Part shown: piece by piece, positions 1 to 64,000 of the stretch
Numbering within the stretch: the stretch's first letter is position 1
Layout of the letters: each line of letters begins with the position of its first letter
NCBI GenBank assembly: GCA_017453245.1
Contig: JAFTKM010000008.1
Span: forward strand, 19,017 to 83,016
Length of the DNA: 64,000 bases
DNA from: Clostridia bacterium
Lineage (GTDB): Bacteria; Bacillota; Clostridia; Oscillospirales; CAG-272
Direction of reading: 5' to 3'
The notes under the pieces: model-generated
What the model was told of the DNA's origin: nothing
Database searches by the model: none
What the model saw: only the letters and a program-made list of their open reading frames with translations
Made by a program: the position numbers and the translations under genes

Positions 1-831
1 CATAAGAGCGCGCACCTTAGCGGCGGTAATAAGCGCCTGAGCGGCACGGGGAGACGCGCCGTACTTGATGTACTTGGATGCGGTCGCGGACGCGCCGTCG
101 AGCTCGGGGTGAGTCGCGGAAACGAGATTTACTGCATACTCAAGCACGTCATCGATAACGGGAACACCGGATGCGAGCTGACGCATACCGAGTATGGTCT
201 CGCCGTCCATAACCGTCTCTGCGGTCTCAAGCATAGTAGCCTGAGTCATGGTAACTATATTCTTGAGCTCCTCGGTGCCGGGGAACTTCATAATAAGCTT
301 GAACATAAATCTGTCCATCTGAGCCTCGGGAAGCGGATAGGTACCGTCCTGCTCGATGGGGTTCTCGGTCGCCATTACAAAGAAGGGCTCGGCGATCGCG
401 TGAGTAGCTCTGCCGATGGTAACCTTGTGCTCCTGCATTACCTCAAGCATTGCGGACTGAGTCTTGGGAGTAGCTCTGTTGATCTCGTCTGCAAGAACGA
501 GGTTTGCAAAGATGGGGCCTCTGCGGAATACGGTACGCATATTGCCGTCCTTGTCCTTCTGAATGATGTTGGTACCCGTAACGTCGGAGGGCATAAGGTC
601 GGGGGTAAACTGAATTCTCGAGAAAGGAAGGCCAAGGGTACGGCTGAGAGAACGGACAAGTCTGGTCTTACCTACGCCGGGTACGCCCTCAAGAAGCACG
701 TTTCCGCCCGAGATAATGGCGATGATAATATTCTCGATAACCTCCTCGTTACCGACGACGTCCTTTGCGAGCTCTGCCTTAATACTCGCAATTCTGGCGC
801 TGAAGCTTTTTGCATTTTCCATATTTTCCAT
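1..831 (-). CDS. MoxR-like AAA+ ATPase, first 277 codons; the 3' end runs off the window
   Basis: My own minus-strand translation from the ATG at 831 gives MENMENAKSFSARIASIKAELAKDVVGNEEVIENIIIAIISGGNVLLEGVPGVGKT (Walker A), then VLADEINRATPKTQSAMLEVMQE (Walker B/sensor), then FFVMATENPIEQDGTYPLPEAQMDRF. It is absent from the ORF track because the frame is open at the window edge. The + ORF 109..849 is its antisense shadow. Confidence 0.85.
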   Translation of the reverse strand, partial: MENMENAKSFSARIASIKAELAKDVVGNEEVIENIIIAIISGGNVLLEGVPGVGKTRLVRSLSRTLGLPFSRIQFTPDLMPSDVTGTNIIQKDKDGNMRTVFRRGPIFANLVLADEINRATPKTQSAMLEVMQEHKVTIGRATHAIAEPFFVMATENPIEQDGTYPLPEAQMDRFMFKLIMKFPGTEELKNIVTMTQATMLETAETVMDGETILGMRQLASGVPVIDDVLEYAVNLVSATHPELDGASATASKYIKYGASPRAAQALITAAKVRALM

Positions 832-850
832 TTATATATCCTCACTTAAA

Positions 851-2254
851 TTAATCGTTTTTGGGCGCGCCGTCGAAGAGGGAGCCGAAATACTCCTCTG
901 CCGCGTCGGAGAGCTCTTCCGAGGCCTTGCCGTCGGTTATCTTTTCATTTGCCTTGGCAAAATAATCGCCGAGAATCTCGCCAAGAGGTCTGTGTGTATT
1001 AGTATCGGGATCAAAGACAAGGTCGTTGCTGCCGTAGATGACGTCACCCGTGCCAAGACCTCCCGAGCCTATGTTTTTATCGGGCTCTTCGCCTCCGGGC
1101 GGTACGGGCGGAGGCGGAGTTTCGGGATCGCGAAGATCGATATCGGTGTCGGGGTCGACAGCGGTAAGGTCGTCCTCGGTGATGCCGAAGAGATTGCAAA
1201 GCTTGTTAATAACTATCCTCATCGTGGATCTGTTGACGTTCTGTACGATGACCTCTGCGTTAAGAGCGGTTGCAGCCTTTGAAAACTCGTCCTCAATATC
1301 CGAGCCTTCTCTGATAGCCGCAGTCAGCCCCTTAAAGAGAAGGTAAAGAGTGTCGCCCGAGTGAACTCCCGAGGCGGCGAGATAGGAATCGATTTCATCA
1401 GCGGTGAAGTCACGGTCATCCGCGCCCGAAGCCGCAACAGACTCGCCAAGAGCGACAAGAGCGTTCTTGGAGCCCGAGCCCGCAAGCTCGCCAAGAGCCT
1501 TTGCAAGCTCCTTTACGGCGTCATCCGAGCTCTCAAGGAATACGACCGACAAGGACTCTGCGGAGTTTGCCTCGACGAGAGCGGCATTAATGCCGAGAAC
1601 CGTGGAGATGGCCTTGGTCTTCATCTCGGAGAGATAATCCGACGACTTGACAAAATCGAGCAAGGAGTTAAGCTCGGTGAGGACCTTTCCTCTCAAGCTA
1701 TCGTTTATGTATGCGCCCTCAACGGTGGTGATCAGCTCGCCGATGGCGGTGATTATCCACTGCTTGTCAAACTCGTCGATAACCGACTCGCCTCCGTCCG
1801 CCTTGGCAGGGACGATGAGCGCGCCGACGATGCATCCAACGGAAATGCAGAAGACAAGAAGTCCTGCGACAAGCTGACGCGCCTTAAGGGATTTTATCGG
1901 CTTTTCACCAAGGCGCTGATCGGCATCCTCGCGCTGAAGACGGGCAAATCCGCCCTCGTCGTCGCGGAGCTCGACCATTGTGCTGACCTTCTCGTCAAGA
2001 CCGTAGAGCGAGTCAAGACGCCTTGCAAGCCGCTTGTCCGACGGCATGAATATGAGATAGAGAACCAGAGAAAGCGCCGCCGCAAATACTGCCGCAAGCA
2101 CGTAAAAGATCGGCTTTACCGCATTGCCGCCAAGCTTACCCGCAAGTATGACTGCGGCAAGGCTGACGACCGATACGCCGACGCCCAGAAGCGCGGATAC
2201 GGCGATTGCCTGCGCTCTGACTCTCCTTTTGAATTTGTTAAAGCTTTTGCTCAT
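851..2254 (-). CDS. Hypothetical membrane protein (467 aa) with N-terminal TM helices and a Pro/Gly-rich C-terminal segment; lies 19 nt upstream of the MoxR gene
   Basis: Long ORF with hydrophobic stretches (AIAVSALLGVGVSVVSLAAVILAG, IFYVLAAVFAAALSLVLYLIF, LVAGLLVFCISVGCIVGALIV) and ETPPPPVPPGGEEP near the C-terminus. I recognise no family. Confidence 0.6.
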   Translation of the reverse strand: MSKSFNKFKRRVRAQAIAVSALLGVGVSVVSLAAVILAGKLGGNAVKPIFYVLAAVFAAALSLVLYLIFMPSDKRLARRLDSLYGLDEKVSTMVELRDDEGGFARLQREDADQRLGEKPIKSLKARQLVAGLLVFCISVGCIVGALIVPAKADGGESVIDEFDKQWIITAIGELITTVEGAYINDSLRGKVLTELNSLLDFVKSSDYLSEMKTKAISTVLGINAALVEANSAESLSVVFLESSDDAVKELAKALGELAGSGSKNALVALGESVAASGADDRDFTADEIDSYLAASGVHSGDTLYLLFKGLTAAIREGSDIEDEFSKAATALNAEVIVQNVNRSTMRIVINKLCNLFGITEDDLTAVDPDTDIDLRDPETPPPPVPPGGEEPDKNIGSGGLGTGDVIYGSNDLVFDPDTNTHRPLGEILGDYFAKANEKITDGKASEELSDAAEEYFGSLFDGAPKND

Positions 2255-2438
2255 TTATACCTCTCGAAAAATATATACAATAAAAATAATTCACACCCAA
2301 TTTTATCATACGGTCTTTGCTTTGTCAAGTAAATTAAAGCCGTTTCCGATGGTGGGTGTGAATTTTTAGACATTCTGTATTATTTTGTCAATTTGGTGTT
2401 TTTGTTTTTGTTGATGATGACAAGCCTTTTTTGGACAC

Positions 2439-2996
2439 TTAAAGCTCGGCGGACAACACGCTCTTAAGATTCTCTGCGGCTATATCCGCGCTCTCGTATC
2501 CGCCGTCGACAAGAATGACAGCGCCATAGATGACCGAAAGGAGCTTAAAGGACAGCTTTGCCTTATCGGATATGCCGCTTTTTTCGGCATAGCGCTCAAC
2601 AGCGGAGATTATCGGCCTGTCGAATTCCTCGAGGGGGCCCATCTTGCCCTTAGCAAGCGTGGCGGAGGCGGAAATAACAGTGCGGAAATTGCCGTTGGCT
2701 ATCCAGAAACGGAGTCCCGCTACCGCAAGCTCGGTGAGGAGCGCCTTGGGGTCGGATGCGAATATCTCGGTAATCTGTCGGGATAAAAGCGTCCAGCCCT
2801 CAATCACAAATTGCATAACAGAGGTTATAAGCTCGTCCTTGTCCTTGAAGTGGCGATAGGGAGCGGCGCAGGAAACTCCTGCGTCCTGAGCAACGCGGCG
2901 GAGTGAAAAATCGCTGACGCCGTGTGTCTCGAGCTCCTTGAGGCCGGAAAAGAGCAATCTTGATCTCACGTTATCGGGGGTAAAGTTTTCTTCCAT
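2439..2996 (-). CDS. TetR/AcrR-family transcriptional regulator
   Basis: N-terminal HTH signature FSLRRVAQDAGVSCAAPYRHFKDKDELI. The 185-aa size is typical. Divergent from the aromatic amino-acid operon. Confidence 0.85.
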   Translation of the reverse strand: MEENFTPDNVRSRLLFSGLKELETHGVSDFSLRRVAQDAGVSCAAPYRHFKDKDELITSVMQFVIEGWTLLSRQITEIFASDPKALLTELAVAGLRFWIANGNFRTVISASATLAKGKMGPLEEFDRPIISAVERYAEKSGISDKAKLSFKLLSVIYGAVILVDGGYESADIAAENLKSVLSAEL

Positions 2997-3013
2997 AATA
3001 TATAATCCCTTTA

Positions 3014-3028
3014 GTTAACAGTATTAAC
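3014..3028. promoter_or_regulatory. Candidate operator O1 (GTTAACAGTATTAAC), immediately downstream of the tetR -10
   Basis: The 18-nt AGTTAACAGTATTAACAT here is near-identical to AGTTAACAATGTTAACAT at 3125-3142. The motif is built on the GTTAAC palindrome. Confidence 0.4.
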
Positions 3029-3034
3029 ATCTAC

Positions 3035-3063
3035 ATTCTAGCACGTTTTTTCATATATTTCAA
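3035..3063 (-). promoter_or_regulatory. Candidate sigma-A promoter of the TetR gene
   Basis: On the minus strand: TTGAAA (3058-3063), 17-nt spacer, TGcTAGAAT (-10 at 3035-3040, extended TGn). Confidence 0.45.
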
Positions 3064-3082
3064 GTGCTTTTTACAAAAAGAC

Positions 3083-3110
3083 TTGACTTTTTCCCTATTT
3101 CGTGTATAAT
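3083..3110 (+). promoter_or_regulatory. Candidate sigma-A promoter of the aromatic amino-acid operon
   Basis: TTGACT (3083-3088), 16-nt spacer, TATAAT (3105-3110). A second TATAAT lies at 3115-3120. Confidence 0.5.
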
Positions 3111-3125
3111 ATGTGTATAATCCAA

Positions 3126-3140
3126 GTTAACAATGTTAAC
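3126..3140. promoter_or_regulatory. Candidate operator O2 (GTTAACAATGTTAAC), between the operon -10 and the RBS
   Basis: Two GTTAAC palindromes spaced by 3 nt. This is the paralogue of O1 at 3014-3028. Confidence 0.4.
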
Positions 3141-3154
3141 ATTACGGAGGAATT

Positions 3155-4351
3155 ATGATCAACGACAAGATGTACGCGCTCGGTTCTCAGCGCTCCGAGA
3201 TACGCGAGCTTTTTGAATACGGAAAAAAAAGAAAGGCCGAGATAGGCGAGGAGAACGTATTTGACTTCTCGCTCGGTAACCCGAGTGTCCCCTGCCCCGA
3301 GGAGGTTAACGAGGCAATCGTCTCCCTCGTCAGGAGCGGCAACTCTGTGAGCCTGCACGGCTACACGTCAGCGCAGGGCGATAAGGGTGTGCGCGATGCT
3401 ATCGCCTCGCATATTTCACGGGCTCACGGCTTTGAGGTATCCGGTGACGATCTGTATCTCACGGTTGGCGCGGCGGCGGCTCTTACCTGCTCCCTGACTG
3501 CAACGGTATGCCCCGGCGAGGAGGTCATTCTCCTGGCTCCGTATTTCCCCGAATATAAGGTTTTCGTCGAGAGGACGGGAGCGAGCGTCAAGGTAGTCAA
3601 ATGCACGGAAGGAAGCTTCGAGCCTGACGTTGATGCTATCAGGTCGGCTATCACCGAGAGGACTGCGGCGATCATAGTTAACTCACCGAACAACCCCACC
3701 GGCGCGGTATACTCCGAGAGTAGCATCAAGGCTATCGTAGAGGTCTTGAATGAGAAATCACGCGAGTACGGAAGGGACATATATCTCATAGCGGACGAGC
3801 CGTACAGAGAGCTTGTCTACGACGGTGTGTACGTGCCGTTTATTCCTAAGTATTACGATAATACTATCGTCTGCTATTCGTACAGTAAATCGCTCTCTCT
3901 CCCGGGCGAGAGAATAGGCTATTGCCTTGTCAGCCCGAGAGCACATGAGCACCTGAGGGTATACCTTGCGATATGCGGAGCGGGACGCGCGCTCGGTTAC
4001 GTTTGCGCACCGTCACTTCTGCAAAAAGCGATACCTTACTGCATAGGACTTTACTCAGATTTGAGCGTTTATGATAAAAATAGACAACTTTTGTTGACAA
4101 ATCTTACCGAATACGGTTTTGAAGTGGTAAAGCCGCAAGGAGCGTTCTATTTATTTATCAAGGCTCCGGATGGCAATTCGAAGGCTTTCTCCGAGGAGGC
4201 TAAGAAGCATGAGCTACTTATAGTCGCGAGCGACAGCTTCGGCTACTCGGGATACGCCAGAATATCCTACTGCGTAAAAACCGAACAGATAGAAAAGGCC
4301 CTCCCCGCCTTCCGCGCTTTGGCGGAGCGCTTAGGGCTTTGCGGAGAATAA
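3155..4351 (+). CDS. PLP-dependent class I/II aminotransferase (aspartate/aromatic type)
   Basis: 398 aa. Motifs NPSVPCP, NSPNNPTG and YSYSKSLSLPGERIGY (PLP-lysine motif). GGAGG RBS. First gene of the aromatic cluster. Confidence 0.85.
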   Translation: MINDKMYALGSQRSEIRELFEYGKKRKAEIGEENVFDFSLGNPSVPCPEEVNEAIVSLVRSGNSVSLHGYTSAQGDKGVRDAIASHISRAHGFEVSGDDLYLTVGAAAALTCSLTATVCPGEEVILLAPYFPEYKVFVERTGASVKVVKCTEGSFEPDVDAIRSAITERTAAIIVNSPNNPTGAVYSESSIKAIVEVLNEKSREYGRDIYLIADEPYRELVYDGVYVPFIPKYYDNTIVCYSYSKSLSLPGERIGYCLVSPRAHEHLRVYLAICGAGRALGYVCAPSLLQKAIPYCIGLYSDLSVYDKNRQLLLTNLTEYGFEVVKPQGAFYLFIKAPDGNSKAFSEEAKKHELLIVASDSFGYSGYARISYCVKTEQIEKALPAFRALAERLGLCGE

Positions 4352-4354
4352 ATA

Positions 4355-5443
4355 ATGAAGAATAAGCTGACAGTTGCAAGAGAAAAAATCAATGAGATAG
4401 ACCGCGAGATGGCAAAGCTCTTTGTCGAGAGGCTTAAGGCATCCGAGCTCGTTGCGGAATACAAGCAGGAGCACGGTCTTGAAATACTCGACCCGATAAG
4501 AGAGGCGGAGGTAATAAGACGCAATTCCGAGGCGGTCGAAAACGATGTTTACAGAGAATATTACGTCAACTTCCAGAAGAATACGATGTCACTCTCGAGA
4601 GCGTATCAGGCAAGACTCCTTGGGGGAATGAAGGTAGCTTACTCAGGTACTGAGGGAGCGTATGCGCACCTCGCCGCAAAGAAGCTCTTCCCTACCTCTG
4701 AGGCAATAGGATACGGCAGCTTTGACGAAGCGTATGCCGCTGTGGAAACGGGTGAATGTGACGTCGCCGTCCTCCCTATTGAAAACAGCTATAACGGAGA
4801 CGTAGGACAGGTGAGCGACCTGATGTTCTCGGGCCCCTTGTACGTCAATACCGTGACAGAGCTGGCAATATCTCACGACCTACTCGCGCCTCGTGGTACA
4901 AAGATCGAGGATATCAAAACGGTCATCAGCCATCCTCAGGCTCTCGGACAATGTCACGGCTACATCGTCGGGCACGGATACTCGGAGATGGAGTTTGCGA
5001 ATACCGCTCTCGCGGCAAAATACGTTTCGGAATGCACAGACGGAAAGACGGCGGCGATAGCGAGCGCGGAGGCGGCAGAGATATTCGGCCTTGAGGTGCT
5101 AGCGACAAATATAAACGAGTCGAGAAGCAATACCACGAGATTTGCGGTATTCTCGCGCTCGGAAAACAAGAATTCCATCACCGATAAGAGAGTGCATACG
5201 ATACTTCTCTTCACCGTGCGCCACGAGGCGGGAGCGCTTGCTAAGGCGCTTGAAGTTATCGCAAAATACGGCTTCAATATGGGCGCGCTTCGCTCACGTC
5301 CGATGAAGGAGCTGCTCTGGCAGTATTACTTCTACGTTGAAGCGGAGGGTAACCTGGACAGCGAGGACGGAAGAAAAATGATGGAGGAGCTCAAGGCTTA
5401 CTGTGACAGACTCAAGACCGTAGGCTCGTATACTGTAATCTGA
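4355..5443 (+). CDS. pheA: Bifunctional chorismate mutase / prephenate dehydratase
   Basis: N-terminal CM_2-like helix (REKINEIDREMAKLFVERLKASELVAEYK). PDT domain (VAYSGTEGAYAH, IENSYNGDV) and a C-terminal ACT-like region (TRFAVF...TILLF). Confidence 0.85.
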   Translation: MKNKLTVAREKINEIDREMAKLFVERLKASELVAEYKQEHGLEILDPIREAEVIRRNSEAVENDVYREYYVNFQKNTMSLSRAYQARLLGGMKVAYSGTEGAYAHLAAKKLFPTSEAIGYGSFDEAYAAVETGECDVAVLPIENSYNGDVGQVSDLMFSGPLYVNTVTELAISHDLLAPRGTKIEDIKTVISHPQALGQCHGYIVGHGYSEMEFANTALAAKYVSECTDGKTAAIASAEAAEIFGLEVLATNINESRSNTTRFAVFSRSENKNSITDKRVHTILLFTVRHEAGALAKALEVIAKYGFNMGALRSRPMKELLWQYYFYVEAEGNLDSEDGRKMMEELKAYCDRLKTVGSYTVI

Positions 5444-5458
5444 TAAACGGAGTTAATA

Positions 5459-6481
5459 ATGACAGTTTTGAATATGAATCTCGGGGAGAATTCCTACCCT
5501 ATCACAGTAGGCCAAGGACTCCTCGATAGATGTAACGAATACTTCGATCTTAACCGAAAGGTATTTATAATAACCGACGATGGCGTTCCGAATAAATATG
5601 CAAATACAGTTGCGAATTTATGCAAGGAGGCTACCGTCTATACCGTAAAGCAGGGTGAAGGCTCGAAGAGCATCGGCACGCTCGAGGGCGTGCTTGTAGC
5701 TATGGCAAATGCTGAGCTCGGACGCTCGGACTGTGTGGTTGCGATTGGCGGAGGCGTTGTCGGAGACCTTTCCGGATTTGCGGCATCGGTATATATGCGC
5801 GGCATAGATTTCTACAACGTACCAACCACCCTTCTCTCCCAGGTCGACTCGTCGATAGGAGGAAAGACCGCGGTAAATCTCGGCGGTATCAAGAATATCG
5901 TAGGCGCTTTCAAGCAACCGAAGGCGGTGCTTATCGACACAGACGTGCTTGACACTCTGCCGAAAAGACATATGGCAAACGGTCTATGCGAGGCAATCAA
6001 AATGGCGGCGACAAGCAATGCCGCGCTCTTTGGAAAACTCGAGACCTTGAATGAAAGCGACATATATAATAACATAGAAGAGATCATTGTCGAAGCACTC
6101 AAGATCAAGAAGACAGTAGTGGAAGAGGACGAGAAGGAATCAGGTCTTAGAAAAATACTCAACTTCGGTCACACTCTCGGTCACGGAATAGAAGCAAACG
6201 AGGACCTCGGCAACCTGTATCACGGAGAGTGCGTAGCTCTCGGTATGCTGCCAGTGACCTTCGGCGAGGCAAAGGAAAGACTCGCAAGACTCCTCAAAAA
6301 GGTGTCCTTACCGACCGAATACTCTGGAGATATAGGCGCCGCGCTCAGCTTTGTTTCGCACGATAAAAAGTGCGCCTCGGGCAAGGTTTCGGTCATACTC
6401 TGCGAGAAGATCGGAGAGTGTAAGATCGAGTCAATGAGCATCGACGAGTTCTCTAAATTAGTTCTTAACCATTATAATTGA
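5459..6481 (+). CDS. aroB: 3-dehydroquinate synthase
   Basis: 340 aa. Motifs GGGVVGDLSGFAAS, PTTLLSQVDSSIGGKTAVN and NFGHTLGHGIE. Confidence 0.9.
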   Translation: MTVLNMNLGENSYPITVGQGLLDRCNEYFDLNRKVFIITDDGVPNKYANTVANLCKEATVYTVKQGEGSKSIGTLEGVLVAMANAELGRSDCVVAIGGGVVGDLSGFAASVYMRGIDFYNVPTTLLSQVDSSIGGKTAVNLGGIKNIVGAFKQPKAVLIDTDVLDTLPKRHMANGLCEAIKMAATSNAALFGKLETLNESDIYNNIEEIIVEALKIKKTVVEEDEKESGLRKILNFGHTLGHGIEANEDLGNLYHGECVALGMLPVTFGEAKERLARLLKKVSLPTEYSGDIGAALSFVSHDKKCASGKVSVILCEKIGECKIESMSIDEFSKLVLNHYN

Positions 6482-6518
6482 CAACAATTATTTGCAAATA
6501 CCCCTTATAGGAGTAGAT

Positions 6519-7610
6519 ATGAAAAATACATTCGGAAACAATATATCCGTAACATTATTCGGCGAGAGCCACGGCGAGATGATTGGCGCGGTTCTCGACG
6601 GTCTTTGCGCAGGTGTGAAGATCGACTACGATCTTATAAAGAAGGAAATGGATAAAAGACGCCCCTCGGGCAAAATATCCACCCAAAGACGCGAGGCGGA
6701 CGAGGTAAGGATTGTCAGCGGTGTGATGAACGGTTACTCAACGGGTACACCCATCACCGTCCTTATAGAAAATACAAACACCAAGAGCAAGGATTACTCT
6801 CTGCTTAAGGACACACCCAGGCCCTCGCACGCAGACTATACCGCAGAGATTAAGTATCACGGCTTCCAGGACTACCGAGGCGGCGGACACTTCTCGGGAA
6901 GACTTACGGCACCCTTGGTCGCAGTCGGCGCTATCCTCACGTCTGCCCTTGCGGATAAGGGAATATATATCGGCACTCATATAAAGACTCTGCACGGAAT
7001 TTGTGACAGAGATTTCTCCTCTCTTAAAGATGACGTTGCACTTCTCTCGGACAAGCTCTTCCCCGTGCTTAATAACGAGTGTGAGAAGGCTATGACGGAG
7101 GAGATACTCAGGGCGAAGGAGATGGGAGACAGTGTTGGAGGCATTCTCGAATCAGCCGTTATCGGTCTTGACGCAGGCGTAGGCGAGCCGTGGTTTGATT
7201 CGCTCGAGAGCACACTCTCACACGCGCTCTTCTCTATCCCCGGTATTAAGGGTGTGGAGTTTGGTCTCGGCTTCGGCTTTGCCGACAAGTATGGCAGCGA
7301 GGCTAACGATCCCTTCGTGATCACGAACGAAAAAATATGCACAAAAACGAATAATAACGGCGGTATCAACGGAGGTATCTCCAACGGTATGCCGATCATT
7401 TTCAGAGTGGCGGTAAGACCTACTCCATCTATATTCAGGGAGCAACAGACCGTCAGCCTCTCAAAAATGGAAAATACAACGCTGAAGATAGACGGCAGAC
7501 ACGATCCCGCTATCATTCACAGAGCAAGAGCGGTAGTAGATGCTGTGACGGCGATCGCTATTGCCGACGCTGTGGCAACTGCTTTCGGCACCTCATATCT
7601 CGGAGGTTAA
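6519..7610 (+). CDS. aroC: Chorismate synthase
   Basis: MKNTFGNNISVTLFGESHGEMIGAVLDG, RPSHADYTA and GGGHFSGR. I prefer the ATG at 6519 (preceded by taggag) over the alternative start at 6492 in the ORF track. Confidence 0.9.
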   Translation: MKNTFGNNISVTLFGESHGEMIGAVLDGLCAGVKIDYDLIKKEMDKRRPSGKISTQRREADEVRIVSGVMNGYSTGTPITVLIENTNTKSKDYSLLKDTPRPSHADYTAEIKYHGFQDYRGGGHFSGRLTAPLVAVGAILTSALADKGIYIGTHIKTLHGICDRDFSSLKDDVALLSDKLFPVLNNECEKAMTEEILRAKEMGDSVGGILESAVIGLDAGVGEPWFDSLESTLSHALFSIPGIKGVEFGLGFGFADKYGSEANDPFVITNEKICTKTNNNGGINGGISNGMPIIFRVAVRPTPSIFREQQTVSLSKMENTTLKIDGRHDPAIIHRARAVVDAVTAIAIADAVATAFGTSYLGG

Positions 7611-7611
7611 G

Positions 7612-8850
7612 ATGAAATACGGTCTGATAGGAGAAAAGCTCGGACACAGCTTCTCAAAGGAAGTACATTCGATGCTCTCCGACTATGAATACGAAATACG
7701 CGAGATACCGAGAGATGAGCTCGACAGCTTTATGAGAGAGGCCGACTTTAAGGCTATCAACGTCACAATTCCCTACAAGGAAAGCGTTATTCCCTACCTC
7801 AGTTATATCAGCGAGGAGGCGAAGAAAATCGGTGCGGTAAACACGATAGTTAACCGCGGCGGCAAGCTCTACGGCTACAACACAGACTTCCTCGGAATGA
7901 CGGCAATGATCAATAAAATGAGACTTTCTCTTGCCGGAAAGAAAACTGTTATCCTCGGTACCGGTGGCACGTCAAAGACCGCCTTTGCCGTCGCGCAAAG
8001 CCTTGGTGCATCCCCGATCATTACCGTCAGCAGAACAAAAAGGGACGGTGTTATCGACTACGGCGAGCTTATAAAGGATCACCTTGATGCCGAGATAGTT
8101 ATTAATACCACACCGGTTGGAATGTATCCTGACAATTATTCATCGCCCCTTGATATAACCCCATTCAAAAATCTTGAGGGTGTGATCGACGCGATATACA
8201 ATCCGATCAGAACAACGCTCGTTATCGATGCGCTCGAGCGAGGTATCAAGGCAGAGGGCGGACTCTATATGCTTGTTGCTCAGGCAGTATACGCATCCGA
8301 GATATTCCTCGACGTCAAGTACCCCATAGAGAGGCTTGACAAGATCTATAAAAAGATCAAGAGAAAAAAGGAAAATATCGTACTTATCGGTATGCCCGCC
8401 TCGGGAAAATCGACCGTCTCGGCTCTGCTTGCAAATGACCTCTCAAGAAGGGTGCTTGATACCGATCAGATGATAATCGACGCAAGAGGTTTGAATATAC
8501 CCGAGATTTTCGCATCAGAGGGTGAGACAGCCTTCAGAGATTACGAAAGCACAGAAATTGCAAATGCAAGTTTACAAAACAATCTAATTATCGCAACGGG
8601 CGGCGGCGCGATACTGAGAAGAGAAAACGTCAGAATGCTGAAGCAGAACGGAGTTCTCTTCTTTATCGACAGACCGTATGAGAAGCTCGTACCTACCTCG
8701 GACAGGCCCTTGGCAAGTGACCTTGAGGCAATAAAAAAGAGATACGAGGAAAGATACGATATTTACGTAAGAGAGGCTGATTTTGTGATAGACGCGGACG
8801 ATCAGCCCGTAAACGTAGCAAAGAAAATCACCGGAGTGTTCTACAAATGA
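7612..8850 (+). CDS. aroE-aroK: Fused shikimate dehydrogenase (N-terminal) and shikimate kinase (C-terminal)
   Basis: N-terminus: YGLIGEKLGHSFSKEVH, NVTIPYKE, GAVNT, ILGTGGTSK. C-terminus: NIVLIGMPASGKSTVSALLA (Walker A), IIATGGG. ATG at 7612, 1 nt after the aroC stop and preceded by GGAGG. Confidence 0.85.
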   Translation: MKYGLIGEKLGHSFSKEVHSMLSDYEYEIREIPRDELDSFMREADFKAINVTIPYKESVIPYLSYISEEAKKIGAVNTIVNRGGKLYGYNTDFLGMTAMINKMRLSLAGKKTVILGTGGTSKTAFAVAQSLGASPIITVSRTKRDGVIDYGELIKDHLDAEIVINTTPVGMYPDNYSSPLDITPFKNLEGVIDAIYNPIRTTLVIDALERGIKAEGGLYMLVAQAVYASEIFLDVKYPIERLDKIYKKIKRKKENIVLIGMPASGKSTVSALLANDLSRRVLDTDQMIIDARGLNIPEIFASEGETAFRDYESTEIANASLQNNLIIATGGGAILRRENVRMLKQNGVLFFIDRPYEKLVPTSDRPLASDLEAIKKRYEERYDIYVREADFVIDADDQPVNVAKKITGVFYK

Positions 8851-9281
8851 AGAAGCTATATTACATAATCAACGGACCTAACTTAAATATGCTCGGCATA
8901 AGAGAGCCTGAGCACTACGGAAAAGAGAGCTACAAGGCACTCGTCAAAAGCGTAAAGGATACCGCAAAGGAGCTCGGTGTACGTATTAAGCTCTACCAGT
9001 CAAATCACGAGGGAGACCTTGTCGACAAGATTCAAGAGGCATACTTCAAGGGCGCCACGGGAATAGTCATAAATCCCGGAGCTTACACCCATACGAGCGT
9101 TGCTCTGCTTGACGCGGTAAAGTCAACAAGGCTCCCTACTGTCGAGGTGCATATCTCTAAGGTTGAGGAGCGCGAGGACTTCAGGCAGATAAGCTATATA
9201 AGTCTTGCCGCCGAGAAAAGAATTACCGGACGCGGAATTGCCGGCTACTCGGAAGCGCTCAGATATCTAGCTTCTAAATAA
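8847..9281 (+). CDS. aroQ: Type II 3-dehydroquinate dehydratase
   Basis: 144 aa. Motifs INGPNLNMLGIREPEHYG, QSNHEGDLVD, INPGAYTHTSVAL. Confidence 0.9.
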   Translation: MKKLYYIINGPNLNMLGIREPEHYGKESYKALVKSVKDTAKELGVRIKLYQSNHEGDLVDKIQEAYFKGATGIVINPGAYTHTSVALLDAVKSTRLPTVEVHISKVEEREDFRQISYISLAAEKRITGRGIAGYSEALRYLASK

Positions 9282-9351
9282 GCTTTTTGACTACTTTTAT
9301 TTTCAATATAGGCTTTATATACCTCACCAAGAACACTAAAAGGAAAACATA

Positions 9352-10566
9352 ATGAACGTAAGAATAAATAAGGGAGTGCCAGGGGGAAGAGTCAATGCCC
9401 CGCCCTCAAAATCCATGGCGCACAGAATGCTGATCTCTGCGGCTATGGCATCGGGTACAAGCAGAATACGCGGAATCTCCGACTGCGAGGACGTAAGAGC
9501 AACCATTGACTGTCTCGTTGCTCTGGGAGTACAGATCGAGCAGAGCGGAAACGACGTAACCGTCACGGGCGTTGATATGACCGCCTCGGCACCGCGCTCG
9601 GCACTTAACTGTAACGAGAGCGGAAGCACGCTGAGATTCCTATTGCCTATCGCGCTCCTATCCGGCAAAAACACTCTGTTTATGGGCGCTGAGGGCCTTA
9701 TGAAAAGGCCAATGAACGTCTACGAGGAGCTCTGCAAGAAAAAAGGGCTCAGCTACAACGCGGACGGCGAAAGTATCGCTGTACGCGGACCTCTCCCGGC
9801 GGGCGAATTTGAGGTGGTCGGTAACGTGAGCAGTCAGTTTATCAGCGGTCTGCTCTTTGCCCTCCCCTGCCTTCCTACCGACAGTAAAATCAAGATCATC
9901 CCTCCCATAGAAAGCAGGTCGTACATTGATCTGACCATTGAAGCTCTCGCGCTTTTCGGAGTCGAGGTAAAGTGGTCTGACGACACTACCCTTTACGTCA
10001 AGGGAGGACAAAAATACCGTCCCGCAGATCTTACCGTAGAGGGAGATTACTCGGGCGCGGCATTTATAGATTCCTTCTCACTCTTTGGCAGAGACGTCAG
10101 CGTTGACGGTCTTAACCCCGACAGCACTCAGGGTGACAAGGTCTACAAGCTTCTCTTTGATATGATAAAGAGAGGCGTACCCACAATACACATCGGAAAC
10201 TGTCCCGATCTTGGACCTATTCTTTTCGCGGCGGCCGCGGCAAAGCACGGCGCGGTCTTTACGGGCACGAAAAGGCTTAAGATAAAGGAAAGCGACAGAG
10301 CGGCGGCGATGGCCGAGGAGCTGTCTAAATTCGGAGTATCCGTGACCGTTTATGAAGATAAGGTAGTGGTCTACCCCATCAGCTTCCACGCTCCCAGCGA
10401 GACCTTATGCGGACACAACGATCACAGAATAGTAATGGCTTTGGCTGTCCTCTTGACGCTTACGGGCGGAGAGATCACGGGCGCTGAGGCAATAAATAAG
10501 AGCTATCCCTCATTCTTCGAGGATCTCAGAGCGCTTGGAATTGAGGTTACGGAATATGAAGCTTGA
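9352..10566 (+). CDS. aroA: 3-phosphoshikimate 1-carboxyvinyltransferase (EPSP synthase)
   Basis: 404 aa. Motifs PPSKSMAHR, CNESGSTLRFLLP, KESDR, HNDHRIVMA. Confidence 0.9.
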   Translation: MNVRINKGVPGGRVNAPPSKSMAHRMLISAAMASGTSRIRGISDCEDVRATIDCLVALGVQIEQSGNDVTVTGVDMTASAPRSALNCNESGSTLRFLLPIALLSGKNTLFMGAEGLMKRPMNVYEELCKKKGLSYNADGESIAVRGPLPAGEFEVVGNVSSQFISGLLFALPCLPTDSKIKIIPPIESRSYIDLTIEALALFGVEVKWSDDTTLYVKGGQKYRPADLTVEGDYSGAAFIDSFSLFGRDVSVDGLNPDSTQGDKVYKLLFDMIKRGVPTIHIGNCPDLGPILFAAAAAKHGAVFTGTKRLKIKESDRAAAMAEELSKFGVSVTVYEDKVVVYPISFHAPSETLCGHNDHRIVMALAVLLTLTGGEITGAEAINKSYPSFFEDLRALGIEVTEYEA

Positions 10567-11419
10567 CAAAAATACAAAGATACTGATAATAGGTCTTGGC
10601 GTTATAGGAGGCGGATACGCCTCGGCGCTGACCGAAAAGGGATATAACGTCTCTTGCATCACTAAGGAGCAAAAGGATATCGATTACGCTCTAGAAAGAG
10701 GTATGATAAAACACGGCACGACAAAGGTCGACCCCGAGCTTATCGGCGAGGCTGAGCTTGTTATCTTTGCCCTCTATCCTACCGTCTTTATCGAGTGGAT
10801 CGAAAAATACCAAAGGTATTTTAAACCGGGCACACTTATCACCGACGTGACCGGTGTCAAGGAAAGCGTTGTCGGCACTGTGCAATCGATGTTAAGAGAT
10901 GACGTCGAGTTCATCCCGGCGCACCCGATGGCGGGACGTGAGAGAAGCGGCGTTGAATACTCTGACCCGCAGGTTTTTAAGGGCGCAAACTACATAGTCA
11001 CCCCCACGAAGAAGAATACGGCTGAGGCTATTGAGCTCTGCAAGAGCCTTGGTGAAATACTCGGCTTTGCGAGAATAAGCGTGCTATCCCCCGAGGAGCA
11101 CGACGAAATGATCGCCTTCCTCTCCCAGCTAACGCACTGCATAGCAGTTGCGCTGATGACCTGCAACGAGGCGGAGGGACTTGAAAAATATACGGGAGAC
11201 TCCTTCCGTGACCTCACAAGAATCGCGAAGATAAACGATGCGATGTGGAGCGAGCTTTTCCTTATGAACAAGGACGCGCTCATTAAGGAAATGGACGCTT
11301 TTGTCGGCGAGGTCGAAAAAATGAAGAGAATGCTCATCTCGGGTGACCGCGAGGGACTCAGAGCCCTGATGCAAAGGTCGACCGAAAGGCGCTCACTCTT
11401 CGACAAACCGACTGTGTAA
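10556..11419 (+). CDS. tyrA: Prephenate dehydrogenase
   Basis: MKLDKNTKILIIGLGVIGGGYA (Rossmann fold) and HPMAGRERSG. ATG at 10556 overlaps the aroA stop. Confidence 0.85.
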   Translation: MKLDKNTKILIIGLGVIGGGYASALTEKGYNVSCITKEQKDIDYALERGMIKHGTTKVDPELIGEAELVIFALYPTVFIEWIEKYQRYFKPGTLITDVTGVKESVVGTVQSMLRDDVEFIPAHPMAGRERSGVEYSDPQVFKGANYIVTPTKKNTAEAIELCKSLGEILGFARISVLSPEEHDEMIAFLSQLTHCIAVALMTCNEAEGLEKYTGDSFRDLTRIAKINDAMWSELFLMNKDALIKEMDAFVGEVEKMKRMLISGDREGLRALMQRSTERRSLFDKPTV

Positions 11420-11480
11420 TGTCGGAAAATGTAAGAAAACAAAGAATTTGTATTATGATTGTACCGAAAGGACGGTAAAA

Positions 11481-12518
11481 ATGGAAAAGAATTTAACCTT
11501 CTACAGAAAGCTGCCTATACCGAAGGAAATTAAGGCAGAATTCCCTATCTCAAAGGAGCTCGCCGAGTTAAGACAGAGACAGCTCGACGAAATGAGAGAC
11601 ATCTTCGAGGGCAGGTCGCAAAGGCTCCTGCTCATCATAGGTCCCTGCTCCGCGGACGCAGAGAAGCCTGTGCTCGATTATATCTCGCGTCTAAGAAAGG
11701 TCCAGGACGACGTTAAGGAAAAGATAATGATCGTGCCGAGAGTATACACCAACAAGCCGAGAACAACCGGCGAGGGCTACAAGGGTATGCTCCATCAGCC
11801 CAATCCCAATGCCGCGCCCGACCTGCTCAAGGGTATAGTCGCGATAAGACAGCTCCATCTCAAGACTCTCGCGGAGACCGGCTTCTGCCCCGCTGACGAG
11901 ATGCTCTATCCCGAGAATTACAGATACCTCTCGGATATACTCGGCTACGTTGCCATCGGCGCGCGCTCATCGGAAAACCAGCAGCACAGACTCGTCTCCA
12001 GCGGCATCGACGTGCCCGTAGGTATGAAGAATCCGACCGGCGGAGATATATCGGTAATGATGAATTCCATAAAGGCGGCTCAGTCGGGCCACACCTTCCT
12101 TTACAGAGGCTGGGAGGTCGAGAGCAAGGGCAATCCTCTCTGCCACGCCATACTCCGCGGCTACGTCGACAAGCGCGGTCAGTCGCACCCCAACTATCAC
12201 TTCGAGGACCTGTACTCTCTTTGGGAGACGTATCAGGCATCGGGACTCAAGAATCCCGCGGTAATAGTTGACACCAACCACTCAAACTCCGGCAAGAAAT
12301 ACCTCGAGCAGCCGAGAATCGCGAAGGAGATACTCCACAGCGCAAGATATTCTCCCGAGGTGCGCTCGCTCGTCAAGGGACTTATGATCGAGAGCTATAT
12401 TGAGGACGGCTCGCAGAAGATTTCCGACTGCGAGGTATACGGAAAATCCATCACAGACCCCTGCCTCGGCTGGGATAAGACGGAAAAGCTCATCTACGAC
12501 CTCGCGGACGTGCTTTAA
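11481..12518 (+). CDS. aroG: 3-deoxy-7-phosphoheptulonate (DAHP) synthase, class I
   Basis: Motifs IIGPCS, VYTNKPRTTGEGYKGM, GMKNPTGGD, DTNHSNS. I prefer the start MEKNLTFY at 11481 over 11448. Confidence 0.85.
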   Translation: MEKNLTFYRKLPIPKEIKAEFPISKELAELRQRQLDEMRDIFEGRSQRLLLIIGPCSADAEKPVLDYISRLRKVQDDVKEKIMIVPRVYTNKPRTTGEGYKGMLHQPNPNAAPDLLKGIVAIRQLHLKTLAETGFCPADEMLYPENYRYLSDILGYVAIGARSSENQQHRLVSSGIDVPVGMKNPTGGDISVMMNSIKAAQSGHTFLYRGWEVESKGNPLCHAILRGYVDKRGQSHPNYHFEDLYSLWETYQASGLKNPAVIVDTNHSNSGKKYLEQPRIAKEILHSARYSPEVRSLVKGLMIESYIEDGSQKISDCEVYGKSITDPCLGWDKTEKLIYDLADVL

Positions 12519-12528
12519 TAGCTTTAAA

Positions 12529-12571
12529 GGAACAGATAAGAGACAAAAGCTCTCCGTCTGTTCCTTTTTTC
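12529..12571 (+). terminator. Putative intrinsic terminator of the aromatic operon
   Basis: GGAACAGA (12529-12536) pairs with TCTGTTCC (12557-12564), followed by TTTTTT. The loop is long (20 nt), so this is only moderately convincing. Confidence 0.5.
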
Positions 12572-12674
12572 TTGTCTTGAGCGTGAAAAAACTCACTTAT
12601 ATAAGACACGTGTCAATTAATAACATATATAAAATGAATAAGATGTAAATTCCTGCTTTTAGTCAAACTCAGTC

Positions 12675-12703
12675 TTGACTTTTAAAGCTTGAAGTGGTAA
12701 GAT
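12675..12703 (+). promoter_or_regulatory. Candidate promoter of the surface-lipoprotein operon
   Basis: TTGACT (12675-12680), 17-nt spacer, TAAGAT (12698-12703). Confidence 0.4.
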
Positions 12704-12760
12704 ATAGGATGGCTTTATATATTTTCACACGTGTTTATTATTTTTTAAAGGAGCAGATAT

Positions 12761-15700
12761 ATGAACTTCAAAAAACTGATATCGTTTCTCCTTTGTCTTA
12801 TTCTCACTCTCAGCTGCGTGCTTCCGCTAGTCAGCTGCGGAGGTAAGGATAACGGCGGGGATGATGACGATGGCAAGACACCCGGCGGCAGTGTCGTCGG
12901 AGGCGGTAACGGAGGCACCACGGAAAACGGTGAAACCGAATATACCGTCAAGGTAGTAACCGTAGGCGGAATGCCTCTTGAGGGCGTTATGGTATACATC
13001 CATAACGGTGAAGCATACAGCGTATGCACCGCGCCTCAGGAGACTGACAAGGACGGTATCGCAAAATTCAAGCTCAAGACGTCTAACGACTACTCCGTAC
13101 AGATCGACGGCGCGCCTAACGGCTACAACGTAAAGGAAGGCCTTACCAAGGATGACAGATATCCTCTCACGGCGCCCGACACGCTCATTACCCTTTCCTC
13201 CGCACCTATCACAAGCGGCGGCTTCAAGAGCTCTTACGATATTGGTGACGTTATGTACGACTTCACCCTTACCGACATCAACGGCGACACGTACAAGCTC
13301 TCCGAGATGCTCAAGACCAAGGATATGGTAATGCTCAACTTCTGGTACGTAGGTTGCTCGAACTGCTACTATGAGTTCCCCTATATCAACAACGTATACA
13401 AGAATTACATGGACGATATTGAGATCCTTGCGATCAACGACTATACGACCGATACCAAGCAGGACGTGATCGACTATCCCGAATATCTCGGCGAGGAGCT
13501 CGCAATGCCCCTGTTTAAGGTCGGCAACACCGCGAACGATCTCACCCTCTCCAAGTTCCCGAGTGAGGGTTATCCCACCACCGTTATTATCGACAGATAC
13601 GGTGTTATCTGCATGATCGAGGTCGGCGCAGTTCTCGGCGACTCCAAGTGGAAGAACATATTCGATCACTTTGTAGGCGATGACTACAAGCAGACTCTCA
13701 TCACAGACAACTCCATCCTCAATCCTCAGCTCGAGCCCACCGTTAAGTGGGATGACGATTCCGCCGAGGAAATTGCAAATGCGTTTAACAGCGGTGATAT
13801 CACCGTAAGCTATCATCCCGAGACAAACGAGAAGGACGCTAAGTACGCCTGGCCCTTCATCGTGGACACATATAACGGTGAAACAGTCGTACGCCCCTCC
13901 AACAACGGCGTTGACAACTCCTTCGCAATTCTTTACGCTGACGTACAGCTCAAGCCCGGTCAGGCAATTATGTTCGACTGGTTTGCTTCGACTCAGAATA
14001 ACGAGATGGGTACGGACGTGCTCTACATTCTCGTTGACGGCAAGGATATCTACTCTATATCCGGTATCAGCGAGGACGGCTACGAGATCTGCTGTACCTA
14101 CGTTGACCCCCGTCCCGTAACCGAGACTAACAAGGACGACGTCGCTACCTATGAGGTTGCGTTCGCGTACTATAAGGACACGGTTGAATCCGAGGGCGAC
14201 GACACCGTTTACCTCAAGAATCTCAGAGTTGTCGGAGTTGACGAGATTCCCGTTGAGACCTACATCTTCCGCTATGCGGCAACAGATCTTAACGAGACCG
14301 GTGACGGCTACAACACCTACGTTACCGTACATCTCGGTGCTGACGGCTACTACCACGTAGGCTCTGTGGACGGACCTCTCCTTCTTGCAAACCACTTAAG
14401 CTACACTCAGTTTGACTCCGAAAAGACCGTATCCGAGAGAGTTTACGCTAACTACTCACTTATGGTTAACGGAGTAAACAAGTTCCAGAACTGGGTAACC
14501 TACGGCAACGCCGCATCCAACTCCCAGATGTACTACTACACCCCCGTAACCGAGGAGCTCCGCGAGATGCTTATGGCATACTGCGAGGAGCACAGACGTG
14601 AGGTTGGTAAATCTGCGAGCGAGAACCTCTGGCTCCAGCTCTGCGTTTACTATGACGCATACGGAGTTGACGAGGATGGCAACCCCGCAGAGCACCTTCC
14701 CGACCCCATTCAGGGTCTTACCTCCTTCTCCGCATTCGAGGTGGAGATCACAAACGATAATCCTACTACTCAGGGCGACGTTGTCGCAAGCGCTGAGGTC
14801 ACCTACAACAGAGTAATTATGCCCCGTGGCTACCTCTACAAGTTCGTACCCACCAAGTCCGGCGTATACCGCATCACCTCTAAGAGTGAGCAGGAGGTAA
14901 ACGGCTGGATCTTCACCGGTAACAACGATGAGTGGGTAAAGAACGAGGGTGACAGAACCATTCTTACAAGCGATTCTGTCGCAGAGCGTATAACCGACGA
15001 TCTCCTTATTGAGAATGAGGACGGCACTATGGCCTTCGACCGTACCAACGTATCTCTTGTTGCGTATATGGAAGCGGGCGAGGCATACTACATCGACATC
15101 GCGTACTATGACGTATACGCGGTAGGCACCTTTACCTTTGACGTTAAGTGGATCGGCGAAAGCTTCGGACACTTCATCCAGGCATCTCCCGGACCTATCA
15201 CCTATATCGAGTCTGTAAACGGCGGTATGGGCCAGCTTATCGCAGGCGGTATCGACGTTGACTTCAAGACTGTGGACGGCGTTGAATACGCATATCAGGT
15301 TCTCGAAAGAGACGAGAACGGAAACGTTACAAAGTGGGGCGAGAAGATCTATGCAGACTTCTACTATCCCACCACACTCTTCCCCTCGCAGTCCATCGAG
15401 GCGCTCCTCAAGGCTAACGCCTTCAACTACACCATCACCGAGCTTGACAGAGAGGCTCTTATACTTCTCGACGGTGTAAGAGTTGACGGTAAGGCAGCTC
15501 TCATCGATAAGTGGATCAAGGAAGAAACCGTAGCCGACAAGGATGCGGCAGAGGCTAAGTGGGCAGAGCTCGGACTTGACGATATCGTTAAGGACGGACT
15601 CGACGGCACATATGACGGCACCTACACCGACGAGGCACTCGCACTCGCTGATTACGTAATTGCAGAGGGTACGTACGAGCTCAAGGCCGAGTGGGGCAAG

Positions 15701-16315
15701 GAGCTTCTCAGCAGCTACGTATGGGATCAGTACGAGATGGATAGCGTTATCCGCGGAGCCTTCAGCGCTGACGAGACAACGGCTGCAAAGCAGGCGGAAT
15801 ACCTCGAAAATGTAAACAATAACTTTACAGAAGCGTGGAATTACTACCAGATGGACGATGTCAAGCGCGGCATCTTCCACAACCACGATAACAGAACCGA
15901 CAAGGATATGAAGGCTCTCGAGTATCTCGAGATCTACAACGCAGACGGCAAGGAAGCTCTTAAGGCTTACTGGGATTCTGAGTTCAGCTCTATCCTTCCC
16001 GGCGAGGACGATGACGTAACCGATATTTCCGAGTGGAGATATAACTACTTCTGGAATTATTATAAGATGGATGACGTTATCGCAGGTATCTATCACGGCA
16101 AGGTTGCAGACTATACCGACGAGATGCTCGCGTATGTCGAAAAAATGGAAAATGACGTCGCTAATAATCCCGAGCGTCAGGGATGCGTTGCGGTAACAAG
16201 AGAGCTTGCTGAGATTCTCGATACTCTCATCGCAAGAGAGGTATTTGAGGACGTACAGAACGGTTGGCTCAAGTTCTGCTTCTACTACGATATGCTCGGC
16301 ACGTATGCTGAGTAA
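12761..16315 (+). CDS. Large surface lipoprotein (1184 aa): prealbumin/CarboxypepD_reg-like Ig domain, TlpA/redoxin-like thioredoxin-fold domain (CSNC), then a long uncharacterised region with C-terminal W-x-YY-x-MDDV repeats
   Basis: Lipoprotein signal LILTLSCVLPLVSCGG. YTVKVVTVGGMPLEGVMVYI...DKDGIAKFKL. Redoxin motif VMLNFWYVGCSNCYYEFPYI, with CSNC at nt 13355-13366. Three repeats: VWDQYEMDSVIRGAF, AWNYYQMDDVKRGIF, FWNYYKMDDVIAGIY. Confidence 0.8.
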   Translation: MNFKKLISFLLCLILTLSCVLPLVSCGGKDNGGDDDDGKTPGGSVVGGGNGGTTENGETEYTVKVVTVGGMPLEGVMVYIHNGEAYSVCTAPQETDKDGIAKFKLKTSNDYSVQIDGAPNGYNVKEGLTKDDRYPLTAPDTLITLSSAPITSGGFKSSYDIGDVMYDFTLTDINGDTYKLSEMLKTKDMVMLNFWYVGCSNCYYEFPYINNVYKNYMDDIEILAINDYTTDTKQDVIDYPEYLGEELAMPLFKVGNTANDLTLSKFPSEGYPTTVIIDRYGVICMIEVGAVLGDSKWKNIFDHFVGDDYKQTLITDNSILNPQLEPTVKWDDDSAEEIANAFNSGDITVSYHPETNEKDAKYAWPFIVDTYNGETVVRPSNNGVDNSFAILYADVQLKPGQAIMFDWFASTQNNEMGTDVLYILVDGKDIYSISGISEDGYEICCTYVDPRPVTETNKDDVATYEVAFAYYKDTVESEGDDTVYLKNLRVVGVDEIPVETYIFRYAATDLNETGDGYNTYVTVHLGADGYYHVGSVDGPLLLANHLSYTQFDSEKTVSERVYANYSLMVNGVNKFQNWVTYGNAASNSQMYYYTPVTEELREMLMAYCEEHRREVGKSASENLWLQLCVYYDAYGVDEDGNPAEHLPDPIQGLTSFSAFEVEITNDNPTTQGDVVASAEVTYNRVIMPRGYLYKFVPTKSGVYRITSKSEQEVNGWIFTGNNDEWVKNEGDRTILTSDSVAERITDDLLIENEDGTMAFDRTNVSLVAYMEAGEAYYIDIAYYDVYAVGTFTFDVKWIGESFGHFIQASPGPITYIESVNGGMGQLIAGGIDVDFKTVDGVEYAYQVLERDENGNVTKWGEKIYADFYYPTTLFPSQSIEALLKANAFNYTITELDREALILLDGVRVDGKAALIDKWIKEETVADKDAAEAKWAELGLDDIVKDGLDGTYDGTYTDEALALADYVIAEGTYELKAEWGKELLSSYVWDQYEMDSVIRGAFSADETTAAKQAEYLENVNNNFTEAWNYYQMDDVKRGIFHNHDNRTDKDMKALEYLEIYNADGKEALKAYWDSEFSSILPGEDDDVTDISEWRYNYFWNYYKMDDVIAGIYHGKVADYTDEMLAYVEKMENDVANNPERQGCVAVTRELAEILDTLIAREVFEDVQNGWLKFCFYYDMLGTYAE

Positions 16316-16329
16316 TCAGGAGGACAATT

Positions 16330-17019
16330 ATGACCTTTAAGAAATTTATTTCACTCATTCTCGTATGCTTTATGCTTATGGCGGTGCTTTCACTCACCGC
16401 CTGCGGCGGCAACGATGACAACAAGGATAACGAAAACACCAATGAAGGTGGCGAAAACAATACCACCGACAAGACCTACGCTGTTACGGTTCTTGATGAG
16501 GACGGTGCTCCCATTGAGGGCGTTAAGCTGGTTATCACAGACGGTACAACCTACCCCACCGCAACAACCGATGCAAGCGGTAAGGCGAGCGTTCAGCTCC
16601 CCGAGGGAACTATCAGCGTAATGATCACAACTGTTCCCGACGGCTATCTCAAGCCCGAGAAGGTATCCGGTGGTGTATACCACGGCGTATTTGCAAGCGG
16701 CACAAACGAGCTTGCAATCACACTTGAGAAGGATGTTGTTATTGATACCAAGGTAGAATATACCGTTAAGGTTGTCGATACATCCGGCAATCCTGTGGTT
16801 GGAATGAAGGTTCAGGTTTGTCCCGGAGGGGTTTGTTTGCCTGATGACTTCTATACCGATGAAAACGGTGAGATAAAGGCAATGATTACTCCCGGAACGG
16901 AAGTAAAAATACAACTTATCGAACTCGACGGATACAACCTTCCCACTACCGTTGACGGTACTTATCACGCTATAATACCGGTAGGCGAAACCGAAATAAC
17001 AATAGATACCGTTACATAG
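16330..17019 (+). CDS. Lipoprotein with two prealbumin-like (CarboxypepD_reg / SdrD-B-like) domains
   Basis: Signal plus lipobox MAVLSLTACGG. YAVTVLDEDGAPIEGVKLVI...DASGKASVQL and YTVKVVDTSGNPVVGMKVQV...DENGEIKAMI. GGAGG RBS. Confidence 0.8.
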   Translation: MTFKKFISLILVCFMLMAVLSLTACGGNDDNKDNENTNEGGENNTTDKTYAVTVLDEDGAPIEGVKLVITDGTTYPTATTDASGKASVQLPEGTISVMITTVPDGYLKPEKVSGGVYHGVFASGTNELAITLEKDVVIDTKVEYTVKVVDTSGNPVVGMKVQVCPGGVCLPDDFYTDENGEIKAMITPGTEVKIQLIELDGYNLPTTVDGTYHAIIPVGETEITIDTVT

Positions 17020-17036
17020 AACTAAATAAATAGTTT

Positions 17037-17072
17037 AGCGCCCCGAGGACGATGCCTCGGGGCGCTTTTTTA
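17037..17072 (+). terminator. Intrinsic terminator
   Basis: AGCGCCCCGAGG / CCTCGGGGCGCT is a perfect 12-bp stem, followed by TTTTTTATTTT. Confidence 0.8.
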
Positions 17073-17124
17073 TTTTGATAAGATGAATTTTAAGAAATAT
17101 GATCCGATAGATTCATATCGTTTT

Positions 17125-18675
17125 TTACTGTGCGTTTGACATAGCCGCCATAACGAGAATCAAAAGAGTATCGTAGTCAAGCTCTGTCTGCTGAAGCGAG
17201 TATATCTCGCCGTTCGGGTCTACAACAATAGTTATAGGATAGGTTCCCGTACCGCCGAGGGTGGTATAAAGGTATTCGCCCGAGGTGGTGTCTCCATCCT
17301 TTATAAGACGGTCAACACCAAAGAGGATCTTGCTCTGTGGGAAATTCTCCTCGATATACTCGTCGGACTCCTCCATCTGGTCGAAGGTATGTATCGCAAT
17401 AACGTCAACCTCACCGTAGAAGTCGGTTGCTATCTGGTCAAAATAAGGAAGCTCCTTGATGCAACCGGGACACCAAACACCCCAGAAATTGATGATGGTA
17501 ACCTTGCCCTTGTTATCCGTGGGATCAAAGCTTTCGGTGTATTCTCCCTCGCCGTTGTAGATGGGAATATCAAGGCTCGGACACGCGTCACCCTCGCCGT
17601 AGATCTTGAGCGTGTCATCAATAGGTTTATCGATGAAATTATAGTAAACAAGCGCGCTCACAAGAAGCGACACCATAAGAACTGCGGCAACAATTTTAGT
17701 AATTAAGCGGCGTTTTGCTAACTTTCGATTACTTTTTGCGGTGTTTTCAAGACACACCTCGCGTTCTTCATCGGACATATCTGAAGTCACGAGCGCGATC
17801 TCGTCGGGAGGTAAAATGACCTTACCGCCGCGCCAGGAGATAGCCTTGGTGGGGCAAACGCCGACACACTCACCGCAGTTGATACACTCGTGGTCACCGA
17901 CCTCGCGTATATCCATTTTACACTTTGAAATACAGAGTCCGCAATCGATGCACTTCGGCTTCTCAAGCTTGATGCCGAGGATGGCAAACTTGTTGAAAAG
18001 ACCGTAAAGAGCGCCGAGGGGACAGATAAATCTGCAGAACACTCTGAAGATGAATACAGAGCCTACGATCACGCTGACTGCGAGCGCAAACTTCCAGGTA
18101 AAGAGCGGACCGAGTCTTGCAAGCTCGCCCTCGTTTACCTTGTTTGAGAGCAGACCGAAGGCGCCCTCAATGGTGCCTGCGGGACAAACGTACTTGCAGA
18201 AGCCGGGGAGCGGCACGTTGCGCAGACCGTAAAGCACCGGCACGATAACAACTAAGAATACGAGAAGCACGTACTTGAAGTATGAGAGTATTCTCGTGAA
18301 GCGGTTTTTCTTAAGCTTCGGTGTCTTTATCTTGTAAAGCAGCTCCTGAATAAGTCCGAAGGGACAGAGGAAGCCGCAGATGAGTCTGCCAAGAAGGATA
18401 CTGTAAAGAAGGATTATGCCGACAACGTAGTACGGTGTTCTCTTCTCTGACGCGCCGAGCGCATTCTGAAGCGAGCCGAGAGGACAAGCTCCCGACGCTC
18501 CCGGGCAGGAATAGCAGTTAAGTCCCGGGGTGCATATATTTTTGAGCGGGCCCTGATATATTTTTCCGTTAGCGAAGCCCTTCAGATTGGCGTTAAAAAG
18601 CAACGCCGAATAGAGCTGAATAAGCTTACGCTTAGTAGGTACAAGGCTCTTAAGTTTAGTTACAAATTTACTCAT
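17125..18675 (-). CDS. Membrane polyferredoxin (NapH/MauN/COG0348-like, 2x[4Fe-4S]) fused through a TM helix to a C-terminal TlpA-like thioredoxin domain (CPGC)
   Basis: CYSCPGASGACPLG and FLCPFG / FICPLG TM-associated motifs. CIDCGLCISKC and CINCGECVGVCP ferredoxin motifs (nt ~17836-17955). TM helix ITKIVAAVLMVSLLVSALVYY. VTIINFWGVWCPGCIKELPYF, with CPGC at nt 17461-17472. Confidence 0.85.
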   Translation of the reverse strand: MSKFVTKLKSLVPTKRKLIQLYSALLFNANLKGFANGKIYQGPLKNICTPGLNCYSCPGASGACPLGSLQNALGASEKRTPYYVVGIILLYSILLGRLICGFLCPFGLIQELLYKIKTPKLKKNRFTRILSYFKYVLLVFLVVIVPVLYGLRNVPLPGFCKYVCPAGTIEGAFGLLSNKVNEGELARLGPLFTWKFALAVSVIVGSVFIFRVFCRFICPLGALYGLFNKFAILGIKLEKPKCIDCGLCISKCKMDIREVGDHECINCGECVGVCPTKAISWRGGKVILPPDEIALVTSDMSDEEREVCLENTAKSNRKLAKRRLITKIVAAVLMVSLLVSALVYYNFIDKPIDDTLKIYGEGDACPSLDIPIYNGEGEYTESFDPTDNKGKVTIINFWGVWCPGCIKELPYFDQIATDFYGEVDVIAIHTFDQMEESDEYIEENFPQSKILFGVDRLIKDGDTTSGEYLYTTLGGTGTYPITIVVDPNGEIYSLQQTELDYDTLLILVMAAMSNAQ

Positions 18676-18679
18676 ATCT

Positions 18680-19507
18680 TTATCCTAAGCCTATACATTC
18701 TGTGCAAATTTTGATTGCCTTGTTAAGCACGTCTGCCATACCGCCGTTGGTTATTCCCATAACAATGAAAGCAACCGCGCATCCAACGAGAGCAATTCTG
18801 ACTCCGAGGACTATCGGCTTCTCGTTTTTCTTAAGGTAATCCGCCGCTTTGCATATCACACAGCTATGCGAGCTCTCCCGAGTCTCGCAGATTCCCGAGG
18901 ACGCGAGAGCCTCCTTCAAGAGTGCGTGCTCTCTTTTAAGCGAGAGGTCGCGAAGGATAACGTAGACCACCTCGTAAACGAACAAAGGAGCCAAAAATGC
19001 GAGGTATACCAGCATACCGTGTAAAATTTCAGCGTTATATTCACCGCTCACCGCGGGGAAGTTGGCAGGGTTGAGGAGGAAGATAAGAGGAAGGACAGCG
19101 CTAAGAGTGATGAGGGTGAGTCTGACGTATCCGAGGATACTGCGCAGTTTTCTTTCCTTCACTATTTTTTCTGCCGTTTGCCCGTCCGCGCCGGAAAGGT
19201 CTACCCTTTCGGAAAGCTTCTTGACAAGCACGGTGAGTGAGCGCGCGCCCTTAAGCTTCTCCCCTTCGGTAGGCAAGGCAATCGATACGCCAACGCCGAC
19301 GATAACAAGAGAGACGGTGATATACACCCACACCGCAATTTTCGAAAACGCCCGAGCTATGCTCTCTCTTGTAAACGGGCTCTGCCCGCTCTTATAGATT
19401 GAATAGCAGGAGGTTATAAACAGGATACCCACAAGCACAAGCATAGCCGACATCAGTATGCCGAAGCCGAGGTGTATCCGCTTTTTGCTTTTTTCGGTCA
19501 GTTTCAC
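18680..19507 (-). CDS. Polytopic membrane protein (275 aa) with C-terminal CxxC pairs; translationally adjacent to the polyferredoxin-TlpA gene (4-nt gap)
   Basis: Several hydrophobic helices. GICETRESSHSCVICK (CVIC at nt 18851-18862) and KICTECIGLG at the C-terminus (CTEC at nt 18695-18706). I recognise no family. Confidence 0.65.
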   Translation of the reverse strand: MKLTEKSKKRIHLGFGILMSAMLVLVGILFITSCYSIYKSGQSPFTRESIARAFSKIAVWVYITVSLVIVGVGVSIALPTEGEKLKGARSLTVLVKKLSERVDLSGADGQTAEKIVKERKLRSILGYVRLTLITLSAVLPLIFLLNPANFPAVSGEYNAEILHGMLVYLAFLAPLFVYEVVYVILRDLSLKREHALLKEALASSGICETRESSHSCVICKAADYLKKNEKPIVLGVRIALVGCAVAFIVMGITNGGMADVLNKAIKICTECIGLG

Positions 19508-19599
19508 TTTTGATTTCCTTTCAAGTGAATTTCGTTTCTACCCTTCAGTATACCACAAGAATATCCGAAAGTCAATAGCTGGTGAAGGTGTCGGGGGGG

Positions 19600-19652
19600 C
19601 AGAAAAGCACTTATGACAGACGGTTTTTATCGTTTATCATAAGCGCTTTTTT
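19600..19652 (-). terminator. Putative terminator downstream of the Cys-rich lipoprotein gene
   Basis: GCACTTATGA (19607-19616) pairs with TCATAAGCGC (19637-19646) at 9 of 10 positions. On the minus strand it is followed by TTTTCTG. The T-run on the plus strand is better, so it may be bidirectional. Confidence 0.45.
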
Positions 19653-19705
19653 TATTTGGTTAAACTATATTTTCGGATTTTCTATAATTCTGCATTCTGC
19701 ATTCA

Positions 19706-22700
19706 TTATTCGACTATTTCCGAGGTGTAAACGAAGTAAACGTTTCCGTAGGTAAATTCTTCTGTGGGATTGCCGTCGTAGTCGTTTACCGAATCAACGT
19801 TATAGCTTTGAACGTACTCGTTATAGTCCTCTACCGTGTAGCAGGTTGAGATGCTGCCCCAAGGATCAAGCACGACGATGCGTATATCCTCCGCGGTCAT
19901 CTTGTAGCATTCCTGGAACCACATTCCCTCAAAACAGAAGTCACCGGCATTTATAGCAAAAGACATACCGCTAAGCGATACCTCATATTCGAGGTCGGTG
20001 TGCTTTTCGAACAAGCCGCCGGAGTAGATATTGTAGAAGCTGAGAGTGTTCTCGTCGATTCTGATGACTTGATTATCGGTTAAGTAAAGTCCGCACAGAC
20101 GGTCGAAATCTACCTCGAATTTCGCGTTGAGAGATACCGCGGTAAGCTTGAGCGCGAAGAGATCTTCTACCGAGTTTATGGTAATTGCTCCGTCCTCGGA
20201 CCTATATTCCCACTCGCCCGAGAAGTACATTATTCCGTAGGTAAAGTCGGTATACTGTGAATCGAGCTCGGGTGTGCTCCATTCGCCATCACGCGTATAA
20301 ACGTAAGGGCTTTCGTAATCGCCGACGAGCCCTACCTCGGTGTAGAAGAATACCTTGACCTCGTTGAAGGCGGAGACGTATATGTAGCACGAGTTGCCCT
20401 CTGTCGCAACCTCTGCGTCGGGATCGGTTACAGTAGATCCGTCAACGTTCCACGTATATCCGTCAAGGTCAAGCTCGAGCCCGTGCTCTTCGTTAACGAG
20501 AGCTATCACCTCGGCAAGAGTTAGATTCGCAGTGTGATAGATTTTGTAATCGTTTCCGTTCGTGTGTACCGCTACGCAAGGACGGTTATCGGTGCCCCAC
20601 AGCTCGAGGGATGCGTAGGGTACGTAATCCTTAGAGAAGCCGTCTATGTACTCGTATGAGTTGTAGTTCCAATCGTAATTGTCAAACTCAAGGCCGAAGT
20701 AGATCGTAAGAATTTCACCGACTGTAAGACCGTCGTTCTTATTGACGAACTTTTCTCCGTAATAGTTCTCCGTGCTTACGCTCATGCGGAAGGTCTGACA
20801 TATACCGATAATTTTATACGAAGTATAGCTGCGGTCGTAATCCGTCTCGCTGAAGGCGGGATCATAATAGAGCGTGATATCGAGGCTTTCTATTTCCTCA
20901 CAGCTTCCGTCGGGATAGTACAGAGTCCAGACGTACACGCCCTCGGTGGGATATCCGAATTGTGCGAGATCGAAGCAGATATCGCCTGTGAACTCTTCGG
21001 TGTATTCGTATCCGTTCTCGTCGAAAACGGAAACGGTAACGCGCACCTGATTAGGCGTGAAGAAAACGCTGAAGGCGCGGAACTCAAAGCACGTGCCAAC
21101 GAAGGTGTCGTAATCGTACTGCATTCCTTCGACGTTGATGGTGTACATAGTGAGATCCGCATCGATGAACTCGGCTATTTGAGCTCCGTTAGGAACACTG
21201 TCAAATACGAGTGCTTCGTAAATGTAATTTCCCGTGATCGAATCATATAACTCAACGTAAGCTACGTAGCAGGGAATGATCTCAACGGTGCAGTCCTTGT
21301 AAATGAAGCCGTACCATGATTCCAATTCGGGATGATAATCCGTATTTCCAACTCTGTAAAGATACTCGGGAGAGTAGCCGGGAAGAGAGAAATATCCTTC
21401 GTCTTCGGTATATACGTCTTGATAAGCGAAGTATTCGATCGAGGTCGGCGAGGTGAGAGTAATCGTTCCTTCGAGCGTCGTGTACTCATCCATTACGTAG
21501 ATGACGTTTACCGTGATCTCCTCTTCAACCTCGGATTTTTCAATGAGGAAAAGAGTTGAATAGCTTGTCGTGTTAAGATCCTCGATGACCGAGCCGTAGT
21601 TAAATATTACGTAATCGTCGACATTGATTCCGATACCGCCTAAAAATTCCGCAACGCTGGGGAACTGTGTAGCAGAGTATACCTCGGATGCAAGCATCTT
21701 GGTGCCGCTATCGGTAACAAGATATGCACTTGCGTGCTTTTGACATTCAATGTAAGATACGTTGATCTCACCGTAAGCTAAACTGTCAATAGTGCTGTTA
21801 TTGTCAACTATAGTGTATATATTGCTGTCTATTGCGTGCTTAACGTAGAATTCGTCTACGAGCTCGTAATAGGAAACTGGGCAGGGGAAGCTATGAACCT
21901 CCTCGATGCCGAGAGAGGGAATGCTTATGGTAACGGTAGAGCTGAAGTCCTCGGGATGTCCCTTCTGTATAGCAACGAGCTTGTCGTCTACACGTATAAG
22001 ATAATCCTCGGTGAGCTCCTCGCCGTTTGCATACCATACGTAATTTGATTCGCCAAGAGTTGTTCCGTATCTTTCCGAAAGGAGGTTCGCGAGAGTATTA
22101 CGCTTTTCCGTGATACCGCCGGTATACATATCACCCTTGTCGTAATTGACTGTTGCTTCGTAATATCCGCTTTCGTCGTAGGTGTAGTATTCGAAGAGAT
22201 AGATAAGGAAGTACACGTACTCGGGATAGTAATCAGGATTGGATTCGCTGCATCTGTTGCAGTAGCCCTCACTGTTGTAGTCGTGACCGTAGGCGTATTC
22301 ACCTATGATCTTACACAGCTCGCAGTAGCCGTCCTCGGTACAGGTGGGATCTGCCCACACGTGCTCGCATTCGGTGGAGTAGTCGGGATCGGGATCGCCG
22401 CAGTTTACGCAAGAGCCGTCAATATACTGGTGTCCGTAAGCAGCGACAAGGATAGTTCCGCACGCGTAGCATACGCTGTCCTCGGTACAGGTCGCTTCGG
22501 TACGGTTTTCGTGGTAGCAGTAATCGGGATCTACGACCTCACCGAAGTAGCCTGAGCAGTGGATGCAGTAGCCCGCGTCGTCAAGCTCGTGATCGCCGAG
22601 ACCGGTGTTCTCGTAGTAGCGATCACCGCACTCTGTGCAGGTGTAGTAAATAATACCTTCCGTGATGCAGGTAGCATCTTCGACCTTCATCTCGTAGTTG

Positions 22701-23665
22701 TGCTTGCACTCGACGTCATCGGGCGTGTAGTCAGGGTCAGCCTCGCCGCAGTTTACGCAGTAGCCGTCAGAATAGCTGTGTCCCTTTGCGCTCTCGCCGG
22801 GCTCTTCACAGAGCTCGCAGTAGCCGTCCTCGGTACAGGTGGGATCTGTCCACACGTGCTCGCACTCGGGAACAAAGTCGGGATCGGGCTCGCCGCAGTT
22901 TACGCAGTAGCCGTCAGAATAGCTGTGTCCCTTTGCGCTCTCACCGGGAGCTTTACAGAGCTCACAGTAGCCGTCCTCGGTACAGGTGGGATCTGTCCAC
23001 ACGTGCTCGCACTCGGGAACAAAGTCGGGATCGGGCTCGCCGCAGTTTACACAGTAGCCGTCAGAATAGCTGTGCCCCTTTGCGCTCTCACCGAGAGCTT
23101 TACAGAGCTCGCAGTAGCCGTCCTCGGTACAGGTGGGATCTACCCACACGTGCTCGCAGCCGGGTGTGAAGTCGGGATCGAGCTCACCGCAGTTTACGCA
23201 ATAGCCGTCAGCATAGCTGTGTCCGTTAGCTGTGCCACGTGTAGCGGAGCAGTTACGGCAGGTCTCGGGAGTTGTGCATCCTGCCTTCTGCCAGGTGTGT
23301 CCCATCGCCTCACCGTATGTAAAGCTTTCGGTATCAGCCTCACCGCACTCGCAGGAATAGTAGTATTCCGCAGCAGAGGTACAGGTAGCCGAGCTCTTGA
23401 GATATTTGTCGCTCGCTACCTCCTCGGAGTAATCGTGAGTATGTGAATCGGTCGGCTTGTCGTCCGGTTTTTCTCCGGAATCGTCGCCGGGCTTATCTCC
23501 CGTATCATCCCCAGGTGTGTCATCGGTGTTGTCGGGGTTTTCGTCATTTCCGCCGTTAAGAATTTGACCGATATTAAGGTTTCCGTTTTCATCGCAGGAA
23601 GCGAAGGTGAAAACAAGGCTTAATACCATAACGGAAATAAGCAAAAGGTAGAGTAACTTTTTCAT
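19706..23665 (-). CDS. Large secreted lipoprotein (1319 aa) with ~7 Cys-rich (CxxC-containing) 49-aa modules in the N-terminal third and an uncharacterised C-terminal region
   Basis: Signal plus lipobox VLSLVFTFASCDENG and an acidic linker. Repeated module GHSYSDGYCVNCGEPDPDFVPECEHVWTDPTCTEDGYCELCKAPGESAK. Confidence 0.85.
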   Translation of the reverse strand: MKKLLYLLLISVMVLSLVFTFASCDENGNLNIGQILNGGNDENPDNTDDTPGDDTGDKPGDDSGEKPDDKPTDSHTHDYSEEVASDKYLKSSATCTSAAEYYYSCECGEADTESFTYGEAMGHTWQKAGCTTPETCRNCSATRGTANGHSYADGYCVNCGELDPDFTPGCEHVWVDPTCTEDGYCELCKALGESAKGHSYSDGYCVNCGEPDPDFVPECEHVWTDPTCTEDGYCELCKAPGESAKGHSYSDGYCVNCGEPDPDFVPECEHVWTDPTCTEDGYCELCEEPGESAKGHSYSDGYCVNCGEADPDYTPDDVECKHNYEMKVEDATCITEGIIYYTCTECGDRYYENTGLGDHELDDAGYCIHCSGYFGEVVDPDYCYHENRTEATCTEDSVCYACGTILVAAYGHQYIDGSCVNCGDPDPDYSTECEHVWADPTCTEDGYCELCKIIGEYAYGHDYNSEGYCNRCSESNPDYYPEYVYFLIYLFEYYTYDESGYYEATVNYDKGDMYTGGITEKRNTLANLLSERYGTTLGESNYVWYANGEELTEDYLIRVDDKLVAIQKGHPEDFSSTVTISIPSLGIEEVHSFPCPVSYYELVDEFYVKHAIDSNIYTIVDNNSTIDSLAYGEINVSYIECQKHASAYLVTDSGTKMLASEVYSATQFPSVAEFLGGIGINVDDYVIFNYGSVIEDLNTTSYSTLFLIEKSEVEEEITVNVIYVMDEYTTLEGTITLTSPTSIEYFAYQDVYTEDEGYFSLPGYSPEYLYRVGNTDYHPELESWYGFIYKDCTVEIIPCYVAYVELYDSITGNYIYEALVFDSVPNGAQIAEFIDADLTMYTINVEGMQYDYDTFVGTCFEFRAFSVFFTPNQVRVTVSVFDENGYEYTEEFTGDICFDLAQFGYPTEGVYVWTLYYPDGSCEEIESLDITLYYDPAFSETDYDRSYTSYKIIGICQTFRMSVSTENYYGEKFVNKNDGLTVGEILTIYFGLEFDNYDWNYNSYEYIDGFSKDYVPYASLELWGTDNRPCVAVHTNGNDYKIYHTANLTLAEVIALVNEEHGLELDLDGYTWNVDGSTVTDPDAEVATEGNSCYIYVSAFNEVKVFFYTEVGLVGDYESPYVYTRDGEWSTPELDSQYTDFTYGIMYFSGEWEYRSEDGAITINSVEDLFALKLTAVSLNAKFEVDFDRLCGLYLTDNQVIRIDENTLSFYNIYSGGLFEKHTDLEYEVSLSGMSFAINAGDFCFEGMWFQECYKMTAEDIRIVVLDPWGSISTCYTVEDYNEYVQSYNVDSVNDYDGNPTEEFTYGNVYFVYTSEIVE
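22735..23224 (-). repeat. In-gene tandem repeat, 147-nt period, ~3.3 near-identical copies (Cys-rich modules)
   Basis: The aa 148-310 modules are nearly identical. The antisense ORF 22786..23169 shows the same 49-codon periodicity (SSRPRYRWDLSTRARTREQSRDRARRSL...). Confidence 0.85.
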
Positions 23666-24008
23666 ATGTACCTCCTTGAAAATTGAGTTCTATCTTTATT
23701 TTAACATATATGTACGCAAAAATCAAGGAAAATATGGAAGAGAGGGAGAATAAGTCGGGGGAGCGGACTACTCGGTTTTCATTACTACCCTTTCGGTCCG
23801 AGATCACCAATCGGTGCTAAAAATCGGACAGCTTGAAATTCACCCACCCGCGCGAATACGCGTATCGTAAGCACGGTATTTGTTACGCTTTCGGAATACT
23901 GTCCAAAAACAGATTGTATACAATCACCAAATTACATCGATTGGATTTTATCTTTTTCTACATATTAACATTTATTTAGATTAATATTTTAAATTAATGT
24001 GAACTGTA

Positions 24009-24037
24009 TTGAATTTTTGTCAATGTTGTGTTAAAAT
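24009..24037 (+). promoter_or_regulatory. Candidate promoter of the giant protease gene
   Basis: TTGAAT (24009-24014), 17-nt spacer, TGtTAAAAT (-10 at 24032-24037). This implies the ORF-track start at 24009 is not used. Confidence 0.45.
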
Positions 24038-24104
24038 AGTTAAGCGCGTTTTTACGTACGCGTGTATACATATGATTAATAAAAGAAAGGCAAAACCGAA
24101 AAAA

Positions 24105-27100
24105 ATGAAGAAGAAATCATTCACAAGGGTTTCATCAAGAATCCTGATGGCTCTTCTTGCGGTGGCTATGGTCTTCACCTTTGCCGCTTCTACCCTCGGG
24201 ACTACGGTCGCGGCGGACGGAGGCGTGTTCAAGAAGAACGATTCCATCTACACCGACTACAAGAGCTATCTCGACGGCTCGGTGGTACAGGCTCTGCCTG
24301 CCACGGTCGACAAAAATGAAACCATCTCGGTGATAGTCAAGCTTGACACACCGACTCTTATGGATGCGTACAACAAGACGGACAAGGCAATGTCCTTCGG
24401 TGAGTACGTAATGACAGAAGAGGCACAGAAGATCAAAGCCGATATTCAGGCCGAGAAGGAGGAATACCTCATCGCTCTTACAAGAAGCGGTATTCCCTAC
24501 GAGGTAGGCTGTGACTACGCGAATATCCTCGCGGGCTTTGAGGTACTCTACACTGCAAAGAACTTTGAAAACGCCTGCAAGTATCTCCCCACCGACGCAA
24601 CAGCGATCATCGGTGAGGTATACAAGGTGGCAGAAACCCAGCTCGTCGAGAATAAGATCGACGTATACGAGGAGACCGGAATCTTCGATAGCTCGGATTT
24701 CACCATTAACGGCGAAAAGTACTCGGGCAGCGGTATGGTAGTTGCGGTCCTTGACACGGGACTTGACTACACCCACCCCGCATTTGACCCCGCAAGACTC
24801 AACTCGAACAGACTCGGCCTTACCAAGAGCGAGGTTGAGAGCCACGTAGCCAACACCGTGGCGGCATCGAGAGTCCCCGGTCTTACCGCTGACGACGTAT
24901 ACATAAACGAGAAGGTTCCCTTCGCGTTCGACTACGCGGACAACGACTCCGACGTGTACTCGCTCCACAATAACCACGGTACTCACGTATCCGGCGTTAT
25001 CGTAGGTCACGACGACACCATCATCGGCGTTGCGCCCGACGCTCAGCTCGTATCGATGAAGATATTCTCCGACGTTCAGGATTCCGCAAGAGCCTCCTGG
25101 ATACTCGCGGCTCTGGAGGACTGCGTCGAGCTCGGAGTTGACGTAATCAACATGTCGCTCGGTACCGCCTGCGGCTTCAGCCGTGAGACGGACGAGGAGC
25201 AGATGTCCGGAGTATACGACGACATAAGAGCTCTCGGTATCAGCCTTGTAGTTGCGGCTTCCAACAGCTTCAACTCGGCGTACGGCTCGGAGAAGAACGG
25301 TAACCTCGGTCTTACCTCCAATCCCGATACCTCAACGGTAGGCTCTCCCTCCACCTATGACGGCGCGCTCTCCGTTGCGTCTATCAACGGTGTAAAGACT
25401 CCCTACATCCTTGACTCCAAGGGCACTATTATCTACTTCGTTGAGTCCTCTGACAGCGCGGGTGAGGAGAAGAACTTCTTTACCGAGCTGCTCGGCTCGG
25501 AGCTCAGCGAAACAGAGCTTGAATACGTGCTTATCCCCGGTGTAGGTAACCCCTCCGACTACGACGGCATCGACGTTATGGGTAAGATAGCCCTCGTACG
25601 CAGAGGCTCCAACACCTTCGAGGAAAAGGCAAAGGCGGCAGAGGCGGCAGGCGCAAAGGCGCTTATCGTATATAACAACACCTCGGGTGACATCAGAATG
25701 AACGTGGGAATCGTGTCTATCCCCGTCTGCTCTGTCAGCCAGGACGACGGTGAGATGCTCGCCGCCGCAAAGAACGGTACTCTCAAGATCAGCAAGTCGC
25801 AGACCTCCGGTCCCTTCATGTCCGACTTCTCCTCCTGGGGTCCCTCTCCCTCCCTCCAGATCAAGCCCGAGATCACCGCTCACGGCGGTAACATTCTCTC
25901 GGCTGTAACAGGCCACGGATACGACAGACTTTCCGGTACGTCGATGGCTTGTCCCAATATGGCGGGCGCGATCGCGCTTATGCGTCAGTACGTTATCACC
26001 AATTTCGAGTCAAAGATCAAGAACGAGAGCGGTGTTATCGACTACGTGGAGGTCAATTCCATTGTAAACAGACTTCTTATGTCCACTGCGGACATAGTCA
26101 ATAATAAGAACGGTCTTCCCTACGCGGTAAGAAAGCAGGGCGCAGGTCTTGCCAACCTCGGCGATGCTATCACTACCGGCGCTTATATACTCACCTATGA
26201 CAGACTCGACGGCTCGGTAATGGATAAGTCCAAGATCGAGCTCGGCGATGACCCGAACAAGACGGGTGTATATACTCTTAAGTTCACGATAGACAATTTC
26301 GGTAAATCTGCACTTTCATATGATATATCAGCAAACGTTATGACCGAGGGTGTCAGCGAGACACCCACCTATCAGGGCGAAACCGTTGTTTCCGAGGAGG
26401 GCTACCTTCTTTCGGGCGCGCGTGTTGAGATCACCTCCACCAAGGGCGGAGCGATAAGCGGCAACACCGTGACCGTAGAGGCGGGAGCAAGGTGCGACGT
26501 CGTTATCACCGTCACTCTCGGCGAGGATGATAAGGCGTACCTCGATTTTTCCTTCGAAAACGGTATGTACATAGAGGGCTTTGTAACCCTCACAGCCAAG
26601 GACGAGGGCTCTACCGACCTGAACGTGCCTTACCTTGCCTTCTACGGCAACTGGTATCAGGCTCCCCTCTTCGACCTTGACTACTTCGAGACCAACGCGG
26701 ACGAGCTCGACGACTCTCTCGCAACTCTCGATAAGACTCTTCCCGACGCTTACGCTACACGTCCTATCGGCGGTATCTCCGGTGACTACGTAAGCTATCT
26801 CGGCTCCTACTACTTCTTACAGAATCCCAAGAACAAGATAATCTCCGCATCGAGAGACTATATCGCGCTTTCCAACAATGACGGAACGATCCGCTCGCTT
26901 CGTTTTGTCTGGGGAGGTATGCTCCGTAACTCGGAGAGAATAGTTATCACGATAACCGACGACGCGACCGGCGAGGTTATTTTTGAGAAGGTGGAGACCT
27001 CCATCCGTAAGTCCTACGGTGACGGAGGCTCATACATCTACCCCGCAAATATCGAGATCGAGTTCGATACCGCGGACTACAACCTCAAGAATAACGCGAC

Positions 27101-30100
27101 CTATACCGTAAAGCTTCAGGGCTATCTTGATTACGATGACGGCACCGGCGAGAACAAGACTCCCGACGAGAACCTTAAGAGCACCTTTGAGTTCCCCTTA
27201 ACCGTAGACTTTGAGGCTCCCTCTCTTACCGACTGCGAATTCTACACCGAGTACGACAAGGATGCCAAGAAGACCCGCCTCTACGCTAAGATGGCGGTGT
27301 ATGATAACCACTACGCGATGGGTATGCAGATAGGCTACGTCGGCGTAGGTAACTACGTTGATGAGAGCACGGGTGAGATGGTAGAGGGCAATATGCTCTA
27401 CCCCTTCGAGACCTACATGACTCCCATCTACTCCGAGCGCAACGGCACGACCTACGTGACCTACGAGCTCACCGATTACATATACGACATCAAGCAGAAT
27501 TCCTACAACAAGAACACCTTCGCGGTTTCTTTTTACGACTACGCAATCAACGAGGCTACCTACGAGATCGAGCTCCCCGACGACTTCGCAGAGCTCTACC
27601 TTGAGGAGAGCGAGATCACCCTCAACCCCAACGAGGTATACACCATCACCGCAAACGTATACCCCGAGAGCGAGTGGGATGAGCTGCTCGAGTTCTCCGC
27701 CTCCGGTAATGCAGTACGTATCGTAAACAACAAGATCGTAGCGGTCAAGCCCGGCAAGAGCTCGGTATTCATCTACGATCCCAAGACAAACAAGGAAGTG
27801 ACGATGACGGTCACCGTCAGAGCTCCCGGCGACGAGGGCTACAAGGAGGTGACAAAGCCGGTTGCGGACGTATTCAAGCTCACGGGCTACGATACTCTCA
27901 ACGCGTTCTACTTCCTCTCCAACGATGACAGAGACATAGGCGAGACGGGCGACGTAGTGCTCTTCAACGGCGAGAACTATTCCCTCTCCTTCTATCCGTC
28001 CGAGTCGGTAAAGATCAACTACAAGCTCGACGCTTACTTCCCTGACGCGACAACCGTTGAGTTTATCTCGAGCAACGAGAGCATCGTGACCGTTGACCAG
28101 AGCGGAACGATAGTTGCTCTTGACGAGGGATACACCTCCATCACGGTAAGAGTCCTTCAGGACGGCAAGGCAACATATACCACCAAGACCATCTCGATAG
28201 AGGTCAAGGACCCCTACGTGAGAACAGGTCCCACGCTTAACAATTACTTCGGCGCAGGTCATATGAACTCGGGTAACGTTGAGATACCCGCGGATATGCT
28301 CTTCACCCAGATCGGTCAGTACGCATTCTCGAACTCCACTTATATCGATAAGACGGAGGAGCAGATACTCGAGGATCCCGAATCCAAGGATGCGACGATA
28401 ATTACCTACATCGGTAACGACGACATCAAGAGAGTCGTTATTCCCGAGGGTGTAGAGACCATCGGCGCCTACGCCTTCGCAAATCTCACAGCGCTTGAGG
28501 AGGTCGTGCTCCCCTCGACTCTCGAGGCAATCGAGTACGGCGCGTTCTTCAACTGTATCAGCCTCAAGACCGTCAAGGGCCTTGAGCACGTAAAGCTTAT
28601 TAACCAGAACGCTTTCGCTAACTGTAACATCTCGAACGACCTCTCGCTCGACAGCATCCACGCTATCGGTGACTACGCGTTCGCAAACAACAGAAGCCTC
28701 AAGTCCGTAACCTTCCCCTCAACACTTTCATCCATAGGCGCGTACGCGTTTATGAGCAATACCTCTCTTGAGAACTTTGACGTTTCGGAGTGCGGTACCG
28801 TCAAGTACGGTCCTTACGTATTTATGAACTGCCGTTCGCTTGAGACGATCACAATGAACACGAGCGTTATTCCCTCGGGAGCGTTCTACAACTGTGTGGA
28901 CCTTACCACCGTGAATATCGGCTCAACCGTATCCTACATCGGCGAATACGCCTTCACCGGCACCGCTGTCACAGAATTCACCGTAGCGGACGGAAACACC
29001 GCCTACAAGCCCTCGGCTAACAAGAATTACCTTCTCTCCCCCGACGGCACGACTCTTCTTCTCGTAGCCCCCGGCGTTAAGGGTGACTTTACCCTTGAGG
29101 GCGTTACTGAGATAGGCATCGGCGCGTTTGCGGGTAACAGCGACATTACCTCGGTAAATATGCCCGACGTGACCGTTGTTAACGATTACGCGTTTGCTGA
29201 GTGCAAGAGCCTCACAGACGTTACTCTCGGCAGTCTCGCGGCAGTCGGAAAGTATTCCTTCTTCCTCACCTCCATAACAGAGCTTCCCTCTCTTGAGGGC
29301 GTGGACGTTATCGGAGATTACGCCTTCAGCTTCACCCTCATCACCGAGGTAACGATCGGTGACGGTAAGGTTATCGGCGAGGGCGCATTCTGTGAATGTA
29401 CCGAGCTTAAGAAGGTCACTATCGGCAACGACGTACTTATCGGAAAGAGCGCATTCTTAAGAGGTACTACCACCGATGACCCGAGAAATCCCGGCAGCTA
29501 TCTCAACCTCGGCCAGAAGGCGGTTGAGGATATCGAGAGCGGCTTCTACCGTTACGATTACCTCTCCAAGCTCACAAGCCTTACCATTGGTAAGAACGCG
29601 GATATAGGCGAGGCGGCATTTATGGGCGCTTCCTACCTCACCAAGGTTACTCTCGGCGAGGGAGCCATTATCGGCAAGATGGCATTCTACAACTGCCGCG
29701 CGCTCTATGAGATAGATCTCTCCGGCGCTAAGAGGATCGGCAATATGGCGTTCTCGGGTGATAACACCTACGCCTTCATCGACGCTCTCGGCTCCGACTA
29801 TGCTGTACGCGATAACGCATACGTGCTCGTGTACTTCAACCCCATCATCACGAGCGTTGACCTCTCCTCCTGCGAGGTTATCGAGGATCAGGCGTTCATT
29901 CACTGTAAAAAGCTCACAACAGTCAAGCTCGGTGAAAAGCTCACCGATATTCCCTATATGGCGTTCGCAAACTGCGATTCTCTCACCACGGTAAACCTTG
30001 AAAACGTTGTTACCCTCGGCTACGCCGCATTCGGCGAGACCGACCTTGTCAGCGCAAATCTTTACAGGGCTGAGAAGATCGGCGACTACGCCTTCACCTA

Positions 30101-32384
30101 TTGCGAAAACCTTGACAACGTAATCTTCAACCCCATCGGTACAGAGGTCGGCGAGGGAGCATTCTCCTACTGCTCGACTCTTAACGCTACCGAGCACTTC
30201 AACAAGATTTACAGCATCGGCGATTACGCCTTTGCATACACCGACGTAAGAGAGGCTGACCTTGAGTGCGCGACTCTCGTCGGAGACTTCGCCTTCATCA
30301 AGGAGGAGATGACTCCCTTCGAGGTAACGCTCGGCAAGAATCTTGTGACTCTCGGTGACAACCCCTTCGCAAACTGTCAGATAGGTCCGTTCTACTCCAT
30401 CGTAGAGGAGACCTGGAACGGCGCGGTCGTTAAGACCGAATACGTATACACCTACGATATTAACGATCACGTTAAGATCATCAACGGCTCTATCTACTGC
30501 GTAGTGCCCGACGGACTTGAGCTCACCACCTACGTGGGACTCGACAAGGACGGCAAGAGCCTTGACAAGGATAACGTCAAGCTCGACGAGAGCACCGTGA
30601 GAATCACCGCTATGGCGTTTATGGGTGCGGATATAACGAGAGTTACCCTTCCTCACTCGCTCCGCTCTATCGGTCACAAGGCATTCTATCAGTGCGGAAA
30701 TCTCTCGCTCGTTGTATTCGAGAGCTATGAGGCTCCCGTGCTCGAGGAGGAGTTTGACCAGGCGCTTTACGACGCATTCCTCAATATCCCCTGCAAGGGT
30801 GAATACGACTTCACCTACTGGGAGGATCAGGACGGCGACGGCAAGCTCGACTCTCAGACTCCCGTTACCTACAAGGGCCTTGAGATCATTCCCTACTACA
30901 TGTGGAATATTTCCTCCACTAAGTACAACAACATCTTCTACGGCGCAAGCTTCGTTGACCATATCGGTTACGTAAACGATGCGAACCGTAACTACGCCAA
31001 CATGGGCAACCTCATTATGGTGGCTCCCTCCAACGGCGTATACTACGATACCTTCATTCTTGACCAGTACTTCAGCTCTATTATCTCGGGCGCGGTTGCG
31101 GCAGACGACGTAACTCTCGCGGCTATCGCGGCTATCAACGCTCTGCCCGACAGAGTAACGCTTGATGACGAGCCTCTCGTTATCGCGGCAAGAGCGGCGT
31201 ATAACAAGATCAGCAGCGCCGAGCAGCAGGCTCTCGTCACAGAACAGCTCCAGAAGCTCGTTACCGCAGAGAATCTTATCAAGGCGTACAGGAATACGGG
31301 AAGCGAGGAGCCTCCGGTAGTTGACGACGACCAGACCGTCACCAAGGATCCCACCAAGACCGCGCTTATCGTTCTTTCCGTGATCGAAGCGGTTGAGATC
31401 ATTGGCATTGCGGCCGCAGTTATCGTATGGTTCTATATCAAGCGCAGAAGAAAAATGCGCGAAAATCTCGCGCTCCGCGGCGGACTCACCACGGTGACTG
31501 TAAAGAAGCCCGTGGCTGAAGAGACCGTAAAGGAAGAAACCGCCGAGGAAATGGCAGAAAGACTCAAGGAGCACGAAAGACGCGCTGAAGAGGCTAACGC
31601 CAAGCACGAGAGAAACAGAAGGATAAAGAACATCGTTATCTACGTTCTTCTCTTTGCTATCTGTATTGCGGGTGTGGCGTTTGTAATGACGAAGTGCAGT
31701 AAGGATACCTCTCCTTACGCCGGCTACGGCGACGAGGGATACAGCGTCAGCATCAAGTATGACGCAAACGGCGGTATCTTCACCACCAACACCTCCGTGC
31801 TCGTGGATACTTACAGCTTAAACGATCTTCCCTCCTCCGAGGACGGAAGTAAGCTAATCACTCTCCTTGACCCGAACAGCCCCGCAAGAGGCAATCAGGC
31901 ATATCTGGCGGCCAAGGTCGGCTACCACCTCGCAGGCTGGTACACCGAAAGAACCGCAGTTACCGACGAGGCGGGAGAGGTTATCGGCTACACCTATTCG
32001 GGCAAATGGGACTTTGAGAATTCAAGGTACGCTATCAGCCCCGACGCAAATTATAACCCCGCAAGACCTATTCTCACCCTTTATGCGGCGTGGGTGCCCT
32101 CGTTCAGCTGTGAGTTCTATTCGGTTGATGAAAGCGGCGCGCTCACTCTTATTGACACTAAGGAAATAAATCCCGTGGAGGGCGCAAGAATCACCCTTCC
32201 CACGTACGACGAGGAGGCGGGAGCCTTTGAGATCGACGGAATACTCTACGATCTCTACTACACCGAATCCTGCACCGGCGAAAAAATCAGCGGCGAATCT
32301 GTATCCCATAGCGGCTTCTTCAATTCGGCAAACGCGACGGTTGAAAACCCCGTTATGAAGATATACTGCAAGCCCGTAGGCTAA
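24105..32384 (+). CDS. Giant cell-surface protein: signal peptide, subtilisin S8 peptidase with PA insert (lactocepin/C5a-peptidase-like), Ig-like domains, long BspA-type leucine-rich-repeat region, TM hairpin, C-terminal Listeria-Bacteroides (Flg_new) repeat domain
   Basis: Signal MKKKSFTRVSSRILMALLAVAMVFTFAASTLG. Catalytic motifs VAVLDTGLD (D codon 24753), NNHGTHVSG, SGTSMACP (S codon 25941). LRR units such as IGDYAFANNRSLKSVTFPSTLSSIGAYAF across ~28270-30700. TM1 at nt ~31363-31440 and TM2 at ~31633-31695. YDANGG...GYHLAGWYT...LYAAW at the C-terminus. The start could instead be 24072. Confidence 0.85.
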   Translation: MKKKSFTRVSSRILMALLAVAMVFTFAASTLGTTVAADGGVFKKNDSIYTDYKSYLDGSVVQALPATVDKNETISVIVKLDTPTLMDAYNKTDKAMSFGEYVMTEEAQKIKADIQAEKEEYLIALTRSGIPYEVGCDYANILAGFEVLYTAKNFENACKYLPTDATAIIGEVYKVAETQLVENKIDVYEETGIFDSSDFTINGEKYSGSGMVVAVLDTGLDYTHPAFDPARLNSNRLGLTKSEVESHVANTVAASRVPGLTADDVYINEKVPFAFDYADNDSDVYSLHNNHGTHVSGVIVGHDDTIIGVAPDAQLVSMKIFSDVQDSARASWILAALEDCVELGVDVINMSLGTACGFSRETDEEQMSGVYDDIRALGISLVVAASNSFNSAYGSEKNGNLGLTSNPDTSTVGSPSTYDGALSVASINGVKTPYILDSKGTIIYFVESSDSAGEEKNFFTELLGSELSETELEYVLIPGVGNPSDYDGIDVMGKIALVRRGSNTFEEKAKAAEAAGAKALIVYNNTSGDIRMNVGIVSIPVCSVSQDDGEMLAAAKNGTLKISKSQTSGPFMSDFSSWGPSPSLQIKPEITAHGGNILSAVTGHGYDRLSGTSMACPNMAGAIALMRQYVITNFESKIKNESGVIDYVEVNSIVNRLLMSTADIVNNKNGLPYAVRKQGAGLANLGDAITTGAYILTYDRLDGSVMDKSKIELGDDPNKTGVYTLKFTIDNFGKSALSYDISANVMTEGVSETPTYQGETVVSEEGYLLSGARVEITSTKGGAISGNTVTVEAGARCDVVITVTLGEDDKAYLDFSFENGMYIEGFVTLTAKDEGSTDLNVPYLAFYGNWYQAPLFDLDYFETNADELDDSLATLDKTLPDAYATRPIGGISGDYVSYLGSYYFLQNPKNKIISASRDYIALSNNDGTIRSLRFVWGGMLRNSERIVITITDDATGEVIFEKVETSIRKSYGDGGSYIYPANIEIEFDTADYNLKNNATYTVKLQGYLDYDDGTGENKTPDENLKSTFEFPLTVDFEAPSLTDCEFYTEYDKDAKKTRLYAKMAVYDNHYAMGMQIGYVGVGNYVDESTGEMVEGNMLYPFETYMTPIYSERNGTTYVTYELTDYIYDIKQNSYNKNTFAVSFYDYAINEATYEIELPDDFAELYLEESEITLNPNEVYTITANVYPESEWDELLEFSASGNAVRIVNNKIVAVKPGKSSVFIYDPKTNKEVTMTVTVRAPGDEGYKEVTKPVADVFKLTGYDTLNAFYFLSNDDRDIGETGDVVLFNGENYSLSFYPSESVKINYKLDAYFPDATTVEFISSNESIVTVDQSGTIVALDEGYTSITVRVLQDGKATYTTKTISIEVKDPYVRTGPTLNNYFGAGHMNSGNVEIPADMLFTQIGQYAFSNSTYIDKTEEQILEDPESKDATIITYIGNDDIKRVVIPEGVETIGAYAFANLTALEEVVLPSTLEAIEYGAFFNCISLKTVKGLEHVKLINQNAFANCNISNDLSLDSIHAIGDYAFANNRSLKSVTFPSTLSSIGAYAFMSNTSLENFDVSECGTVKYGPYVFMNCRSLETITMNTSVIPSGAFYNCVDLTTVNIGSTVSYIGEYAFTGTAVTEFTVADGNTAYKPSANKNYLLSPDGTTLLLVAPGVKGDFTLEGVTEIGIGAFAGNSDITSVNMPDVTVVNDYAFAECKSLTDVTLGSLAAVGKYSFFLTSITELPSLEGVDVIGDYAFSFTLITEVTIGDGKVIGEGAFCECTELKKVTIGNDVLIGKSAFLRGTTTDDPRNPGSYLNLGQKAVEDIESGFYRYDYLSKLTSLTIGKNADIGEAAFMGASYLTKVTLGEGAIIGKMAFYNCRALYEIDLSGAKRIGNMAFSGDNTYAFIDALGSDYAVRDNAYVLVYFNPIITSVDLSSCEVIEDQAFIHCKKLTTVKLGEKLTDIPYMAFANCDSLTTVNLENVVTLGYAAFGETDLVSANLYRAEKIGDYAFTYCENLDNVIFNPIGTEVGEGAFSYCSTLNATEHFNKIYSIGDYAFAYTDVREADLECATLVGDFAFIKEEMTPFEVTLGKNLVTLGDNPFANCQIGPFYSIVEETWNGAVVKTEYVYTYDINDHVKIINGSIYCVVPDGLELTTYVGLDKDGKSLDKDNVKLDESTVRITAMAFMGADITRVTLPHSLRSIGHKAFYQCGNLSLVVFESYEAPVLEEEFDQALYDAFLNIPCKGEYDFTYWEDQDGDGKLDSQTPVTYKGLEIIPYYMWNISSTKYNNIFYGASFVDHIGYVNDANRNYANMGNLIMVAPSNGVYYDTFILDQYFSSIISGAVAADDVTLAAIAAINALPDRVTLDDEPLVIAARAAYNKISSAEQQALVTEQLQKLVTAENLIKAYRNTGSEEPPVVDDDQTVTKDPTKTALIVLSVIEAVEIIGIAAAVIVWFYIKRRRKMRENLALRGGLTTVTVKKPVAEETVKEETAEEMAERLKEHERRAEEANAKHERNRRIKNIVIYVLLFAICIAGVAFVMTKCSKDTSPYAGYGDEGYSVSIKYDANGGIFTTNTSVLVDTYSLNDLPSSEDGSKLITLLDPNSPARGNQAYLAAKVGYHLAGWYTERTAVTDEAGEVIGYTYSGKWDFENSRYAISPDANYNPARPILTLYAAWVPSFSCEFYSVDESGALTLIDTKEINPVEGARITLPTYDEEAGAFEIDGILYDLYYTESCTGEKISGESVSHSGFFNSANATVENPVMKIYCKPVG

Positions 32385-32397
32385 GAAAGGAGAAAGC

Positions 32398-35337
32398 ATG
32401 AAAAAAAGAATAATATCTATGCTCTTGTGCGTGGTAATGTGCTTCTCCGCATCGGTGACGCTCACGGGCTGCGCGGCCGGTAACTCCGGTACGGACGCTT
32501 TCGTTATAATGACGGAAAGCCTCGACGGACTCTTCAATCCGTTCTTCTCCACGTCGGCAAACGACGGTACTATCGTATCAATGACTCAGATCGGTATGCT
32601 CTCCTCTAAGCTTAACGAGGCGGGAGAGGTTGACGTGGCCTTCGGCGAAAACGAGGCCACGGTAACCCTCGACTTCGAGCAGAGCGAGCTTAACGAGAAT
32701 AACGAAACCGTCTACACCTTCGTTCTTAAGAACGGCATCAAGTATTCGGACGGACACCCTCTTACTATGGAGGACGTGCTCTTCAATCTCTACGTTTACC
32801 TCGACCCCGTATATACCGGCTCGGCTACCATCTACTCGACTGATATCAAGGGTCTGGCGGCGTACAGAAACCAGTCTCTCGGAGCTGACAGCGACAACAA
32901 CAGCGAGGACACCATCAACCAGACTGCGGCGAGCAGAGCCTCGCAGAGAGTGATGACACTCGTACAGCTCTATTGGGACACCAACAAGAAGATCAACGGC
33001 TCGAGCGCATCGACCAACAACGTAACCTACCAGCAGATGGTCGAGGCTATCAAGGCCTACAACATCCAGGCAGACCTCGGTTATCTCTCGGCGGTGGCAA
33101 CCTCCGACAAGCACTCGGAGATAACCTATCAGAATCTCCTTAACGACTATGAGCTCGCTCTTACGTACTTCCGCGAGGAGCTCGAGAGCGACTACAAGAA
33201 CGCGAAGGACGCCTACACCGAGTCTCCCTACAAGGAGCACGAGGAGTTCAAGGACGAGGTCTTCTGCTTCATGTTCACCGAGGGCTTCATTACTCCCGAG
33301 TATGAGAAGATCCCCGGCACAAACAAGGACGATAAGTCCAAAATTAAAGGTTTTGTTTACAATTACAACAATGAAACGATAACAACGAAGGAAGCGGCTA
33401 TCGAGAAGGTATACAACGATACCGTAACTCAGAGCCTCGACGCGATCCTCCTTTACTGGGCGACCGCATCCAAGCTCAACACCGAATTCACCGCTAAGGC
33501 GAAGGAGGTCATCCTCCGTGAGAGCGCGATCGGAGGTCTTATCGTTCCCAACATTGAGGGTATCGTATCCCTCGGTCACACCACCGGCATTGAGAGTGTC
33601 ACCGTCAACGGCACCGACTACAAGGTTGCTCACGACCACGACGAGAACGGCGCTCCCGTGAACGAGGATGAGTACGACGTGCTCAGAATCACCATCAACG
33701 GCGTCGACCCCAAGGCAATATGGAACTTTGCCTTCTCGGTTGCTCCCCAGCACTATTACGGCAAGGGCAGCGCGGTCGGCGTGGATATTGCAAACAACCA
33801 GTTCGGCGTGGAGTTCTCCTCCTTTGACTACATGAGAGACGTGCTCCAGACTCCCGACAACAACAAGCTGCCTATGGGCGCGGGCGCGTACAAGGTTACC
33901 GACCGTTCCGGCAGCGATAACCCCGACAGAAACGATTTCTTCAGCAACAACATCGTTTACTTCAAGGCGAACAACTACTTCGAGACCGTTGGCGAGGGCA
34001 TCAGCAATCCCAAGATCGAGAAGGTACGTTATCAGGTAATCAGCGCATCCAACGCTCTTGCGGCGCTCGAGGAAGGAAGCGTACACTACATCACACCTCA
34101 GTATTCCAAGGATAACTACACCAAGATCGCGGAGCTTGAGAAGAAGAACTTCGAGAGCCTCTTAACCGATCAGCTCGGTTACGGTTACATCGGTATCAAC
34201 GCATCCAAGGTAACCGACATCAATATCCGTAAGGCGATCATGGCGGCGATGAACACTACCCTCGCTCTTGACTACTACGCGAGCGGTACTGCATCGCAGA
34301 TCTACTGGCCGATGTCCAAGGTCTCCTGGGCTTATCCCAAGGGTTCGGGTGACAACATCACCAACGACAAGGGCTATCCTCAGCCCGGCGGAACCTTCAA
34401 CGAGGCTGATGCCGAGGCGGCAATACAGAGCTATATGCAGGCGGCGGGCGTGAGCGCAGGCCATCCGAGTCTCTCGGTCACCTTCACCATCGCGGGCTCC
34501 AACCTCAACGATCACCCCACCTACAAGACCTTCAGAGACGCGGCAGACCTGCTCAACAGACTCGGCTGGGACGTAACCGTCGAGCCCGATACTCAGGCTC
34601 TCACCAAGCTCGCGACAGGTTCTCTCGAGGTATGGGCGGCGGCTTGGGGCTCGACCATCGACCCCGACCTTTATCAGGTATATCACAAGAACTCTACCGC
34701 GACCTCCACTCTCGCCTGGGGCTACCCCCACATAAAGGCGGCGGGCAGCGAGGAGGAGAAAAACATTCTCAACGACCTCTCCGATAAGATCGAGGCGGCA
34801 CGTGAGACAACCGACAGAGGTACCCGTTCCGCTCTCTACAAGGAGGCTATGGGTCTTATCCTCGACCTCGCGATCGAGCTTCCCGTATACCAGCGTTCCA
34901 CCGTATACGTATACAATACCGACGTTATCAATCCCGACTCCGTACCCGACGTTGTCAACCCCTACTCCTCTCCCCTTGACAGAATATGGGAGCTTGAGTT
35001 CAACGAGGGCGCGTTTGCCGGTAAGAGCACGGTAGACGTAGGCCTTATCTTCGCTATTATCGCTTCCGTTATGGCGATTGCGGCAGTTGTGCTTACTATT
35101 GTTTACATAACAAAGAAGAAAAACGAAAAATCACCTATGCTTGCTTACGCTGTTACTCTCTCCGATATAGAAGCAGGAAACGTCAGACTCCCCGGTCAGC
35201 CTAAGCAAAAAAAGCAAAAGGCGGCCTCGCCTGCCATATGCGCAGATGACGCGCAGGCAGAGGAGACGGCGCCCGAGCAAGCAGAACAAACCAATGAAAA
35301 TGAAAGTGACACTGAGAAAGGAGAAGAAGAATGTTAA
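32398..35337 (+). CDS. ABC transporter substrate-binding lipoprotein, family 5 (Opp/Dpp-type), enlarged to 979 aa with a C-terminal TM helix and acidic tail
   Basis: Lipobox SASVTLTGCAAG and an SBP_bac_5-like core (YSDGHPLTMEDVLFN...). C-terminal VGLIFAIIASVMAIAAVVLTIVYITKKK (nt ~35040-35125), then an E/Q-rich tail. Confidence 0.8.
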   Translation: MKKRIISMLLCVVMCFSASVTLTGCAAGNSGTDAFVIMTESLDGLFNPFFSTSANDGTIVSMTQIGMLSSKLNEAGEVDVAFGENEATVTLDFEQSELNENNETVYTFVLKNGIKYSDGHPLTMEDVLFNLYVYLDPVYTGSATIYSTDIKGLAAYRNQSLGADSDNNSEDTINQTAASRASQRVMTLVQLYWDTNKKINGSSASTNNVTYQQMVEAIKAYNIQADLGYLSAVATSDKHSEITYQNLLNDYELALTYFREELESDYKNAKDAYTESPYKEHEEFKDEVFCFMFTEGFITPEYEKIPGTNKDDKSKIKGFVYNYNNETITTKEAAIEKVYNDTVTQSLDAILLYWATASKLNTEFTAKAKEVILRESAIGGLIVPNIEGIVSLGHTTGIESVTVNGTDYKVAHDHDENGAPVNEDEYDVLRITINGVDPKAIWNFAFSVAPQHYYGKGSAVGVDIANNQFGVEFSSFDYMRDVLQTPDNNKLPMGAGAYKVTDRSGSDNPDRNDFFSNNIVYFKANNYFETVGEGISNPKIEKVRYQVISASNALAALEEGSVHYITPQYSKDNYTKIAELEKKNFESLLTDQLGYGYIGINASKVTDINIRKAIMAAMNTTLALDYYASGTASQIYWPMSKVSWAYPKGSGDNITNDKGYPQPGGTFNEADAEAAIQSYMQAAGVSAGHPSLSVTFTIAGSNLNDHPTYKTFRDAADLLNRLGWDVTVEPDTQALTKLATGSLEVWAAAWGSTIDPDLYQVYHKNSTATSTLAWGYPHIKAAGSEEEKNILNDLSDKIEAARETTDRGTRSALYKEAMGLILDLAIELPVYQRSTVYVYNTDVINPDSVPDVVNPYSSPLDRIWELEFNEGAFAGKSTVDVGLIFAIIASVMAIAAVVLTIVYITKKKNEKSPMLAYAVTLSDIEAGNVRLPGQPKQKKQKAASPAICADDAQAEETAPEQAEQTNENESDTEKGEEEC

Positions 35338-36320
35338 AGTACATACTTAAAAGAATCGGACTTGCCATACTTATTCTCATCGGCGTGTCCCTCATCATCT
35401 ACTTCCTTATCAGACTTATGCCCGTTGACTTCATTCAGAATAAGGTCAACGCGATGAACCAGTCCAACACAGTACCCGCGGATGCGGTTGAGAAGCTGTA
35501 TGAAATGTACGGACTTGACAACAGCGGATTTAAGGGTATCGTAAAGGGCTATTTCAATTGGCTTGGCGCACTCGCTAAGCTTGATCTCGGTAAGAGCTTT
35601 GTTGACTACGCTCCCGTAGCAGAGGTCATCGCAAAGAATATGGGTATATCCTTCGCAGTTGCTCTTATCGCTACCATCTTTGAGTTCATGATCGCGATCC
35701 CTCTCGGTATCACGGCGGCGACTCATCAGTATTCCTTCCGCGACTATCTGGTAACCGTACTTGCAATGATCGGTATTTCCCTGCCCTCATTCTTCTTCGG
35801 CCAGATGTTAAAGAACGTATTCGCCCTCCAGCTCGGATGGTTCCCGAGCCAGGGTACACTTTCGGGTGCGGGCTCGGCAACCGGTCTTGCGCTCATCCCC
35901 GACTACTTAGCTCATATGTTCCTTCCCATTCTCACCGTTGTAATACTCAGTATCGGTCCGAGAATGAGAATGACCAGAACGAATATGCTCGAGGTTATGA
36001 ACTCCGACTATATCCGTACCGCAAGAGCAAAGGGTCTTACCGAAACCAAGGTTATCTACAAGCACGCATTCCGTAACACGCTCATTCCTCTCGTTACTAC
36101 CCTCGCAGGTCTTCTTCCCTCGCTCTTCTCGGGTGCTATCATCACAGAGCAGGTATTCGGCCTCGACGGTATCGGTAACATAGCGCTCAACAGAATGATG
36201 CAGGGTGATATCCCCTTCATCATGGGCTACAATATGTTCCTCGCTATGCTTTCCGTGCTCGGCGTGCTTCTCTCCGACCTTATGTACGTTATCGTTGACC
36301 CGAGAGTCAAGCTTGATTAA
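35331..36320 (+). CDS. ABC transporter permease (OppB/DppB-like)
   Basis: MLKYILKRIGLAILILIGVSLIIYFL. The EAA-loop region reads SDYIRTARAKGLTETKVIYKHAFRN. Confidence 0.9.
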   Translation: MLKYILKRIGLAILILIGVSLIIYFLIRLMPVDFIQNKVNAMNQSNTVPADAVEKLYEMYGLDNSGFKGIVKGYFNWLGALAKLDLGKSFVDYAPVAEVIAKNMGISFAVALIATIFEFMIAIPLGITAATHQYSFRDYLVTVLAMIGISLPSFFFGQMLKNVFALQLGWFPSQGTLSGAGSATGLALIPDYLAHMFLPILTVVILSIGPRMRMTRTNMLEVMNSDYIRTARAKGLTETKVIYKHAFRNTLIPLVTTLAGLLPSLFSGAIITEQVFGLDGIGNIALNRMMQGDIPFIMGYNMFLAMLSVLGVLLSDLMYVIVDPRVKLD

Positions 36321-36329
36321 GGAGGACTT

Positions 36330-37571
36330 ATGGAAGAAAAGAATATTCTTACAAATGAAAACGAAGTTCTCCTTGACACCGCTCCCGAGGTAGAAAGCGC
36401 CGAGGCAGTCGTTGATACTGCCGAGGCTACCGTGACTGCAGAAATTGCAGACGAGTCTTGCGAAACGGTCGAAAAAGAGACCGCAGAGTCGGCAGAGGCT
36501 GTGTATGAAGCGGCAGAGAGCGAGACCGAAGCAGCAGAGTCGGAAATCGCTGACGCAGAGACCGAGGACACCGAGGTGCCCCTTGACAGAAACGTCAAGC
36601 TTATGTCTCCCATGCAGATGGTCATCCGCCGTTTCTTCCGCTCCAAGCTCTCTATCGTAGGTCTTGTTATGATAGTATCCCTCTTCCTCTTCAGCTTTGT
36701 CGGTCCTCTCGTTTACACGAGATGGGGCGAGATAGAGCTTGACGAGTCGGGTACGGTATCATACACCACTCAGGAGATAGAGGTCGTCGGCGAGGACGGC
36801 ACCGTAACAATAATCAAGCAGACTGTCGAAAGACAGGAGAAGGATAACTACCTTGCTCCCCCCTCCAAGGATCACCTCCTCGGCACCGACGAGCAGGGCT
36901 ACGACGTATTCACAAGACTTATGTACGGCGGACGAATCTCGCTGTCCGTAAGCTTTATCGCGGTGCTTGTTATCACCGTACTCGGCGTTATACTCGGCGG
37001 TATCGCGGGATACTTCCGCGGCTTTGTCGACAATCTCATAATGAGAATATGCGACGTGCTTATGTGTCTGCCCGGTATTCCCATCCTTCTTATCATCAGT
37101 ACGCTTCTTGAGGCGGCAGAGGTTGACGCTAAGTACAGAATATACTGGCTTATGGTCTACCTTACCCTCTTCTCCTGGCCCGGCACCGCGCGTCTTGTAC
37201 GCGGACAGATACTCTCTCTGCGTGAGCAGGAGTATATGGTGGCTGCGGAGGCGATGGGTTACTCCACCGGAAGAAAGATCTTCAAGCACCTCGTTCCCAA
37301 CGTTATGCCCCAGCTCATCGTACAGATGACTCTCAGCCTTGGCAGTATGATACTCTACGAGGCTACCCTTTCCTACCTCAACATGGGTGTTAAGGCGCCC
37401 TATGCGGCTTGGGGTACTATGATCAACATCATTTCCACCAATACCGATATCCTCCAGAACAACTTCAACGTCTGGGGTGCTCCCGGTATTTGTATAGTAA
37501 TCGCGGTTTTGGGCTTCAACTTTGTCGGAGACGGTCTCAGAGACGCCCTCGACCCGAAGAGCAGGAGGTAA
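36330..37571 (+). CDS. ABC transporter permease (OppC/DppC-like) with an ~85-aa acidic N-terminal extension
   Basis: E/A/T-rich low-complexity N-terminus, then DHLLGTDEQGYDVFTRLMYGGR and EYMVAAEAMGYSTGRKIFKHLVPN. Confidence 0.9.
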   Translation: MEEKNILTNENEVLLDTAPEVESAEAVVDTAEATVTAEIADESCETVEKETAESAEAVYEAAESETEAAESEIADAETEDTEVPLDRNVKLMSPMQMVIRRFFRSKLSIVGLVMIVSLFLFSFVGPLVYTRWGEIELDESGTVSYTTQEIEVVGEDGTVTIIKQTVERQEKDNYLAPPSKDHLLGTDEQGYDVFTRLMYGGRISLSVSFIAVLVITVLGVILGGIAGYFRGFVDNLIMRICDVLMCLPGIPILLIISTLLEAAEVDAKYRIYWLMVYLTLFSWPGTARLVRGQILSLREQEYMVAAEAMGYSTGRKIFKHLVPNVMPQLIVQMTLSLGSMILYEATLSYLNMGVKAPYAAWGTMINIISTNTDILQNNFNVWGAPGICIVIAVLGFNFVGDGLRDALDPKSRR

Positions 37572-37574
37572 TCT

Positions 37575-38951
37575 ATGAGCCTTGTTGATAAGAATAAGAA
37601 CATAGCGGGCAAGACCGGCAAAAGCACCGCCAAGTCCAAGAATTACCTCACAGGTAAGGAGATCCGCGCGATAGCAAAGGAAAACTCCAAGATAATGTTC
37701 AGACTCGAGAAGTACAAGTACCGCAAGGCGGAGGAGTCTGAATTTACCACAAAGATGAAGGACGACGCTAACATCCTCGAGATCGAGGACCTCAACACAT
37801 ACTTCTTCACCGATCAGGGTGTAGTCAAGGCGGTAAACGGCGTTTCCTTCAATATTCCAAAGAACACCACCGTCGGTATCGTAGGCGAGTCCGGATGCGG
37901 TAAGTCGGTAACGAGTATGTCCGTAATGAGACTCCTTCAGGGACCTCAGGGACAGATCTACTCCGGCAGCATCCGCTTCAAGGCGTACGACTACAAGCGT
38001 GACGAAAAGGGCAACCCTATCCCCAAGCTTGTGACCGACGAGAATGGCGACTATATCTACACCGAGCTCCTTGACAAGAAGGGCCGGGTGAAGATGAACA
38101 GACGCGGCGAGGCTCTCTACGTGCCGATGCAGGAGCACGACGAAAAGGGCCGCCCCGTCTATGAGACCGAGGAAAAGGTCTACGATATCGCAAAGATGCC
38201 TATGAGAGAGATCCACCGCATCAGAGGAAAGCAGATCGCAATGATCTTCCAGGAGCCTATGACCTCTCTTAACCCCATCTTTACCATCGGCGAGCAGCTC
38301 GACGAGGTAACCTTTATCCACACTCCCGGCGCGACGAAGGAAATGGCGAAGGCACGCTCGCTTGAGATGCTTGAGCTCGTTGGTATCGCGATGCCCGAGA
38401 GAGTGTACAAGTCCTTCCCCCACGAGCTCTCGGGCGGTATGCGTCAGAGAGTAATGATCTCCATGGCGCTGGCGTGTGACCCAAGACTCATTATCGCAGA
38501 CGAGCCCACCACGGCTCTTGACGTTACCATCCAGGCGCAGATACTCGACCTTCTGCGCGACCTTAAGGACAGAATCGACGGCTCTATCATGCTTATTACC
38601 CACGACCTCGGTATCATCGCAGAGATGGCTGACTACGTGGTGGTAATGTATGCGGGACGTGTTATCGAGCAGGGTACGGTAAAGGAGATCTTCCACGATC
38701 CCAAGCACCCCTACACCATCGGCCTTCAGAAGTCCAAGCCCACTATGCGCTCGGGCAACGAGTCCGACACGCTCTTTAATATCCCCGGCAACGTGCCGAA
38801 CCCCGTAAATATGCCTAACCACTGCTTCTTCAAGGAAAGATGCTCGCAGTGTAAGGCAAAGTGCTCGGGTGACTATCCCTGTATGGTGCAGGTAAGCCCC
38901 ACGCACTACGTTGCATGTCACCTTTACACAGAGGAGGAGAACAATGGCTGA
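37575..38951 (+). CDS. ABC transporter ATP-binding protein (OppD-like) with a ~65-aa insertion between Walker A and the Q-loop
   Basis: [31 protein letters not shown] and a C-terminal oligo_HPY region. The insert is [72 protein letters not shown]. Confidence 0.9.
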
Positions 38952-40053
38952 AAACGAAATACTCACAGAAGTTAATAACGAGCAGACAGAAGCTCCTCTT
39001 TACGACGATGAGGCCATAATGGCGGCTCACCGCGAGGCAAAGGAGGCACAGCGTCAGGCTGACTTCGAGAAGCCCTTTGACGAGGAGGCGCTGCTCGAGG
39101 TAAGACATCTTCGAAAGTGCTTCCCCATCAAGAAGAGCATCACCGGTAAGACTCTCCAAGAGCTTATCGCGGTGGATGACATATCCTTCAAGCTCAATCC
39201 CGGCGAGACCCTCGGTATCGTTGGTGAGTCGGGATGCGGTAAGACCACGATGGGAAGAACTATTCTCAAGCTCCATCAGCCCTCGGGCGGTCAGATCATC
39301 TTTGACGGCAAGGATATTACGAATTACACCAACAAGGAAATGAGAGATATCCGCACCAAGATGCAGATAATCTTCCAGGACCCCTACTCCTCCCTTCCTC
39401 CCCGTAGCACCGTCGGTGATATCATCTCCGAGCCCGTGCTCGTTCACGGCATCGTGCCTAAGGAGCAGGTGAAGGATTACGTGCTTGACCTTATGGATAA
39501 GTGCGGTCTGAGAGACTACTACTACGAGAGATACCCACACGAGTTCTCGGGCGGTCAGAGACAGAGAATCTGTATCGCAAGAGCCCTCTCGGTAAATCCT
39601 CAGCTTGTGGTCTGTGACGAGCCGGTTTCCGCGCTCGACGTATCTATCCAGGCGCAGATAATCAACCTTTTGAAGAGCTTACAGAAGTCGATGAACCTCA
39701 CCTACCTCTTCATTTCTCACGACCTCTCCGTAGTTAAGTTTATCTCGGATAAGATCGGCGTTATGTACCTCGGCTCTATGGTCGAGTTTGGTAACAAGAA
39801 GGACATCTTCGACAATCCCCTGCACCCCTACACTCAGGCGCTCTTCTCAGCTATCCCCGAGCCTAACCCCGACGTGAAGATGAACAGAATCGTTCTCAAG
39901 GGAGATATTCCCTCCCCCGCAAATCCTCCGAAGGGCTGTCTCTTCCATACGAGATGTCCCCACGCTACCGAAAAGTGCAAGCACGTGCCTCCGGCATACA
40001 AGGAGCACGAGCCCGGTCACTTCGCGGCGTGTCACCTTCTTAACGAGGACTAA
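38944..40053 (+). CDS. ABC transporter ATP-binding protein (OppF-like)
   Basis: [33 protein letters not shown] prefer the start MAENEIL at 38944, which overlaps the OppD-like stop. Confidence 0.9.
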   Translation: MAENEILTEVNNEQTEAPLYDDEAIMAAHREAKEAQRQADFEKPFDEEALLEVRHLRKCFPIKKSITGKTLQELIAVDDISFKLNPGETLGIVGESGCGKTTMGRTILKLHQPSGGQIIFDGKDITNYTNKEMRDIRTKMQIIFQDPYSSLPPRSTVGDIISEPVLVHGIVPKEQVKDYVLDLMDKCGLRDYYYERYPHEFSGGQRQRICIARALSVNPQLVVCDEPVSALDVSIQAQIINLLKSLQKSMNLTYLFISHDLSVVKFISDKIGVMYLGSMVEFGNKKDIFDNPLHPYTQALFSAIPEPNPDVKMNRIVLKGDIPSPANPPKGCLFHTRCPHATEKCKHVPPAYKEHEPGHFAACHLLNED

Positions 40054-40056
40054 GCG

Positions 40057-40308
40057 ATGGGAAAGAAAAAAGAAAAAAAGCCGAAGGTCAAATATATCGA
40101 CGACGGAAGAACCATTGCCGATATGTCGGGCCTTCAAGGAGTTGACAAGCGCTATACAGGTCCTAAGGGCGGCTTTAAGGCTCAGCTCAGAACCTATTGG
40201 AATACGGTGAAGCTCATGTTCGTGCCAATGATGGTCACGATAGGAATAATCACTCTCGCATTCCTTATTATGTGGATAATGTTAACTCTTAGTTACACTA
40301 TTAACTAA
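40057..40308 (+). CDS. Small membrane protein (83 aa), last gene of the Opp operon
   Basis: Basic N-terminus MGKKKEKKPKVK and one TM helix (MFVPMMVTIGIITLAFLIMWIMLTL). Lies 3 nt after the oppF-like stop. Confidence 0.5.
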   Translation: MGKKKEKKPKVKYIDDGRTIADMSGLQGVDKRYTGPKGGFKAQLRTYWNTVKLMFVPMMVTIGIITLAFLIMWIMLTLSYTIN

Positions 40309-40355
40309 AAAATTCCCCTGCGGGGCGCTCTGCCCTGCAGGGGAATCTTTATTTG
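40306..40355. terminator. Bidirectional intrinsic terminator
   Basis: AAAAAATTCCCCTGCGGGGC / GCCCTGCAGGGGAATCTTTATTT. Long GC stem flanked by an A-run and a T-run, between convergent genes. Confidence 0.7.
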
Positions 40356-40364
40356 ATTTGATTT

Positions 40365-40985
40365 TTAGGTATTCTTCATTACGATAGAGCCGACGCAATC
40401 GCTGACGTGCTCGCAGGCATCTGCGCAAGCCTCGAAGCAATCGAAGACCTTATACCAGGAAACGGTCTTAAGAACGTCGGTGGAGTTCTTGGTGAGAGCG
40501 TGCATGGTGGAGAGATAGAGCTTATCGCACTCCTCCTCAACGTCGTTGCACTCTACAACGAGAGCGTGAAGTCTCTTGGACTTCTTGAAGTTCTCAAACT
40601 CGCTCATGATCTCGCAAAGGAGATCGCAAGCCTTGACAAGGTTTCTCGCATACTCGATAGCGGCGGGCTCGATTTCCTTGATATCGTAGATGTAGAGCTT
40701 CTGGAGAACCTCCTCAAGAAGGTCGAGAACGTTGTCTAGCTGGTGGCTCATCATATCGAGGTCCTCGCGGTCAACGGGGGTAACGAAAGCCTTTGCGAGA
40801 GTCTCGTTCATCTCGTGCTTCTTTATATCAGCGCCGTGCTCGAAAACGTGCATTTCTTTAAGCATATCCTCAATCTTCTCGGGATCGTAGTTCTCAAGGC
40901 AGCTTACAAGGTATTCCGCAGCCTGCTTTGCAAGAGAGGTGCACTGCGCGAAGTTATCAAAATAGAATTTATCCGATTTAGCCAT
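40365..40985 (-). CDS. DUF47-family (PhoU-like, YkaA-type) phosphate-transport accessory protein
   Basis: 206 aa. MAKSDKFYFDNFAQ... and an all-helical profile. Immediately downstream of a PiT transporter gene, which is the conserved pairing. Confidence 0.75.
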   Translation of the reverse strand: MAKSDKFYFDNFAQCTSLAKQAAEYLVSCLENYDPEKIEDMLKEMHVFEHGADIKKHEMNETLAKAFVTPVDREDLDMMSHQLDNVLDLLEEVLQKLYIYDIKEIEPAAIEYARNLVKACDLLCEIMSEFENFKKSKRLHALVVECNDVEEECDKLYLSTMHALTKNSTDVLKTVSWYKVFDCFEACADACEHVSDCVGSIVMKNT

Positions 40986-41001
40986 TTTAGTTATTTCCTT
41001 T

Positions 41002-42054
41002 CTAGTTGAAGATTAACAAGAACAGTTTGGTAACGAGGAATGCAAGAAGTCCGCATCCCGGGAAGGTGAGTATCCAGGTCATTACCATTTCCTTTACGAC
41101 ACCGAAGTTGATAGCCGAAACTCTCTTCACCGCACCGACACCCATAATGGAGGTAGTCTTTACGTGAGTAGTGGAAACGGGCAGACCGAATACTGAGCAG
41201 AATACAAGAGACAGAGCCGATGCGATATCCGCGGAGAAGCCCTGATACTTCTCAAGCTTAACCATATCCATACCGACGGACTTGATTATCTTCTTGCCGC
41301 CGATAGCGGTTCCTGCCGCCATAACGAGCGAGCAGACTATCATAAGCCAGGTCGGAATAGCAAAGCTGGCCGCGGCGACTCCCGCGCCCTCGAGAGTGAA
41401 GACACAAAGAAGTATGATACCCATAAACTTCTGTCCGTCCTGAGCGCCGTGCATAAATGCCATTGCCGCCGCGCCCGCTATCTGCGCGCCCTTGAAGAAG
41501 GGCTCAGTCTTGGGACGGTCCATATTAAAGCATATCCTGGTCACAAGCTTGCAAATCAGCCAAGCAAGACCAAAGCCGAGAACAACCGAGATAACGATAC
41601 CGTAAACGACCTTCATCCACTCGCTGAGAACCACCGCGCCGAGTCCGTTAAGTGCCATTGCTCCACCGGTAAGACCTGCTATAAGCGCGTGGCTCTCACT
41701 AGTGGGGATACCAAACGCCCAGGCTAAGGTCGCCCAGATAACTATCGCGAGCATTGCGGCGCAAAGAACGATAATTACGGTACGCTCGGGGTTGTCACCG
41801 AAGTTGACCATACGGGTGATTGTGACCGCAACCTCGTTGCTGATCTTAGTCATAACGAACACGCCAAGGAAGTTAAACACCGCCGCCATAAGTATCGCCG
41901 CCTTAGGTGGCATACATCTGGTTACGACGCAGGTCGCGATGGCGTTAGGGGCGTCCGTCCAGCCGTTTACCAGAATAACGCCGAGTGTGAGCGTTACCGC
42001 GATAAACAGAAGAGGATTGGCCGTCATCTGTTGCCAAAATTCTAAAAATTCCAT
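41002..42054 (-). CDS. pit: Inorganic phosphate transporter, PiT family
   Basis: 350 aa. NGWTDAPNAIAT, FGIPTSESHALIG-like (FGIPTSESHALIAG) and LPVSTTHV motifs. Confidence 0.85.
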   Translation of the reverse strand: MEFLEFWQQMTANPLLFIAVTLTLGVILVNGWTDAPNAIATCVVTRCMPPKAAILMAAVFNFLGVFVMTKISNEVAVTITRMVNFGDNPERTVIIVLCAAMLAIVIWATLAWAFGIPTSESHALIAGLTGGAMALNGLGAVVLSEWMKVVYGIVISVVLGFGLAWLICKLVTRICFNMDRPKTEPFFKGAQIAGAAAMAFMHGAQDGQKFMGIILLCVFTLEGAGVAAASFAIPTWLMIVCSLVMAAGTAIGGKKIIKSVGMDMVKLEKYQGFSADIASALSLVFCSVFGLPVSTTHVKTTSIMGVGAVKRVSAINFGVVKEMVMTWILTFPGCGLLAFLVTKLFLLIFN

Positions 42055-42127
42055 AGTATTCCTTTCTTTATAGTCCGCGGGACATTCTCCCGCTTTTTAA
42101 AAAACAGATCACTAATTAAAGTATTTG

Positions 42128-42937
42128 CTAATTATTATTTACAATATCCAGATTTCTCTCAACGGTTTTTCTTCCGCGCCAGGCAAACGCCCTCTTAAGA
42201 AACGCAGGCTTGTCCATAGCGTCAAGAAGACCTCGGGTGAGATACGGAATACGGTCGCGGTGGAAAAATTCTATCGGTGTCACCATCGGCTCGCGGTTGT
42301 AGGGACAAGAGCTCTGGCAGAGGTCACAGCCCCAAGCGGTGTTGTACTTGCGCATAAGGTCGGCTTCCGCCGCGGTGAGCTCACCCTTTCGCTGAGTTAT
42401 AGCGCTGAGGCAATCACTTTCCTCTCCCCTGAGGCTACCCGTCGGGCAGGCTCTCTTACAAGAGCCGCAATGCAGGCAATGCTCAACCTCGCGCGGCAAG
42501 ACCGCGCCAAGCTCCTCGGGTGGGACGTCTGTGATAACGTCGCCGATAAAAACGTATGAGCCGTATTTCTCATTGATGATAAGTCCGTTGTCGCCGATAA
42601 TGCCTAGCCCTGCGCGGAGCGCGGCGCCAACCTCATCGATCGGGCTGTGGTCTCCGTAGCCCTTGGCGTGTACGTCGGGACGTAGCTCACGAAGAGCCGA
42701 GATAAGTCCGTCTGCGCACTCACGGAGCGCAAGATGATAATCAAGCGATGCCGCATAGCGCGAGATATTCACCGTCTCGCCCGTATAATAAGGCAAGAGG
42801 TACAGTATAACGCTGCGGGGCGTGAAGTCCTCGCGCGACATTATGCCGGGGTTGATCTCTCTGCAATCCGAGTAGGAGAGCACGGCGTAAAATTCGACGC
42901 CGAAGGACTCAAAATATCCTTTTAAAGCATTCTTCAT
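42128..42937 (-). CDS. Epoxyqueuosine-reductase-like Fe-S protein (QueG/DUF1730-type, short form)
   Basis: CLHCGSCKRACPTGSL and CDLCQSSCPYN cluster motifs, plus GLGIIGDNGLIINEKYGSYVFIG. ATG at 42937 has GGAG 8 nt upstream. The protein is shorter than canonical QueG. Confidence 0.55.
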   Translation of the reverse strand: MKNALKGYFESFGVEFYAVLSYSDCREINPGIMSREDFTPRSVILYLLPYYTGETVNISRYAASLDYHLALRECADGLISALRELRPDVHAKGYGDHSPIDEVGAALRAGLGIIGDNGLIINEKYGSYVFIGDVITDVPPEELGAVLPREVEHCLHCGSCKRACPTGSLRGEESDCLSAITQRKGELTAAEADLMRKYNTAWGCDLCQSSCPYNREPMVTPIEFFHRDRIPYLTRGLLDAMDKPAFLKRAFAWRGRKTVERNLDIVNNN

Positions 42938-43108
42938 CTTACAAACTCCAAGCTTATTATTTATATAATAACACATAAAAACAAAAATTGCAATAGGGTA
43001 TATTTATATTAAAATATTGACTTTAGGTAGATTTTAATATATAATGTAAATAGCAAAATTTTGCTATATTCGGATTTTCGGTTAAAAATACGTATATAAG
43101 GAGGCTTT

Positions 43109-43825
43109 ATGTTTAATCTTAACGAAGGATTACTTGCCTATCTCTTCCCTGACGGAATGCAGCCAATCGTGCTTTTCGGCTGTCTTTTCGTCGTTCTGTG
43201 CGCTTCCTACCTTCTCGGAAGCATTAACTCTGCAATACTTATCTCAAAGGTGATATACAAGGACGATATCCGTACTCACGGCTCGGGCAACGGCGGTATG
43301 ACAAATATGCTCCGTACCTTCGGCGGCAAGGCGGCGCTTCTCACCCTCGCGGGTGACCTCGGCAAGACTGCCATAGCGATCGTTCTTGCGGGAATTGTGT
43401 TCGGCTTCGGCTACGTTGCGGGCATCTCGGTCAGCGAGTTCTGCTACTTTGCAGGTCTGTTTGCCGTGCTCGGCCATATCTTCCCCATCTACTACAAGTT
43501 CAAGGGCGGCAAGGGTGTGCTCGTCACCTCTACGATGGCGCTTATCCTCACTCCCGTCCCCTTCCTTATTCTCTTCGGCGTTTTCGCGGCGGTGTACGGA
43601 ATGTCCAAGTACATCTCCCTCGGCTCTGTGAGCGTTGCGGTGCTCTACCCCGTTGTGCTCCACGGCTACTTTGCGGTAGTCTTTGAGATGCCGATGCCCG
43701 GACTCATTGCGCTCGCGTCGATCCTTCTTGCCTGCATCATCGTATGGTGCCACAGAGAGAATCTCAAGAGAATCAGCGAAAGAACAGAGAGAAAGACTTA
43801 TTTGAGAAAGAAGAAAGATGACTAA
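43109..43825 (+). CDS. plsY: Glycerol-3-phosphate acyltransferase PlsY
   Basis: YLLGSINSAILISKVIYKDDIRTHGSGNGGMTNMLR and FKGGKGV. Confidence 0.85.
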   Translation: MFNLNEGLLAYLFPDGMQPIVLFGCLFVVLCASYLLGSINSAILISKVIYKDDIRTHGSGNGGMTNMLRTFGGKAALLTLAGDLGKTAIAIVLAGIVFGFGYVAGISVSEFCYFAGLFAVLGHIFPIYYKFKGGKGVLVTSTMALILTPVPFLILFGVFAAVYGMSKYISLGSVSVAVLYPVVLHGYFAVVFEMPMPGLIALASILLACIIVWCHRENLKRISERTERKTYLRKKKDD

Positions 43826-44990
43826 ACAGGAATCCTTTATTGAAGCTGTCAAGCTCTCCTTTGACAAGGAAGTAATAAAGAAGCTCGTCTTCTCGCGCCC
43901 TAAGGAAAGCGAGATCTCCAAGGTCTCGGCAAGGCTGGTCTTGCACAGAGGCAGGCGCATGCTCGCCTTTGAGTACAGTCTGCCCGGCAACACCGTCTCG
44001 CACAAGAACGTGGGTGAGGGTGAGCTCGAGTCCTTCCTTAGTGAGCTGCTCGGCGAATATTCACAAGCTAACCTTCTGACCACGGCGGGTGACGTCGAGT
44101 GGAAGGTGTCGAAGTCGGGCAAGGAGGCTCTCCTCGGTCAGGACAAGCTAAAGAATAAGCTTGATAGTGAGGCCGTCGGCTTTGAGGCGGCTATCGAGGC
44201 ACTTGACAACAAGAAAAATTACCTGCTTTCGGGCTCGGAGACCTTCCTCATCAAGCTCGGTATCAGCGATAAAAACGGACGCGTGCACGACAAGCGCCAG
44301 GGCAAATTCAGACAGATATGCCGCTTTCTCGAGATAGTGGAGGACGTCTATCACGAGCTCCCGAAGGACGGTGACGTGACCGTATACGACCTCTGCTGCG
44401 GAAAGAGCTACCTGAGCTTTGCGGTCTACTACTACCTCACCGAGAGAAAAGGAAGAAGAGTCAGGATGCTCGGCATCGACCTCAAGCGCGATTGCATCAA
44501 TTGGTGCTCGGAGCTTGCCTCATCGCTCGGCTACGTCGGTATGACCTTTGTCACCGATGACGTAAGAAACACACCTAAGGGTGTTACGCCCGATATGGTT
44601 ATCTCGCTCCACGCGTGCGATATAGCCACGGATATAGTTATCAACCGCGCTATGGAGCTCGGCGCTAAGGTTATACTCTCTACCCCCTGCTGCCACAGAC
44701 ACATTAACGATAAGATATCGGCAGGCGAGCTCTCCTTTGTGACCGACTACCCGCATCTTACAAACAAGCTCGGTGACGTGCTTACCGACGCTATAAGAGT
44801 CGCAAGGCTTGAGGCAGAGGGCTACTCGGTGGCGGCGCTTGAGCTTGTCGACCCCGACGATACACCCAAGAATACTCTCATCAAGGCTATAAAAAAAGGC
44901 TCTCCAAAAGAGGAAAAGAGAGCGAGATACGAGGCAATACTTGACTTTGTCCTCGGTGAGAAAAAGAATGAATACCTAAAGAACATTTGA
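43818..44990 (+). CDS. Class I SAM-dependent methyltransferase (390 aa)
   Basis: VYDLCCGKSYLSF (motif I-like) and VISLHACDIATD. Overlaps the plsY stop. Confidence 0.65.
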   Translation: MTKQESFIEAVKLSFDKEVIKKLVFSRPKESEISKVSARLVLHRGRRMLAFEYSLPGNTVSHKNVGEGELESFLSELLGEYSQANLLTTAGDVEWKVSKSGKEALLGQDKLKNKLDSEAVGFEAAIEALDNKKNYLLSGSETFLIKLGISDKNGRVHDKRQGKFRQICRFLEIVEDVYHELPKDGDVTVYDLCCGKSYLSFAVYYYLTERKGRRVRMLGIDLKRDCINWCSELASSLGYVGMTFVTDDVRNTPKGVTPDMVISLHACDIATDIVINRAMELGAKVILSTPCCHRHINDKISAGELSFVTDYPHLTNKLGDVLTDAIRVARLEAEGYSVAALELVDPDDTPKNTLIKAIKKGSPKEEKRARYEAILDFVLGEKKNEYLKNI

Positions 44991-45002
44991 CGGATTTGAC
45001 AT

Positions 45003-45440
45003 ATGATTTACAGAGCAAACAGTGATGTCGAAACCGAAGCAATCGGTAAAAAACTCGCGGAAATGCTAACTAATCTTGGCAAAAAACGCGCATATATCGC
45101 CATGAGAGGCGAGATGGGCGTTGGCAAGACCGTTTTTACCAGAGGCTTTGTTTCACACTTCGGAAGGGCTAACGTAAAGAGCCCGACCTACACCATAGTA
45201 AACGAATACCGAGTCGGCGGGGTGAACATCTACCACTTCGACCTGTACAGGATCTCGGACGGGGATGACCTTGAGAGCATTGGCTACCACGAATACGTGG
45301 AGTCGGATGCCTACTCCATCGTGGAGTGGAGCGAGAGAGTGCCCGAATATATTCCCGAGGACGCTATCACGGTTACGATCTCAAGAGTGGCTGAGAATGA
45401 GGCGCTCCGTGATATAGAGATAGTTGGAGGCGCGATATGA
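45003..45440 (+). CDS. tsaE: tRNA t6A37 biosynthesis ATPase TsaE
   Basis: IAMRGEMGVGKTVFTRG, SPTYTIVNEY, HFDLYR. Confidence 0.85.
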   Translation: MIYRANSDVETEAIGKKLAEMLTNLGKKRAYIAMRGEMGVGKTVFTRGFVSHFGRANVKSPTYTIVNEYRVGGVNIYHFDLYRISDGDDLESIGYHEYVESDAYSIVEWSERVPEYIPEDAITVTISRVAENEALRDIEIVGGAI

Positions 45441-46165
45441 TCATACTTGCTTTTGACAGCACCGCAAAGGCGGCGTCGGTCGCGGTGTGCGACGGCGAGA
45501 AGCTGCTCGCAAACTACAATATAGACAACGGACTTACACAGAGTGAATTGCTCCTGCCTATGGCGGAGAATATGCTCGCGAGCCTAAAGCTCACCTTCGA
45601 CGACGTAGAGCTTCTTGCCTGCTCTGTCGGCCCCGGCTCATTCACCGGAGTGAGAATCGGCGTTGCGCTCGTTAAGGGCATCGCCTTCGGCAAGAATATC
45701 CCCTGCGTCTCGGTCTCGACTCTTGACGAGCTGGCTGAGAATCTTAAGGGACTTGAGGGTATTATCGTCCCCTGTATGGACGCAAGACGCAACCAGGTAT
45801 ATACCGCGACCTATCGCGGTAAGGACGGAGAGCTTGAAAAGCTCACCGAGGACAGAGCTATAGCAATCACAGAGCTTGCAGAGGAGCTTGGAGAATACGG
45901 TGACACACCGATATACCTCTCGGGCGACGGCTACGACGTGGCAAAGCGAGGACTTGAGTCAGCGGGCATCAAGGTAGCGAATACACCGAAGCTCCTTATC
46001 ACCGAGAATGCATACTCGGTAGCACTGATAGCAAAGAGAAAATACGAGGCGGGCGAGTATGGCACAGACCTTGAGATAGCGCCCACCTACCTACGTATGC
46101 CGCAGGCTGAGCGCGAGAGACTAGAAAGACTCGCGAAGGAAAAAGAAGAACAGAACAAGGAATAA
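45437..46165 (+). CDS. tsaB: tRNA t6A37 biosynthesis protein TsaB
   Basis: ILAFDSTAKAASVAV and VGPGSFTGVRIGVALVKG. Overlaps the tsaE stop. Confidence 0.85.
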   Translation: MIILAFDSTAKAASVAVCDGEKLLANYNIDNGLTQSELLLPMAENMLASLKLTFDDVELLACSVGPGSFTGVRIGVALVKGIAFGKNIPCVSVSTLDELAENLKGLEGIIVPCMDARRNQVYTATYRGKDGELEKLTEDRAIAITELAEELGEYGDTPIYLSGDGYDVAKRGLESAGIKVANTPKLLITENAYSVALIAKRKYEAGEYGTDLEIAPTYLRMPQAERERLERLAKEKEEQNKE

Positions 46166-46188
46166 GAATAACAAGTGAGGTAAATAAA

Positions 46189-46644
46189 ATGGAAAAGAGA
46201 AAGATCTACATCGGCGCTGACTCAGCGGGCTACACACTCAAATGCGAGGTTATTCCCTACCTCGAGGAAAAGGGCTACGAGGTCGTTGACTGCGGCACGG
46301 ACAGCGCGGCATCCTGCCACTATCCCCTCTTTGCAAACGCGGTATGCGAGAAGGTAAAGGAGGACCTTGACGGCTCCTTCGGTATTCTCATCTGCGGCAC
46401 GGGTATCGGTATGTCGATGTGCGCAAACAAGCACAAGGGCATCCGCGCGGCGCTCTGCTCGGACACCTACTCGGCAAAGATGACCAGACTCCACAACAAC
46501 GCTAACGTCCTCTGTATGGGCGCGAGAGTTATCGGCTCCTGCCTCGCTCTTGACATCATCGACTCCTTCCTTTCTCACGGCTTCGAGGGCGGCAGACACG
46601 GCCTCAGAGTCGATATGATGATGGACATCGAAAGCCAAAATTAA
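46189..46644 (+). CDS. rpiB: Ribose-5-phosphate isomerase B
   Basis: 151 aa. KIYIGADSAGYTLK, ILICGTGIGMSMCANK, ARV(I)G. Confidence 0.85.
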   Translation: MEKRKIYIGADSAGYTLKCEVIPYLEEKGYEVVDCGTDSAASCHYPLFANAVCEKVKEDLDGSFGILICGTGIGMSMCANKHKGIRAALCSDTYSAKMTRLHNNANVLCMGARVIGSCLALDIIDSFLSHGFEGGRHGLRVDMMMDIESQN

Positions 46645-46858
46645 TTTTGGCTCCAAATCTTTGATTTGGTAACGATTTGTCAAAATCGTCGATTCAAGCT
46701 TCAATGACTGCGTTCAAAAAGACGTCAAGACTTTTTACAGGTTGATTCATCAGCCGACGGAAAAACACAGTTTTTCCCGTATGGCGTTAGTCATTATGAT
46801 GAAGATCAAAAACAAGGGATTGACTTTAATTCAGCCCATATCCACACTACTATATTTT

Positions 46859-46898
46859 AAAAGCACTATGGACGTTTTGCAGTTCATAGTGCTTTTTT
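46859..46898. terminator. Intrinsic terminator between convergent rpiB and the mecA-like gene
   Basis: AAAAGCACTATG / CATAGTGCTTTTTT. Confidence 0.6.
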
Positions 46899-46940
46899 AG
46901 CTTTATTTTGTCAACTTTTGTTGTAATTTTGAGTAGTTAA

Positions 46941-47552
46941 CTAAAAATCCTCGGATATAATTCTATCGATGGTATTTTCGCTTATCAAGAGTCTGCCGTA
47001 CTCAGCGAGAACGTGGATAGGCAGGTCCTTGAGCCTCTCTGCGTACTCTATCAAGACCTCGTGGTCGGATATGCCGTTGACTATCCCCTCCTCAAGGCTT
47101 ATGTAATACTGACCGACGTCGTCAACGTAAAGAGAGCATTCGGGCTTCTCCCCCGCGATAGCTCTTGCGGCGACTATAAGCTCCTCCCTCGAGGAAAAGC
47201 GGTATATCCCGCGCCTATGCTCAAGAGTTGATAATCCGTCCGCCAGGCGGAGCGCCGCCCTATCCTTACCCGAGAGTCCCGTGAGCTTTGTGACGAATAT
47301 CTCACACTCGCCGCTTGGCAAGGGATATAGCTGAACAAGTATCTTTTCGCTCGTCACAGAGAAGCCGCACCTCTCCTCCGCAAGCAGTATTATATCTCTC
47401 ATTACACCCTTTATCTCGCCGCGAGTGAAGTCGGTTTTCGTAGTATCTATTCCATACCTCAGGCACTCACCGGACGTCAGGGTGACCTTAAGCTTTGTAT
47501 CTCCAATATTCAAAAATTCCAATATACTTACCTCTCTTTTTCCTATATCCAT
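46941..47552 (-). CDS. MecA-family adaptor protein (Clp adaptor)-like
   Basis: 203 aa. The pattern resembles MecA: LKVTLT..., ILVQLYPLPSGECEIFVTKL, then a C-terminal IYRFSSREELIVAARAI...SLYVDDVGQYYISLEEG...LIEYAERL. This is a recollection-based call. Confidence 0.55.
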   Translation of the reverse strand: MDIGKREVSILEFLNIGDTKLKVTLTSGECLRYGIDTTKTDFTRGEIKGVMRDIILLAEERCGFSVTSEKILVQLYPLPSGECEIFVTKLTGLSGKDRAALRLADGLSTLEHRRGIYRFSSREELIVAARAIAGEKPECSLYVDDVGQYYISLEEGIVNGISDHEVLIEYAERLKDLPIHVLAEYGRLLISENTIDRIISEDF

Positions 47553-47660
47553 TGTACTCTATTTTATCAAAGAATGATACAGGTAAGATAAGGCTCTTAA
47601 GGTTAGTTATGCCTCATTTCGCCCATTTTTCAGATATTATTCCTTTTTTGGAATAAGGTG

Positions 47661-47689
47661 TTGCTTTTTTCTCAAAAATGTGATAGAAT
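47661..47689 (+). promoter_or_regulatory. Candidate promoter of queT
   Basis: TTGCTT (47661-47666), 17-nt spacer, TGaTAGAAT (-10 at 47684-47689). Confidence 0.5.
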
Positions 47690-47696
47690 AAGTCCA

Positions 47697-47800
47697 CCTG
47701 CAAATGAACTTAGATGCCGTTTGCGTCCGGTGAGTTCGAGACCTTCCTCACCGATGGGATGCCCTGCGTCCCCAAAAAAAACAAAACTAAAGGAGAAAAA
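47697..47800 (+). ncRNA. Candidate preQ1 riboswitch in the queT leader (class uncertain: I-like 3' module, or class III given the ~100-nt length)
   Basis: GGGAUGCCCUGCGUCCCC hairpin (47756-47773) followed by AAAAAAAACAAAACUAAAGGAG, which runs into the RBS. That A-rich ...ACUAA tail is typical of preQ1-I. An upstream GGTGAG/CTCACC hairpin sits at 47729-47752. The downstream gene is QueT, a classic preQ1-regulated gene. Confidence 0.45.
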
Positions 47801-48313
47801 ATGAAAAGGAACGTAAGAAGGGTCACCTCATCGACCCGTTATCTGACACGCGGAGCGCTTATTGCGGCTCTGTACGTCGGCCTCACCTACGTATCGACGG
47901 TTTTCGGCCTCTCAAGCGGAGCTATACAGTTCCGTATATCCGAGGCGCTGATCATTCTGCCGATATTTATGCCTGAGGCTATCCCCGGACTGTTTATTGG
48001 CTGTATTCTCTCGAATATAGTCAGCGGATGCGTGCTGTGGGACATTGTTTTTGGCAGTATAGCCACGCTTATCGGAGCTGTCGGCGCCTATACGCTAAGG
48101 GATCTGCCGATTAAATTCAAATGGGCGGCAACGCTGCCGAATCTTATCTCCAATATGGTTATCGTGCCGTTTGTGCTGATGTACGCATACGGAGTGGAGG
48201 GCGGCTTCTGGCTTTTATCACTGTCGGTCGGCATCGGCGAGGCGGTATGCGGAGTTATCGGAGGCTCGGCGCTCTATTATTCGGTCAAGGACCTGAGAAT
48301 TTTTAAAATATGA
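47801..48313 (+). CDS. queT: Queuosine-precursor transporter QueT (ECF S-component-like)
   Basis: MKRNVRRVTSSTRYLTRGALIAALYVGLTYV...QFRISEALIILP. Start at 47801 after AAAGGAG. The upstream part of the ORF in the track is leader sequence. Confidence 0.8.
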   Translation: MKRNVRRVTSSTRYLTRGALIAALYVGLTYVSTVFGLSSGAIQFRISEALIILPIFMPEAIPGLFIGCILSNIVSGCVLWDIVFGSIATLIGAVGAYTLRDLPIKFKWAATLPNLISNMVIVPFVLMYAYGVEGGFWLLSLSVGIGEAVCGVIGGSALYYSVKDLRIFKI

Positions 48314-48661
48314 TTCGATGTTAAAGTCGGGGCGAGGTCGTTTTCTCGCTCCGCCTTTTTCTTTTACGTGCTCATGCCTGAGAGAATAATACGAAATAGT
48401 ATTTTCTTCCCCGGCAGAGAGAGGTTGTATTCGCGTCTGTTTGTGAAGATTACACAAAACTTCTTTGCTTTTTTAGTTTGATATAAGCTTTATTTTTGCC
48501 TTTTATATAAAATGTTCAAAAAAGATATTGTATTTTGATTGTTTTTGTGTTAAAATACTATGGTAGATAATATAAACTATCAGCTTGTATGTATTTTGAA
48601 CGTATATAAATGGCGCACATCCAAAAAATAATCGGTAAAGGACCGAGAAGGACGGAAGGAC

Positions 48662-50071
48662 ATGTCGCGAAAAACAAAGCTTGATCTTTGGATAGAGAGA
48701 CTCGAACAAATATCAGCCTGCCCAAAGGATATATTCAAAACAATTGAACCGGACGAGAAGCTTTTTCTCACTATTGAAAATGCTGACAAGGGTGACGTAT
48801 GCTCTGTCAGGGAGCTCGTCCTGTCACTCTACGAAATATACAAGAATGAGGAGCAGCTTAACGCCGCGCTCTTCCACTATACAAAAAAAGGACTTGAGCT
48901 CGGTGATAAGGATTGCGCACGAATTGCGCTTAAGCTGATCTCGGGCTTCAACACCGGCTTTGAGCTTCTTGACGAGGTGTTTGCCGCGCTTGAAGGAGAG
49001 AAAAAAGACGAAAACACAGAGCGCCTGATAACGGGAGTAAGGGTAAAACGTATTATTGCGAGCGCAACGTCCGATGCCGACTATAATCAGCTCACCGATA
49101 CACTCTCCGAGATGTACGACGAGTATTCTGCCTACGCGCGCATATACCTTGCAAGCCGCAGACTTAACTACACCGGATACTATGACAAGGAGAAGGTCGA
49201 CGCGCTCGCGGCGGCTCTTGACGTGCCGAGAGTTATTACCCTACCCGTCTTTGCGGGTGAGAGATGCAACGAGTCAACCGTCTCGGTCAACAGCGTGAAG
49301 GAGCACTCAGCGCTGAGATACGCTCTCGGACTTATCGATATGGACGAGTGGCGCGACTTCTGGCTCAGAGCTATATACGAATACTCCGAGATATATCTTG
49401 ACGGCAATCTGCTGCCCTTCACAAACGAAATGCTCACGGCAATAGACGGTCGGGCGGAGTATCCGAGAAAAAATCTCCACAAGCTGGCTATCAAGAAATA
49501 TTACCTTGATCTTACCGGCGGCGGAAAGAGCGAATACACGGCTTTGGAATCCGAGTGTAAATTCTATGGCTTGGAGTTTGATATCTCGGGCGAGGCGGAG
49601 CGCGATGCCGTGATCAAGGAGGCGGTATATACCGACAGCAAGATGGAAAGAGAGCGTCACGCCGCCGCATCAATGCTCGGCACGGAAATAATCCACGCGA
49701 AGAACAGATACTCGCTCACAGCTACTGTGAAAAATCATCTGAAGCGCGGAAACAAGCATATGTGGCCGATAACTCTCTCGATACAGACGAGTCAGGACAC
49801 ACCGCCCGTTATGGGACCGATAAGAATAAGTGAAAGACGTCACGAGGTCTGCCGCGGCGGAGTTACGCTCGGGGCTGACAGAAAGCTCTCGCAGGTTTTG
49901 TGCCGCGGAGATATAGTGATAGGCGATAAGGCTCACCCCTTCGAGGTCGACCTTGTTCTCGACATTTCCTACGTCAGCTCGACAAAGTGCGAGTGGTTCG
50001 ACGTCAAGGTCAGAGAGTACAACAGAATGGGTGACTATCTGGTCATAAACGGCGCGATCTCCATATACTGA
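48662..50071 (+). CDS. Hypothetical protein (469 aa), monocistronic
   Basis: Long ORF with an AGGACGGAAGGAC RBS region, an AT-rich upstream region and a strong downstream terminator. I recognise no motif. Confidence 0.6.
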   Translation: MSRKTKLDLWIERLEQISACPKDIFKTIEPDEKLFLTIENADKGDVCSVRELVLSLYEIYKNEEQLNAALFHYTKKGLELGDKDCARIALKLISGFNTGFELLDEVFAALEGEKKDENTERLITGVRVKRIIASATSDADYNQLTDTLSEMYDEYSAYARIYLASRRLNYTGYYDKEKVDALAAALDVPRVITLPVFAGERCNESTVSVNSVKEHSALRYALGLIDMDEWRDFWLRAIYEYSEIYLDGNLLPFTNEMLTAIDGRAEYPRKNLHKLAIKKYYLDLTGGGKSEYTALESECKFYGLEFDISGEAERDAVIKEAVYTDSKMERERHAAASMLGTEIIHAKNRYSLTATVKNHLKRGNKHMWPITLSIQTSQDTPPVMGPIRISERRHEVCRGGVTLGADRKLSQVLCRGDIVIGDKAHPFEVDLVLDISYVSSTKCEWFDVKVREYNRMGDYLVINGAISIY

Positions 50072-50082
50072 TATCTATAAAT

Positions 50083-50136
50083 AAAACGCTTACAGTCGAC
50101 GGCAATGTCCGTTTTTCTGTAAGCGTTTTATTTTTA
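50083..50136. terminator. Bidirectional intrinsic terminator
   Basis: AAAACGCTTACAG / CTGTAAGCGTTTT is a 13-bp stem, followed by ATTTTTAT. Lies between convergent genes. Confidence 0.75.
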
Positions 50137-50190
50137 TCGTTTTTTTGTTTACGATCGTAAAAAAGTGATTATCTCTTATATTTGACAACT

Positions 50191-51600
50191 TTAGTTAGCC
50201 AAATACTTATGGATAGACTCCGCGGCAACCTTGCCCGCTCCCATAGCCGAGATAACGGTTGCGGCGCCTGTTACAGCGTCTCCGCCTGCGTACACGCCCT
50301 TGCGGCTGGTGAGTGCATCCTCGGAGATTATGATACCACCCCACCTGTTGACCTCAAGGCCCTCTGTGGTATCCTTGATAAGAGGGTTCGGCGAGGTGCC
50401 GATGGAAATGATGACTGTGTCAACGTCGATTTCGTGCTCCGAGCCTTTGACCTCGACAGGTCTGCGGCGGCCTCTTTCGTCGGGTTCGCCAAGCTCCATA
50501 CGGATGCACTTCATGCCCGTGACAAATCCGTTTCTCGGGTCTCTCGAGTCGTCGGTGTTATTGTAACCGAGTATCTCGGTGGGGTTGCAAAGGAGCTTGA
50601 ATTCAATGCCCTCCTCCTCTGCGTGCTCGACCTCCTCGCGTCTTGCGGGGAGCTCCTCCATAGAGCGGCGGTAGACGATATATACCTTCTCCGCGCCGAG
50701 TCTGAGAGCAGTTCTCGCAGCGTCCATAGCAACGTTTCCTCCGCCTACGACAGCGACCTTACCGCCCTTCATAATGGGGGTATCGCTACCCTCTCTGTAA
50801 GCCTTCATAAGATTGGCTCTCGTGAGGAATTCGTTAGCGGAATATACGCCCTTAAGGCTCTCACCGGGGATACCCATAAAGTTCGGAAGTCCTGCGCCCG
50901 AGCCGATAAATACAGCCTCATAGCCCATTTCGAAGAGCTCGTCTATCGTAAGCGTCTTGCCTATAATTACGTTGGTGAGGATCTCAACTCCCATAGCCTT
51001 AAGGCTCTCAACCTCCTTAGCCACGATGGACTTAGGAAGTCGGAATTCGGGTATGCCGTAGACGAGTACACCGCCCGCTGTGTGGAGCGCCTCAAATACG
51101 GTTACCGAGTAGCCGAGTCTTGCGAGGTCGCCCGCGCAGGTAAGACCGGAGGGACCTGAGCCCACTACCGCAACCTTGCGGCCGTTTTTGGGCGCGGTTA
51201 TGGGTGCTTCGGTACTGTGAGAGTTGTGCCAATCGGCAACAAAGCGCTCAAGTCTGCCGATACCGACGGGCTCGCCCTTGATACCTCTGACACACTTTGA
51301 CTCGCACTGAGTTTCCTGCGGACATACTCTGCCGCAGACTGCGGGGAGCGAGGAGCTCTCGCTGATTATCTTGTACGCGCCCTCAAAATCAAGTTCGCGT
51401 ATCTTCTCTATAAACTCGGGGATATGGATCTTTACGGGGCAACCGCCGACGCAGGGCATTGTCTTACAGCCGAGGCATCTTGCCGCCTCGTCGAGCGCCT
51501 GCTCCTCGGTGTAGCCGAGGGCTACCTCGGAAAATACCTTGCCGCGCTCGATGGGATCAAGTGTGGGCATAGGATTCTTTTTCGGTGACATATTAGCCAT
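50191..51600 (-). CDS. nfnB: NADH-dependent reduced ferredoxin:NADP oxidoreductase large subunit (NfnB; GltD/SudA-like)
   Basis: CLGCKTMPCVGGCPV (Fe-S), VAVVGSGPSGLTCAGDLAR (FAD) and VAVVGGGNVAMDAART (NADPH). I prefer the start MANMSPKK at 51600, which overlaps the upstream stop. Confidence 0.8.
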   Translation of the reverse strand: MANMSPKKNPMPTLDPIERGKVFSEVALGYTEEQALDEAARCLGCKTMPCVGGCPVKIHIPEFIEKIRELDFEGAYKIISESSSLPAVCGRVCPQETQCESKCVRGIKGEPVGIGRLERFVADWHNSHSTEAPITAPKNGRKVAVVGSGPSGLTCAGDLARLGYSVTVFEALHTAGGVLVYGIPEFRLPKSIVAKEVESLKAMGVEILTNVIIGKTLTIDELFEMGYEAVFIGSGAGLPNFMGIPGESLKGVYSANEFLTRANLMKAYREGSDTPIMKGGKVAVVGGGNVAMDAARTALRLGAEKVYIVYRRSMEELPARREEVEHAEEEGIEFKLLCNPTEILGYNNTDDSRDPRNGFVTGMKCIRMELGEPDERGRRRPVEVKGSEHEIDVDTVIISIGTSPNPLIKDTTEGLEVNRWGGIIISEDALTSRKGVYAGGDAVTGAATVISAMGAGKVAAESIHKYLAN

Positions 51601-52456
51601 TGTTCTCTGCCCCCTTCTTAAAGAGATTGCAAGCCGACTCGTAAGCGTGGCGCTCGAAGTCGCGATACATATTTCCGCGCGAGATAGCCTCGTCAAAGTC
51701 TACCTCATAGCCGTTAAAGTCAGGACCGTCAACGCAAGCAAACCTGGTAACGCGCTTGCCGTCAATATTGAGGGTGAGTCGACAGCCTCCGCACATTCCC
51801 GTGCCGTCGATCATTATGGGGTTCATCGATACGTCGCAGGGGATACCCGTAGGCCTTGTTGCCTCAGTAACAAACTTCATCATAACGAGAGGTCCGATGG
51901 TGATGACCTTATCAAAGCTTCTGCCCGATGCGAACATTTCACCAAGAGGCAGACAGACGTTACCCTCTCTTCCATACGAGCCGTCATCGGTCATAACAAT
52001 AAGCTCGTCGGACGCCGCGCGGAACTCATCCTCGAGGATAACAAGGTCCTTCAAGCGGAAGCCGATAATAGAGGTGACAGAGCATCCGAGTCTCTTTAAT
52101 TTCTCGGCAATAGGAAGCGCGATAGCGCAGCCAACGCCGCCGCCAACAATACAAACCTTCTTCAGCCCATCGGTATGAGTCGGGACTCCGAGAGGACCTG
52201 CAAAGTCGGAGAGCGAGTCGCCCTCGTTCATCTCGGCAAGCTTTTTTGTGGTCGCGCCAACCGTCTGGAATATGATTCTTACCGTTCCCGCATCTCGGTC
52301 ATAGCCCGCAACTGTGAGGGGGATTCTCTCGCCCTCGGAGTCGGTGCGAAGAATGATAAACTGTCCTGGCTCAGCCTTTCTCGCAACGAGGGGAGCCGCT
52401 ATATCCATAAGAGTCACGTAAGGATTCAGGACTCTTTTATAAACTATTTCGTACAT
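51593..52456 (-). CDS. nfnA: NfnA (PyrK/SudB-like FAD/[2Fe-2S] subunit)
   Basis: 287 aa. FIILRTDSEGERIPLTV, VGGGVGCAIALP, GTGMCGGCR. Confidence 0.8.
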   Translation of the reverse strand: MYEIVYKRVLNPYVTLMDIAAPLVARKAEPGQFIILRTDSEGERIPLTVAGYDRDAGTVRIIFQTVGATTKKLAEMNEGDSLSDFAGPLGVPTHTDGLKKVCIVGGGVGCAIALPIAEKLKRLGCSVTSIIGFRLKDLVILEDEFRAASDELIVMTDDGSYGREGNVCLPLGEMFASGRSFDKVITIGPLVMMKFVTEATRPTGIPCDVSMNPIMIDGTGMCGGCRLTLNIDGKRVTRFACVDGPDFNGYEVDFDEAISRGNMYRDFERHAYESACNLFKKGAENNG

Positions 52457-52597
52457 GATCTCTCCTAAAATATTTTATCTATTCTATTTTAGCACAACGA
52501 TATGCTTTTTGCAAGGTGGTTGGAGCTTTTTATTTATTTTGTTATACCCGTGTTCATAAAAACTCAAGCGAGAAAAATAAAAGGATTTTCGGCAAAA

Positions 52598-52636
52598 TAT
52601 AAAAGCTGTCGTGAATGACGTGCGACAGCTTTTTTG
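52598..52636. terminator. Bidirectional intrinsic terminator closing the cassette array
   Basis: AAAAGCTGTCG / CGACAGCTTTTTTG. On the minus strand it is followed by TTTTATATTTT. Confidence 0.7.
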
Positions 52637-52776
52637 TGGGTTTATGTATACTTTGATTAGCATTATGCTAAATTAAGATGATTTTGCGGCACGTGATAAC
52701 AACCGCGTTATGAGATTCATCAAAAGGAAATCTTATATTTGCTCCTCTCTGAAATCAAAACTTGTTTGTTAATTGT

Positions 52777-53124
52777 TCTATAGCACACCGGGGCGAAAAA
52801 GTAAAGGACGGTTTGATTACTCGGGGCCGCCCTGCTTTTAACCTTCCCCAGCGAAGCGAGTTGGGGAAGGGGGACCACCTTTGGTGGTGGATGAGGTTGA
52901 ATTGATGCTCACGCATCATAAATTGCACGTTGTGCATGAATTGGCTACACCATGAATTGACGGCAAAGTCGTCACTATGGTGAAGTTTTTGCCTACGGCA
53001 AAAGTGAAGTTGTGCGAAGCACAGTGAAGTTTGAGGCGTTGCCTCAAGTGAAGTTGATTTTGCTCGGTGCAAAATCAGTTATTCGGTAAGAGACCTCATG
53101 GCTTTGGCAATACAGTCGGGGTAA
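52777..53124 (-). repeat. Cassette junction repeat copy 5 (cotJC-tail mimic 53079-53117, word-hairpin array 52842-53075, promoter block 52777-52835); followed by no ORF
   Basis: The mimic encodes DCIAKAMRSLTE-stop on the minus strand. The array is parsed in the findings. TTTACT, 17 nt, TATAGA. Confidence 0.8.
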
Positions 53125-53571
53125 CTAATTATTCAATAGATGATTTATCAACTCTTCGAGTCCGTCGGAATCAACGTTATAACCCCTCTTGCCGGTTTCG
53201 CTTTCTTCTGTTGCTTTATCCACCCACCCCGAATATGAAAATTGTAGCTCATACGTGGGGTAATAAAAAACAAGAACATTCTCTCTAGGCCAGTTTGGCT
53301 CCATAACTATCAGTTTTTCAAATTTCATATTAGCTATTTCTGATATTGCATAATCACATTCTTCGGCACTTAATGTTTTGACAATTTCGGTATTGAATTG
53401 ATATTCCGGTTCATAAATAGTAGAATAAGTGACAATCTCCGCCTTTACTAAATCGGCGCTTAATTCATCGTAAGTATAAGTTACGTAAGAGCCTGTACAT
53501 GATGCTGTGTTGAATAAAACGCAAAATACAATAAGCAAAACTAGTACGCACTTCACATTGTTATTATTCAT
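53125..53571 (-). CDS. Cassette D cargo: small lipoprotein (148 aa), hypothetical
   Basis: MNNNNVKCVLVLLIVFCVLFNTASCTGS (signal plus Cys). GGAGG lies 8 nt upstream of the ATG at 53571. AT-rich. Confidence 0.7.
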   Translation of the reverse strand: MNNNNVKCVLVLLIVFCVLFNTASCTGSYVTYTYDELSADLVKAEIVTYSTIYEPEYQFNTEIVKTLSAEECDYAISEIANMKFEKLIVMEPNWPRENVLVFYYPTYELQFSYSGWVDKATEESETGKRGYNVDSDGLEELINHLLNN

Positions 53572-53915
53572 AGTTGTTCCCTCCATAAAAAACTTATAGA
53601 ATGATGCCACATTTATTATACCACACTCACACGAAAAAGTAAAGGACGATTTGATTTCTCAAACCGCCCTATATGATGAATTGATGCTCACGCATCATGA
53701 ATTGCACGATGCGCATGAATTGGCTACGCCATGAATTGACGGCAGAGCCGTCACTATGGTGAAGTTTTTGCCTATGGCAAAAGTGAAGTTGTGCGAAGCA
53801 CAGTGAAGTTTGAGGCGTTGCCTCAAGTGAAGTTGCTTTTGCTTCTTGCAAAATCAGTTATTCGGTAAGAGACCTCGTAGCTTCGGTAATACAGTCAACA
53901 TAAAGCATTATTCAA
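53572..53915 (-). repeat. Cassette junction repeat copy 4 (mimic 53858-53896, array 53676-53855, promoter 53615-53643)
   Basis: The mimic encodes DCITEATRSLTE-stop. Promoter is TTTACT, 17 nt, TGgTATAAT. Confidence 0.85.
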
Positions 53916-54773
53916 TCACTTTAATTTTTCTTTACAATAACGCAAAAGCTCTTTGGTTAAGCAACAGAACGATTCACCTTTCACCTGTACCTTTCCATTG
54001 GAATCTATGAACTCACAACAAAATTCAATATAGTAGCACAACTTTATACTATTATCCAACAGGACTCTAATTGGTGAGCCAATTTGGACAAGTTCTTTTT
54101 TTCTCCAAAGATTTCGGTCAATGAAAATGCCTTTATCATCATAGTCAGAATTACTCGCAATTTGCTCTAATGGCTCAAATGAGAAGTATATTCCAAGATA
54201 TGTTGAATTTTCATTAGATAAAAACATTGTGAGTTCTACAAAATCAACTTGCTTAAAGCATCTTTTCCCAAATTCATTCCAATACCAAAGATATATTAAC
54301 AGTTGCTTTTGGGAAAGAAATTCAGTCAATCCAGATAAATCTTCTTTTTCCCAAAATCCACCGATCGTATATGTTTTGTATTTTATTTTTGGTTGTTCGC
54401 AATAAGTAATTGCCTGTTCAAACAACTGTGACGAGGGCGAATAATCAATATCAATTCTGCCAAATGTTTTGGTCTTGCCACATTCCGTGCATTGTGAGAC
54501 AAGCTCAACGGAAATAAAATCATCTGTTTCTTTTCTTCGCAGGTAATCAAAACGAACCTTAAAGAAATCATTTTTACAGGAACACTTTTGCTTGCTTGGA
54601 TGCTTTTCTTGAATTAAATCATACCAATATTCTTTACTATCAAGAATAAAATAGGATTTATCAGAACGAGATATAAGAATACCTGCATTTTCATCACGAA
54701 TATATCTGATTTGAAACTCATCTTCTCCTATAGATGACACAATTTCTTTTTGTATTTTTCTTTCGTCAAGCAT
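53916..54773 (-). CDS. Cassette C cargo: hypothetical protein (285 aa) with a CxC...CxxC putative zinc-ribbon
   Basis: KQKCSCKNDFF...SQCTECGKTK. AAAGGAA RBS. A hand count of one 60-nt line (54001-54060) gives 17 G+C. Confidence 0.7.
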   Translation of the reverse strand: MLDERKIQKEIVSSIGEDEFQIRYIRDENAGILISRSDKSYFILDSKEYWYDLIQEKHPSKQKCSCKNDFFKVRFDYLRRKETDDFISVELVSQCTECGKTKTFGRIDIDYSPSSQLFEQAITYCEQPKIKYKTYTIGGFWEKEDLSGLTEFLSQKQLLIYLWYWNEFGKRCFKQVDFVELTMFLSNENSTYLGIYFSFEPLEQIASNSDYDDKGIFIDRNLWRKKELVQIGSPIRVLLDNSIKLCYYIEFCCEFIDSNGKVQVKGESFCCLTKELLRYCKEKLK

Positions 54774-55018
54774 ATGGCAATTCCTTTCTTTTGTTATACA
54801 ATGTCAAACGATGAATTGAGCCGTTGGCTCATGAATTGCACAAAGTGCATGAATTGGCTACGCCATGAATTGACGGCTATGCCGTCGTTGTGGACACCTC
54901 ATCCACCACTTCGCGGTCGACCCCCTTCTCCCACTGGAGAAGGCTGAGGTTATTCGGTCAAAGACCTCATAGCTTCGGCAATACAGTCAGAGTGAAGTAT
55001 TCTTTTTAAATACGGTTC
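54774..55018 (-). repeat. Cassette junction repeat copy 3 (mimic 54950-54988, short array 54808-54949); lacks the conserved promoter block
   Basis: The mimic encodes DCIAEAMRSLTE-stop. About 55 nt (CCTTCTCCCACTGGAGAAGG hairpin through CATAGCTTCG) is near-identical to the true cotJC end at 57021-57075. Confidence 0.85.
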
Positions 55019-55522
55019 TCATTTGCCACAACAGCTATTACAAGCACTATCGGGTTCTTTACAATGATACCAACAATAATCCTGGCTAATTCGAGACGCA
55101 TATTTTGAAGCCTGAATTTCAAGAGAACGATTGTTTTTTTCCTTATCATCATAAAAATACCATTGAAAATAATGTGTCAGTTCATGACTTAGCGAATCGT
55201 ATATTTGGCATAAGCTTTGTTGCGTAGGAATGTATATCTGCGGATATGCTCGTTCGCCACTTTCATGATTTGAGAAAAACATCCCATAGCTATATCCCCC
55301 TTTGTGCTTACGAAATTTTTCTTGATTGCAAAAATAAACATTACATCTTATCGGGAAGTAAAATTCTTTTCTTAAATAGCGTACAAAATTACATATACAT
55401 TTCTTGGTTTTAGGGTCAATGTCTGATGCAAAATGAAGAGAAAGATTTGATTTAGGTGCTGAATCTGCATAAAATGCCAAGTTTTCCTCTGTTTTTGTTA
55501 CCCACAAAAAGTTATTTGCCAT
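55019..55522 (-). CDS. Cassette B cargo: hypothetical HExxH protein (167 aa), possible small zinc metallopeptidase, Cys-rich C-terminus
   Basis: LSHELTHYFQW and C-terminal CWYHCKEPDSACNSCCGK. ATG at 55522 has GGAGGT 8 nt upstream. Confidence 0.7.
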   Translation of the reverse strand: MANNFLWVTKTEENLAFYADSAPKSNLSLHFASDIDPKTKKCICNFVRYLRKEFYFPIRCNVYFCNQEKFRKHKGGYSYGMFFSNHESGERAYPQIYIPTQQSLCQIYDSLSHELTHYFQWYFYDDKEKNNRSLEIQASKYASRISQDYCWYHCKEPDSACNSCCGK

Positions 55523-55895
55523 TTTTAAGCACCTCCATTTCAAATCGACTCTATGATAATTATACCACACACCTACCAAAAAGTAAAGGACGATTTGATC
55601 TCTAAACCGCCCTATTGAATGAATTGAGCCGTTGGCTCATGAATTGCACGTTGTGCATGAATTGGCTACGCCATGAATTGACGGCTATGCCGGCGTTGTG
55701 GACACCTCACCCACCGTCTGCGACGTCCCCCCTCCCCAAAGGGGAGTGTAAATGCCACCTTCGCAAAGCGAAGATTTCATCGCTTTAGCGATTTCATCCG
55801 ACCTCGTCGGATTTATTTCGTCTTGGACGGATTTAATTGCGAAGCCTACTCCGTAAGGCTTCGCATGGCTTCGCCAATGCAGTCGACATGAAGTA
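55523..55895 (-). repeat. Cassette junction repeat copy 2 (recoded mimic 55846-55884, array 55616-55845 with ATTTCAT-type words, promoter 55559-55587)
   Basis: The mimic encodes VDCIGEAMRSLTE-stop with different codons for RSLTE-stop. Promoter is TTTACT, 17 nt, TGgTATAAT. Confidence 0.85.
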
Positions 55896-56669
55896 CTATT
55901 TATTGTTTTCCACCAACTTTTTTATGTAATCGCTTCTGCTTCCGTCCCAATGACACAATTCGCATTTGCCGTCCTTAAATTGATGCTTACACTTTTCATA
56001 ACCATAAAGAATATGTGCACACTCGGGACAAAGCGACATCATTTGCGATTTAGTTTTAATAAACTTGCTTCCGCATTCATCACATTCGTGACAGATTGAG
56101 CCAAGAGTTTCTTTCATTTTTTCTCTATCATAATCTAAAAAATAACCTTCAAGTTTTGGATAAAACTCAATATATTTATTCTCAGAAAAGAAAACAATAT
56201 CACAACCCCTATCGTCATAGACTGAAAATATAAATTGATCATCAAATGAAACAAAACTGACCAAAGGTGAATATTGATTATCTATTTGTTTTTTTATTAT
56301 TCTTTCAAAAACTGCGAAATCAACATCAAATGAAATATATCTTTTTACTGTTTCAACATCTTCGTCTATTAGATCTATACTATGTAGCACATCCATATCA
56401 AGATTAATTACTTCGTCAATGGTTATTCCAAAATTGCCAACTTCGCATGCTTTGCCGTCAATAAAATACTCTAAATAAAATGCCGCATCTATTTTTTTGT
56501 TTTCAAATAAAATGTTAGCAATTTTCATTGCTCTCTCTAAAGCGTTATCAAAATATTCTTTGCCTTGACCAATTCCCAACTCGCATCTTAAAGCTAATTT
56601 ATTACTGTAAAACCAGGGCTGCGAGTAATCGAAAGTGGGGTCAAGTATTTTTTCACGCATATTGTTCAT
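55896..56669 (-). CDS. Cassette A cargo: hypothetical protein (257 aa), DUF3885-like N-terminal region (tentative) plus C-terminal double zinc-ribbon
   Basis: SVYDDRGCDIVFF, and CHECDECGSKF...CPECAHILYGYEKCKHQFKDGKCELCHW. AT-rich. Confidence 0.7.
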   Translation of the reverse strand: MNNMREKILDPTFDYSQPWFYSNKLALRCELGIGQGKEYFDNALERAMKIANILFENKKIDAAFYLEYFIDGKACEVGNFGITIDEVINLDMDVLHSIDLIDEDVETVKRYISFDVDFAVFERIIKKQIDNQYSPLVSFVSFDDQFIFSVYDDRGCDIVFFSENKYIEFYPKLEGYFLDYDREKMKETLGSICHECDECGSKFIKTKSQMMSLCPECAHILYGYEKCKHQFKDGKCELCHWDGSRSDYIKKLVENNK

Positions 56670-57045
56670 GTTACTTGCTCTCTTTTAGAATATAATATTG
56701 TTTTTTACATTATACCACAACCCACATGAAAAAACAAGGACGATTTGACTAATCAAACCGCTAATCAAACCGCCCTTGTGGATGAATTGAGCCGTTGGCT
56801 CATGAATTGCACAGAGTGCATGAATTGGCTACGCCATGAATTGACGGCTGTGCCGTCGTTGTGGTGAAGTTTGCGTTTCACGCAAGTGAAGTTGTGCGAA
56901 GCACAGTGAAGTTGATTGTAGCCTTCTCCTGAGGGAGAAGGGGGACCACTTGTGGTGGATGAGGAGTTGGCTATAATTACAACAAAAGTGACACCTCATC
57001 CGCCTCACTTCGTTCAGCACCTTCTCCCACTGGAGAAGGCTTAGG
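56670..57045 (-). repeat. Cassette junction repeat copy 1 (abuts the true cotJC stop; array 56781-57045, promoter 56709-56737)
   Basis: Same ATGAATT and GTGAAGTT word-hairpin grammar. Promoter is TTGTTT, 17 nt, TGgTATAAT. Carries a duplicated GGTTTGATTAG unit. Confidence 0.8.
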
Positions 57046-57594
57046 CTATTCGGTCAAAGACCTCATAGCTTCGCCAAAGCGCTGGTAGTGGACAATCTCG
57101 CGCTGGCGGAGGAATTTGATAGCGTCGTTTACGTCGGGGTCGTCGCTAAGGCGGAGGATATTATCGTAGGTGACTCTCGCCTTCTGCTCTGCCGCGAGGT
57201 CCTCGTTGAGGTCGGAGAGCGCGTCTCCCTTTGAGGATATTGCAAACGCGTTGAAGGGCTCGCCCGATGCCGCCGAGGGGAAGACACCGTTGCCGTGGCC
57301 GATGTAATACTTATCAAGGCCGCCGGCAGTTATCTGCTCGGGGGTGAGGTTGCGTGTGAGCTGATAGATGATACTGCCCACCATCTCGGCATGCCCGAGC
57401 TCCTCATTGCCGATGTCCGTTAAGGTAGCGATAATCTTGCCCTTAGGCATAGTGAATCTCTGATTCAGGTATCTTGTCGCGGCGCCGAGCTCACCGTCGG
57501 GACCTCCGAGGGCGTCTATAATAAGACTTGCTAAGCGCGCGTTGGGGTTCTTAATCTTTACGGGGTACTGAAGCTTTTTCTCATATATCCACAT
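57046..57594 (-). CDS. cotJC: Spore coat protein CotJC (manganese-catalase-family)
   Basis: MWIYEKKLQYPVKIKNPNARLA...GELGAATRYLNQRF...EELGHAEM...REIVHYQRFGEAMRSLTE. Close to my recollection of B. subtilis CotJC. Confidence 0.9.
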   Translation of the reverse strand: MWIYEKKLQYPVKIKNPNARLASLIIDALGGPDGELGAATRYLNQRFTMPKGKIIATLTDIGNEELGHAEMVGSIIYQLTRNLTPEQITAGGLDKYYIGHGNGVFPSAASGEPFNAFAISSKGDALSDLNEDLAAEQKARVTYDNILRLSDDPDVNDAIKFLRQREIVHYQRFGEAMRSLTE

Positions 57595-57597
57595 ACC

Positions 57598-57852
57598 TTA
57601 GTCCTCCTTCCCACCCAGCTGCCAGGGCCAGGGGCCGTCCACCCAATTCCACTTATCACCGACTGTCATATCGGCAAAGAGGGGGCCGTACTTGTTCTGA
57701 TACTCAGTCATAAGGGTGTCAAGCTGATCGCGCATTTCTCTGAAATATGTCAGCGCGTCACGGCACTCGGGGTGAGTGTCGAGGAAAAGCTGAGCCTCGG
57801 TCATAGCGAAGCTTAAGGCGTGGATCCTCTTCATAAGCTCTTCTCTACTCAT
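57598..57852 (-). CDS. cotJB: Spore coat protein CotJB
   Basis: MSREELMKRIHALSFAMTEAQLFLDTHPECRDALTYF...PWPW. Start at 57852 inside the longer ORF in the track. Confidence 0.85.
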   Translation of the reverse strand: MSREELMKRIHALSFAMTEAQLFLDTHPECRDALTYFREMRDQLDTLMTEYQNKYGPLFADMTVGDKWNWVDGPWPWQLGGKED

Positions 57853-58060
57853 TGCCGTACACCTCCATAGGCATATCCAGCTCCTCGAAGATCGTACCGC
57901 GCATAAGACCGTGCTCGGGCTCATACAGCATTCTCCATCGCTGGATCGGTACGTAGGCGTAGCCGAGCGGCTTGTCGTGGAGGGTGGCGGCATCATTCTC
58001 GGGACAGAGCTCTGCCTCGGGGCGTACCTGCTCGGGTATGCCTCTCGCATTTCTTTCCAT
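57845..58060 (-). CDS. cotJA: Spore coat-associated protein CotJA
   Basis: 71 aa. LGYAYVPIQRWRMLYEPEHGLMRGTIFEELDMP. Confidence 0.8.
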   Translation of the reverse strand: MERNARGIPEQVRPEAELCPENDAATLHDKPLGYAYVPIQRWRMLYEPEHGLMRGTIFEELDMPMEVYGNE

Positions 58061-58194
58061 TTGTTTTCGTCCTTTTGTTTTTCGTAAGGGAGCGTTTTTT
58101 CATACTTCCCTTCCTTGTCAGTATATTCGATTTGTCGTTTTTTGTTAGTGCGATATAGACTTGAGCAGGTGATGCAGTTTTTCGCGATGAGTTC

Positions 58195-58223
58195 TTGACT
58201 AAGCTCTCAAAAAGCGGTATAAT
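58195..58223 (+). promoter_or_regulatory. Candidate sigma-A promoter of the DUF4416-MazG operon
   Basis: TTGACT (58195-58200), 17-nt spacer, TATAAT (58218-58223). Confidence 0.55.
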
Positions 58224-58273
58224 GAGTATAGAATATCGAAAAGATCGGATAAGAGTTTTTCGCGGAGGTCGAA

Positions 58274-58825
58274 GTGGGACAGATTTACGATTTTGAAAAG
58301 GAAAAGCTGATCGTCGGCGTGATATACAACGACGAGGAAATATACGATAGAGCGCTCGGGATGTTAAGGGACGCCTTCGGTGAGATAGACGGTGAGTCGG
58401 AGAGATTCTCCTTCTCAAAGGAGTTCTCGGACTACTACGACGAGGAGCTCGGCGGCGAAGGTCAGAGGGTGATTCTTTCCTTCAAGGACACAGTTGACCC
58501 GTCGCGTCAGGCGGAGATAAAGAAGGCTACCAACGAGATGGAGCGTATACTCTCGGATGGTAATGGCAACAGACTTATCAACCTTGACCCCGGCTTTATC
58601 AACCACGGCAGACTTATGCTTGCAACGACGAAAAAAGCGGGCTTCAGAATCCCCCTTGAGGATGGAATCTACACCGAGCTTACCCTCTTCTGGGCGAAGG
58701 GTGCGTGGCATAAGCTCCCCTGGTCGTACAGAGATTATCAGTCGGAGAGAGTGCAAAAATTTATCACCGAGGTAAGAAAGAGCTACCTCAAGGAAAGAAA
58801 AGAATTCTTAAAGAACGAGGAATGA
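58274..58825 (+). CDS. DUF4416-family protein (tentative)
   Basis: 183 aa with a GTG start after GGAGG. EKEKLIVGVIY...NLDPGFI...LATTK pattern. The family call is from memory. Confidence 0.6.
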   Translation: MGQIYDFEKEKLIVGVIYNDEEIYDRALGMLRDAFGEIDGESERFSFSKEFSDYYDEELGGEGQRVILSFKDTVDPSRQAEIKKATNEMERILSDGNGNRLINLDPGFINHGRLMLATTKKAGFRIPLEDGIYTELTLFWAKGAWHKLPWSYRDYQSERVQKFITEVRKSYLKERKEFLKNEE

Positions 58826-59166
58826 GCGAAATGATCTCAAAGGAAACGATAGATATAGTAAAGAAGTTCAGAGATGACCGCAACTGGAGTCAATTCCATA
58901 ATCCGAAGGATTTGGCGATATCCCTGAACCTTGAGGCGGCTGAGCTGCTTGAGATATACCAATGGAGCGCAGATGACCTTGAGTGCCTTAAAAGGCTTGA
59001 TGAGGTCAAGGAGGAGCTTGCCGACGTGCTCTGCTACTCAATACTCCTTGCTGACAGATACGGACTTGATCTTGATGAGATAATACAGAATAAAATGAAG
59101 AAAAATGCCGAGAAATACCCTGTCGAAAAAGCGGCTGGCGTCAGCACTAAATATACGGATTTGTAA
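58822..59166 (+). CDS. MazG-like nucleotide pyrophosphohydrolase (small, all-alpha NTP-PPase)
   Basis: FRDDRNWSQFHNPKDLAISLNLEAAELLEIYQW...EELADVLCY. Confidence 0.75.
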   Translation: MSEMISKETIDIVKKFRDDRNWSQFHNPKDLAISLNLEAAELLEIYQWSADDLECLKRLDEVKEELADVLCYSILLADRYGLDLDEIIQNKMKKNAEKYPVEKAAGVSTKYTDL

Positions 59167-59195
59167 ATTGTAATTGACAAAATCGGAGGTTAATT

Positions 59196-59516
59196 ATGTT
59201 TGTTAAGAATAACGATATAGAGCTCAAAGATCTCGGAGGCGGAGTATCAAGAAAAGTGCTCGCCTATGATGAGAATATTATGTCGGTTGAGGTAAGGTTT
59301 GAGAAGGGCGCTGTCGGCGCTATGCATACACACCCGCACACTCAGATCTCATACGTGCTCGAGGGCAAGTTTGAGGCTACTATCGACGGTAAGACAGAGG
59401 TCATCTCAAAGGGCGATACGTACATTACCCCGCCCGATGTACCTCACGGAGTTGTGTGCCTTGAAGAGGGCGCACTGCTCGACATCTTCACTCCTATGAG
59501 GAAGGACTTTGTATAG
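59196..59516 (+). CDS. Cupin-domain protein
   Basis: 106 aa. GAMHTHPHTQISYVLEGKFE...GDTYITPPDVPHG. Confidence 0.75.
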   Translation: MFVKNNDIELKDLGGGVSRKVLAYDENIMSVEVRFEKGAVGAMHTHPHTQISYVLEGKFEATIDGKTEVISKGDTYITPPDVPHGVVCLEEGALLDIFTPMRKDFV

Positions 59517-59517
59517 C

Positions 59518-59725
59518 GTGTTCTCCGTCAAGAAGAACACACTATAACTAAGTTTGCCCTTTCGGGCAAGTGCAGTTGTCTTCGACAGTGAAGTTCACTT
59601 CGTGAGTGAAGTTTTGCCTGTCGGCGAAGTGATGGGCAAACTTAACTACACTGCGAGCATTTGCGAGCAACTTCACTGTGCTTAGCACAACTTCACTTTC
59701 GCTTTTGCGAAAACTTCACCAGCAG
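59518..59725. repeat. Word-hairpin array with AGTGAAGTT (x2) followed by its reverse complement AACTTCACT/C (x3)
   Basis: AGTGAAGTT at 59587-59595 and 59605-59613. AACTTCACT at 59669-59677 and 59689-59697, and AACTTCACC at 59712-59720. Each pair is separated by a 9-15-nt mini-hairpin. Confidence 0.8.
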
Positions 59726-59774
59726 AAAAAGAGCAGACATGCGAGATTTTTCATCTTACATGTCTGCTCTTTCT
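59726..59774. terminator. Bidirectional terminator (mainly for the minus-strand heparinase-like gene)
   Basis: AGAGCAGACATG (59730-59741) pairs with CATGTCTGCTCT (59759-59770). On the minus strand it is followed by TTTTTCT. Confidence 0.7.
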
Positions 59775-59798
59775 ATTGTATATAGGCTTAAGCTTACA

Positions 59799-61793
59799 CT
59801 AAATATTAAATTTTAGTTCCCTAATTTTACCCGATTTTTCCGTGACGGTGACCTCTACATTGCCGTCTGTATTTTTCATTTCAACCGACGTAATTACCGA
59901 GTCGGACTTATACGCCTCGATGACGTTTATGAATATCGGGCATTTCTCGGTTGTGCGCTCAAGAAGATATGACACGCTCGAGGTTGCGGGATTGTTAGGT
60001 CCCTTAGCTAGTATCAGCTCCTTGCCTTCTGCCAAGGTGTGGACGTCCATACACCAACCGTCAGCGCGGTATGTGAGCTTGGTCGGGCGGTCGCATCGGT
60101 AGGAATAAGCTTCGCCAAGGTAGACTCCTGCGCCCTTGTCAGAGACCTTGCCGATATACTCAGCCTCCTTCGGTAGCTCTGCCTCCGCATTGATATGCCA
60201 GATCCATTCCTTCTTTAAGTCGTTATCCGATCTTACAGAGAAAACGTCGATGAAATACTTATCGTGCCACGAGATGATGCGGCGCATTGTGACACCCCTG
60301 TATGACTCGTCCGACCACTGCTTGATGGTGAAGGAGTCGAGCATCTCATACTCCTCGGGCGGCAGAGTCTCGGCATCAAGGTAGATATCGTCGGGAGCAC
60401 TCATACGATATTCTCTGATACGGGTATCACAGGGCGCCATATTCTCACCGTCGATAACAACGGTATTATGCGCCAGAGTATTCTTAAAATAACCGTAATG
60501 AAGAGGCGAACCGTAGCCCGAAGCGGTGCCAAAATCCATACACGCCCCCGCGCCAAAGGCGTCAAAGGAGAGAGCCAAGCGGTCATAGTGATCGTGCTCA
60601 CCGCCATAGGGTGTCGCCTTAAATAAGAGGGTTCTGCCCTCGGTTCCGTGAAGGATAGCGAGACCTGATCCACGCTCGGAAAGATAGTTTTCAAGCGGTA
60701 TTTCGTGACGCGCGGGAAGGTTATCTACGCCATAGATCAGCGCGTCAAGATGTCCCCTCTTACCTTCTCTGTCACTTAAGTAAAGCAGAGCAAGTATTTC
60801 GTCCGTGCCAAATACCGAGTAGGCAAATTCGTATATGTCCGAATAGCCCGAGAGTGAGCCGTGACCGTCGTTTAGCCTTGCGGTATTCGAGTCGTTCACA
60901 CGGAGCTTGAGAGGCAGGATCAAGGCCTTATAGAGCTTGTCGCGGTAGTGCGGATCTCCGAAAAGGCTATGCTCTGTGTTCTTCGCCATCTTCTCAAAGG
61001 TCATAAACCACCTGAGAGCATAGAGATGGTAGGATACCGAGCACTCAAACCACAAATTATCCTCGAGGTAGGCGTGGTCTATCTGGTATTTGAGACCGTA
61101 CTTGGTATCGGTGGCAAAGCGCACAAGCTCCCCATCTTCGATGGCAAGACCTATCGCGGCGATCGACGTGCAGATAGCGACCTCGTGGTTGTGTAGCTGA
61201 GGGGTAAGATACTTCCTCTGATGCTCTGCCGCGGGGCGGAACAGCTCGTTCTCGATAATGGTACGTTCCTCGTCTGTGAAGCTGAATTTGATAAGCGAAT
61301 ATGCGGGAGCGAGATTGCAGATTGGCTCGCAATCGGTAAGCACCTGAGCGGCAAATCTGCCCGGGTGATTATACGGAATGCCTCCGTTAACCTCATAGTT
61401 TTTGTAGTTTTCGGCGTAGCCGAGTATTATTGTCTTTGCGACAGATAAGAAGTCCTCCCTGCCCGTCGCAACATAGCCTATGGCAAGCTTATATGCGGCA
61501 GAGGTTGTCATAGTGAGGACCGTCTCCCACCACGCGCCAAGGTATGGCTCGCCCGTCTGCACACCTCCGCACTCGGGGCAGACAAAGCGCTCGTTGTCAT
61601 TATAGTTGAAGCTAAGGCGCGTGCCGCACTCGGGACAGGTGAAATAGTGATACCACGTGGCAAGACCTGTCTTTTGTATATAGAGCTTTCGGCGGACGTT
61701 GCTTGTGCTATTCTCGATCTTTGTTATATATTCGGGGTGATTTTCCACCCTTTTTCTTATTATTTCGATGTCTCTTTCGGAAAATATCATCAT
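59799..61793 (-). CDS. Heparinase II/III-like (alginate-lyase-superfamily) protein with an N-terminal zinc-ribbon
   Basis: 664 aa. CPECGTRLSF...CPECGG, SVSYHLYALRWF, GGEHDHYDRLALSF, KNTLAHNTVVIDGENM. No signal peptide. Confidence 0.7.
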   Translation of the reverse strand: MMIFSERDIEIIRKRVENHPEYITKIENSTSNVRRKLYIQKTGLATWYHYFTCPECGTRLSFNYNDNERFVCPECGGVQTGEPYLGAWWETVLTMTTSAAYKLAIGYVATGREDFLSVAKTIILGYAENYKNYEVNGGIPYNHPGRFAAQVLTDCEPICNLAPAYSLIKFSFTDEERTIIENELFRPAAEHQRKYLTPQLHNHEVAICTSIAAIGLAIEDGELVRFATDTKYGLKYQIDHAYLEDNLWFECSVSYHLYALRWFMTFEKMAKNTEHSLFGDPHYRDKLYKALILPLKLRVNDSNTARLNDGHGSLSGYSDIYEFAYSVFGTDEILALLYLSDREGKRGHLDALIYGVDNLPARHEIPLENYLSERGSGLAILHGTEGRTLLFKATPYGGEHDHYDRLALSFDAFGAGACMDFGTASGYGSPLHYGYFKNTLAHNTVVIDGENMAPCDTRIREYRMSAPDDIYLDAETLPPEEYEMLDSFTIKQWSDESYRGVTMRRIISWHDKYFIDVFSVRSDNDLKKEWIWHINAEAELPKEAEYIGKVSDKGAGVYLGEAYSYRCDRPTKLTYRADGWCMDVHTLAEGKELILAKGPNNPATSSVSYLLERTTEKCPIFINVIEAYKSDSVITSVEMKNTDGNVEVTVTEKSGKIRELKFNI

Positions 61794-61824
61794 ATTTACC
61801 TCGCGGCTGGTTGATTTCGTCTCT

Positions 61825-61853
61825 ATTTTAGCATATTAAAGCGAAGTTGTAAA
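61825..61853 (-). promoter_or_regulatory. Candidate promoter of the heparinase-like gene
   Basis: On the minus strand: TTTACA (61848-61853), 17-nt spacer, TGcTAAAAT (-10 at 61825-61830). Confidence 0.45.
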
Positions 61854-61858
61854 GTAGA

Positions 61859-62154
61859 GTGACGATGATTCTTTACTCCGTAAAGAGATATATTCGCCCT
61901 GAGGCGAGTGATATGTTGCTTTTCGCAACGTGATATTATTTCGCCGTGCGAAATAGTGATATGCTCGCTACAAGCGAGCGTTAAAAGAAAAAGCAACCAG
62001 CAGGTGACGATGATTCTTTACTCCGTAAAGATCGATATTCGCCTTACGGCGATCGATATGCGCTTCGCGCTCGATATATTGGCTTCGCCAATTCTATATG
62101 TGCTCTCACGAGCACGATAAAAGAAGAAAGCAACCATCTACCGGTTGCTTTTCT
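61859..62154. repeat. Two tandem word-hairpin arrays, each opened by GTGACGATGATT-CTTTACtccGTAAAG; words GTGATAT (array 1) and TCGATAT (array 2)
   Basis: Array 1 spans 61859-61979 and array 2 spans 62004-62116. Each is followed by an AAAAGAAnAAAGCAACC... terminator-like motif. Full parse in the findings. Confidence 0.8.
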
Positions 62155-62160
62155 AATATA

Positions 62161-62197
62161 AAAAAGAACGGTCAGCAGGTGACCGTTCTTAATTTTT
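62161..62197 (-). terminator. Terminator T2 of the rplL pseudo-copy
   Basis: AAGAACGGTCA gcagg TGACCGTTCTT. Same loop and flanks as the true rplL terminator, but a completely different stem. Confidence 0.65.
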
Positions 62198-62208
62198 ACA
62201 GAGTGTGA

Positions 62209-62257
62209 ATTACTTAACTTCAACTTCTGCGCCTGCAGCCCCCGAGTCTGCTGCAGA
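62209..62257 (-). pseudogene. rplL 3'-end fragment F2 (last ~10 codons plus stop plus 3' UTR)
   Basis: 62209-62240 is identical over 32 nt to 62695-62726. It then diverges in a 5-nt patch (CCCGA instead of TTGAG). Confidence 0.85.
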
Positions 62258-62390
62258 TAATCAAGCGAAGCGTATCGGGGAGCTCGCTCACCAGTACGCG
62301 AGCGCAGATTGCTCCGTGGCGGCTCGTCACAGACGAGCATAGGCGCGTAGCGCCAAGGACACGAAGTGGACTTACGCCACATAGGAGTAT
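62256..62390. repeat. Structured ~135-nt element, copy B
   Basis: About 93% identical to 62498-62631 (about 9 differences by eye). Contains perfect triloop hairpins GCTCGTC-aca-GACGAGC and GGCGC-gta-GCGCC, enclosed by GTGGCG/CGCCAC. Confidence 0.85.
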
Positions 62391-62502
62391 CTTCTCAGCC
62401 TCTTCCTTAGAGATGCCTTCCTTGATGGTCTTGGGAGCAGTCGGGCAAGATCCTTAGCATCCTTAAGACCAAGACCGCAAACGTCCTTAACAAGCTTGAT
62501 AA
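62387..62502 (-). pseudogene. rplL internal fragment F1 (codons for IKLVKDV...EAEK), frameshifted
   Basis: 50 nt and then 54 nt are identical to 62744-62793 and 62801-62854. They flank a patch where real ACTCAAC (7 nt) is replaced by TCGGGC (6 nt), shifting the frame by one. Confidence 0.85.
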
Positions 62503-62631
62503 TCAAGCGAAGCGTATCGGGGAACTCGTTCACCAGTACGCGAGCGCAGATTGCTCCGTGGCGGCTCGTCGCAGACGAGCATAGGTGCGTAGCGCCAAGG
62601 ACACAAAGTGGACTTACGCCGCAGGGAGCAT
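62498..62631. repeat. Structured ~135-nt element, copy A
   Basis: See copy B. Lies between the true rplL terminator and fragment F1. Confidence 0.85.
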
Positions 62632-62650
62632 AACGGGGATTTTAAAAGAA

Positions 62651-62690
62651 AAAAGCAACCAGCAGGTGGTTGCTTTCTTCTTTATAGAGA
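62651..62690 (-). terminator. rplL intrinsic terminator T1
   Basis: On the minus strand: AAAGCAACCA cctgc TGGTTGCTTTTTTCTTTT. Confidence 0.75.
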
Positions 62691-62695
62691 TGAAA

Positions 62696-63067
62696 TTACT
62701 TAACTTCAACTTCTGCGCCTGCAGCCTTGAGGTCTGCAGCGAGCTTCTCAGCCTCTTCCTTAGAGATGCCTTCCTTGATGGTCTTGGGAGCAGACTCAAC
62801 AAGATCCTTAGCATCCTTAAGACCAAGACCGCAAACGTCCTTAACAAGCTTGATAACGTTAAGCTTGGATGCGCCTGCGCTGGTAAGAACAACGTCAAAC
62901 TCGGTCTTCTCCTCAACAACGGGAGCTGCTGCTGCAACTGCGCCAACTGCTGCTACGGGAGCTGCGGATACACCGAACTCCTCCTCAAGAGCCTTAACGA
63001 GATCAGCAAGTTCAAGAATAGTAAGACCCTTTACAAGGTCAAGAATCTGGGTAGACTTTTCGTTCAT
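62696..63067 (-). CDS. rplL: 50S ribosomal protein L7/L12
   Basis: [36 protein letters not shown]...[56 protein letters not shown]. Confidence 0.95.
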
Positions 63068-63121
63068 TTTAAAATCCTCCGAATATTATACAAATTTTAT
63101 TACTAAATCAGTTTGCAGAAA

Positions 63122-63652
63122 TTAAGCCTCTGCGGGAGCCTCGGTAGCTTCGCCACCTTCATTTTCCTTATCAATCTTAGCCTGAAGAACATATGCAAGA
63201 CCGTAAAGAGAAGACATAAGGCTGCCCATCATCTTACCGATGAGAACTTCCTTAGAAGGAGTAGCTGCGAGAGCCTCTACGCCTGCCTGATCGATTACGC
63301 CACCGTCAACGAAACCAGCCTTGATTTCGAAAGTGGGAATCTTGTCAGCGTATTCCTTCATAATCTTTGCAGGAGCAATAGCGTCATCCTGGCTGATCGC
63401 GATAGCGGTCATACCGGAGAGGTACTGCTTCATGTCACCGTAACCAACCATCTCGCAAGCTCTGCCGGTTAGAGTATTCTTCATTACGGAATACTCGATA
63501 CCTGCCTTACGAAGAGCGGCTCTGAGTGCGGTGTCATCTGCAACGGTAATGCCTTCGTACTTAACAAGCACGCCGGATACAGCGGTCTGTAACTTACCGG
63601 CAAGCTCTTCTACGACCTGTTTCTTGGCTTCAAGAACCTTATTACTTGGCAT
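63122..63652 (-). CDS. rplJ: 50S ribosomal protein L10
   Basis: 176 aa. MPSNKVLEAKKQVVEELAGKLQTAVSGVLVKYEGITVADDTALR. Immediately upstream of rplL. Confidence 0.95.
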   Translation of the reverse strand: MPSNKVLEAKKQVVEELAGKLQTAVSGVLVKYEGITVADDTALRAALRKAGIEYSVMKNTLTGRACEMVGYGDMKQYLSGMTAIAISQDDAIAPAKIMKEYADKIPTFEIKAGFVDGGVIDQAGVEALAATPSKEVLIGKMMGSLMSSLYGLAYVLQAKIDKENEGGEATEAPAEA

Positions 63653-63835
63653 TTTGTTTCCACCTCCATAAAAATTTCAAATAAAAAATCCTTTCCGGGA
63701 GAAACACACAACTCTCCGAGAAAGGACAACCAAAATGAACGCAACGGTACTCCATCGCGTAAAATTATTGAATTTGTCTCACCTCGGCAGGAAAGCTATG
63801 CGCTTTTACCGGAACCTGCTGTCTTAGGATACCTA
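63653..63835 (-). ncRNA. rplJ 5' leader, candidate L10-leader-type attenuator
   Basis: ~180-nt UTR between the promoter and the ATG. Imperfect stem CCTTTCTCGGAGA / TCTCCCGGAAAGG (63690-63726) followed by ATTTTTTATTT on the minus strand. Autoregulatory L10 leaders are well known in Firmicutes. The structure has not been checked against a covariance model. Confidence 0.4.
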
Positions 63836-63839
63836 TGGT

Positions 63840-63868
63840 ATTATACACGAAGTGAAGTCACTTGTCAA
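63840..63868 (-). promoter_or_regulatory. Consensus sigma-A promoter of rplJL
   Basis: On the minus strand: TTGACA (63863-63868), 17-nt spacer, TATAAT (63840-63845). Confidence 0.7.
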
Positions 63869-64000
63869 TACCTTTTTTGAAAAAAGTTTGAGATTTTTTT
63901 AGTTAGCCTGGATTTAGGATGTAAATCGTCGCTATTCAATCAAGAGGGTATATACATACGTCAGAGAGAAGATAGTTGAACCCATAATATTTTCCCACTC

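Follow-up and report, generated by a model that had tools for sequence, protein, structure and literature searches.

A conserved four-gene set encoding two TlpA/ResA-type thioredoxin domains in Clostridia, probably an extracytoplasmic thiol-reductase module, and its cysteine-rich neighbour

The window analysed here, a stretch of 64,000 nucleotides from a Clostridia bacterium, contains five neighbouring genes for envelope proteins, which are referred to as P0001 to P0005. A sequence-only reading had described these five genes together with their motifs, and all five open reading frames were confirmed at the positions given below. It had also counted three CxxC-type proteins among them, and the motifs it described were likewise confirmed. 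P0001 and P0002 lie on the plus strand and converge on P0003 and P0004 on the minus strand. Between P0002 and P0003 there is a GC-rich 12-bp hairpin with T-runs (17037..17066), which in a consensus scan looks like a bidirectional terminator. P0004 lies upstream of P0003 with a gap of 4 nt, and a promoter-like site for this pair (TTGACT-17-TGgTATACT, a consensus match; 19547..19575, minus strand) is located downstream of the P0005 stop. This promoter-like stretch aligns with the intergenic region of a sister species.

P0001 (12761..16315, plus strand) is a 1184-aa lipoprotein with the lipobox LVSC. Domain search revealed an Ig-like domain at aa 55-117 and a redoxin domain of the AhpC-TSA/TlpA-like type at aa 161-290 (13241..13630, plus strand; Pfam PF00578, E = 1.6e-9), and NFWYVGCSNCYYEFP falls inside this AhpC-TSA/Redoxin domain. 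ResA is its PDB sequence match (E = 1.9e-8), and the domain carries the ResA/TlpA-type signature CSNC...E..P. Across the P0001 homologues (n=27), C199, C202, E205 and P272 are invariant and P207 is conserved in at least 90%. Further parts of the protein are a CBM-like beta-sandwich, PPC-like beta-sandwiches, helical repeats and two copies of a small 'VTEEL...WLxxCxYY' domain. The AF2 model (pLDDT 80.7) gave Foldseek matches to ResA, Etrx and the C-terminal part of DipZ, such that the thioredoxin and beta-sandwich part of P0001 resembles the DipZ C-terminal part (thioredoxin plus CBM-like), ResA and pneumococcal Etrx. For about 700 aa of P0001, neither Pfam domains nor Foldseek gave a fold or function. 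P0002 (16330..17019, plus strand) is a 229-aa lipoprotein with the lipobox LTAC and two copies of a CarboxypepD_reg/Big_1 Ig-like domain. The second copy bears a C-x(2-4)-C hairpin (VQVCPGGVC), and this cysteine pair is kept in 9/9 aligned orthologues. An Ig-like protein with a cysteine pair recalls DsbD-alpha, which we take to be an Ig-like relay domain.

P0003 (17125..18675, minus strand) is a 516-aa protein in which a NapH/NosR-type membrane polyferredoxin is joined to a TlpA/ResA-type thioredoxin domain via a fifth transmembrane helix. The NapH-like core (aa 1-290; 17806..18675, minus strand) contains two Fer4_5 matches (Pfam Fer4_5, E = 2.8e-20), a 2x[4Fe-4S] ferredoxin motif and two CX3CP motifs, C100/C104 and C214/C218. 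The ferredoxin motif is predicted to be cytoplasmic and the CX3CP motifs to lie at the inner membrane face, while six more invariant cysteines (C48/54/57/64 and C160/164) fall in predicted outer loops. The thioredoxin domain (aa 350-516; 17128..17628, minus strand) was recognized as a redoxin domain, is acidic and is predicted to face outward. It contains WCPGC...E.P, with C402, C405, E408, L409 and P410 invariant. The signature CxxCxxE[FL]P is common to both thioredoxin domains, of P0001 and of P0003, and the conserved proline in the C-terminal part of both folds is taken to be the cis-proline. The fusion family is large and comes from many Clostridia lineages, and all 20 cysteines of P0003 are 100% conserved across the fusions (n=58). 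P0004 (18680..19507, minus strand) is a 275-aa protein with five hydrophobic, transmembrane segments. Its C-terminal tail, NGGMADVLNKAIKICTECIGLG, ends in ...ICTECIGLG and contains the CXXC motif of the CD1871A family (aa 239-275; 18683..18793, minus strand; NCBIfam NF040920 'CD1871A family CXXC', 39.1 bits against a cut-off of 32). Its only conserved cysteines are the terminal pair C268/C271; an internal CVIC is not conserved. The CXXC tail is predicted to point outward. The topologies of P0003, whose first transmembrane helix is weakly hydrophobic, and of P0004 were derived solely from hydropathy and charge counts.

The pairing of P0004 with P0003 is widespread. An ORF with the tail ...NGGxxDVLxKAxxICTECIGLG was found directly upstream of the fusion in 78/83 loci from many Clostridia lineages, and the same ORF precedes unfused NapH-like genes at 17/20 loci. 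At 13 of these 20 unfused loci a TlpA-like protein is encoded by a gene of its own no more than about 1.5 kb away; thus the fusion joins partners that neighbour each other elsewhere. The order of P0001-P0002 facing P0003-P0004 is kept in four other genomes (G023, G020, G003 and G031), and a P0001-like gene followed by a P0002-like gene was seen at 13 loci. Where the downstream flank reached at least 7 kb (57 fusion loci), a P0001-like gene was present in 26 and missing from 31. At the genome level, the non-redoxin part of P0001 occurs among 41 relatives in 5/6 fusion carriers and nowhere else (Fisher, p = 8e-6), and in a 300-genome sample of the class in 3/3 full-fusion genomes and 1/297 others (p = 9e-7). 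CcdA/DsbD_TM (PF02683) was found in 0/58 fusion genomes (0/50, 0/6 among the relatives and 0/2 class-sample carriers) against a class baseline of 140/300 genomes (47%; Fisher p = 8e-15, uncorrected for phylogeny). No DsbD_TM was found in any of the five proteins or anywhere in this genome. All these Fisher tests ignore shared ancestry, and since 19 species of the same genus carry neither CcdA nor the fusion, the absence of CcdA is partly a lineage trait.

It is known that the supply of reductant across the membrane is normally the task of CcdA/DsbD. The CcdA/DsbD systems with TlpA, ResA, CcmG or Etrx clients, including M. tuberculosis DipZ and pneumococcal CcdA-Etrx-MsrAB2, share with the present set the logic of a membrane conduit and an outward TlpA-type thioredoxin, followed by thiol clients, and both thioredoxin domains here match ResA and Etrx. 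The TlpA-like genes of relatives either pair with an adjoining CcdA gene (G028 and G034) or join or adjoin a NapH-like core, and no fusion genome has CcdA. What differs is the membrane part, for which an unrelated NapH-type protein bearing Fe-S motifs is found here, so the donor is likely ferredoxin or another one-electron carrier and not cytoplasmic thioredoxin. P0003 in turn shares two Fer4_5 matches, two CX3CP motifs and the C-terminal 2x[4Fe-4S] motif with the NapH/NosR/RdhC (PceC) module of four transmembrane helices and two CX3CP motifs, which occurs with or without the polyferredoxin. PceC was shown to expose its FMN domain to the outside (PMC5928378). As in NosR and PceC, a redox domain on the outer side is attached to the core of P0003, but this domain is a thioredoxin and not a flavinylated FMN-binding domain. 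The P0003 family also differs in its six extra invariant outer-loop cysteines and its CXXC-tail partner. The NapH/MauN subfamily model scores the core at 72 bits, far below the equivalog cut-off of 213, and unlike in the NapH/NosR/RdhC systems no NapG/NapA, NosZ or dehalogenase genes lie near P0003. Ferredoxin:thioredoxin reductase and heterodisulfide reductase are functional analogues, in which Fe-S clusters reduce a disulfide by two successive one-electron transfers. Such chemistry would be required of the NapH-like core for the reduction of its thioredoxin domain, although there is no sequence relationship. These enzymes are soluble or cytoplasm-facing, and none is known to carry electrons across the membrane to a thioredoxin outside.

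P0005 (19706..23665, minus strand) is a 1319-aa lipoprotein with the lipobox FASC and 59 cysteines, 44 of which lie between aa 95 and 472 in 49-aa modules. The modules form a Cys/His-knuckle stalk (aa 75-482; 22220..23443, minus strand) within which a 147-nt tandem array occupies 22742-23224 (3.3 copies, 93% identity). Each module has two sets of ligands, His plus three Cys (H24/C31/C37/C40 and H50/C57/C60/C71), and the fourth position swaps Cys and His. The module was modelled as short beta-hairpins (pLDDT 86). Searches against Pfam families and PDB folds gave it no significant match; its weak best fold matches are mostly zinc modules, and a C1_1 match in a paralogue is below threshold. Zinc binding, which the sequence-only reading had named as an alternative role of the cysteines, is therefore better supported by the ligand pattern, the hairpin model and the fold matches. 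The modules look like spacer beads of the zinc-knuckle type. These putative metal-binding modules share the two four-ligand sets and the Cys/His exchange with zinc ribbons, knuckles and C1-type modules and differ in being an extracellular tandem stalk. The module recurs in 269 or more unrelated extracellular proteins, which bear LRR, SLH, dockerin, cohesin or enzyme domains.

The same reading had suggested that the two neighbouring thioredoxin folds could fold or reduce P0005 as their substrate. P0005 does adjoin the module both here and in a second strain of the species, and an exported protein with 44 clustered cysteines could need protection from oxidation before metal binding. However, a P0005-like gene stood beside the thioredoxin fusion in 0/83 related loci. 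In the sister species (91% identical) P0005 is absent from the slot, the flanks are about 30 bp apart, and the gene sits in about 4.3 kb without counterpart there. P0005 is apparently transcribed on its own, with a promoter-like site upstream (23726-23698) and a hairpin with a T-run after its stop, both from a consensus scan, and P0004 has a separate promoter-like site. The sole full-length relative of P0005 has an unrelated neighbourhood among glycolysis genes, and several other proteins with such modules in this genome are on other contigs or about 35 kb away. Among the 41 relatives the presence of the Cys module is independent of that of the fusion (both in 2, fusion only in 4, module only in 3, neither in 32; p = 0.15). 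By the gene-neighbourhood test that the sequence-only reading had itself named, P0005 was thus rejected as a client of the module, a role which we consider highly improbable. It is a species-specific, recently inserted surface protein. Of the dedicated surface redox module proposed earlier, the part that stands is P0001 to P0004, with conserved order and partners; P0005 is not a member.

Divergent from the module, on the plus strand (24009..40053), lie a 2791-aa S8/PA/fn3_5/LRR_5 cell-envelope proteinase and then OppABCDF. Divergent placement of the S8-LRR proteinase and the P0004-like gene recurs in 20/55 loci with enough upstream flank, and among the 41 relatives the proteinase shares a rare five-genome profile with the fusion. 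OppABCDF also occurs as the immediate same-strand upstream neighbour of the P0004-like gene in two loci (L087 and L093) and of the fusion in a third (L085). An S8 cell-envelope proteinase and Opp importer genes are thus frequent companions of the four-gene block. In lactococcal prtP-prtM an S8 cell-envelope proteinase, feeding Opp, has a divergent lipoprotein maturation factor. Here too, an S8 plus PA plus fn3_5 proteinase is transcribed away from an operon of envelope accessory proteins, and Opp genes come after it. The divergent genes here encode redox proteins and not a PrsA-like isomerase, and a maturation role is putative. The S8-LRR synteny is confined to lineages with P0003 identity of at least about 48% and hence may reflect inheritance of an island and not function.

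Another reading takes P0001, P0002 and the S8-Opp genes as co-inherited passengers on an accessory island, the functional unit being P0003/P0004 alone. The block is present in only 5/25 species of the genus and one other family, which looks like transfer in one piece, and P0001 and the S8-LRR gene are each missing from about half of the fusion loci. Yet P0001-like genes still adjoin the fusion in distant lineages (about 45% P0003 identity; MAGs of Christensenellaceae and Borkfalkiaceae) amid different surrounding genes, they are almost restricted to fusion genomes of different families in the 300-genome sample, and P0001 and P0002 have conserved redox-type cysteine pairs. The passenger status is in our opinion rather unlikely. 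A small but real weight is given to surface defence against oxidative damage or its repair, in which envelope thiols or methionines would be kept reduced, as in pneumococcal CcdA-Etrx-MsrAB2 or Bacteroides TlpA, and the S8/Opp synteny would be incidental. Sequence and fold of the thioredoxin domains are similar to those of Etrx1/Etrx2 and ResA, neither proteinase nor Opp genes lie near about half of the fusion loci, and gut anaerobes meet transient oxygen exposure. Against such a defence, neither Msr nor peroxidase domains turned up in the five proteins and the scanned flanking genes, the large binding-type scaffold of P0001 is unexpected for a simple antioxidant, the proteinase shares its rare genome profile with the fusion, and Opp genes adjoin in two different gene arrangements. 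It is quite improbable that the fusion acts on a metal or a small molecule, for example as a metal reductase like CcoG or with the TlpA domain servicing a metallochaperone, or that it is a redox sensor. CcoG/RdxA-type models match weakly (TIGR02745, E = 3e-6), TlpA is known to act on copper chaperones, and metals were also raised in the sequence-only reading. But no metal-transport or chaperone genes were seen among the flanking genes of the window or the recurrent clusters of related loci, the constant partners are thiol proteins (CXXC tail, TlpA, P0001 redoxin), and the CcdA-exclusive distribution points to protein-thiol reduction.

The set P0001 to P0004 is conserved and unstudied. It probably represents an extracytoplasmic thiol-reductase module, with P0005 as an unrelated neighbour. 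We infer the direction of electron flow, the order of the relay and the physiological substrate as follows. The NapH-like core of P0003 probably accepts electrons from a cytoplasmic donor, likely ferredoxin, and would hand them across the membrane to the fused outward TlpA/ResA-type domain. An Fe-S cluster at the outer face would be hard to assemble, and this counts against the module. From the TlpA domain, reducing equivalents probably reach the lipoproteins P0002 and P0001 of the convergent operon. P0001, a ResA-type redoxin on a large beta-sandwich scaffold, is proposed as a substrate-facing reductase or a client; as the terminal reductase it would meet the substrate. Redox chemistry on external substrates, one of the roles considered earlier, is most likely the job of P0001 to P0004. 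Since the block travels with an S8 proteinase and Opp, the module would most likely serve protein foraging by reducing disulfides of extracellular proteins, whether these are substrates or the proteinase itself.

The five open reading frames that the sequence-only reading had picked out were confirmed in position and in their described features. Two of them lie on the plus strand: P0001 (12761-16315) codes for a lipoprotein of 1184 aa in which an Ig-like domain is joined by an AhpC-TSA/Redoxin domain carrying CSNC, and P0002 (16330-17019) for a lipoprotein with two CarboxypepD_reg/Big_1 domains. The other three are on the minus strand. P0003 (17125-18675) is the polyferredoxin-TlpA fusion, with two Fer4_5 matches, a 2x[4Fe-4S] motif, an extra transmembrane (TM) helix and a redoxin domain with WCPGC; P0004 (18680-19507) is a multi-TM protein whose last 37 residues match NCBIfam NF040920 above the cut-off; and P0005 (19706-23665) is a 1319-aa lipoprotein with 49-aa modules and 44 Cys in aa 95-472. 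P0001, P0002 and P0005 are predicted bacterial lipoproteins, their lipoboxes, as read from the sequence, ending in PLVSC, SLTAC and TFASC respectively. A shikimate/aromatic amino-acid operon lies upstream of the five-gene region, and a gene for a 2791-aa S8 proteinase (24009-32384) with PA, fn3_5 and LRR_5 domains follows it, with OppABCDF also downstream. Between the convergent P0002 and P0003 there is a 12-bp GC-rich hairpin (17037-17066) with T-runs on both sides, which looks like a terminator for both operons. The source genome assembly is 1.59 Mb in size and 64% complete.

By its structure P0003 belongs to the NapH/NosR/RdhC class, to which it adds a new outer domain and an obligatory partner with a CXXC tail. 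Fer4_5 (COG0348) matched it twice (E = 2.8e-20), and the two CX3CP motifs that mark the class, C100xxxC104P and C214xxxC218P, are invariant in 58 sequences; indeed all 20 Cys of P0003 are invariant across the 58 fusions. Two predicted [4Fe-4S] clusters would be bound by CxxCxxCxxxC (aa 242-252) and CxxCxxCxxxCP (aa 264-275; Fer4 E = 6.8e-9), and this C-terminal cytoplasmic motif is present in NapH and NosR but absent in RdhC. P0003 is not NapH proper, as it scored 72 bits against TIGR02163 (cut-off 213) and 50.7 against NF007013 (cut-off 234), and no nap genes coding for NapG or NapA partners were found within the window. It has been reported that NapH, NosR and RdhC have a common four-TM, two-CX3CP module, that the role of CX3CP is still open with disulfide chemistry considered likelier than a cluster, and that PceC has its redox domain exposed on the outer side (PMC5928378). 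The P0003 fusion agrees with this picture.

The thioredoxin (Trx) domain of P0003 has the fold signature of TlpA, ResA and CcmG, in which C402, C405, E408 and P410 as well as Y479-P480 are invariant. Both P0003 and P0001 gave Pfam AhpC-TSA/Redoxin matches and ResA matches in the PDB, and the conserved Pro of their Trx domains is probably the cis-Pro on our reading of the alignment. Both domains carry the signature CxxCxxE[FL]P, which is characteristic of ResA-type enzymes that act as reductants. Judging from hydropathy and charge counts, P0003 would be N-in with five TM helices, having the ferredoxin domain inside, the CX3CP motifs at the inner ends of TM2 and TM4, and C48/54/57/64 and C160/164 in outer loops. 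Ahead of the Trx domain are a Lys/Arg-rich segment and then a TM helix; the domain itself is acidic (32 D+E against 8 K+R) and is predicted to be outside. By the same counts P0004 is predicted to be N-in and C-out, so that its CXXC tail would also be outside.

The C-terminal end of P0004 (aa 239-275) scored 39.1 bits against NF040920 (cut-off 32), the CD1871A family, which is recognised by a C-terminal TM helix followed by a ...IC.EC[IV]G[LI]G tail. With ~230 additional residues at the N-terminus, P0004 represents a long form of the usual peptide; in distant lineages the CXXC partner measures 45-70 aa, and in the lineage of the window it has ~270 aa. In 78 of 83 loci the ORF upstream of the fusion ends in [TM helix]-NGGxxDVLxKAxxICTECIGLG-stop, often overlapping or abutting the fusion gene. 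Among long-form P0004 proteins the terminal Cys pair alone is conserved. The internal CVIC of P0004, also considered as a functional motif, was discarded as it is not conserved. A literature search found no paper naming CD1871A, and a search for NapH with thioredoxin as a fused polyferredoxin gave nothing relevant.

The fusion family is large. Among the best 120 of 7954 scored database matches nearly all have both Fer4_5 and redoxin, and few of these 120 are named, then only as '4Fe-4S binding protein', 'redoxin family protein' or 'ferredoxin'. In some fusions, such as P0125 (763 aa, locus L036) and other matches of 697-797 aa, the NapH-like core is followed by two tandem thioredoxin-type domains. 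In a class sample of 300 genomes the full-length fusion was present in 3, and 53 others matched the ~300-aa NapH-like core only, most of these cores being unfused. When 20 unfused loci were sampled, a CXXC-tail ORF was found upstream in 17 and a separate TlpA-like gene within ~1.5 kb in 13; thus the fusion joins proteins that are neighbours elsewhere. A further, separate TlpA-like gene was also seen away from the fusion in two relatives that carry it (G010, contig C72:26158-26592, and G031, contig C61:2662-3060), with 39% and 29% identity to the Trx domain of P0003, and these are possible additional clients.

To our knowledge DsbD, CcdA and ScsB are the only established families that send reducing power to thiol proteins of the envelope. 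The DsbD/CcdA family was defined here by PF02683 (DsbD_TM) with one catalytic Cys in each half. No match to PF02683 was obtained in P0003 or P0004, elsewhere in this genome or in 58 fusion-bearing genomes, namely the six relatives that carry the fusion, 50 of 50 others with a fusion and two more carriers from the class sample. The domain was present in 140 of the 300 genomes of that sample (Fisher p = 8e-15, a value which ignores shared ancestry). The membrane conduit made of P0003 and P0004 is not of the DsbD/CcdA family, and we infer that it does the same job. In the relatives G028 and G034 TlpA-like genes lie directly beside CcdA. A caveat on this pattern is that 19 species of the genus are without both CcdA and the fusion; these species gave no TlpA-like match either. 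Unfused cores coexist with CcdA in 17 of 53 genomes.

The two lipoproteins P0001 and P0002 are tightly co-distributed with the fused form. P0001-like genes code for lipoproteins of ~950-1200 aa with invariant CxxC, Glu and Pro (C199, C202, E205 and P272 in P0001), and in 26 of the 57 loci whose flank is long enough they are convergent to the fusion, including those of Christensenellaceae and Borkfalkiaceae MAGs at ~45% P0003 identity. The non-redoxin part of P0001 was found in exactly five of 41 relatives, all of them fusion carriers; in the sixth carrier, G010, the fusion is at a contig end. This non-redoxin part occurs in four of the 300 genomes of the class sample, three of which are the only full-fusion genomes and belong to different families (p = 9e-7, again ignoring shared ancestry), and in the fourth, G094, the gene lies near a contig end. 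The AlphaFold2 model of P0001 (pLDDT 80.7) begins with an Ig domain and the Trx domain, followed by a beta-sandwich and a small alpha/beta domain that ends in WLQLCVYY; after these come more beta-sandwiches, helical repeats of partly low confidence and another small domain, which ends in WLKFCFYY. Foldseek matched it to ResA, Etrx1/2 and the C-terminal part of DipZ (Trx + CBM-like) over ~360 columns; for the full-length protein the list was filled with Trx-domain matches and is uninformative on aa 500-1184. A shorter paralogue coded elsewhere in this genome (contig C22:12987-13955, 322 aa, phmmer E = 5e-62) corresponds to the N-terminal Ig-like and redoxin part of P0001 and is devoid of the large C-terminal scaffold.

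P0001 contains two copies of this small, undescribed domain, '...G(V/Y)xPVTEEL...WLxxCxYY', at aa ~590-640 and ~1140-1184 (window ~14530-14680 and ~16180-16315), for which Pfam gave no match. The same domain was seen at or near the C-terminus of other lipoproteins coded between the fusion and the P0001-like gene in four loci (L035:4684-6306, L040:12381-14000, L072:15556-17562 and L075:11753-14245). In another locus (L037:16160-21551) a MoxR AAA / DUF58 / BatA-VWA operon, preceded by a gene for a 484-aa protein with no Pfam matches, adjoins the P0001-like gene. P0002 has a C-x(2-4)-C pair (VQVCPGGVC, aa ~158-167, window 16800-16830) in its second CarboxypepD_reg-like domain, and the pair is kept in nine of nine orthologues. 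It could be a redox-active relay or a structural disulfide, and may be analogous to the Ig-like relay domain DsbD-alpha. In the relay order proposed, reducing power would go from the TlpA domain to P0002 and on to P0001.

It had been proposed from the sequence that these genes form a dedicated surface thiol-redox module together with the Cys-rich lipoprotein P0005. Our data indicate that the module exists and that P0005 is not a member of it. The regions around P0003 orthologues were inspected in five relatives (G023, G020, G003, G031 and G010), the contig of the last stopping just beyond P0003. The order P0001 > P0002 > < P0003 < P0004 is kept in the first four; in G023, G020 and G031 the S8-LRR gene and then OppA follow in the same order as in the window, and in G003 the S8-LRR gene is on the opposite side. 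P0005 is missing from all five of these regions. In G023, whose P0003 is 91% identical to that of the window, the flanks of P0005 (window 24100-23900 and 19578-19400) align to stretches only ~30 bp apart, therefore P0005 sits in ~4.3 kb having no counterpart there. Since the more distant relatives are also without P0005, the simpler reading is an insertion in this lineage. A conspecific strain also carries P0005 at this position.

The wider survey gave the same answer, as no P0005-like gene above the score threshold was found in any of 83 fusion loci (80 further ones from public genomes and three others). The sole other protein similar across most of P0005 (P0128; 31% identity, 89% coverage) is coded among pgk, tpi and a GlcNAc epimerase gene. 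At the level of genomes, the Cys module and the fusion do not co-occur beyond chance among 41 relatives (both in 2, fusion alone in 4, module alone in 3, neither in 32; p = 0.15). In consensus scans P0005 seems to have a promoter-like site to itself, with a hairpin and T-run after its stop codon and a separate promoter-like site before P0004. The supposed tie between the Cys-rich lipoprotein and the Trx genes does not hold, and the neighbourhood and distribution evidence makes P0005 very unlikely as a dedicated substrate of the two Trx proteins.

The alternative that the Cys modules are Zn-binding fared better. Part of the 49-aa modules is encoded by a 147-nt tandem array (22742-23224; P0005 aa ~148-310) of 3.3 copies with 93% identity, and as the conspecific orthologue is shorter by exactly 49 aa (1270 vs 1319 aa), that is by one module, the copy number varies within the species. 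Paralogues in this genome, found by regex and phmmer because an HMM of four near-identical P0005 copies was too narrow, contain a bead of ~27 aa, GHxWxDATCxxPKTCxxCGxTEGEAL. This canonical 27-aa unit combines a single His with three Cys, so that the number of Cys is odd, and the 49-aa module of P0005 contains two such ligand sets. Aligned with 19 homologous segments, the module shows C31, C37 and C40 without exception, and conservation reaches 90% or more at H24, H50, C57 and C60; as its fourth ligand the second set has Cys in P0005-like sequences, with His taking its place in others (e.g. 'DPDYHEH'). The conserved His and the Cys/His exchange fit metal ligands rather than disulfides, and P0005 aa 75-482 would provide four Cys/His ligands per unit with exchange tolerated, as in zinc ribbons and knuckles. 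Two modules modelled with AlphaFold2 gave short beta-hairpins (pLDDT 85.9). Foldseek with this model returned no significant PDB match (best E = 0.47), and its weak top matches were mostly zinc modules, namely RBR domains, RNA polymerase zinc ribbons and a PKC chain including C1 domains. Pfam and NCBIfam gave no family for P0005 or the canonical knuckle arrays apart from a single sub-threshold C1_1 match, a PDB sequence search with P0005 found nothing, and neither fold nor profile comparison tied aa 75-482 to a known zinc module at a significant level. The module probably binds zinc, and about two Zn per 49-aa module would be expected.

The module occurs in at least 269 secreted proteins, in company with LRR_5, Listeria-Bacteroides repeats, SLH, dockerin, cohesin, transglutaminase, pectate lyase and phosphatase domains, and also in several other proteins of this genome, coded on other contigs or ~35 kb away on the same contig. 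Two of the lipoproteins of this genome (contigs C23:54023-55624 and C1:43138-44724) have an N-terminal part made of Cys/His knuckle beads; sequence motifs suggest a metallophosphatase (GDxxQ...GNHE) in one case and a CX5R tyrosine-phosphatase (HCSLGRDRTG) in the other. Beads on two phosphatase-like lipoproteins support a generic role as spacer, and the Cys/His module is read as a generic stalk or spacer.

The surroundings of the conduit point to what it could be acting on. The neighbouring proteinase is of the lactocepin type, with Peptidase_S8 (PF00082, E = 9.6e-44), an inserted PA domain (PF02225, E = 2.3e-16), fn3_5 (PF06280, E = 3.4e-14) and seven LRR_5 stretches. A P0004-like gene is divergent from such an S8/PA/fn3_5/LRR_5 proteinase in three loci fetched at 53-65% identity, and likewise in 20 of the 55 loci whose upstream flank is long enough, each of them from a lineage with a P0003 identity of at least ~48%; among the relatives, the five-genome profile recurs for the proteinase orthologue. 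Three loci that are more distant have OppABCDF immediately upstream, in the same orientation. This association suggests disulfide reduction of protein substrates, or care of the proteinase itself. The proteinase has ~15 conserved Cys, several within the LRR region, which presumably may belong to the LRR_5 repeat consensus, and they are uninformative as candidate targets. The S8/Opp link could also be co-inheritance of an island.

A tentative reading, which we consider possible but rather unlikely as it stands, is that the block is an island for 'reductive proteolysis'. Its parts would be the Fe-S conduit and the partner with the CXXC tail, the TlpA domain, the two lipoproteins (the Ig-like one with the Cys pair and the giant one with the redoxin domain), the proteinase and Opp. 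Low-potential electrons from the cytoplasm would be exported through a non-DsbD, iron-sulfur-based route and would break disulfides of host or dietary proteins at the cell surface; the proteinase would then cut the reduced proteins and Opp would import the peptides. In this scheme the fusion would also identify the CX3CP membrane module that NapH, NosR and RdhC have in common as a thiol/electron relay across the membrane.

P0005 serves as a cautionary case, where a striking Cys-rich neighbour is an unrelated insertion of a promiscuous, undescribed Cys/His stalk module. For the conduit, if confirmed, the finding would amount to a second, mechanistically different solution for exporting reducing power. 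Many gut and rumen Clostridia without DsbD, CcdA or ScsB genes have a NapH-type Fe-S protein that comes with a tiny CXXC partner and is fused to, or beside, the thioredoxin that would be its target for reduction, and the 1184-aa redoxin lipoprotein and the Ig-like Cys-pair lipoprotein are new candidate clients. It would also give a concrete, testable function for the CX3CP module common to NapH, NosR and RdhC, and the recurrent link with the proteinase and Opp points to protein foraging by uncultured gut bacteria.

Follow-up and report, generated by a model that had tools for sequence, protein, structure and literature searches.

Gene fusion and its surroundings

The window, by which we mean the whole stretch of 64,000 nucleotides that was analysed, carries an operon of two genes, one for a membrane protein (the partner) followed by one for a fusion protein. 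The features of this region are:

12761..16315, plus strand: gene of a neighbouring 1184-aa lipoprotein with a TlpA-like domain of its own (aa 161-290, motif CSNC)
17037..17066, no strand given: G+C-rich stem-loop of 12 pairs, between the convergent fusion gene and lipoprotein gene 16330-17019
17125-18675, minus strand: fusion gene, an intact open reading frame of 516 aa
17128..17640, minus strand: thioredoxin (Trx) domain of TlpA/ResA type, predicted extracytoplasmic, aa 346-516 (AhpC-TSA and Redoxin above cut-offs)
17641..17805, minus strand: basic and acidic linker and fifth transmembrane (TM) helix, aa about 322-345, predicted to return the chain to the outside
17806..17970, minus strand: cytoplasmic ferredoxin domain, aa 236-290 (Fer4, Fer4_7, Fer4_9, Fer4_10 and Fer4_18 matches)
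17971..18675, minus strand: NapH-like membrane module, aa 1-235 (Fer4_5 twice)
18680-19507, minus strand: partner membrane protein, 275 aa, GTG start, predicted to have five TM helices, its N-terminus inside and its C-terminal tail outside
18683..18793, minus strand: CD1871A-family module (NF040920) of the partner, aa 239-275, made of the last TM helix and the tail NGGMADVLNKAIKICTECIGLG-stop
19547..19575, minus strand: promoter-like site with TTGACT, a 17-nt spacer and a TG-extended TATACT (10/12 matches, a consensus match only)

The stop codon of the partner gene and the ATG of the fusion gene are separated by a gap of 4 nt (AGAT). The partner gene is thus found upstream (5') of the fusion gene, not behind it. 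The promoter-like site lies some 40 nt ahead of the GTG with which the partner starts, AAAGGAAA precedes that GTG (at 19507) by 7 nt, and the stem-loop is likely a two-way terminator.

Outside the core operon, the 1184-aa lipoprotein scores 38 bits with AhpC-TSA and 55 bits with ResA. In at least 15 of 81 loci, the fusion gene adjoins a relative of this protein that covers the Trx region; the lipoprotein may be a client or partner that acts downstream. The gene of a 1319-aa Cys-rich lipoprotein also lies next door, and is present in just one of the 81 related loci. An NfnAB-like gene pair in the window suggests ferredoxin-based metabolism.

From the N- to the C-terminus, the fusion protein is made of the NapH-like membrane module, a cytoplasmic 2x[4Fe-4S] ferredoxin domain, an extra TM helix and a TlpA/ResA-type thioredoxin (WCPGC). 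The proposal that a NapH-type polyferredoxin is joined to a TlpA-like thioredoxin is upheld by Pfam: Fer4_5 matches twice, in two stretches (E 2.8e-20, 72.4 bits against a cut-off of 22), Fer4 at aa 263-280, AhpC-TSA at aa 363-491 (E 1.3e-10, 41.8 against 26) and Redoxin with 32 against 26.6. The motifs and the TM helix quoted in that proposal could all be located in the 516-aa protein, with CYSCPGASGACPLG at aa 54-67, FLCPFG at 102-107, FICPLG at 216-221, the TM helix at about 325-343 and FWGVWCPGCIKELP at 397-410. Two ferredoxin motifs of the form CxxCxxCxxxCP had also been described; the second does end in CP, but the first is CxxCxxCxxxCK.

An identical 516-aa protein is called on four public contigs, and more than 200 homologues with the same architecture are found in uncultured gut and rumen Clostridia. 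An assembly artefact can therefore be ruled out as the source of the fusion, which is confirmed as real. Tandem double Trx domains occur in some variants. The long top-scoring homologues P0390-P0395 were uninformative, being internal duplications that are probably assembly chimeras. When 57 long cluster representatives were checked for other fused outer domains, Redoxin/AhpC-TSA was detected in 39, and FMN_bind or Msr in none.

The membrane module has four TM helices (about aa 15-36, 80-95, 133-151 and 179-208) and ten cysteines that are invariant or nearly so among 76 fusions, 28 stand-alone proteins and 102 mixed sequences. Four of these belong to two CX3CP motifs at the inner face (C100/C104 and C214/C218), and six lie in the predicted outer loops (C48, C54, C57 and C64 in loop 1; C160 and C164 in loop 2). 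All eight cysteines of the ferredoxin domain, predicted to hold two [4Fe-4S] clusters, are invariant as well (C242, C245, C248, C252; C264, C267, C270, C274). With the invariant C402 and C405 of the Trx active site, W-C402-P-G-C405, 20 cysteines are invariant across the 76 aligned fusions, and stand-alone relatives retain the same 18 of the membrane and ferredoxin parts. The proline P480 is also invariant, at the position expected for the cis-proline of a thioredoxin. The motif CYSCPGASGACPLG had been taken as a hallmark of NapH; E. coli NapH, however, has no cysteine there. The motif marks a clostridial subfamily, and its predicted place is an outer loop rather than the cytoplasmic face. Indeed, the six invariant outer-loop cysteines of the subfamily, in both predicted loops, are absent from E. 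coli NapH.

Modelling of the membrane part with AlphaFold2 and 76 close homologues gave an unusable result (pLDDT only 45-60). This was remedied with a mixed alignment of 102 sequences, which yielded a mean pLDDT of 89.6 and a pTM of 0.84 and shows the helices of the module. A Foldseek search of the PDB with the good membrane model gave nothing below E 0.29, the weak matches covering only the ferredoxin sub-domains (~60 aa) of polyferredoxins; a PDB sequence search with the fusion returned Trx and ferredoxin chains only, and no structure for the membrane module.

The N-terminus of the fusion is predicted to lie inside and the Trx domain outside. In the model of the fusion, a continuous helix spans residues 302-348. 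Between the ferredoxin and Trx domains, one TM helix is present in 213 of 220 fusions, three in two of them and two in none; an odd number (215/220) puts the Trx domain on the outside. The domain itself has 32 D/E against 8 K/R residues. An independent sign of outside location is that the unfused Trx partner described below has a lipobox or signal peptide in all seven fully read loci. The outward-facing Trx domain of the original prediction is thus backed by positive-inside counts, by TM parity and by the export signals of unfused counterparts; neither the charge counts nor the parity placed it in the cytoplasm.

The CxEC-tailed subunit and the three-gene module

With its 37 C-terminal residues (aa 239-275), the partner matches NF040920, the NCBIfam model of the CD1871A family, at 39.1 bits, above the cut-off of 32. 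Members of this family are, however, about 40-60 aa long (the model has 38 positions), while the partner has 275 aa and four extra TM helices. The N-terminal 230 aa that hold these four helices are a lineage-specific extension; the counterpart in unfused systems has just 43-60 aa, and partner length ranges from 56 to about 360 aa in related loci. In the shortest partners, a basic N-terminus is followed by one TM helix, which indicates that the tail faces outside.

Two cysteine motifs, CVIC (aa 216-219) and CTEC (aa 268-271), had been reported in this coupled membrane protein. Both are present; however, CVIC is not conserved, and only the C-terminal CxEC tail is invariant among partner homologues. 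In 35 aligned partners and 80 tails, the invariant residues are K, A, C, E, C, G and G at positions -13, -12, -8, -6, -5, -3 and -1. The partner has 502 homologues, all unnamed and none with a Pfam match. For 76 of 82 related loci, an adjacency script placed an ORF that ends in the tail motif immediately upstream of the fusion gene, and four of the six remaining loci also carry the tail ORF, which the pattern used for the fusion ORF had missed. A natural fusion of the CxEC tail to the polyferredoxin was not found. The N-terminal extensions considered as candidates either have no such motif (P0256, P0258, P0265 and others) or are unrelated (P0021, P0024). No published function was found for the CD1871A family; the literature on C. 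difficile 'CD1871' deals with a conjugative-transposon region or an ABC permease, and does not cover function.

Stand-alone polyferredoxins occur in a similar setting. In 75 of 80 metagenome loci, a 43-60-aa protein of the CD1871A family, with one TM helix and the tail ...ICxECIGxG-stop, is encoded directly upstream. A gene for a TlpA-like Trx is adjacent, on the same strand, in 73 of the 80, and lies within about 340 nt in 71 of these 73; among the seven loci without it, the flanks are truncated in four. A regular expression had caught 25 of 66 of these Trx genes, and tblastn raised the count to 73 of 80. Because the 80 loci are in part redundant, with about 15 distinct types of active site or arrangement, fewer independent events underlie the co-occurrence than these counts imply. 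Yet the link between an Fe-S module and an outer Trx, first drawn from a single gene, is far stronger than that gene alone would suggest, as the same parts recur in adjacent, same-strand genes in 73-75 of the 80 unfused loci.

Seven stand-alone loci with unrelated flanks were sampled; each has genes for a Trx protein that bears a lipobox or signal peptide, for a mini-protein matching NF040920 (54-72 bits) and for the polyferredoxin. The Trx active sites are WCGPC, FCGPC, FCSPC or TCKPC, or have a TGA codon at the first Cys. Such an in-frame TGA is found in two unfused Trx partners, one of which has close Cys-containing homologues, and makes selenocysteine a candidate residue at this position. 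Folding of the sequence after the TGA of locus L083 gave no SECIS-like hairpin better than those of shuffled sequence (z = -0.6). FeoB neighbours one of the unfused loci. The unfused version also exists in cultured species, namely Caminicella sporogenes, Faecalispora jeddahensis, Oceanirhabdus seepicola and Clostridium sp. OS1-26.

The order of the unfused genes is mini-protein, polyferredoxin, Trx lipoprotein, with overlapping stop and start codons. This arrangement explains the fusion, in which the signal peptide of the Trx lipoprotein would have become the fifth TM helix. As judged from these sequences, the fusion consists of joined parts of a conserved three-gene module.

Known systems and the direction of electron flow

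Membrane transporters of the CcdA/DsbD/ScsB type share with the module its proposed job, as they deliver reducing equivalents across the membrane to extracytoplasmic thioredoxins of the TlpA/ResA/CcmG type. They also share gene position beside a Trx-lipoprotein gene, and ScsB and DsbD include fused Trx-like domains too. In CcdA-dependent Firmicutes, ccdA adjoins the Trx-lipoprotein gene, as in the ccdA1-etrx1-msrAB2 operon of S. pneumoniae; here, the polyferredoxin and the mini-protein occupy that genomic position. However, CcdA, DsbD and ScsB have no sequence relationship to the fusion, and PF02683 (the DsbD-type TM domain) is absent from the fusion and the partner at E <= 0.01. The DsbD family works with one membrane Cys pair fed by cytoplasmic thioredoxin, whereas the system described here has a 2x[4Fe-4S] domain, a NapH-like fold, ten invariant membrane-associated cysteines and a separate CxEC-tailed subunit. 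Neither the fusion nor the partner nor any of about 35 other ORFs of the 64-kb window gave a Pfam match to DsbD/CcdA, and the Pfam tables of called genes at the seven unfused loci contain no domain of the DsbD family.

The latter observations bear on a reading in which the Trx serves the polyferredoxin and not the reverse. The Trx would be devoted to maturation or maintenance, keeping the CxEC of the partner and the six cysteines of the outer loops reduced or correctly paired, with electrons supplied by a CcdA encoded elsewhere in the genome, and the complex of polyferredoxin and mini-protein would do another job such as electron export to an outer acceptor. TlpA-family proteins are typically specific maturation reductants (ResA acts on apocytochrome c, and TlpA on Sco/CoxB), the outer face of the module is unusually rich in cysteine, and tight co-occurrence and fusion suit a client and its chaperone as well as a donor and its acceptor. 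On the other hand, a permanent tether, sometimes with two tandem Trx copies, would be unusual for such a factor, and an outer acceptor or other redox enzyme conserved beside the module was not found in related or unfused loci. Considering also that no ccdA was found in the window and no DsbD-family domain at the seven unfused loci, we deem this reading unlikely.

The modules of NapH, NosR and PceC (RdhC), classified in PF12801, have a homologous four-helix core with two CX3CP motifs, and NapH and NosR also have the C-terminal 2x[4Fe-4S] domain. Alignment with E. coli NapH pairs C100/C104, C214/C218 and all eight ferredoxin cysteines; among the ten cysteines of the membrane module, however, only the inner motifs are shared, and E. 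coli NapH lacks the loop-2 insert. NapH is thought to use quinol. The fusion does not reach the NapH/MauN model TIGR02163 (72 bits against a cut-off of 213) nor NF007013 (50.7 against 234). No nap or mau genes were found in the window or related loci, and the nap, nos and rdh gene contexts are absent. The module also differs in its obligatory subunit of CD1871A type and in its outer carrier, which is a Trx instead of a flavinylated FMN-binding domain or NapG. In fusions already described, the NapH-like module is joined to FMN-binding domains rather than to Trx, and such modules have already been proposed to be modular transmembrane electron conduits to outer FMN domains or a redox carrier (Meheust et al. 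2021, PMC8238504).

The cupric reductase CcoG (RdxA/FixG) follows a similar plan: it spans the membrane with five TM helices, has Fer4_5/Fer4_18 motifs and a 2x[4Fe-4S] domain on the cytoplasmic side, and ends in a periplasmic domain. By analogy, the fusion could reduce or handle metals. A metal ion would be bound by the CxEC tail together with the outer cysteines, and the Trx fold would serve as a metallochaperone of Sco type. Besides the common topology, the CcoG model TIGR02745 gives a weak match (26.3 bits) over aa 240-343, which include the extra TM helix, and Fer4_18 matches too; cysteines abound at the outer face and in the tail, where an invariant Glu separates the two, and the FeoB gene beside one unfused locus would fit. 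However, that score is far under the cut-off of 316.7, and CcoG has a periplasmic domain of its own where the fusion has Trx. The latter shows a classical WCxxC instead of the CxxxC-plus-His pattern of Sco, and its relatives are TlpA and ResA, not Sco. Moreover, a metal transporter or cupro-enzyme conserved near related or unfused loci was not found, and the anaerobes considered here show no sign of a cbb3 oxidase. A role in metal handling thus seems very improbable.

The identity of the Trx domain is also relevant to the direction of electron flow. Its best PDB sequence matches are 2l5o and ResA (4nmu). The model of the domain has a pLDDT mostly of 85-95 (AlphaFold2, 76-homologue alignment), and Foldseek relates it to ResA, TlpA, CcmG, DsbE and Etrx, with target TM-scores of 0.77-0.87 among the best ten matches and 0.61-0.87 among the top 50, and E-values of 1e-8 to 1e-6 for the TlpA-type fold. 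These nearest relatives by sequence and fold are all reductants. Specific equivalog models were not reached (ResA 47 against 170, StoA 40 against 210, TlpA 29 against 230, DsbE 29 against 123). Among 225 fusions, the active-site motifs include CGPC (59), CPGC (49), CGGC (38) and CTPC (38), and CPHC does not occur.

Bacterial VKOR-Trx fusions and the DsbB-DsbA pair likewise combine a polytopic redox module, a TM helix and an extracytoplasmic Trx, with loop Cys pairs relaying to the Trx. VKOR-Trx fusions are oxidants, and the system might be their anaerobic counterpart, the Trx putting disulfides into secreted Cys-rich proteins and electrons moving inward to a cytoplasmic acceptor. Such a function would agree with the mirrored architecture, with the 1319-aa Cys-rich lipoprotein encoded next door and with the view that strict anaerobes may lack a quinone- or O2-linked oxidant. 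Nevertheless, we find it even harder to defend than a maturation role. VKOR-Trx and DsbB-DsbA use quinone, whereas the membrane module of the fusion has Fe-S motifs instead of a quinone site, and its Trx is of the TlpA reductant type, with CGPC, CPGC and CGGC dominating. The candidate selenocysteine variants suggest a nucleophilic, reducing role, and the Cys-rich neighbour is a feature of one related locus in 81. In addition, ferredoxin-type [4Fe-4S] clusters normally lie far below thiol/disulfide potentials, so inward electron flow would be uphill.

A possible Fe-S route for surface thiols

The evidence extends to how the domains are arranged, which cysteines are invariant, what topology is predicted and how tightly the three parts are coupled in genomes; electron flow, with its donor, direction and substrates, is inferred throughout. 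Our preferred reading, to which we assign a probability of roughly 0.6, is that low-potential electrons from the cytoplasm pass through the module and reduce the surface Trx, replacing CcdA/DsbD.

A tentative sequence of events is as follows. A low-potential cytoplasmic donor, most likely reduced ferredoxin, would load the two [4Fe-4S] clusters of the ferredoxin domain, from which electrons would enter the NapH-like four-helix module, with its two inner CX3CP motifs and six outer-loop cysteines. Within the membrane module, one-electron carriers would give way to a two-electron dithiol. One option is chemistry like that of ferredoxin:thioredoxin reductase (FTR), with a cluster beside a redox-active disulfide; an alternative is a chain of clusters ending in a Cys pair. 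The invariant CxEC at the C-terminus of the partner, on the outer face, may complete the outer site or shuttle the dithiol. The tethered TlpA-type Trx (CPGC) would then be reduced and would in turn reduce surface or secreted clients, possibly including other Trx-fold lipoproteins encoded nearby.

FTR and the disulfide reductases of HdrB/DsrK type offer a mechanistic analogy for the central step, as their Fe-S clusters turn one-electron input at the ferredoxin level into disulfide reduction. These enzymes are, however, soluble or face the cytoplasm, whereas the target disulfide would here lie across the membrane. There is no homology: an FTR family, whose catalytic chain has a CPC...CPC...CHC site for cluster and disulfide, is not among the Pfam or NCBIfam matches at E <= 0.01.

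As for the cysteines of the membrane module, only about 8 Fe per protein were found in NosR, and the CX3CP motifs may therefore be dithiols, not cluster ligands (PMC5928378). The six cysteines of the outer loops admit a separate argument. We know of no assembly route by which a Sec-inserted polytopic protein would acquire Fe-S clusters at its outer face, which makes the outer cysteines more likely to be dithiols. An Fe-S-linked route to the outer Trx, as first envisaged, finds support in the coupling of the parts, but its opposition to cysteine relays was probably overdrawn: with ten invariant membrane-associated cysteines and two more in the tail of the partner, the contrast is too sharp.

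A published description of an Fe-S membrane/Trx system was not found in searches covering CD1871A, PF12801/Fer4_5, polyferredoxin-Trx and DsbD- or CcdA-independent routes, and the terms 'ferredoxin', 'iron-sulfur' and 'NapH' are absent from the text of a 2026 review of disulphide maintenance systems. Literature and PDB searches thus did not reveal the architecture as an already characterised family. The system probably stands in for CcdA/DsbD transporters as an undescribed route for reducing power across the membrane. A broader proposal, which we advance with less confidence and would place slightly under an even chance, is that many Clostridia have a third, hitherto unrecognised class of membrane reductant transporter, instead of or beside CcdA and DsbD, in which a ferredoxin-fed NapH-like protein and a tiny CxEC-tailed subunit use FTR-like chemistry to keep surface thioredoxins reduced, some of them with selenocysteine.

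To our knowledge, every textbook route that supplies the bacterial envelope with reducing power belongs to the DsbD/CcdA/ScsB family of cysteine relays, fed by cytoplasmic thioredoxin. If true, a widespread and tightly conserved Fe-S alternative in the membrane would revise this view for strict anaerobes, among them abundant Clostridia of gut and rumen. Their surface thiol chemistry (repair of oxidative damage, protein maturation, handling of host or microbial peptides that contain disulfides) would be tied to the low-potential ferredoxin pool. The large, enigmatic CX3CP/Fer4_5 family would also gain a first functional foothold. What the CX3CP motif does in NapH, NosR and RdhC has been unsettled since its discovery; a Trx is a simple, assayable output that makes the question testable, and the unfused version in cultured species makes the experiments feasible.

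The fusion gene, its family and its partner

The 516-aa fusion of a NapH-like membrane module, a 2x[4Fe-4S] ferredoxin domain and a TlpA-type thioredoxin (Trx) domain, together with its 275-aa membrane partner, probably forms a reductive conduit to a surface Trx, a reading to which we assign a probability of about 0.6. The parts of this system, their conservation, their predicted sidedness and their genomic coupling rest on the evidence gathered below; electron flow, donor and cofactor content are what we infer.

The original prediction of such a fusion is confirmed with minor corrections. The ORF at 17125-18675 on the minus strand is intact, it contains all the sequence motifs that had been cited, and an identical protein is carried by four public contigs (ruminant-gut 'Clostridia bacterium' MAG). 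The 4-nt gap to a same-strand 275-aa ORF was borne out, and it lies between the partner stop and the fusion ATG; the gene order had been misread, as the partner is upstream and not downstream.

Borders of the two-gene unit
19575-19547, minus strand: promoter-like site, 5' border
17037-17066: strong stem-loop, 3' border

Pfam detects two Fer4_5 stretches (E 2.8e-20), a Fer4 motif and AhpC-TSA/Redoxin (aa 363-496), all above gathering thresholds. The nearest NCBIfam family is NapH/MauN for the N-terminal part (72 bits vs a cut-off of 213), and the C-terminal part is nearest to ResA, StoA, TlpA and DsbE, each below its equivalog cut-off. The fusion belongs to two superfamilies, Fer4_5 and TlpA-like Trx, while NapH, CcoG, ResA and DsbD-family identities are all excluded. 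That the system might work as a CcoG-like metal reductase appears highly improbable.

A word-indexed search gave 7954 matches; the 120 listed (53-96% identical) all contain Fer4_5 and Redoxin, and none has a name other than '4Fe-4S binding protein', 'redoxin family protein' or 'ferredoxin'. Matches in the 80 best-scoring GTDB species genomes extend over the whole protein or the greater part of it, with the Trx domain in nearly all; 78 of these genomes bear the label of a Clostridia-class MAG from an animal gut, and the two exceptions are labelled Alloprevotella and Fretibacterium. When residues 1-300 were used as query in an exhaustive HMMER search, 439 cluster representatives were obtained (E <= 1e-30). 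Redoxin/AhpC-TSA is present in 39 of the 57 long representatives, FMN_bind or Msr in none of the 57, and some fusions bear a tandem pair of Trx domains.

Among 35 homologues of the partner, invariance is confined to the last ~22 residues (NGGMxDVLxKAxxICxECIGLG-stop); the CVIC motif previously pointed out in this protein is not conserved. The tail belongs to NCBIfam NF040920, 'CD1871A family CXXC motif-containing protein' (39.1 bits vs a cut-off of 32). According to an adjacency script, 76 of 82 loci have an ORF ending in the tail motif directly 5' of the fusion gene. Such an ORF is also present in four of the remaining six, and 80 tail ORFs were gathered from the 82 loci in total.

Predicted topology, cysteines and Trx type

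Hydropathy and charge counts, read against an alignment with E. coli NapH, predict five TM helices in the fusion, an inside N-terminus and a cytoplasmic ferredoxin domain. Six K/R are found among the N-terminal 17 residues and seven in the loop behind the first CX3CP motif, while the Trx domain has 32 D/E vs 8 K/R. A second AlphaFold2 prediction, made from a broader alignment of 102 sequences, placed helices at 15-36, 80-95, 133-151, 179-208 and 302-348, and the model of residues 1-350 is confident (mean pLDDT 89.6, pTM 0.84). No solved structure matching the membrane module was found.

We consider that a comparison of TM counts across fusions makes a stronger test of the predicted topology than any one prediction. 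Among the 220 fusions in which a Trx motif could be recognised, a single TM helix separates ferredoxin and Trx in 213, three helices in two, and two helices in none; the remaining five scored zero, although at least one of them (L046) has a weakly hydrophobic helix under the threshold. With an N-terminus inside by charge, these counts support the earlier prediction that the Trx domain faces outside.

Twenty cysteines are invariant in 76 fusions.

Invariant cysteines
Ferredoxin domain: eight
Inner CX3CP motifs: C100/C104 and C214/C218
Loop 1: C48, C54, C57 and C64
Loop 2: C160 and C164
Trx: C402 and C405

All 18 non-Trx cysteines are kept in stand-alone relatives of about 275-310 aa. E. coli NapH has the inner motifs and the ferredoxin cysteines in common with the fusion but lacks all six loop cysteines as well as the loop-2 insert. 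The cysteine-bearing loops are presumably the equivalents of the periplasmic loops in the published NapH topology. Because the shortest partners (56-86 aa) consist of a basic N-terminal stretch, a single TM helix and the tail, the tail is predicted to be external and to share its side of the membrane with the loop cysteines and the Trx domain.

By sequence and fold, the neighbours of the Trx domain are ResA, TlpA, CcmG, DsbE, DsbF and Etrx, with target TM-scores of 0.77-0.87 for the ten best matches and 0.61-0.87 for the top 50. Members of this group are mostly extracytoplasmic reductants. The active sites of 225 fusions include CGPC (59), CPGC (49), CGGC (38), CTPC (38) and CSGC (20), and none is CPHC. 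One might think of an oxidising system like DsbB or VKOR-Trx; however, the Trx is of the reductant type and the thermodynamics would be unfavourable, and we regard this explanation as quite improbable.

Unfused modules and genomic surroundings

The key result of the analysis is that, judged from gene content and order, the fusion unites the parts of a conserved three-gene module. Seven loci with a stand-alone polyferredoxin were examined in different organisms, including the cultured species Caminicella sporogenes, Faecalispora jeddahensis, Oceanirhabdus seepicola and Clostridium sp. OS1-26. Their flanking genes are unrelated between loci, and all seven encode, on the polyferredoxin strand, a 43-60-aa NF040920 mini-protein (54-72 bits) and a TlpA-like Trx protein that bears a lipobox or a signal peptide.

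A metagenome scan with stand-alone polyferredoxin queries yielded 80 loci, with the tail ORF directly upstream of the polyferredoxin gene in 75 and a same-strand TlpA-like gene in 73; these loci are partly redundant (~15 distinct active-site/arrangement types), and the counts therefore overstate independence. The TlpA-like gene is upstream, across the mini-ORF, in 24 loci and downstream in 49, with a gap of -16 to +276 nt in 47 of the latter. Flanks are truncated in four of the seven loci where no Trx gene was found. The order mini-protein, polyferredoxin, Trx lipoprotein, with overlapping stop and start codons, accounts for the origin of the fusion, whose fifth TM helix would derive from the lipoprotein signal peptide. 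This comparative evidence is independent and supports the proposed conduit.

Four top-scoring 'long' stand-alone polyferredoxins (P0390, P0391, P0393 and P0395) have 80-120 of their own residues duplicated internally; they are probably metagenome assembly chimeras instead of real domain repeats.

Two unfused systems have an in-frame TGA as the codon of the first active-site cysteine.

Trx genes with in-frame TGA
L083 (Caminicella sporogenes CP126462), 4326-4853: Trx lipoprotein gene, WATG-TGA-GAC
L118 (metagenome contig OGXO01003615.1): Trx lipoprotein gene, FWNNG*GTC

An in-frame TGA at an active-site cysteine is the usual signature of selenocysteine enzymes. The L083 gene is annotated as two short ORFs in its record, close homologues of the L118 gene (L098 and L111) have cysteine at the TGA position, and NCBIfam includes a 'ResA-like WAxxUGC' family. 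No significant hairpin was found 3' of the TGA in L083. Both products are probably selenocysteine-containing extracytoplasmic thioredoxins and are proposed as candidates.

Three of the seven unfused modules (L086, L088 and L089) adjoin a two-component system (HisKA and an OmpR-type regulator), and L088 also has ABC and FtsX-type permease genes, like peptide-antibiotic sensing/resistance loci. A role against disulfide-containing peptides may be considered; chance is the alternative.

Other genes and regions of the window are as follows.

Other genes and regions
3155-12518, plus strand: contiguous aromatic amino-acid biosynthesis cluster
12761-16315, plus strand: 1184-aa lipoprotein
16330-17019, plus strand: lipoprotein
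19706-23665, minus strand: 1319-aa lipoprotein, extremely Cys-rich
24009-32384, plus strand: 2791-aa secreted S8 peptidase (PA, fn3_5, BspA-type LRR_5 repeats, C-terminal TM)
32398-40053, plus strand: five-gene Opp-type oligopeptide ABC transporter, after the peptidase gene
50191-52456, minus strand: NfnAB-/glutamate-synthase small-subunit-like oxidoreductase pair (Fer4_20 and Pyr_redox_2, DHODB_Fe-S_bind)
About 52000-56000: G+C 0.37-0.42 vs about 0.50 elsewhere
57046-57594: Mn-catalase gene

The 1319-aa lipoprotein has no Pfam match. It contains a tandem repeat (22742-23224; 147 bp or 49 aa, 3.3 copies, 93% identity) with about 7 Cys in each unit (GHSYSDGYCVNCGEPDPDFVPECEHVWTDPTCTEDGYCELC); with a relative in just one of 81 related loci, it does not qualify as a conserved operon partner. 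The peptidase gene, divergent from the fusion operon, adjoins it in 27 of 81.

The lipoproteins at 12761-16315 and 16330-17019 have Ig-like N-terminal domains, and the 1184-aa protein has a TlpA-like Trx domain of its own (aa 161-290, CSNC). At least 15 of 81 loci have, close to the fusion gene, relatives that cover this Trx region; several of these relatives show WCGPC or WCSPC. These proteins could be downstream redox partners or clients.

The oxidoreductase pair fits a ferredoxin-based redox metabolism. The ORFs of the low-G+C region mostly have no Pfam match or contain DUF3885, and the region may be a recent acquisition. The aromatic cluster, immediately 5' of the lipoprotein genes, comprises genes for an aminotransferase, chorismate mutase/prephenate dehydratase, DHQ synthase, chorismate synthase, a shikimate dehydrogenase-kinase fusion, prephenate dehydrogenase, DAHP synthase and, judged by sequence, an apparent EPSP synthase.

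Proposed electron route

In the conduit that we propose, a cytoplasmic low-potential donor would reduce the 2x[4Fe-4S] domain, from which electrons would pass to the NapH-like module, then to the outer cysteines together with the CxEC tail of the partner, and finally through the Trx domain to surface clients. A different explanation is that the Trx serves specifically in the maturation of the Cys-rich outer face, with electrons coming from a CcdA encoded elsewhere. No DsbD-family domain was detected in ~40 ORFs scanned in the window, and we consider this explanation unlikely.

Within the conduit, the ten membrane-module cysteines and the two tail cysteines could hold up to three extra clusters; alternatively, the same twelve could make one cluster or dithiol on the inside and dithiol pairs on the outside. 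We know of no assembly route for an outer-face Fe-S cluster in a Sec-inserted loop. Only about 8 Fe have been reported for NosR, and the authors of that study favour disulfide chemistry for CX3CP (PMC5928378). For these reasons we favour a hybrid, in which Fe-S input on the inside would be followed by dithiol chemistry in or across the membrane; ferredoxin:thioredoxin reductase offers an analogy for the Fe-S-to-dithiol conversion. Hence, the opposition that the original prediction drew between an Fe-S route and cysteine relays is probably overdrawn.

PF12801 'NapH-like' proteins have been described as modular devices for transmembrane electron transfer, for which fusion to an outer FMN-binding domain is usual; Trx fusions are unmentioned (Meheust et al. 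2021, PMC8238504). Literature searches on CD1871A, Fer4_5, the combination of polyferredoxin and thioredoxin, and routes independent of DsbD or CcdA brought up no description of the system, and the words 'ferredoxin', 'iron-sulfur' and 'NapH' have zero occurrences in a 2026 review of disulphide maintenance systems. What would be new is a NapH-like conduit with thioredoxin as its outer carrier and, equally, an envelope-reducing system with a membrane component unlike DsbD.

Follow-up and report, generated by a model that had tools for sequence, protein, structure and literature searches.

In an uncultured gut Clostridia bacterium, four AT-rich single genes lie directly 3' of the spore-coat gene cotJC, and a spare copy of the final nine codons of cotJC is found 3' of each of these four ORFs. 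The array looks as though very small gene cassettes, none with a recombinase, had inserted time after time into the end of cotJC; in particular, we lean, if only slightly, towards reading the cotJC-nfnA interval as a series of minimal gene cassettes that accreted by serial insertion at an att-like core in the cotJC tail. No description of such a cassette array was found in the searchable literature. The window, here and below, is the whole stretch of DNA analysed (64,000 nucleotides).

Anatomy of the array

The repeated architecture proposed in a first-pass annotation of the window is real: reading from cotJC, which is preceded by cotJA/cotJB (Pfam CotJB, 1.2e-28), five minus-strand units follow at 57075-52637, each opening with a 30-nt core plus cotJC tail. 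The four cargo ORFs it had delineated, one AT-rich ORF per unit, are present, and the fifth unit is indeed without cargo and runs into a terminator; the compositional difference also holds, with a GC content in sliding windows of 0.27-0.36 in the cargo and 0.52-0.59 in the flanks. The features are, in the direction of transcription:

57046..57594, minus strand: cotJC, the anchor gene, 182 aa (Pfam Mn_catalase, 5.9e-52)
57075-57064, minus strand: native core GGCGAAGCTATG, forming with the native tail the proposed attL-like joint
57063-57046, minus strand: native tail AGG TCT TTG ACC GAA TAG
56700..57045, minus strand: head 1, with hairpins, a AACTTCAC array (56913-56864) and a CAATTCATG array (56843-56782)
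56779-56734 and 56719-56709, minus strand: terminator-like hairpin and extended -10 box TGTGGTATAAT of head 1
55896..56669, minus strand: cargo 1, 257 aa (Pfam DUF3885, 2.2e-16)
55846..55900, minus strand: leader 1 (55900-55876) and core/mimic 1 (55875-55846), type-B tail
55523..55845, minus strand: head 2, with a Gut-1-like ATGAAATC array (55839-55769), hairpins and a CAATTCATG array (55680-55619)
55613-55587 and 55569-55559, minus strand: terminator hairpin and -10 box of head 2
55019..55522, minus strand: cargo 2, 167 aa, HELTH motif, no known family
54950..55004, minus strand: leader 2 and core/mimic 2 (54979-54950), type-A tail
54774..54949, minus strand: head 3, truncated, with a hairpin and a CAATTCATG array (54872-54811), lacking the terminator-promoter block
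53916..54773, minus strand: cargo 3 (c3), 285 aa
53858..53912, minus strand: leader 3 and core/mimic 3 (53887-53858), one nonsynonymous change (M to T)
53572..53857, minus strand: head 4, with a AACTTCAC array, a CAATTCATG array, a terminator hairpin (53670-53643) and a -10 box (53625-53615)
53125..53571, minus strand: cargo 4, 148 aa, signal-peptide or lipoprotein-like N-terminus, no known family
53079..53124, minus strand: leader 4 (short) and core/mimic 4 (53108-53079), one nonsynonymous change (E to K)
52637..53078, minus strand: head 5, cargo-free, with both arrays, hairpins and a hairpin with T-run (52832-52798)
52787-52777, minus strand: degenerate -10 box TGTGCTATAGA of head 5, then 140 nt without ORF
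52598..52636, minus strand: intrinsic terminator closing the array
52456-51593: nfnA-like gene, 3' of the array terminator; a gltD-like gene also follows

The anatomy is modular and the joint is sharp. Insertion had been placed exactly at the cotJC stop codon; the joint lies instead within the coding region, 18 nt before it, at GSCGAAGCYATG. In every genome compared, the similarity between cotJC and the internal junctions begins exactly at this core, upstream of which stands either cotJC coding sequence or leader. The ~39-nt copies of the cotJC 3' end exist, but only 30 nt of each (in the native gene GGCGAAGCTATGAGGTCTTTGACCGAATAG, stop codon included) derive from cotJC, the preceding 9-25 nt being a cassette-specific leader; the four near-copies, which retain the stop codon, each lie directly 3' of one cargo ORF. 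The conserved leader, of ~25 nt (AAATACTTCAYGTTGACTGTATT), ends in the core, and nearly all of its 25 positions are conserved at 70-90% or more in 11 junctions from six genomes carrying unrelated cargo. Its GACTGYATT motif has four matches in the window, all at junctions, while a 26-nt tail probe, searched through the whole 64 kb with at most three mismatches, matched three of the tails and nothing else (chance expectation 0). By eye, the core region displays no convincing dyad symmetry of the recombinase-site type.

Between mimic and native tails, 19 codon changes are synonymous and 2 nonsynonymous, the latter falling in the two distal copies; the tail of mimic 1 (CGA AGC CTT ACG GAG TAG, type B) is wholly synonymous with the native tail, and mimic 2 is identical to the native 30-mer at 28 of 30 nt (repeat family D6). 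Since the changes are mostly synonymous, each spare tail once ended a working cotJC; the spare tails are thus former coding sequence, in agreement with the earlier suggestion that every cassette brings a replacement gene tail. In L138, where CotJC ends in EAMNILRDKKF, the mimic copies that tail instead.

The promoter block of ~60 nt assigned to each unit is conserved, although it consists of a hairpin GGGCGG..CCGTCC with T-run, terminator-like, followed by the extended -10 box, and it is not universal, being present in units 1, 2 and 4 (hence 5' of three of the four cargo genes), degenerate in unit 5 and absent from unit 3. The word-hairpin arrays are equally real: CAATTCATG occurs 14 times, always within 52935-56843 (0.4 expected), and AACTTCAC 16 times, 11 of them inside the array (1.75 expected); head 4 folds with a z-score of -5.5, and the ATGAAATC array of head 2 matches Rfam Gut-1 at 30.7 bits, below the Rfam gathering score. 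Their proposed role as equivalents of an att site does not stand, as the L138 junctions lack them and many Clostridia MAGs have them at the ends of ordinary genes; in the window itself, where leader and tail are confined to the junctions, arrays also occur outside the cassettes (59545-59754 and 61908-62077). The heads are mosaics of shared sub-modules, those of units 4 and 5 sharing 240 nt at 91% identity (repeat family D2); we take head 5 to be the ancestral 3' flank of cotJC, since displaced. At a distance of 5 kb there is also a displaced pseudo-copy of the 3' end of rplL.

Most of the cargo is unclassifiable, the recognisable types including DUF3885, BspA-type LRR lipoproteins and TMEM164. 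Cargo 1 (GC 0.32; 0.27-0.32 in sliding windows) shows hints of a C-terminal zinc ribbon beside DUF3885; cargo 2 has 84 homologs, all unnamed or hypothetical and many on contigs no longer than a few kb; the 127 members of the c3 family found in the search are hypothetical or nameless, and a fold search with c3 gave no match.

Cargo turnover among relatives

Cargo turns over between lineages, and cargo-free sites exist, as the proposed comparison of cotJC-nfnA intervals revealed: in relatives with 75-96% CotJC identity the junction grammar is kept and the cargo is entirely different (L124, L125, L127, L131 and L138 combine differing cargo with a common grammar), while the site holds only an array in L121 and only a plain terminator in L123. 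In L125 and L131 the native tail and head are collinear with the second unit of the window (type-B tail and ATGAAATC array), as expected if cassette 1 was inserted at the core; L125, with a CotJC 96% identical to that of the window, is the closest relative, and the displaced second tail and head of the window match those at its native position. Homologous LRR_5 cargo ends in L124 and L132 share leader and core and are then followed by a type-A and a type-B head, respectively, so that linkage breaks at the core. That the units act as modules gained and lost at the cotJC tail is supported. Of the serial integration first proposed, modular gain and loss and the displaced tail and head were recovered; polymorphism of order within the species was not, all assemblies of the window's own species agreeing in the four genes and in their order, with one 874-nt contig as the sole hint of a variant. 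Many assemblies break within the junction repeats.

Homologs of c3 follow cotJC as the first gene in L155, the second in L138 and the third in the window, a ranking which fits insertion next to cotJC; in L149 a homolog adjoins SIR2_2. The divergence of c3 tracks that of CotJC, so that low GC is no proof of recent import and at least some of the cargo may, on this ground, be old residents. The same observation favours a further explanation, namely that there are no cassettes and that a spreading intergenic repeat (REP-, MITE- or Gut-1-like) invaded the gaps of a resident gene cluster, to which the arrays at ordinary gene ends of Clostridia MAGs and elsewhere in the window also lend weight. It is, however, largely refuted by the relatives and we consider it very improbable: it predicts the opposite of cargo turnover with constant junctions, and it has to face former cotJC coding ends inside the junctions, a leader and tail found within 64 kb only there, and hairpin arrays which are themselves optional.

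Possible mechanism of cassette insertion

In the cassette reading, each unit, followed along its transcription, would open with nine codons and a stop codon that replace the CotJC tail. Next would come a structured 3' UTR, often expanded to Gut-1-like word-hairpin arrays, then the hairpin terminator with its T-run and a promoter of the extended -10 type (TGnTATAAT). A single AT-rich ORF with a ribosome-binding site would follow, and the leader ending in the core would complete the cassette. A circular cassette would recombine with the identical core inside cotJC, which would then end in the tail brought by the cassette, the former tail and 3' flank being pushed distally, behind the new cargo; repeated rounds would stack cassettes, the newest adjoining cotJC, and displaced tails would decay. 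The terminator would shield each cargo gene from sporulation-specific cotJ transcription, and the cassette's own promoter, housekeeping-type by its look, would drive it. We infer both the circular intermediate and a catalyst, namely a site-specific recombinase whose gene would lie elsewhere and which would act on the leader together with the core. As the first-pass annotation had remarked, no recombinase is in sight: none was detected among the window ORFs tested, in the arrays anchored at cotJC (seven) or next to the array at rpsI in L024, and no circular, plasmid- or phage-borne leader-tail joint was found.

The long junction repeats probably also undergo RecA-dependent exchange, by which deletions arise and the copies are homogenised. 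Homologous recombination might also suffice by itself, the junction modules of 150-350 nt (tail, 3' UTR, terminator and promoter) serving as portable homology through which cassettes loop out and re-enter by RecA crossover, or are swapped after DNA uptake, with neither dedicated recombinase nor site, and the constant left edge at the core being the historical boundary of one founding event. This explanation, possible though in our opinion rather unlikely, draws on several observations. Head copies are 91-93% alike within a genome, more than between genomes, which points to gene conversion or local duplication and not to import of whole cassettes; the repeats (as in heads 4 and 5) are long and similar enough, the heads are mosaic, near-identical heads precede unrelated cargo in L127, assemblies break in the repeats, and a recombinase was found nowhere. 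In favour of the cassette reading, junction DNA is 68-85% identical between genomes, compared with 46-69% at third-codon positions of cotJC. Recombination between homologous repeats leaves unexplained the conservation, across genomes whose synonymous sites are near saturation, of a 25-nt non-coding leader outside the cotJC homology; it gives no account of how new cargo enters between promoter and leader when both of these stay constant; nor does it explain why another, unrelated insertion begins inside the same cotJC core in L148, or why an analogous joint exists at rpsI in other MAGs (L024, L107 and L156), where cassettes carry the same terminator-promoter block and an SKR-stop mimic with a different leader; both findings count in favour of the cassette reading.

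The units could otherwise be decayed phages, ICEs or IMEs which targeted the cotJC 3' end successively with their own integrase, each eroded to one gene and att remnants. Cis-mobilizable elements (CIMEs) are thought to arise by such decay of integrative elements; tandem accretion at gene 3' ends, displaced ends and integrase-less elements are documented (PMC5704250; tycheposons), in other lineages mobile DNA also targets cotJC (L148, and L155 with a prophage inside the gene), and the rplL pseudo-copy would fit as well. We judge this origin improbable, since independent decay would not yield uniform units of ~0.8-1.2 kb (up to a few kb with large LRR cargo), nor, across seven or more cotJC arrays of several species, the same leader, terminator and promoter set tightly about a single intact ORF; moreover, no integrase fragment was seen in any array examined.

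Comparison with known systems

Sedentary chromosomal integrons, and integrase-less CALIN, share with the cotJC array the co-oriented cassettes, each cut close to its single ORF, the conserved junction elements beside unrelated and compositionally odd cargo, and junctions more similar within than between genomes; the data also fit insertion at the anchor-nearest end. The array differs in lacking intI, in boundaries that are GSCGAAGCYATG and not GTTRRRY or attC, and in cassettes of which most carry their own terminator and promoter, whereas integrons rely on Pc; it is anchored to a housekeeping or sporulation gene, at a coding end which the cassette rebuilds, and its host belongs to the Clostridia, in which, to our knowledge, integrons have not been described. 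Small recombinase-less modules moved by host functions are exemplified by the pdif modules of Acinetobacter (XerC/D) and by the minimal mobile elements of Neisseria (homologous recombination), which likewise form alternative combinations between conserved flanks; the cotJC joints show no recognisable dif-like 11-6-11 site, their modules lie in direct and not inverted orientation, and the flank is a rebuilt gene tail.

The rAID-1 orphan-immunity arrays of Bacteroidales are also gut-bacterial, with many small genes of skewed GC, and their repetitive intergenic sequences were likened to integrons by their authors (bioRxiv 10.1101/471110); they start, however, with a conserved XerD-family recombinase, sit on mobile elements and hold recognisable immunity families, whereas the cotJC array has no adjacent recombinase, has its anchor in the tail of a chromosomal gene and carries mostly unclassifiable cargo. 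The word-hairpin arrays resemble the Gut-1 RNA motif (Rfam RF01706), with tandem variable short hairpins separated by a constant (G/A)UGAAnU-type word, known solely from gut metagenomes and with no assigned function (Weinberg et al. 2010, PMC2864571); here the matches fall under the gathering score, other words (GUGAAGUU, AUGAAUUG and AUGAAAUC) are used, and the arrays occupy 3' UTR or junction positions, unlike free-standing Gut-1 sRNA genes.

Integrative elements that accrete in tandem at the 3' ends of genes are known from CIME/IME tandems (PMC5704250), from Prochlorococcus tycheposons (bioRxiv 10.1101/2020.12.28.424599) and from Dehalococcoides ssrA islands (PMC3146451). There too units are bounded by copies of the target gene 3' end, the gene is rebuilt by element sequence, newcomers push older units distally and integrase-less units occur; the known cases are, however, multi-kb, at least some with integrases, and their integrase-less members are irregular decay products, whereas each cotJC unit seen is a single gene (in the window, ~0.8-1.2 kb per unit) equipped with a standard leader and, almost always, with a standard terminator and promoter, and the target is a protein-coding sporulation gene.

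Organization of the array behind cotJC

Between cotJC and nfnA, read on the minus strand, a typical unit opens with a copy of the cotJC 3' end, made of a core and a tail, and continues with a head (3' hairpins, arrays of word-hairpins and a terminator-promoter block), one cargo ORF and a leader that runs into the next core. The native cotJC end reads GGC GAA GCT ATG AGG TCT TTG ACC GAA TAG, and a near-copy of this 30-mer, stop codon included, follows each of the four cargo ORFs.

Features of the cotJC array, in reading order
57594-57046, minus strand: cotJC (Mn_catalase, 5.9e-52), with cotJB upstream
56669-55896, minus strand: first cargo ORF
55875-55846, minus strand: first near-copy of the cotJC-end 30-mer
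55522-55019, minus strand: second cargo ORF
54979-54950, minus strand: second near-copy
54773-53916, minus strand: third cargo ORF
53887-53858, minus strand: third near-copy
53571-53125, minus strand: fourth cargo ORF
53108-53079, minus strand: fourth near-copy

Direct repeats of the 3' end of the target gene (core and tail together, 30 nt) flank each unit, with five copies against a chance expectation of 0; a 26-nt tail probe, allowing up to three mismatches, matched three of the tails and no other site in the 64 kb (0 expected). All 14 occurrences of the word CAATTCATG fall within 52935-56843 (0.4 expected), 11 of the 16 occurrences of AACTTCAC in the window lie in the array, and every one of the four matches to the leader motif GACTGYATT is found at a junction. 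In a sliding window the GC content of the cargo is 0.27-0.36, as against 0.52-0.59 in the flanks, where cotJABC, a DUF4416 gene and a MazG-like gene lie on one side and nfnA/gltD-like genes on the other. The 30-mer copies, the word counts and the GC contrast establish the repeated architecture as genuine, and chance comes nowhere near explaining it; the recurring tail-copy units and the AT-rich cargo described in the first-pass annotation are thus confirmed, as is, by ORF positions and family searches, its claim that the four cargo genes are unrelated, the array being made of four co-oriented single ORFs of unrelated sequence and family.

The same annotation assigned a conserved promoter block of about 60 nt to every unit. 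The hairpin GGGCGG..CCGTCC and the T-run in this block score as terminator-like, and TGTGGTATAAT comes after them. Units 1, 2 and 4 have the whole block, unit 5 a degenerate version and unit 3 none at all; a terminator and a promoter of their own are thus predicted for units 1, 2 and 4.

The arrays of word-hairpins, which are missed by Tandem Repeats Finder and were therefore located by a custom word-plus-hairpin scan, share with Gut-1, a motif described from gut metagenomes with no function given (PMC2864571), the succession of tandem variable hairpins between constant GUGAAAU-like words. The best match to Rfam Gut-1 (RF01706), at 59545-59617, scored 46.2 bits (E 7.6e-7) and did not reach the gathering score of 50, below which the matches inside the cotJC array (30.7 and 24.8 bits) also fall. 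Structure in the arrays is strong: the 56 inter-word segments comprise 41 distinct sequences, with a mean stem of 4.0 pairs as against 2.2 in shuffles, and the array fold z-score is -5.5. A G-U pair test for the hairpin strand gave only a slight excess for the sense strand. Similar arrays occur elsewhere in the window.

Word-hairpin arrays outside the cotJC array
59545-59754: two Gut-1-like arrays in inverted orientation (GTGAAGTT / AACTTCAC), between convergent cupin and heparinase-like genes
61908-62077: further word-hairpin arrays, built on ATATCAC / ATATCGA words and lying upstream of the heparinase-like gene

In species-representative genomes three spaced CAATTCATG words were found at at least 119 loci, mostly of uncultured Clostridia and at ordinary intergenic positions; the inspected matches outside Clostridia, with the exception of one Synergistes contig, are plain tandem repeats without hairpins, and a spread of the arrays across phyla was accordingly discarded. 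The proposal that the arrays act as junction sites in place of attC had to be abandoned, and they were ruled out as att sites, because the junctions of a relative's contig (L138) have none and similar arrays stand at ordinary gene ends at those loci. Gut-1-like hairpin arrays, orphan motifs since 2010, acquire a genomic context at the cotJC locus. A repeat of another kind, a 147-nt unit present 3.3 times with 93% identity, is found at 22742-23224, within a very large ORF whose beginning resembles a signal peptide or a lipoprotein.

The joint and the copied gene end

All joints read GSCGAAGCYATG, with the leader ahead. As seen in 15 tabulated junctions and in an alignment within one relative's contig (L127), the likeness to the cotJC end starts at the core, and what lies upstream is either cotJC coding sequence or leader. 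The bases preceding the 30-mer are therefore a distinct leader: the copy of about 39 nt that had been described is reduced to 30 nt of cotJC origin, and the insertion point, first placed exactly at the cotJC stop codon, moves inside the coding region, to GSCGAAGCYATG, 18 nt ahead of the stop. The first codon of the core is always GGN (Gly) beside cotJC, as against mostly GCC at internal junctions, which places the exchange in or after GAAGC. In two contigs carrying homologous LRR_5 cargo ends (L124 and L132) the leader and core are common to both, and are followed by one kind of tail and head (type A) in the former and by the other (type B) in the latter, a single 1.3-kb contig that was the sole match of a JGI metagenome scan for leader plus tail. 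The leader consensus, AAATACTTCAYGTTGACTGTATTGSCGAAGCTATG, derived from 11 junctions in six genomes, reaches 70-90% conservation or more at almost every position; such conservation argues for a site-specific enzyme as the driver of cassette accretion.

A Dif/Xer-like site at the joint was considered and dropped, only 15 of 28 positions matching, by eye, the Bacillus dif sequence, with no dyad symmetry. The native core is palindromic (GCTTCG-G-CGAAGC) in L121, L123, L138 and L148. In the type-B tail lies a hairpin (GCGAAGCC, 10 nt, GGCTTCGC; 55864-55838 in the window), with equivalents in L121, L125, L131 and L132, whose loop contains the last codons and the stop codon; in L131 it is maintained by five compensatory pairs (CGTTCTT / AAGAACA).

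Between displaced and native tails, codons 2-10 show 19 synonymous and 2 nonsynonymous codon changes, both of the latter falling in the window's two distal copies, and all the changes in the first displaced copy are synonymous. Both this first copy and its ATGAAATC array align collinearly with the tail and head native to L125, the closest relative, and to L131, as would be expected if the entry of cassette 1 at the core had pushed the former end of cotJC away. The CotJC of L138 ends in EAMNILRDKKF, and the displaced copy there encodes KAINLLRDIKY plus stop, matching the tail type of its host. Taken together, the 19:2 ratio, the L138 tail type and the L125 match argue that the cassettes supply what would be a working replacement for the cotJC end.

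Turnover, cargo and other anchors

Among the contigs of close CotJC homologs, taken as relatives, cargo-free sites (L121, with an array alone behind cotJC, and L123, with a plain terminator alone) contrast with occupied ones. In L124 (92% CotJC identity) cotJC is followed by a type-A tail, an array, a terminator-promoter block and a large LRR_5 gene that was split into two ORF calls, and, further on, by leader, core, tail, a second array and terminator-promoter block, a second LRR_5 gene, a terminator and nfnA; L127 (91%) carries three cassettes encoding proteins of 465 aa (LRR_5), 135 aa and 253 aa (TMEM164); L125 (96%) and L131 (92%) have different cargo, with type-B tails ahead; in L138 (75%) a 117-aa gene precedes a homolog of the third cargo gene of the window. 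Arrays of co-oriented single ORFs with unrelated cargo are thus seen also in L124, L127 and L138. The relatives do not all share the same four genes, and, given differing cargo and constant junctions, the interval turns over between lineages while its junction grammar is kept. The polymorphism predicted for cotJC-nfnA intervals was therefore found between lineages and not within the species of the window, where exact-protein look-ups of CotJC and of the first and third cargo proteins gave one arrangement only, with the same four genes, plus short repeat-broken contigs. Many relatives' contigs end directly behind cotJC, and the window's own cassettes are also found as 1-kb contigs broken in repeats. 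One 874-nt contig (L130, 720-874), with a CotJC identical to that of L127, has cotJC joined to a head with both SNPs that mark the third-cassette head of L127; it could represent a deletion variant, from a strain without cassettes 1 and 2, or an assembly path switch.

Between genomes the heads share 68-85% identity, and within a genome 91-93%; at third-codon positions of cotJC the figure is only 46-50% (69% for the closest pair). Even L155, with a CotJC 57% identical, retains a recognisable terminator-promoter block. Either selection acts on these non-coding junction parts or lineages exchange them, and the head copies inside one genome are homogenised. Such homogeneity within genomes, as well as the mosaic make-up of the heads, favours an alternative driver of accretion, namely homologous, RecA-dependent recombination.

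The cargo families recognised are DUF3885 with a zinc ribbon, BspA-type LRR_5 proteins and TMEM164, and by our reading several cargo proteins have a putative signal-peptide or lipoprotein-like start. Most cargo proteins matched no family; PADLOC returned no hit on the cargo, no Pfam Imm family was found among it, and NCBIfam and PDB sequence searches gave nothing beyond weak zinc-ribbon hits for the first cargo protein. Searches assigned 84 members to the family of the second cargo gene and 127 to that of the third; the few named members are annotated as hypothetical, and many lie on contigs of a few kb at most. The AlphaFold model of the third protein is confident (pLDDT 91) and matched no PDB fold (TM-scores of about 0.1). 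Genes of this family rank first (L155), second (L138) and third (window) behind cotJC. Identity within the family (81, 64.5 and 65.5%) tracks CotJC identity (74.7, 57 and 63.6%, in the same order); the third cargo gene may thus be an old resident pushed distally, and low GC alone does not prove recent import. In a lower-GC host (L149, 4800-9300) a homolog with 56% identity lies behind a SIR2_2 gene, each of the two being preceded by a different junction repeat of about 250 nt; an rve transposase and a pair of Gabija-like genes are neighbours, and a duplicated His_Phos_1 gene brackets the segment.

The terminator-promoter block of the cotJC cassettes recurs in three contigs of other Clostridia MAGs, where the cassettes follow rpsI.

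Cassettes anchored at rpsI
L024, 3000-5300
L107, 4900-6567
L156, 1-500

Their cargo consists of lipoproteins and small membrane proteins, and each junction combines copies of the rpsI end (..TCC AAG AGA TAA, SKR-stop) and of the rpsI terminator with a leader of another type, which contains about nine CACGATAT repeats at a 10-11-nt period. In one L107 cassette the leader appears, by eye, to be TPP-riboswitch-like. This parallel system is a further point in favour of a site-specific enzyme, as is a breakpoint shared with an unrelated insertion: in L148 (8288-11017) a segment carrying an AAA_14/DUF4143 ATPase, DUF6933 and repeated AAACGGACAA words begins inside the cotJC core and alters the C-terminus of CotJC, which becomes 203 aa long. 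A third tail type is represented by the CotJC variants P0010 and P0025, which end in ...GEAIQSG.

Phage integration inside other sporulation genes is known. In L155 (4629-7054), where a terminator-promoter block and a homolog of the third cargo gene stand directly behind cotJC, a prophage lysis module with an amidase abuts a cotJC missing about its first 40 codons, which looks like a phage integrated inside the gene. At rplL (window 62700-62200, minus strand) the stop codon and terminator are followed by two copies of a repeat of about 140 nt, the second of which splits a displaced pseudo-copy of the last 170 nt or so of rplL, stop codon included; the genes between rplL and DUF4416 vary among relatives, and the region has the appearance of another hotspot, at which an insertion has duplicated the end of a gene.

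Proposed route of accretion and comparison with known systems

The absence of a recombinase beside the array, noticed at first reading, was borne out: none is encoded among the array-flanking genes or ten further ORFs of the window, no IntI-type tyrosine recombinase gene adjoins the array or occurs in the arrays of relatives, and no integrase was found in the seven cotJC-anchored and two rpsI-anchored arrays examined, including beside the L024 rpsI array. This absence weighs against a site-specific enzyme and in favour of the homologous route. A phage or plasmid vehicle was rejected, a blastn search of plasmid and phage collections with one junction giving no match and four IMG/VR pattern scans finding no leader-tail joint in viral contigs; the scans returned chance coding-sequence matches and L155 and L156, contigs with chromosomal arrays, the former adjoining a prophage.

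The best-supported reading is a serial accretion of minimal cassettes by recombination at the core in the cotJC tail, in which each entering cassette would rebuild the cotJC end; the work may be done by a dedicated recombinase supplied in trans or, alternatively, by RecA-dependent exchange among the long repeats of the junctions. It is conceivable, if rather unlikely, that uncultured gut Clostridia harbour an undescribed integron-like gene-capture platform, whose recombinase, encoded elsewhere, would insert single-gene circles of about 1 kb at a 12-nt core located among the final codons of conserved genes, cotJC here and rpsI in another lineage, each with its own leader type, the cassettes rebuilding the gene tail and bringing a standard terminator and promoter; in such a platform, since each cassette would bring both, the array would be a plug-and-play store of independently expressed accessory genes. 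If the recombinase exists, the 12-nt core and the 25-nt leader represent a testable substrate and a possible gene-insertion tool for genetically intractable Clostridia.

In the literature, no paper was found pairing cotJC with an integration site or a mobile genetic element. With CIME/IME tandems and tycheposons the cotJC arrays share the logic of the repeated gene end, supplied by the element, and the coexistence of occupied and empty sites among relatives; they differ in their uniform single-gene units and in that no integrase was found. Skewed GC and repetitive junctions are common to rAID-1, which has, however, an XerD-family recombinase at the array head and recognisable immunity cargo, neither of which was found here.

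The resemblance claimed at the outset, that to integron cassettes, holds for the co-oriented single-ORF array with unrelated cargo; the array works like an integron, yet differs in the other three of the four defining features tested, since integrons have an IntI gene beside the array, attC sites with a GTTRRRY core (here, judged by joint sequence, GSCGAAGCYATG joints plus leader) and promoterless cassettes driven by a common Pc (here, predicted own promoters in units 1, 2 and 4). As far as we know, gene capture of the integron type is regarded as virtually absent from Gram-positive anaerobes, a gap which a gene-tail-anchored cassette system, if true, would fill; such a system would also account for part of the strain-level gene turnover and of the assembly breaks in abundant uncultured gut Clostridia. 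The compact standard leader, terminator and promoter of each ORF pose the same puzzle as integron cassettes, namely how cassettes form, with sharper sequence landmarks here.
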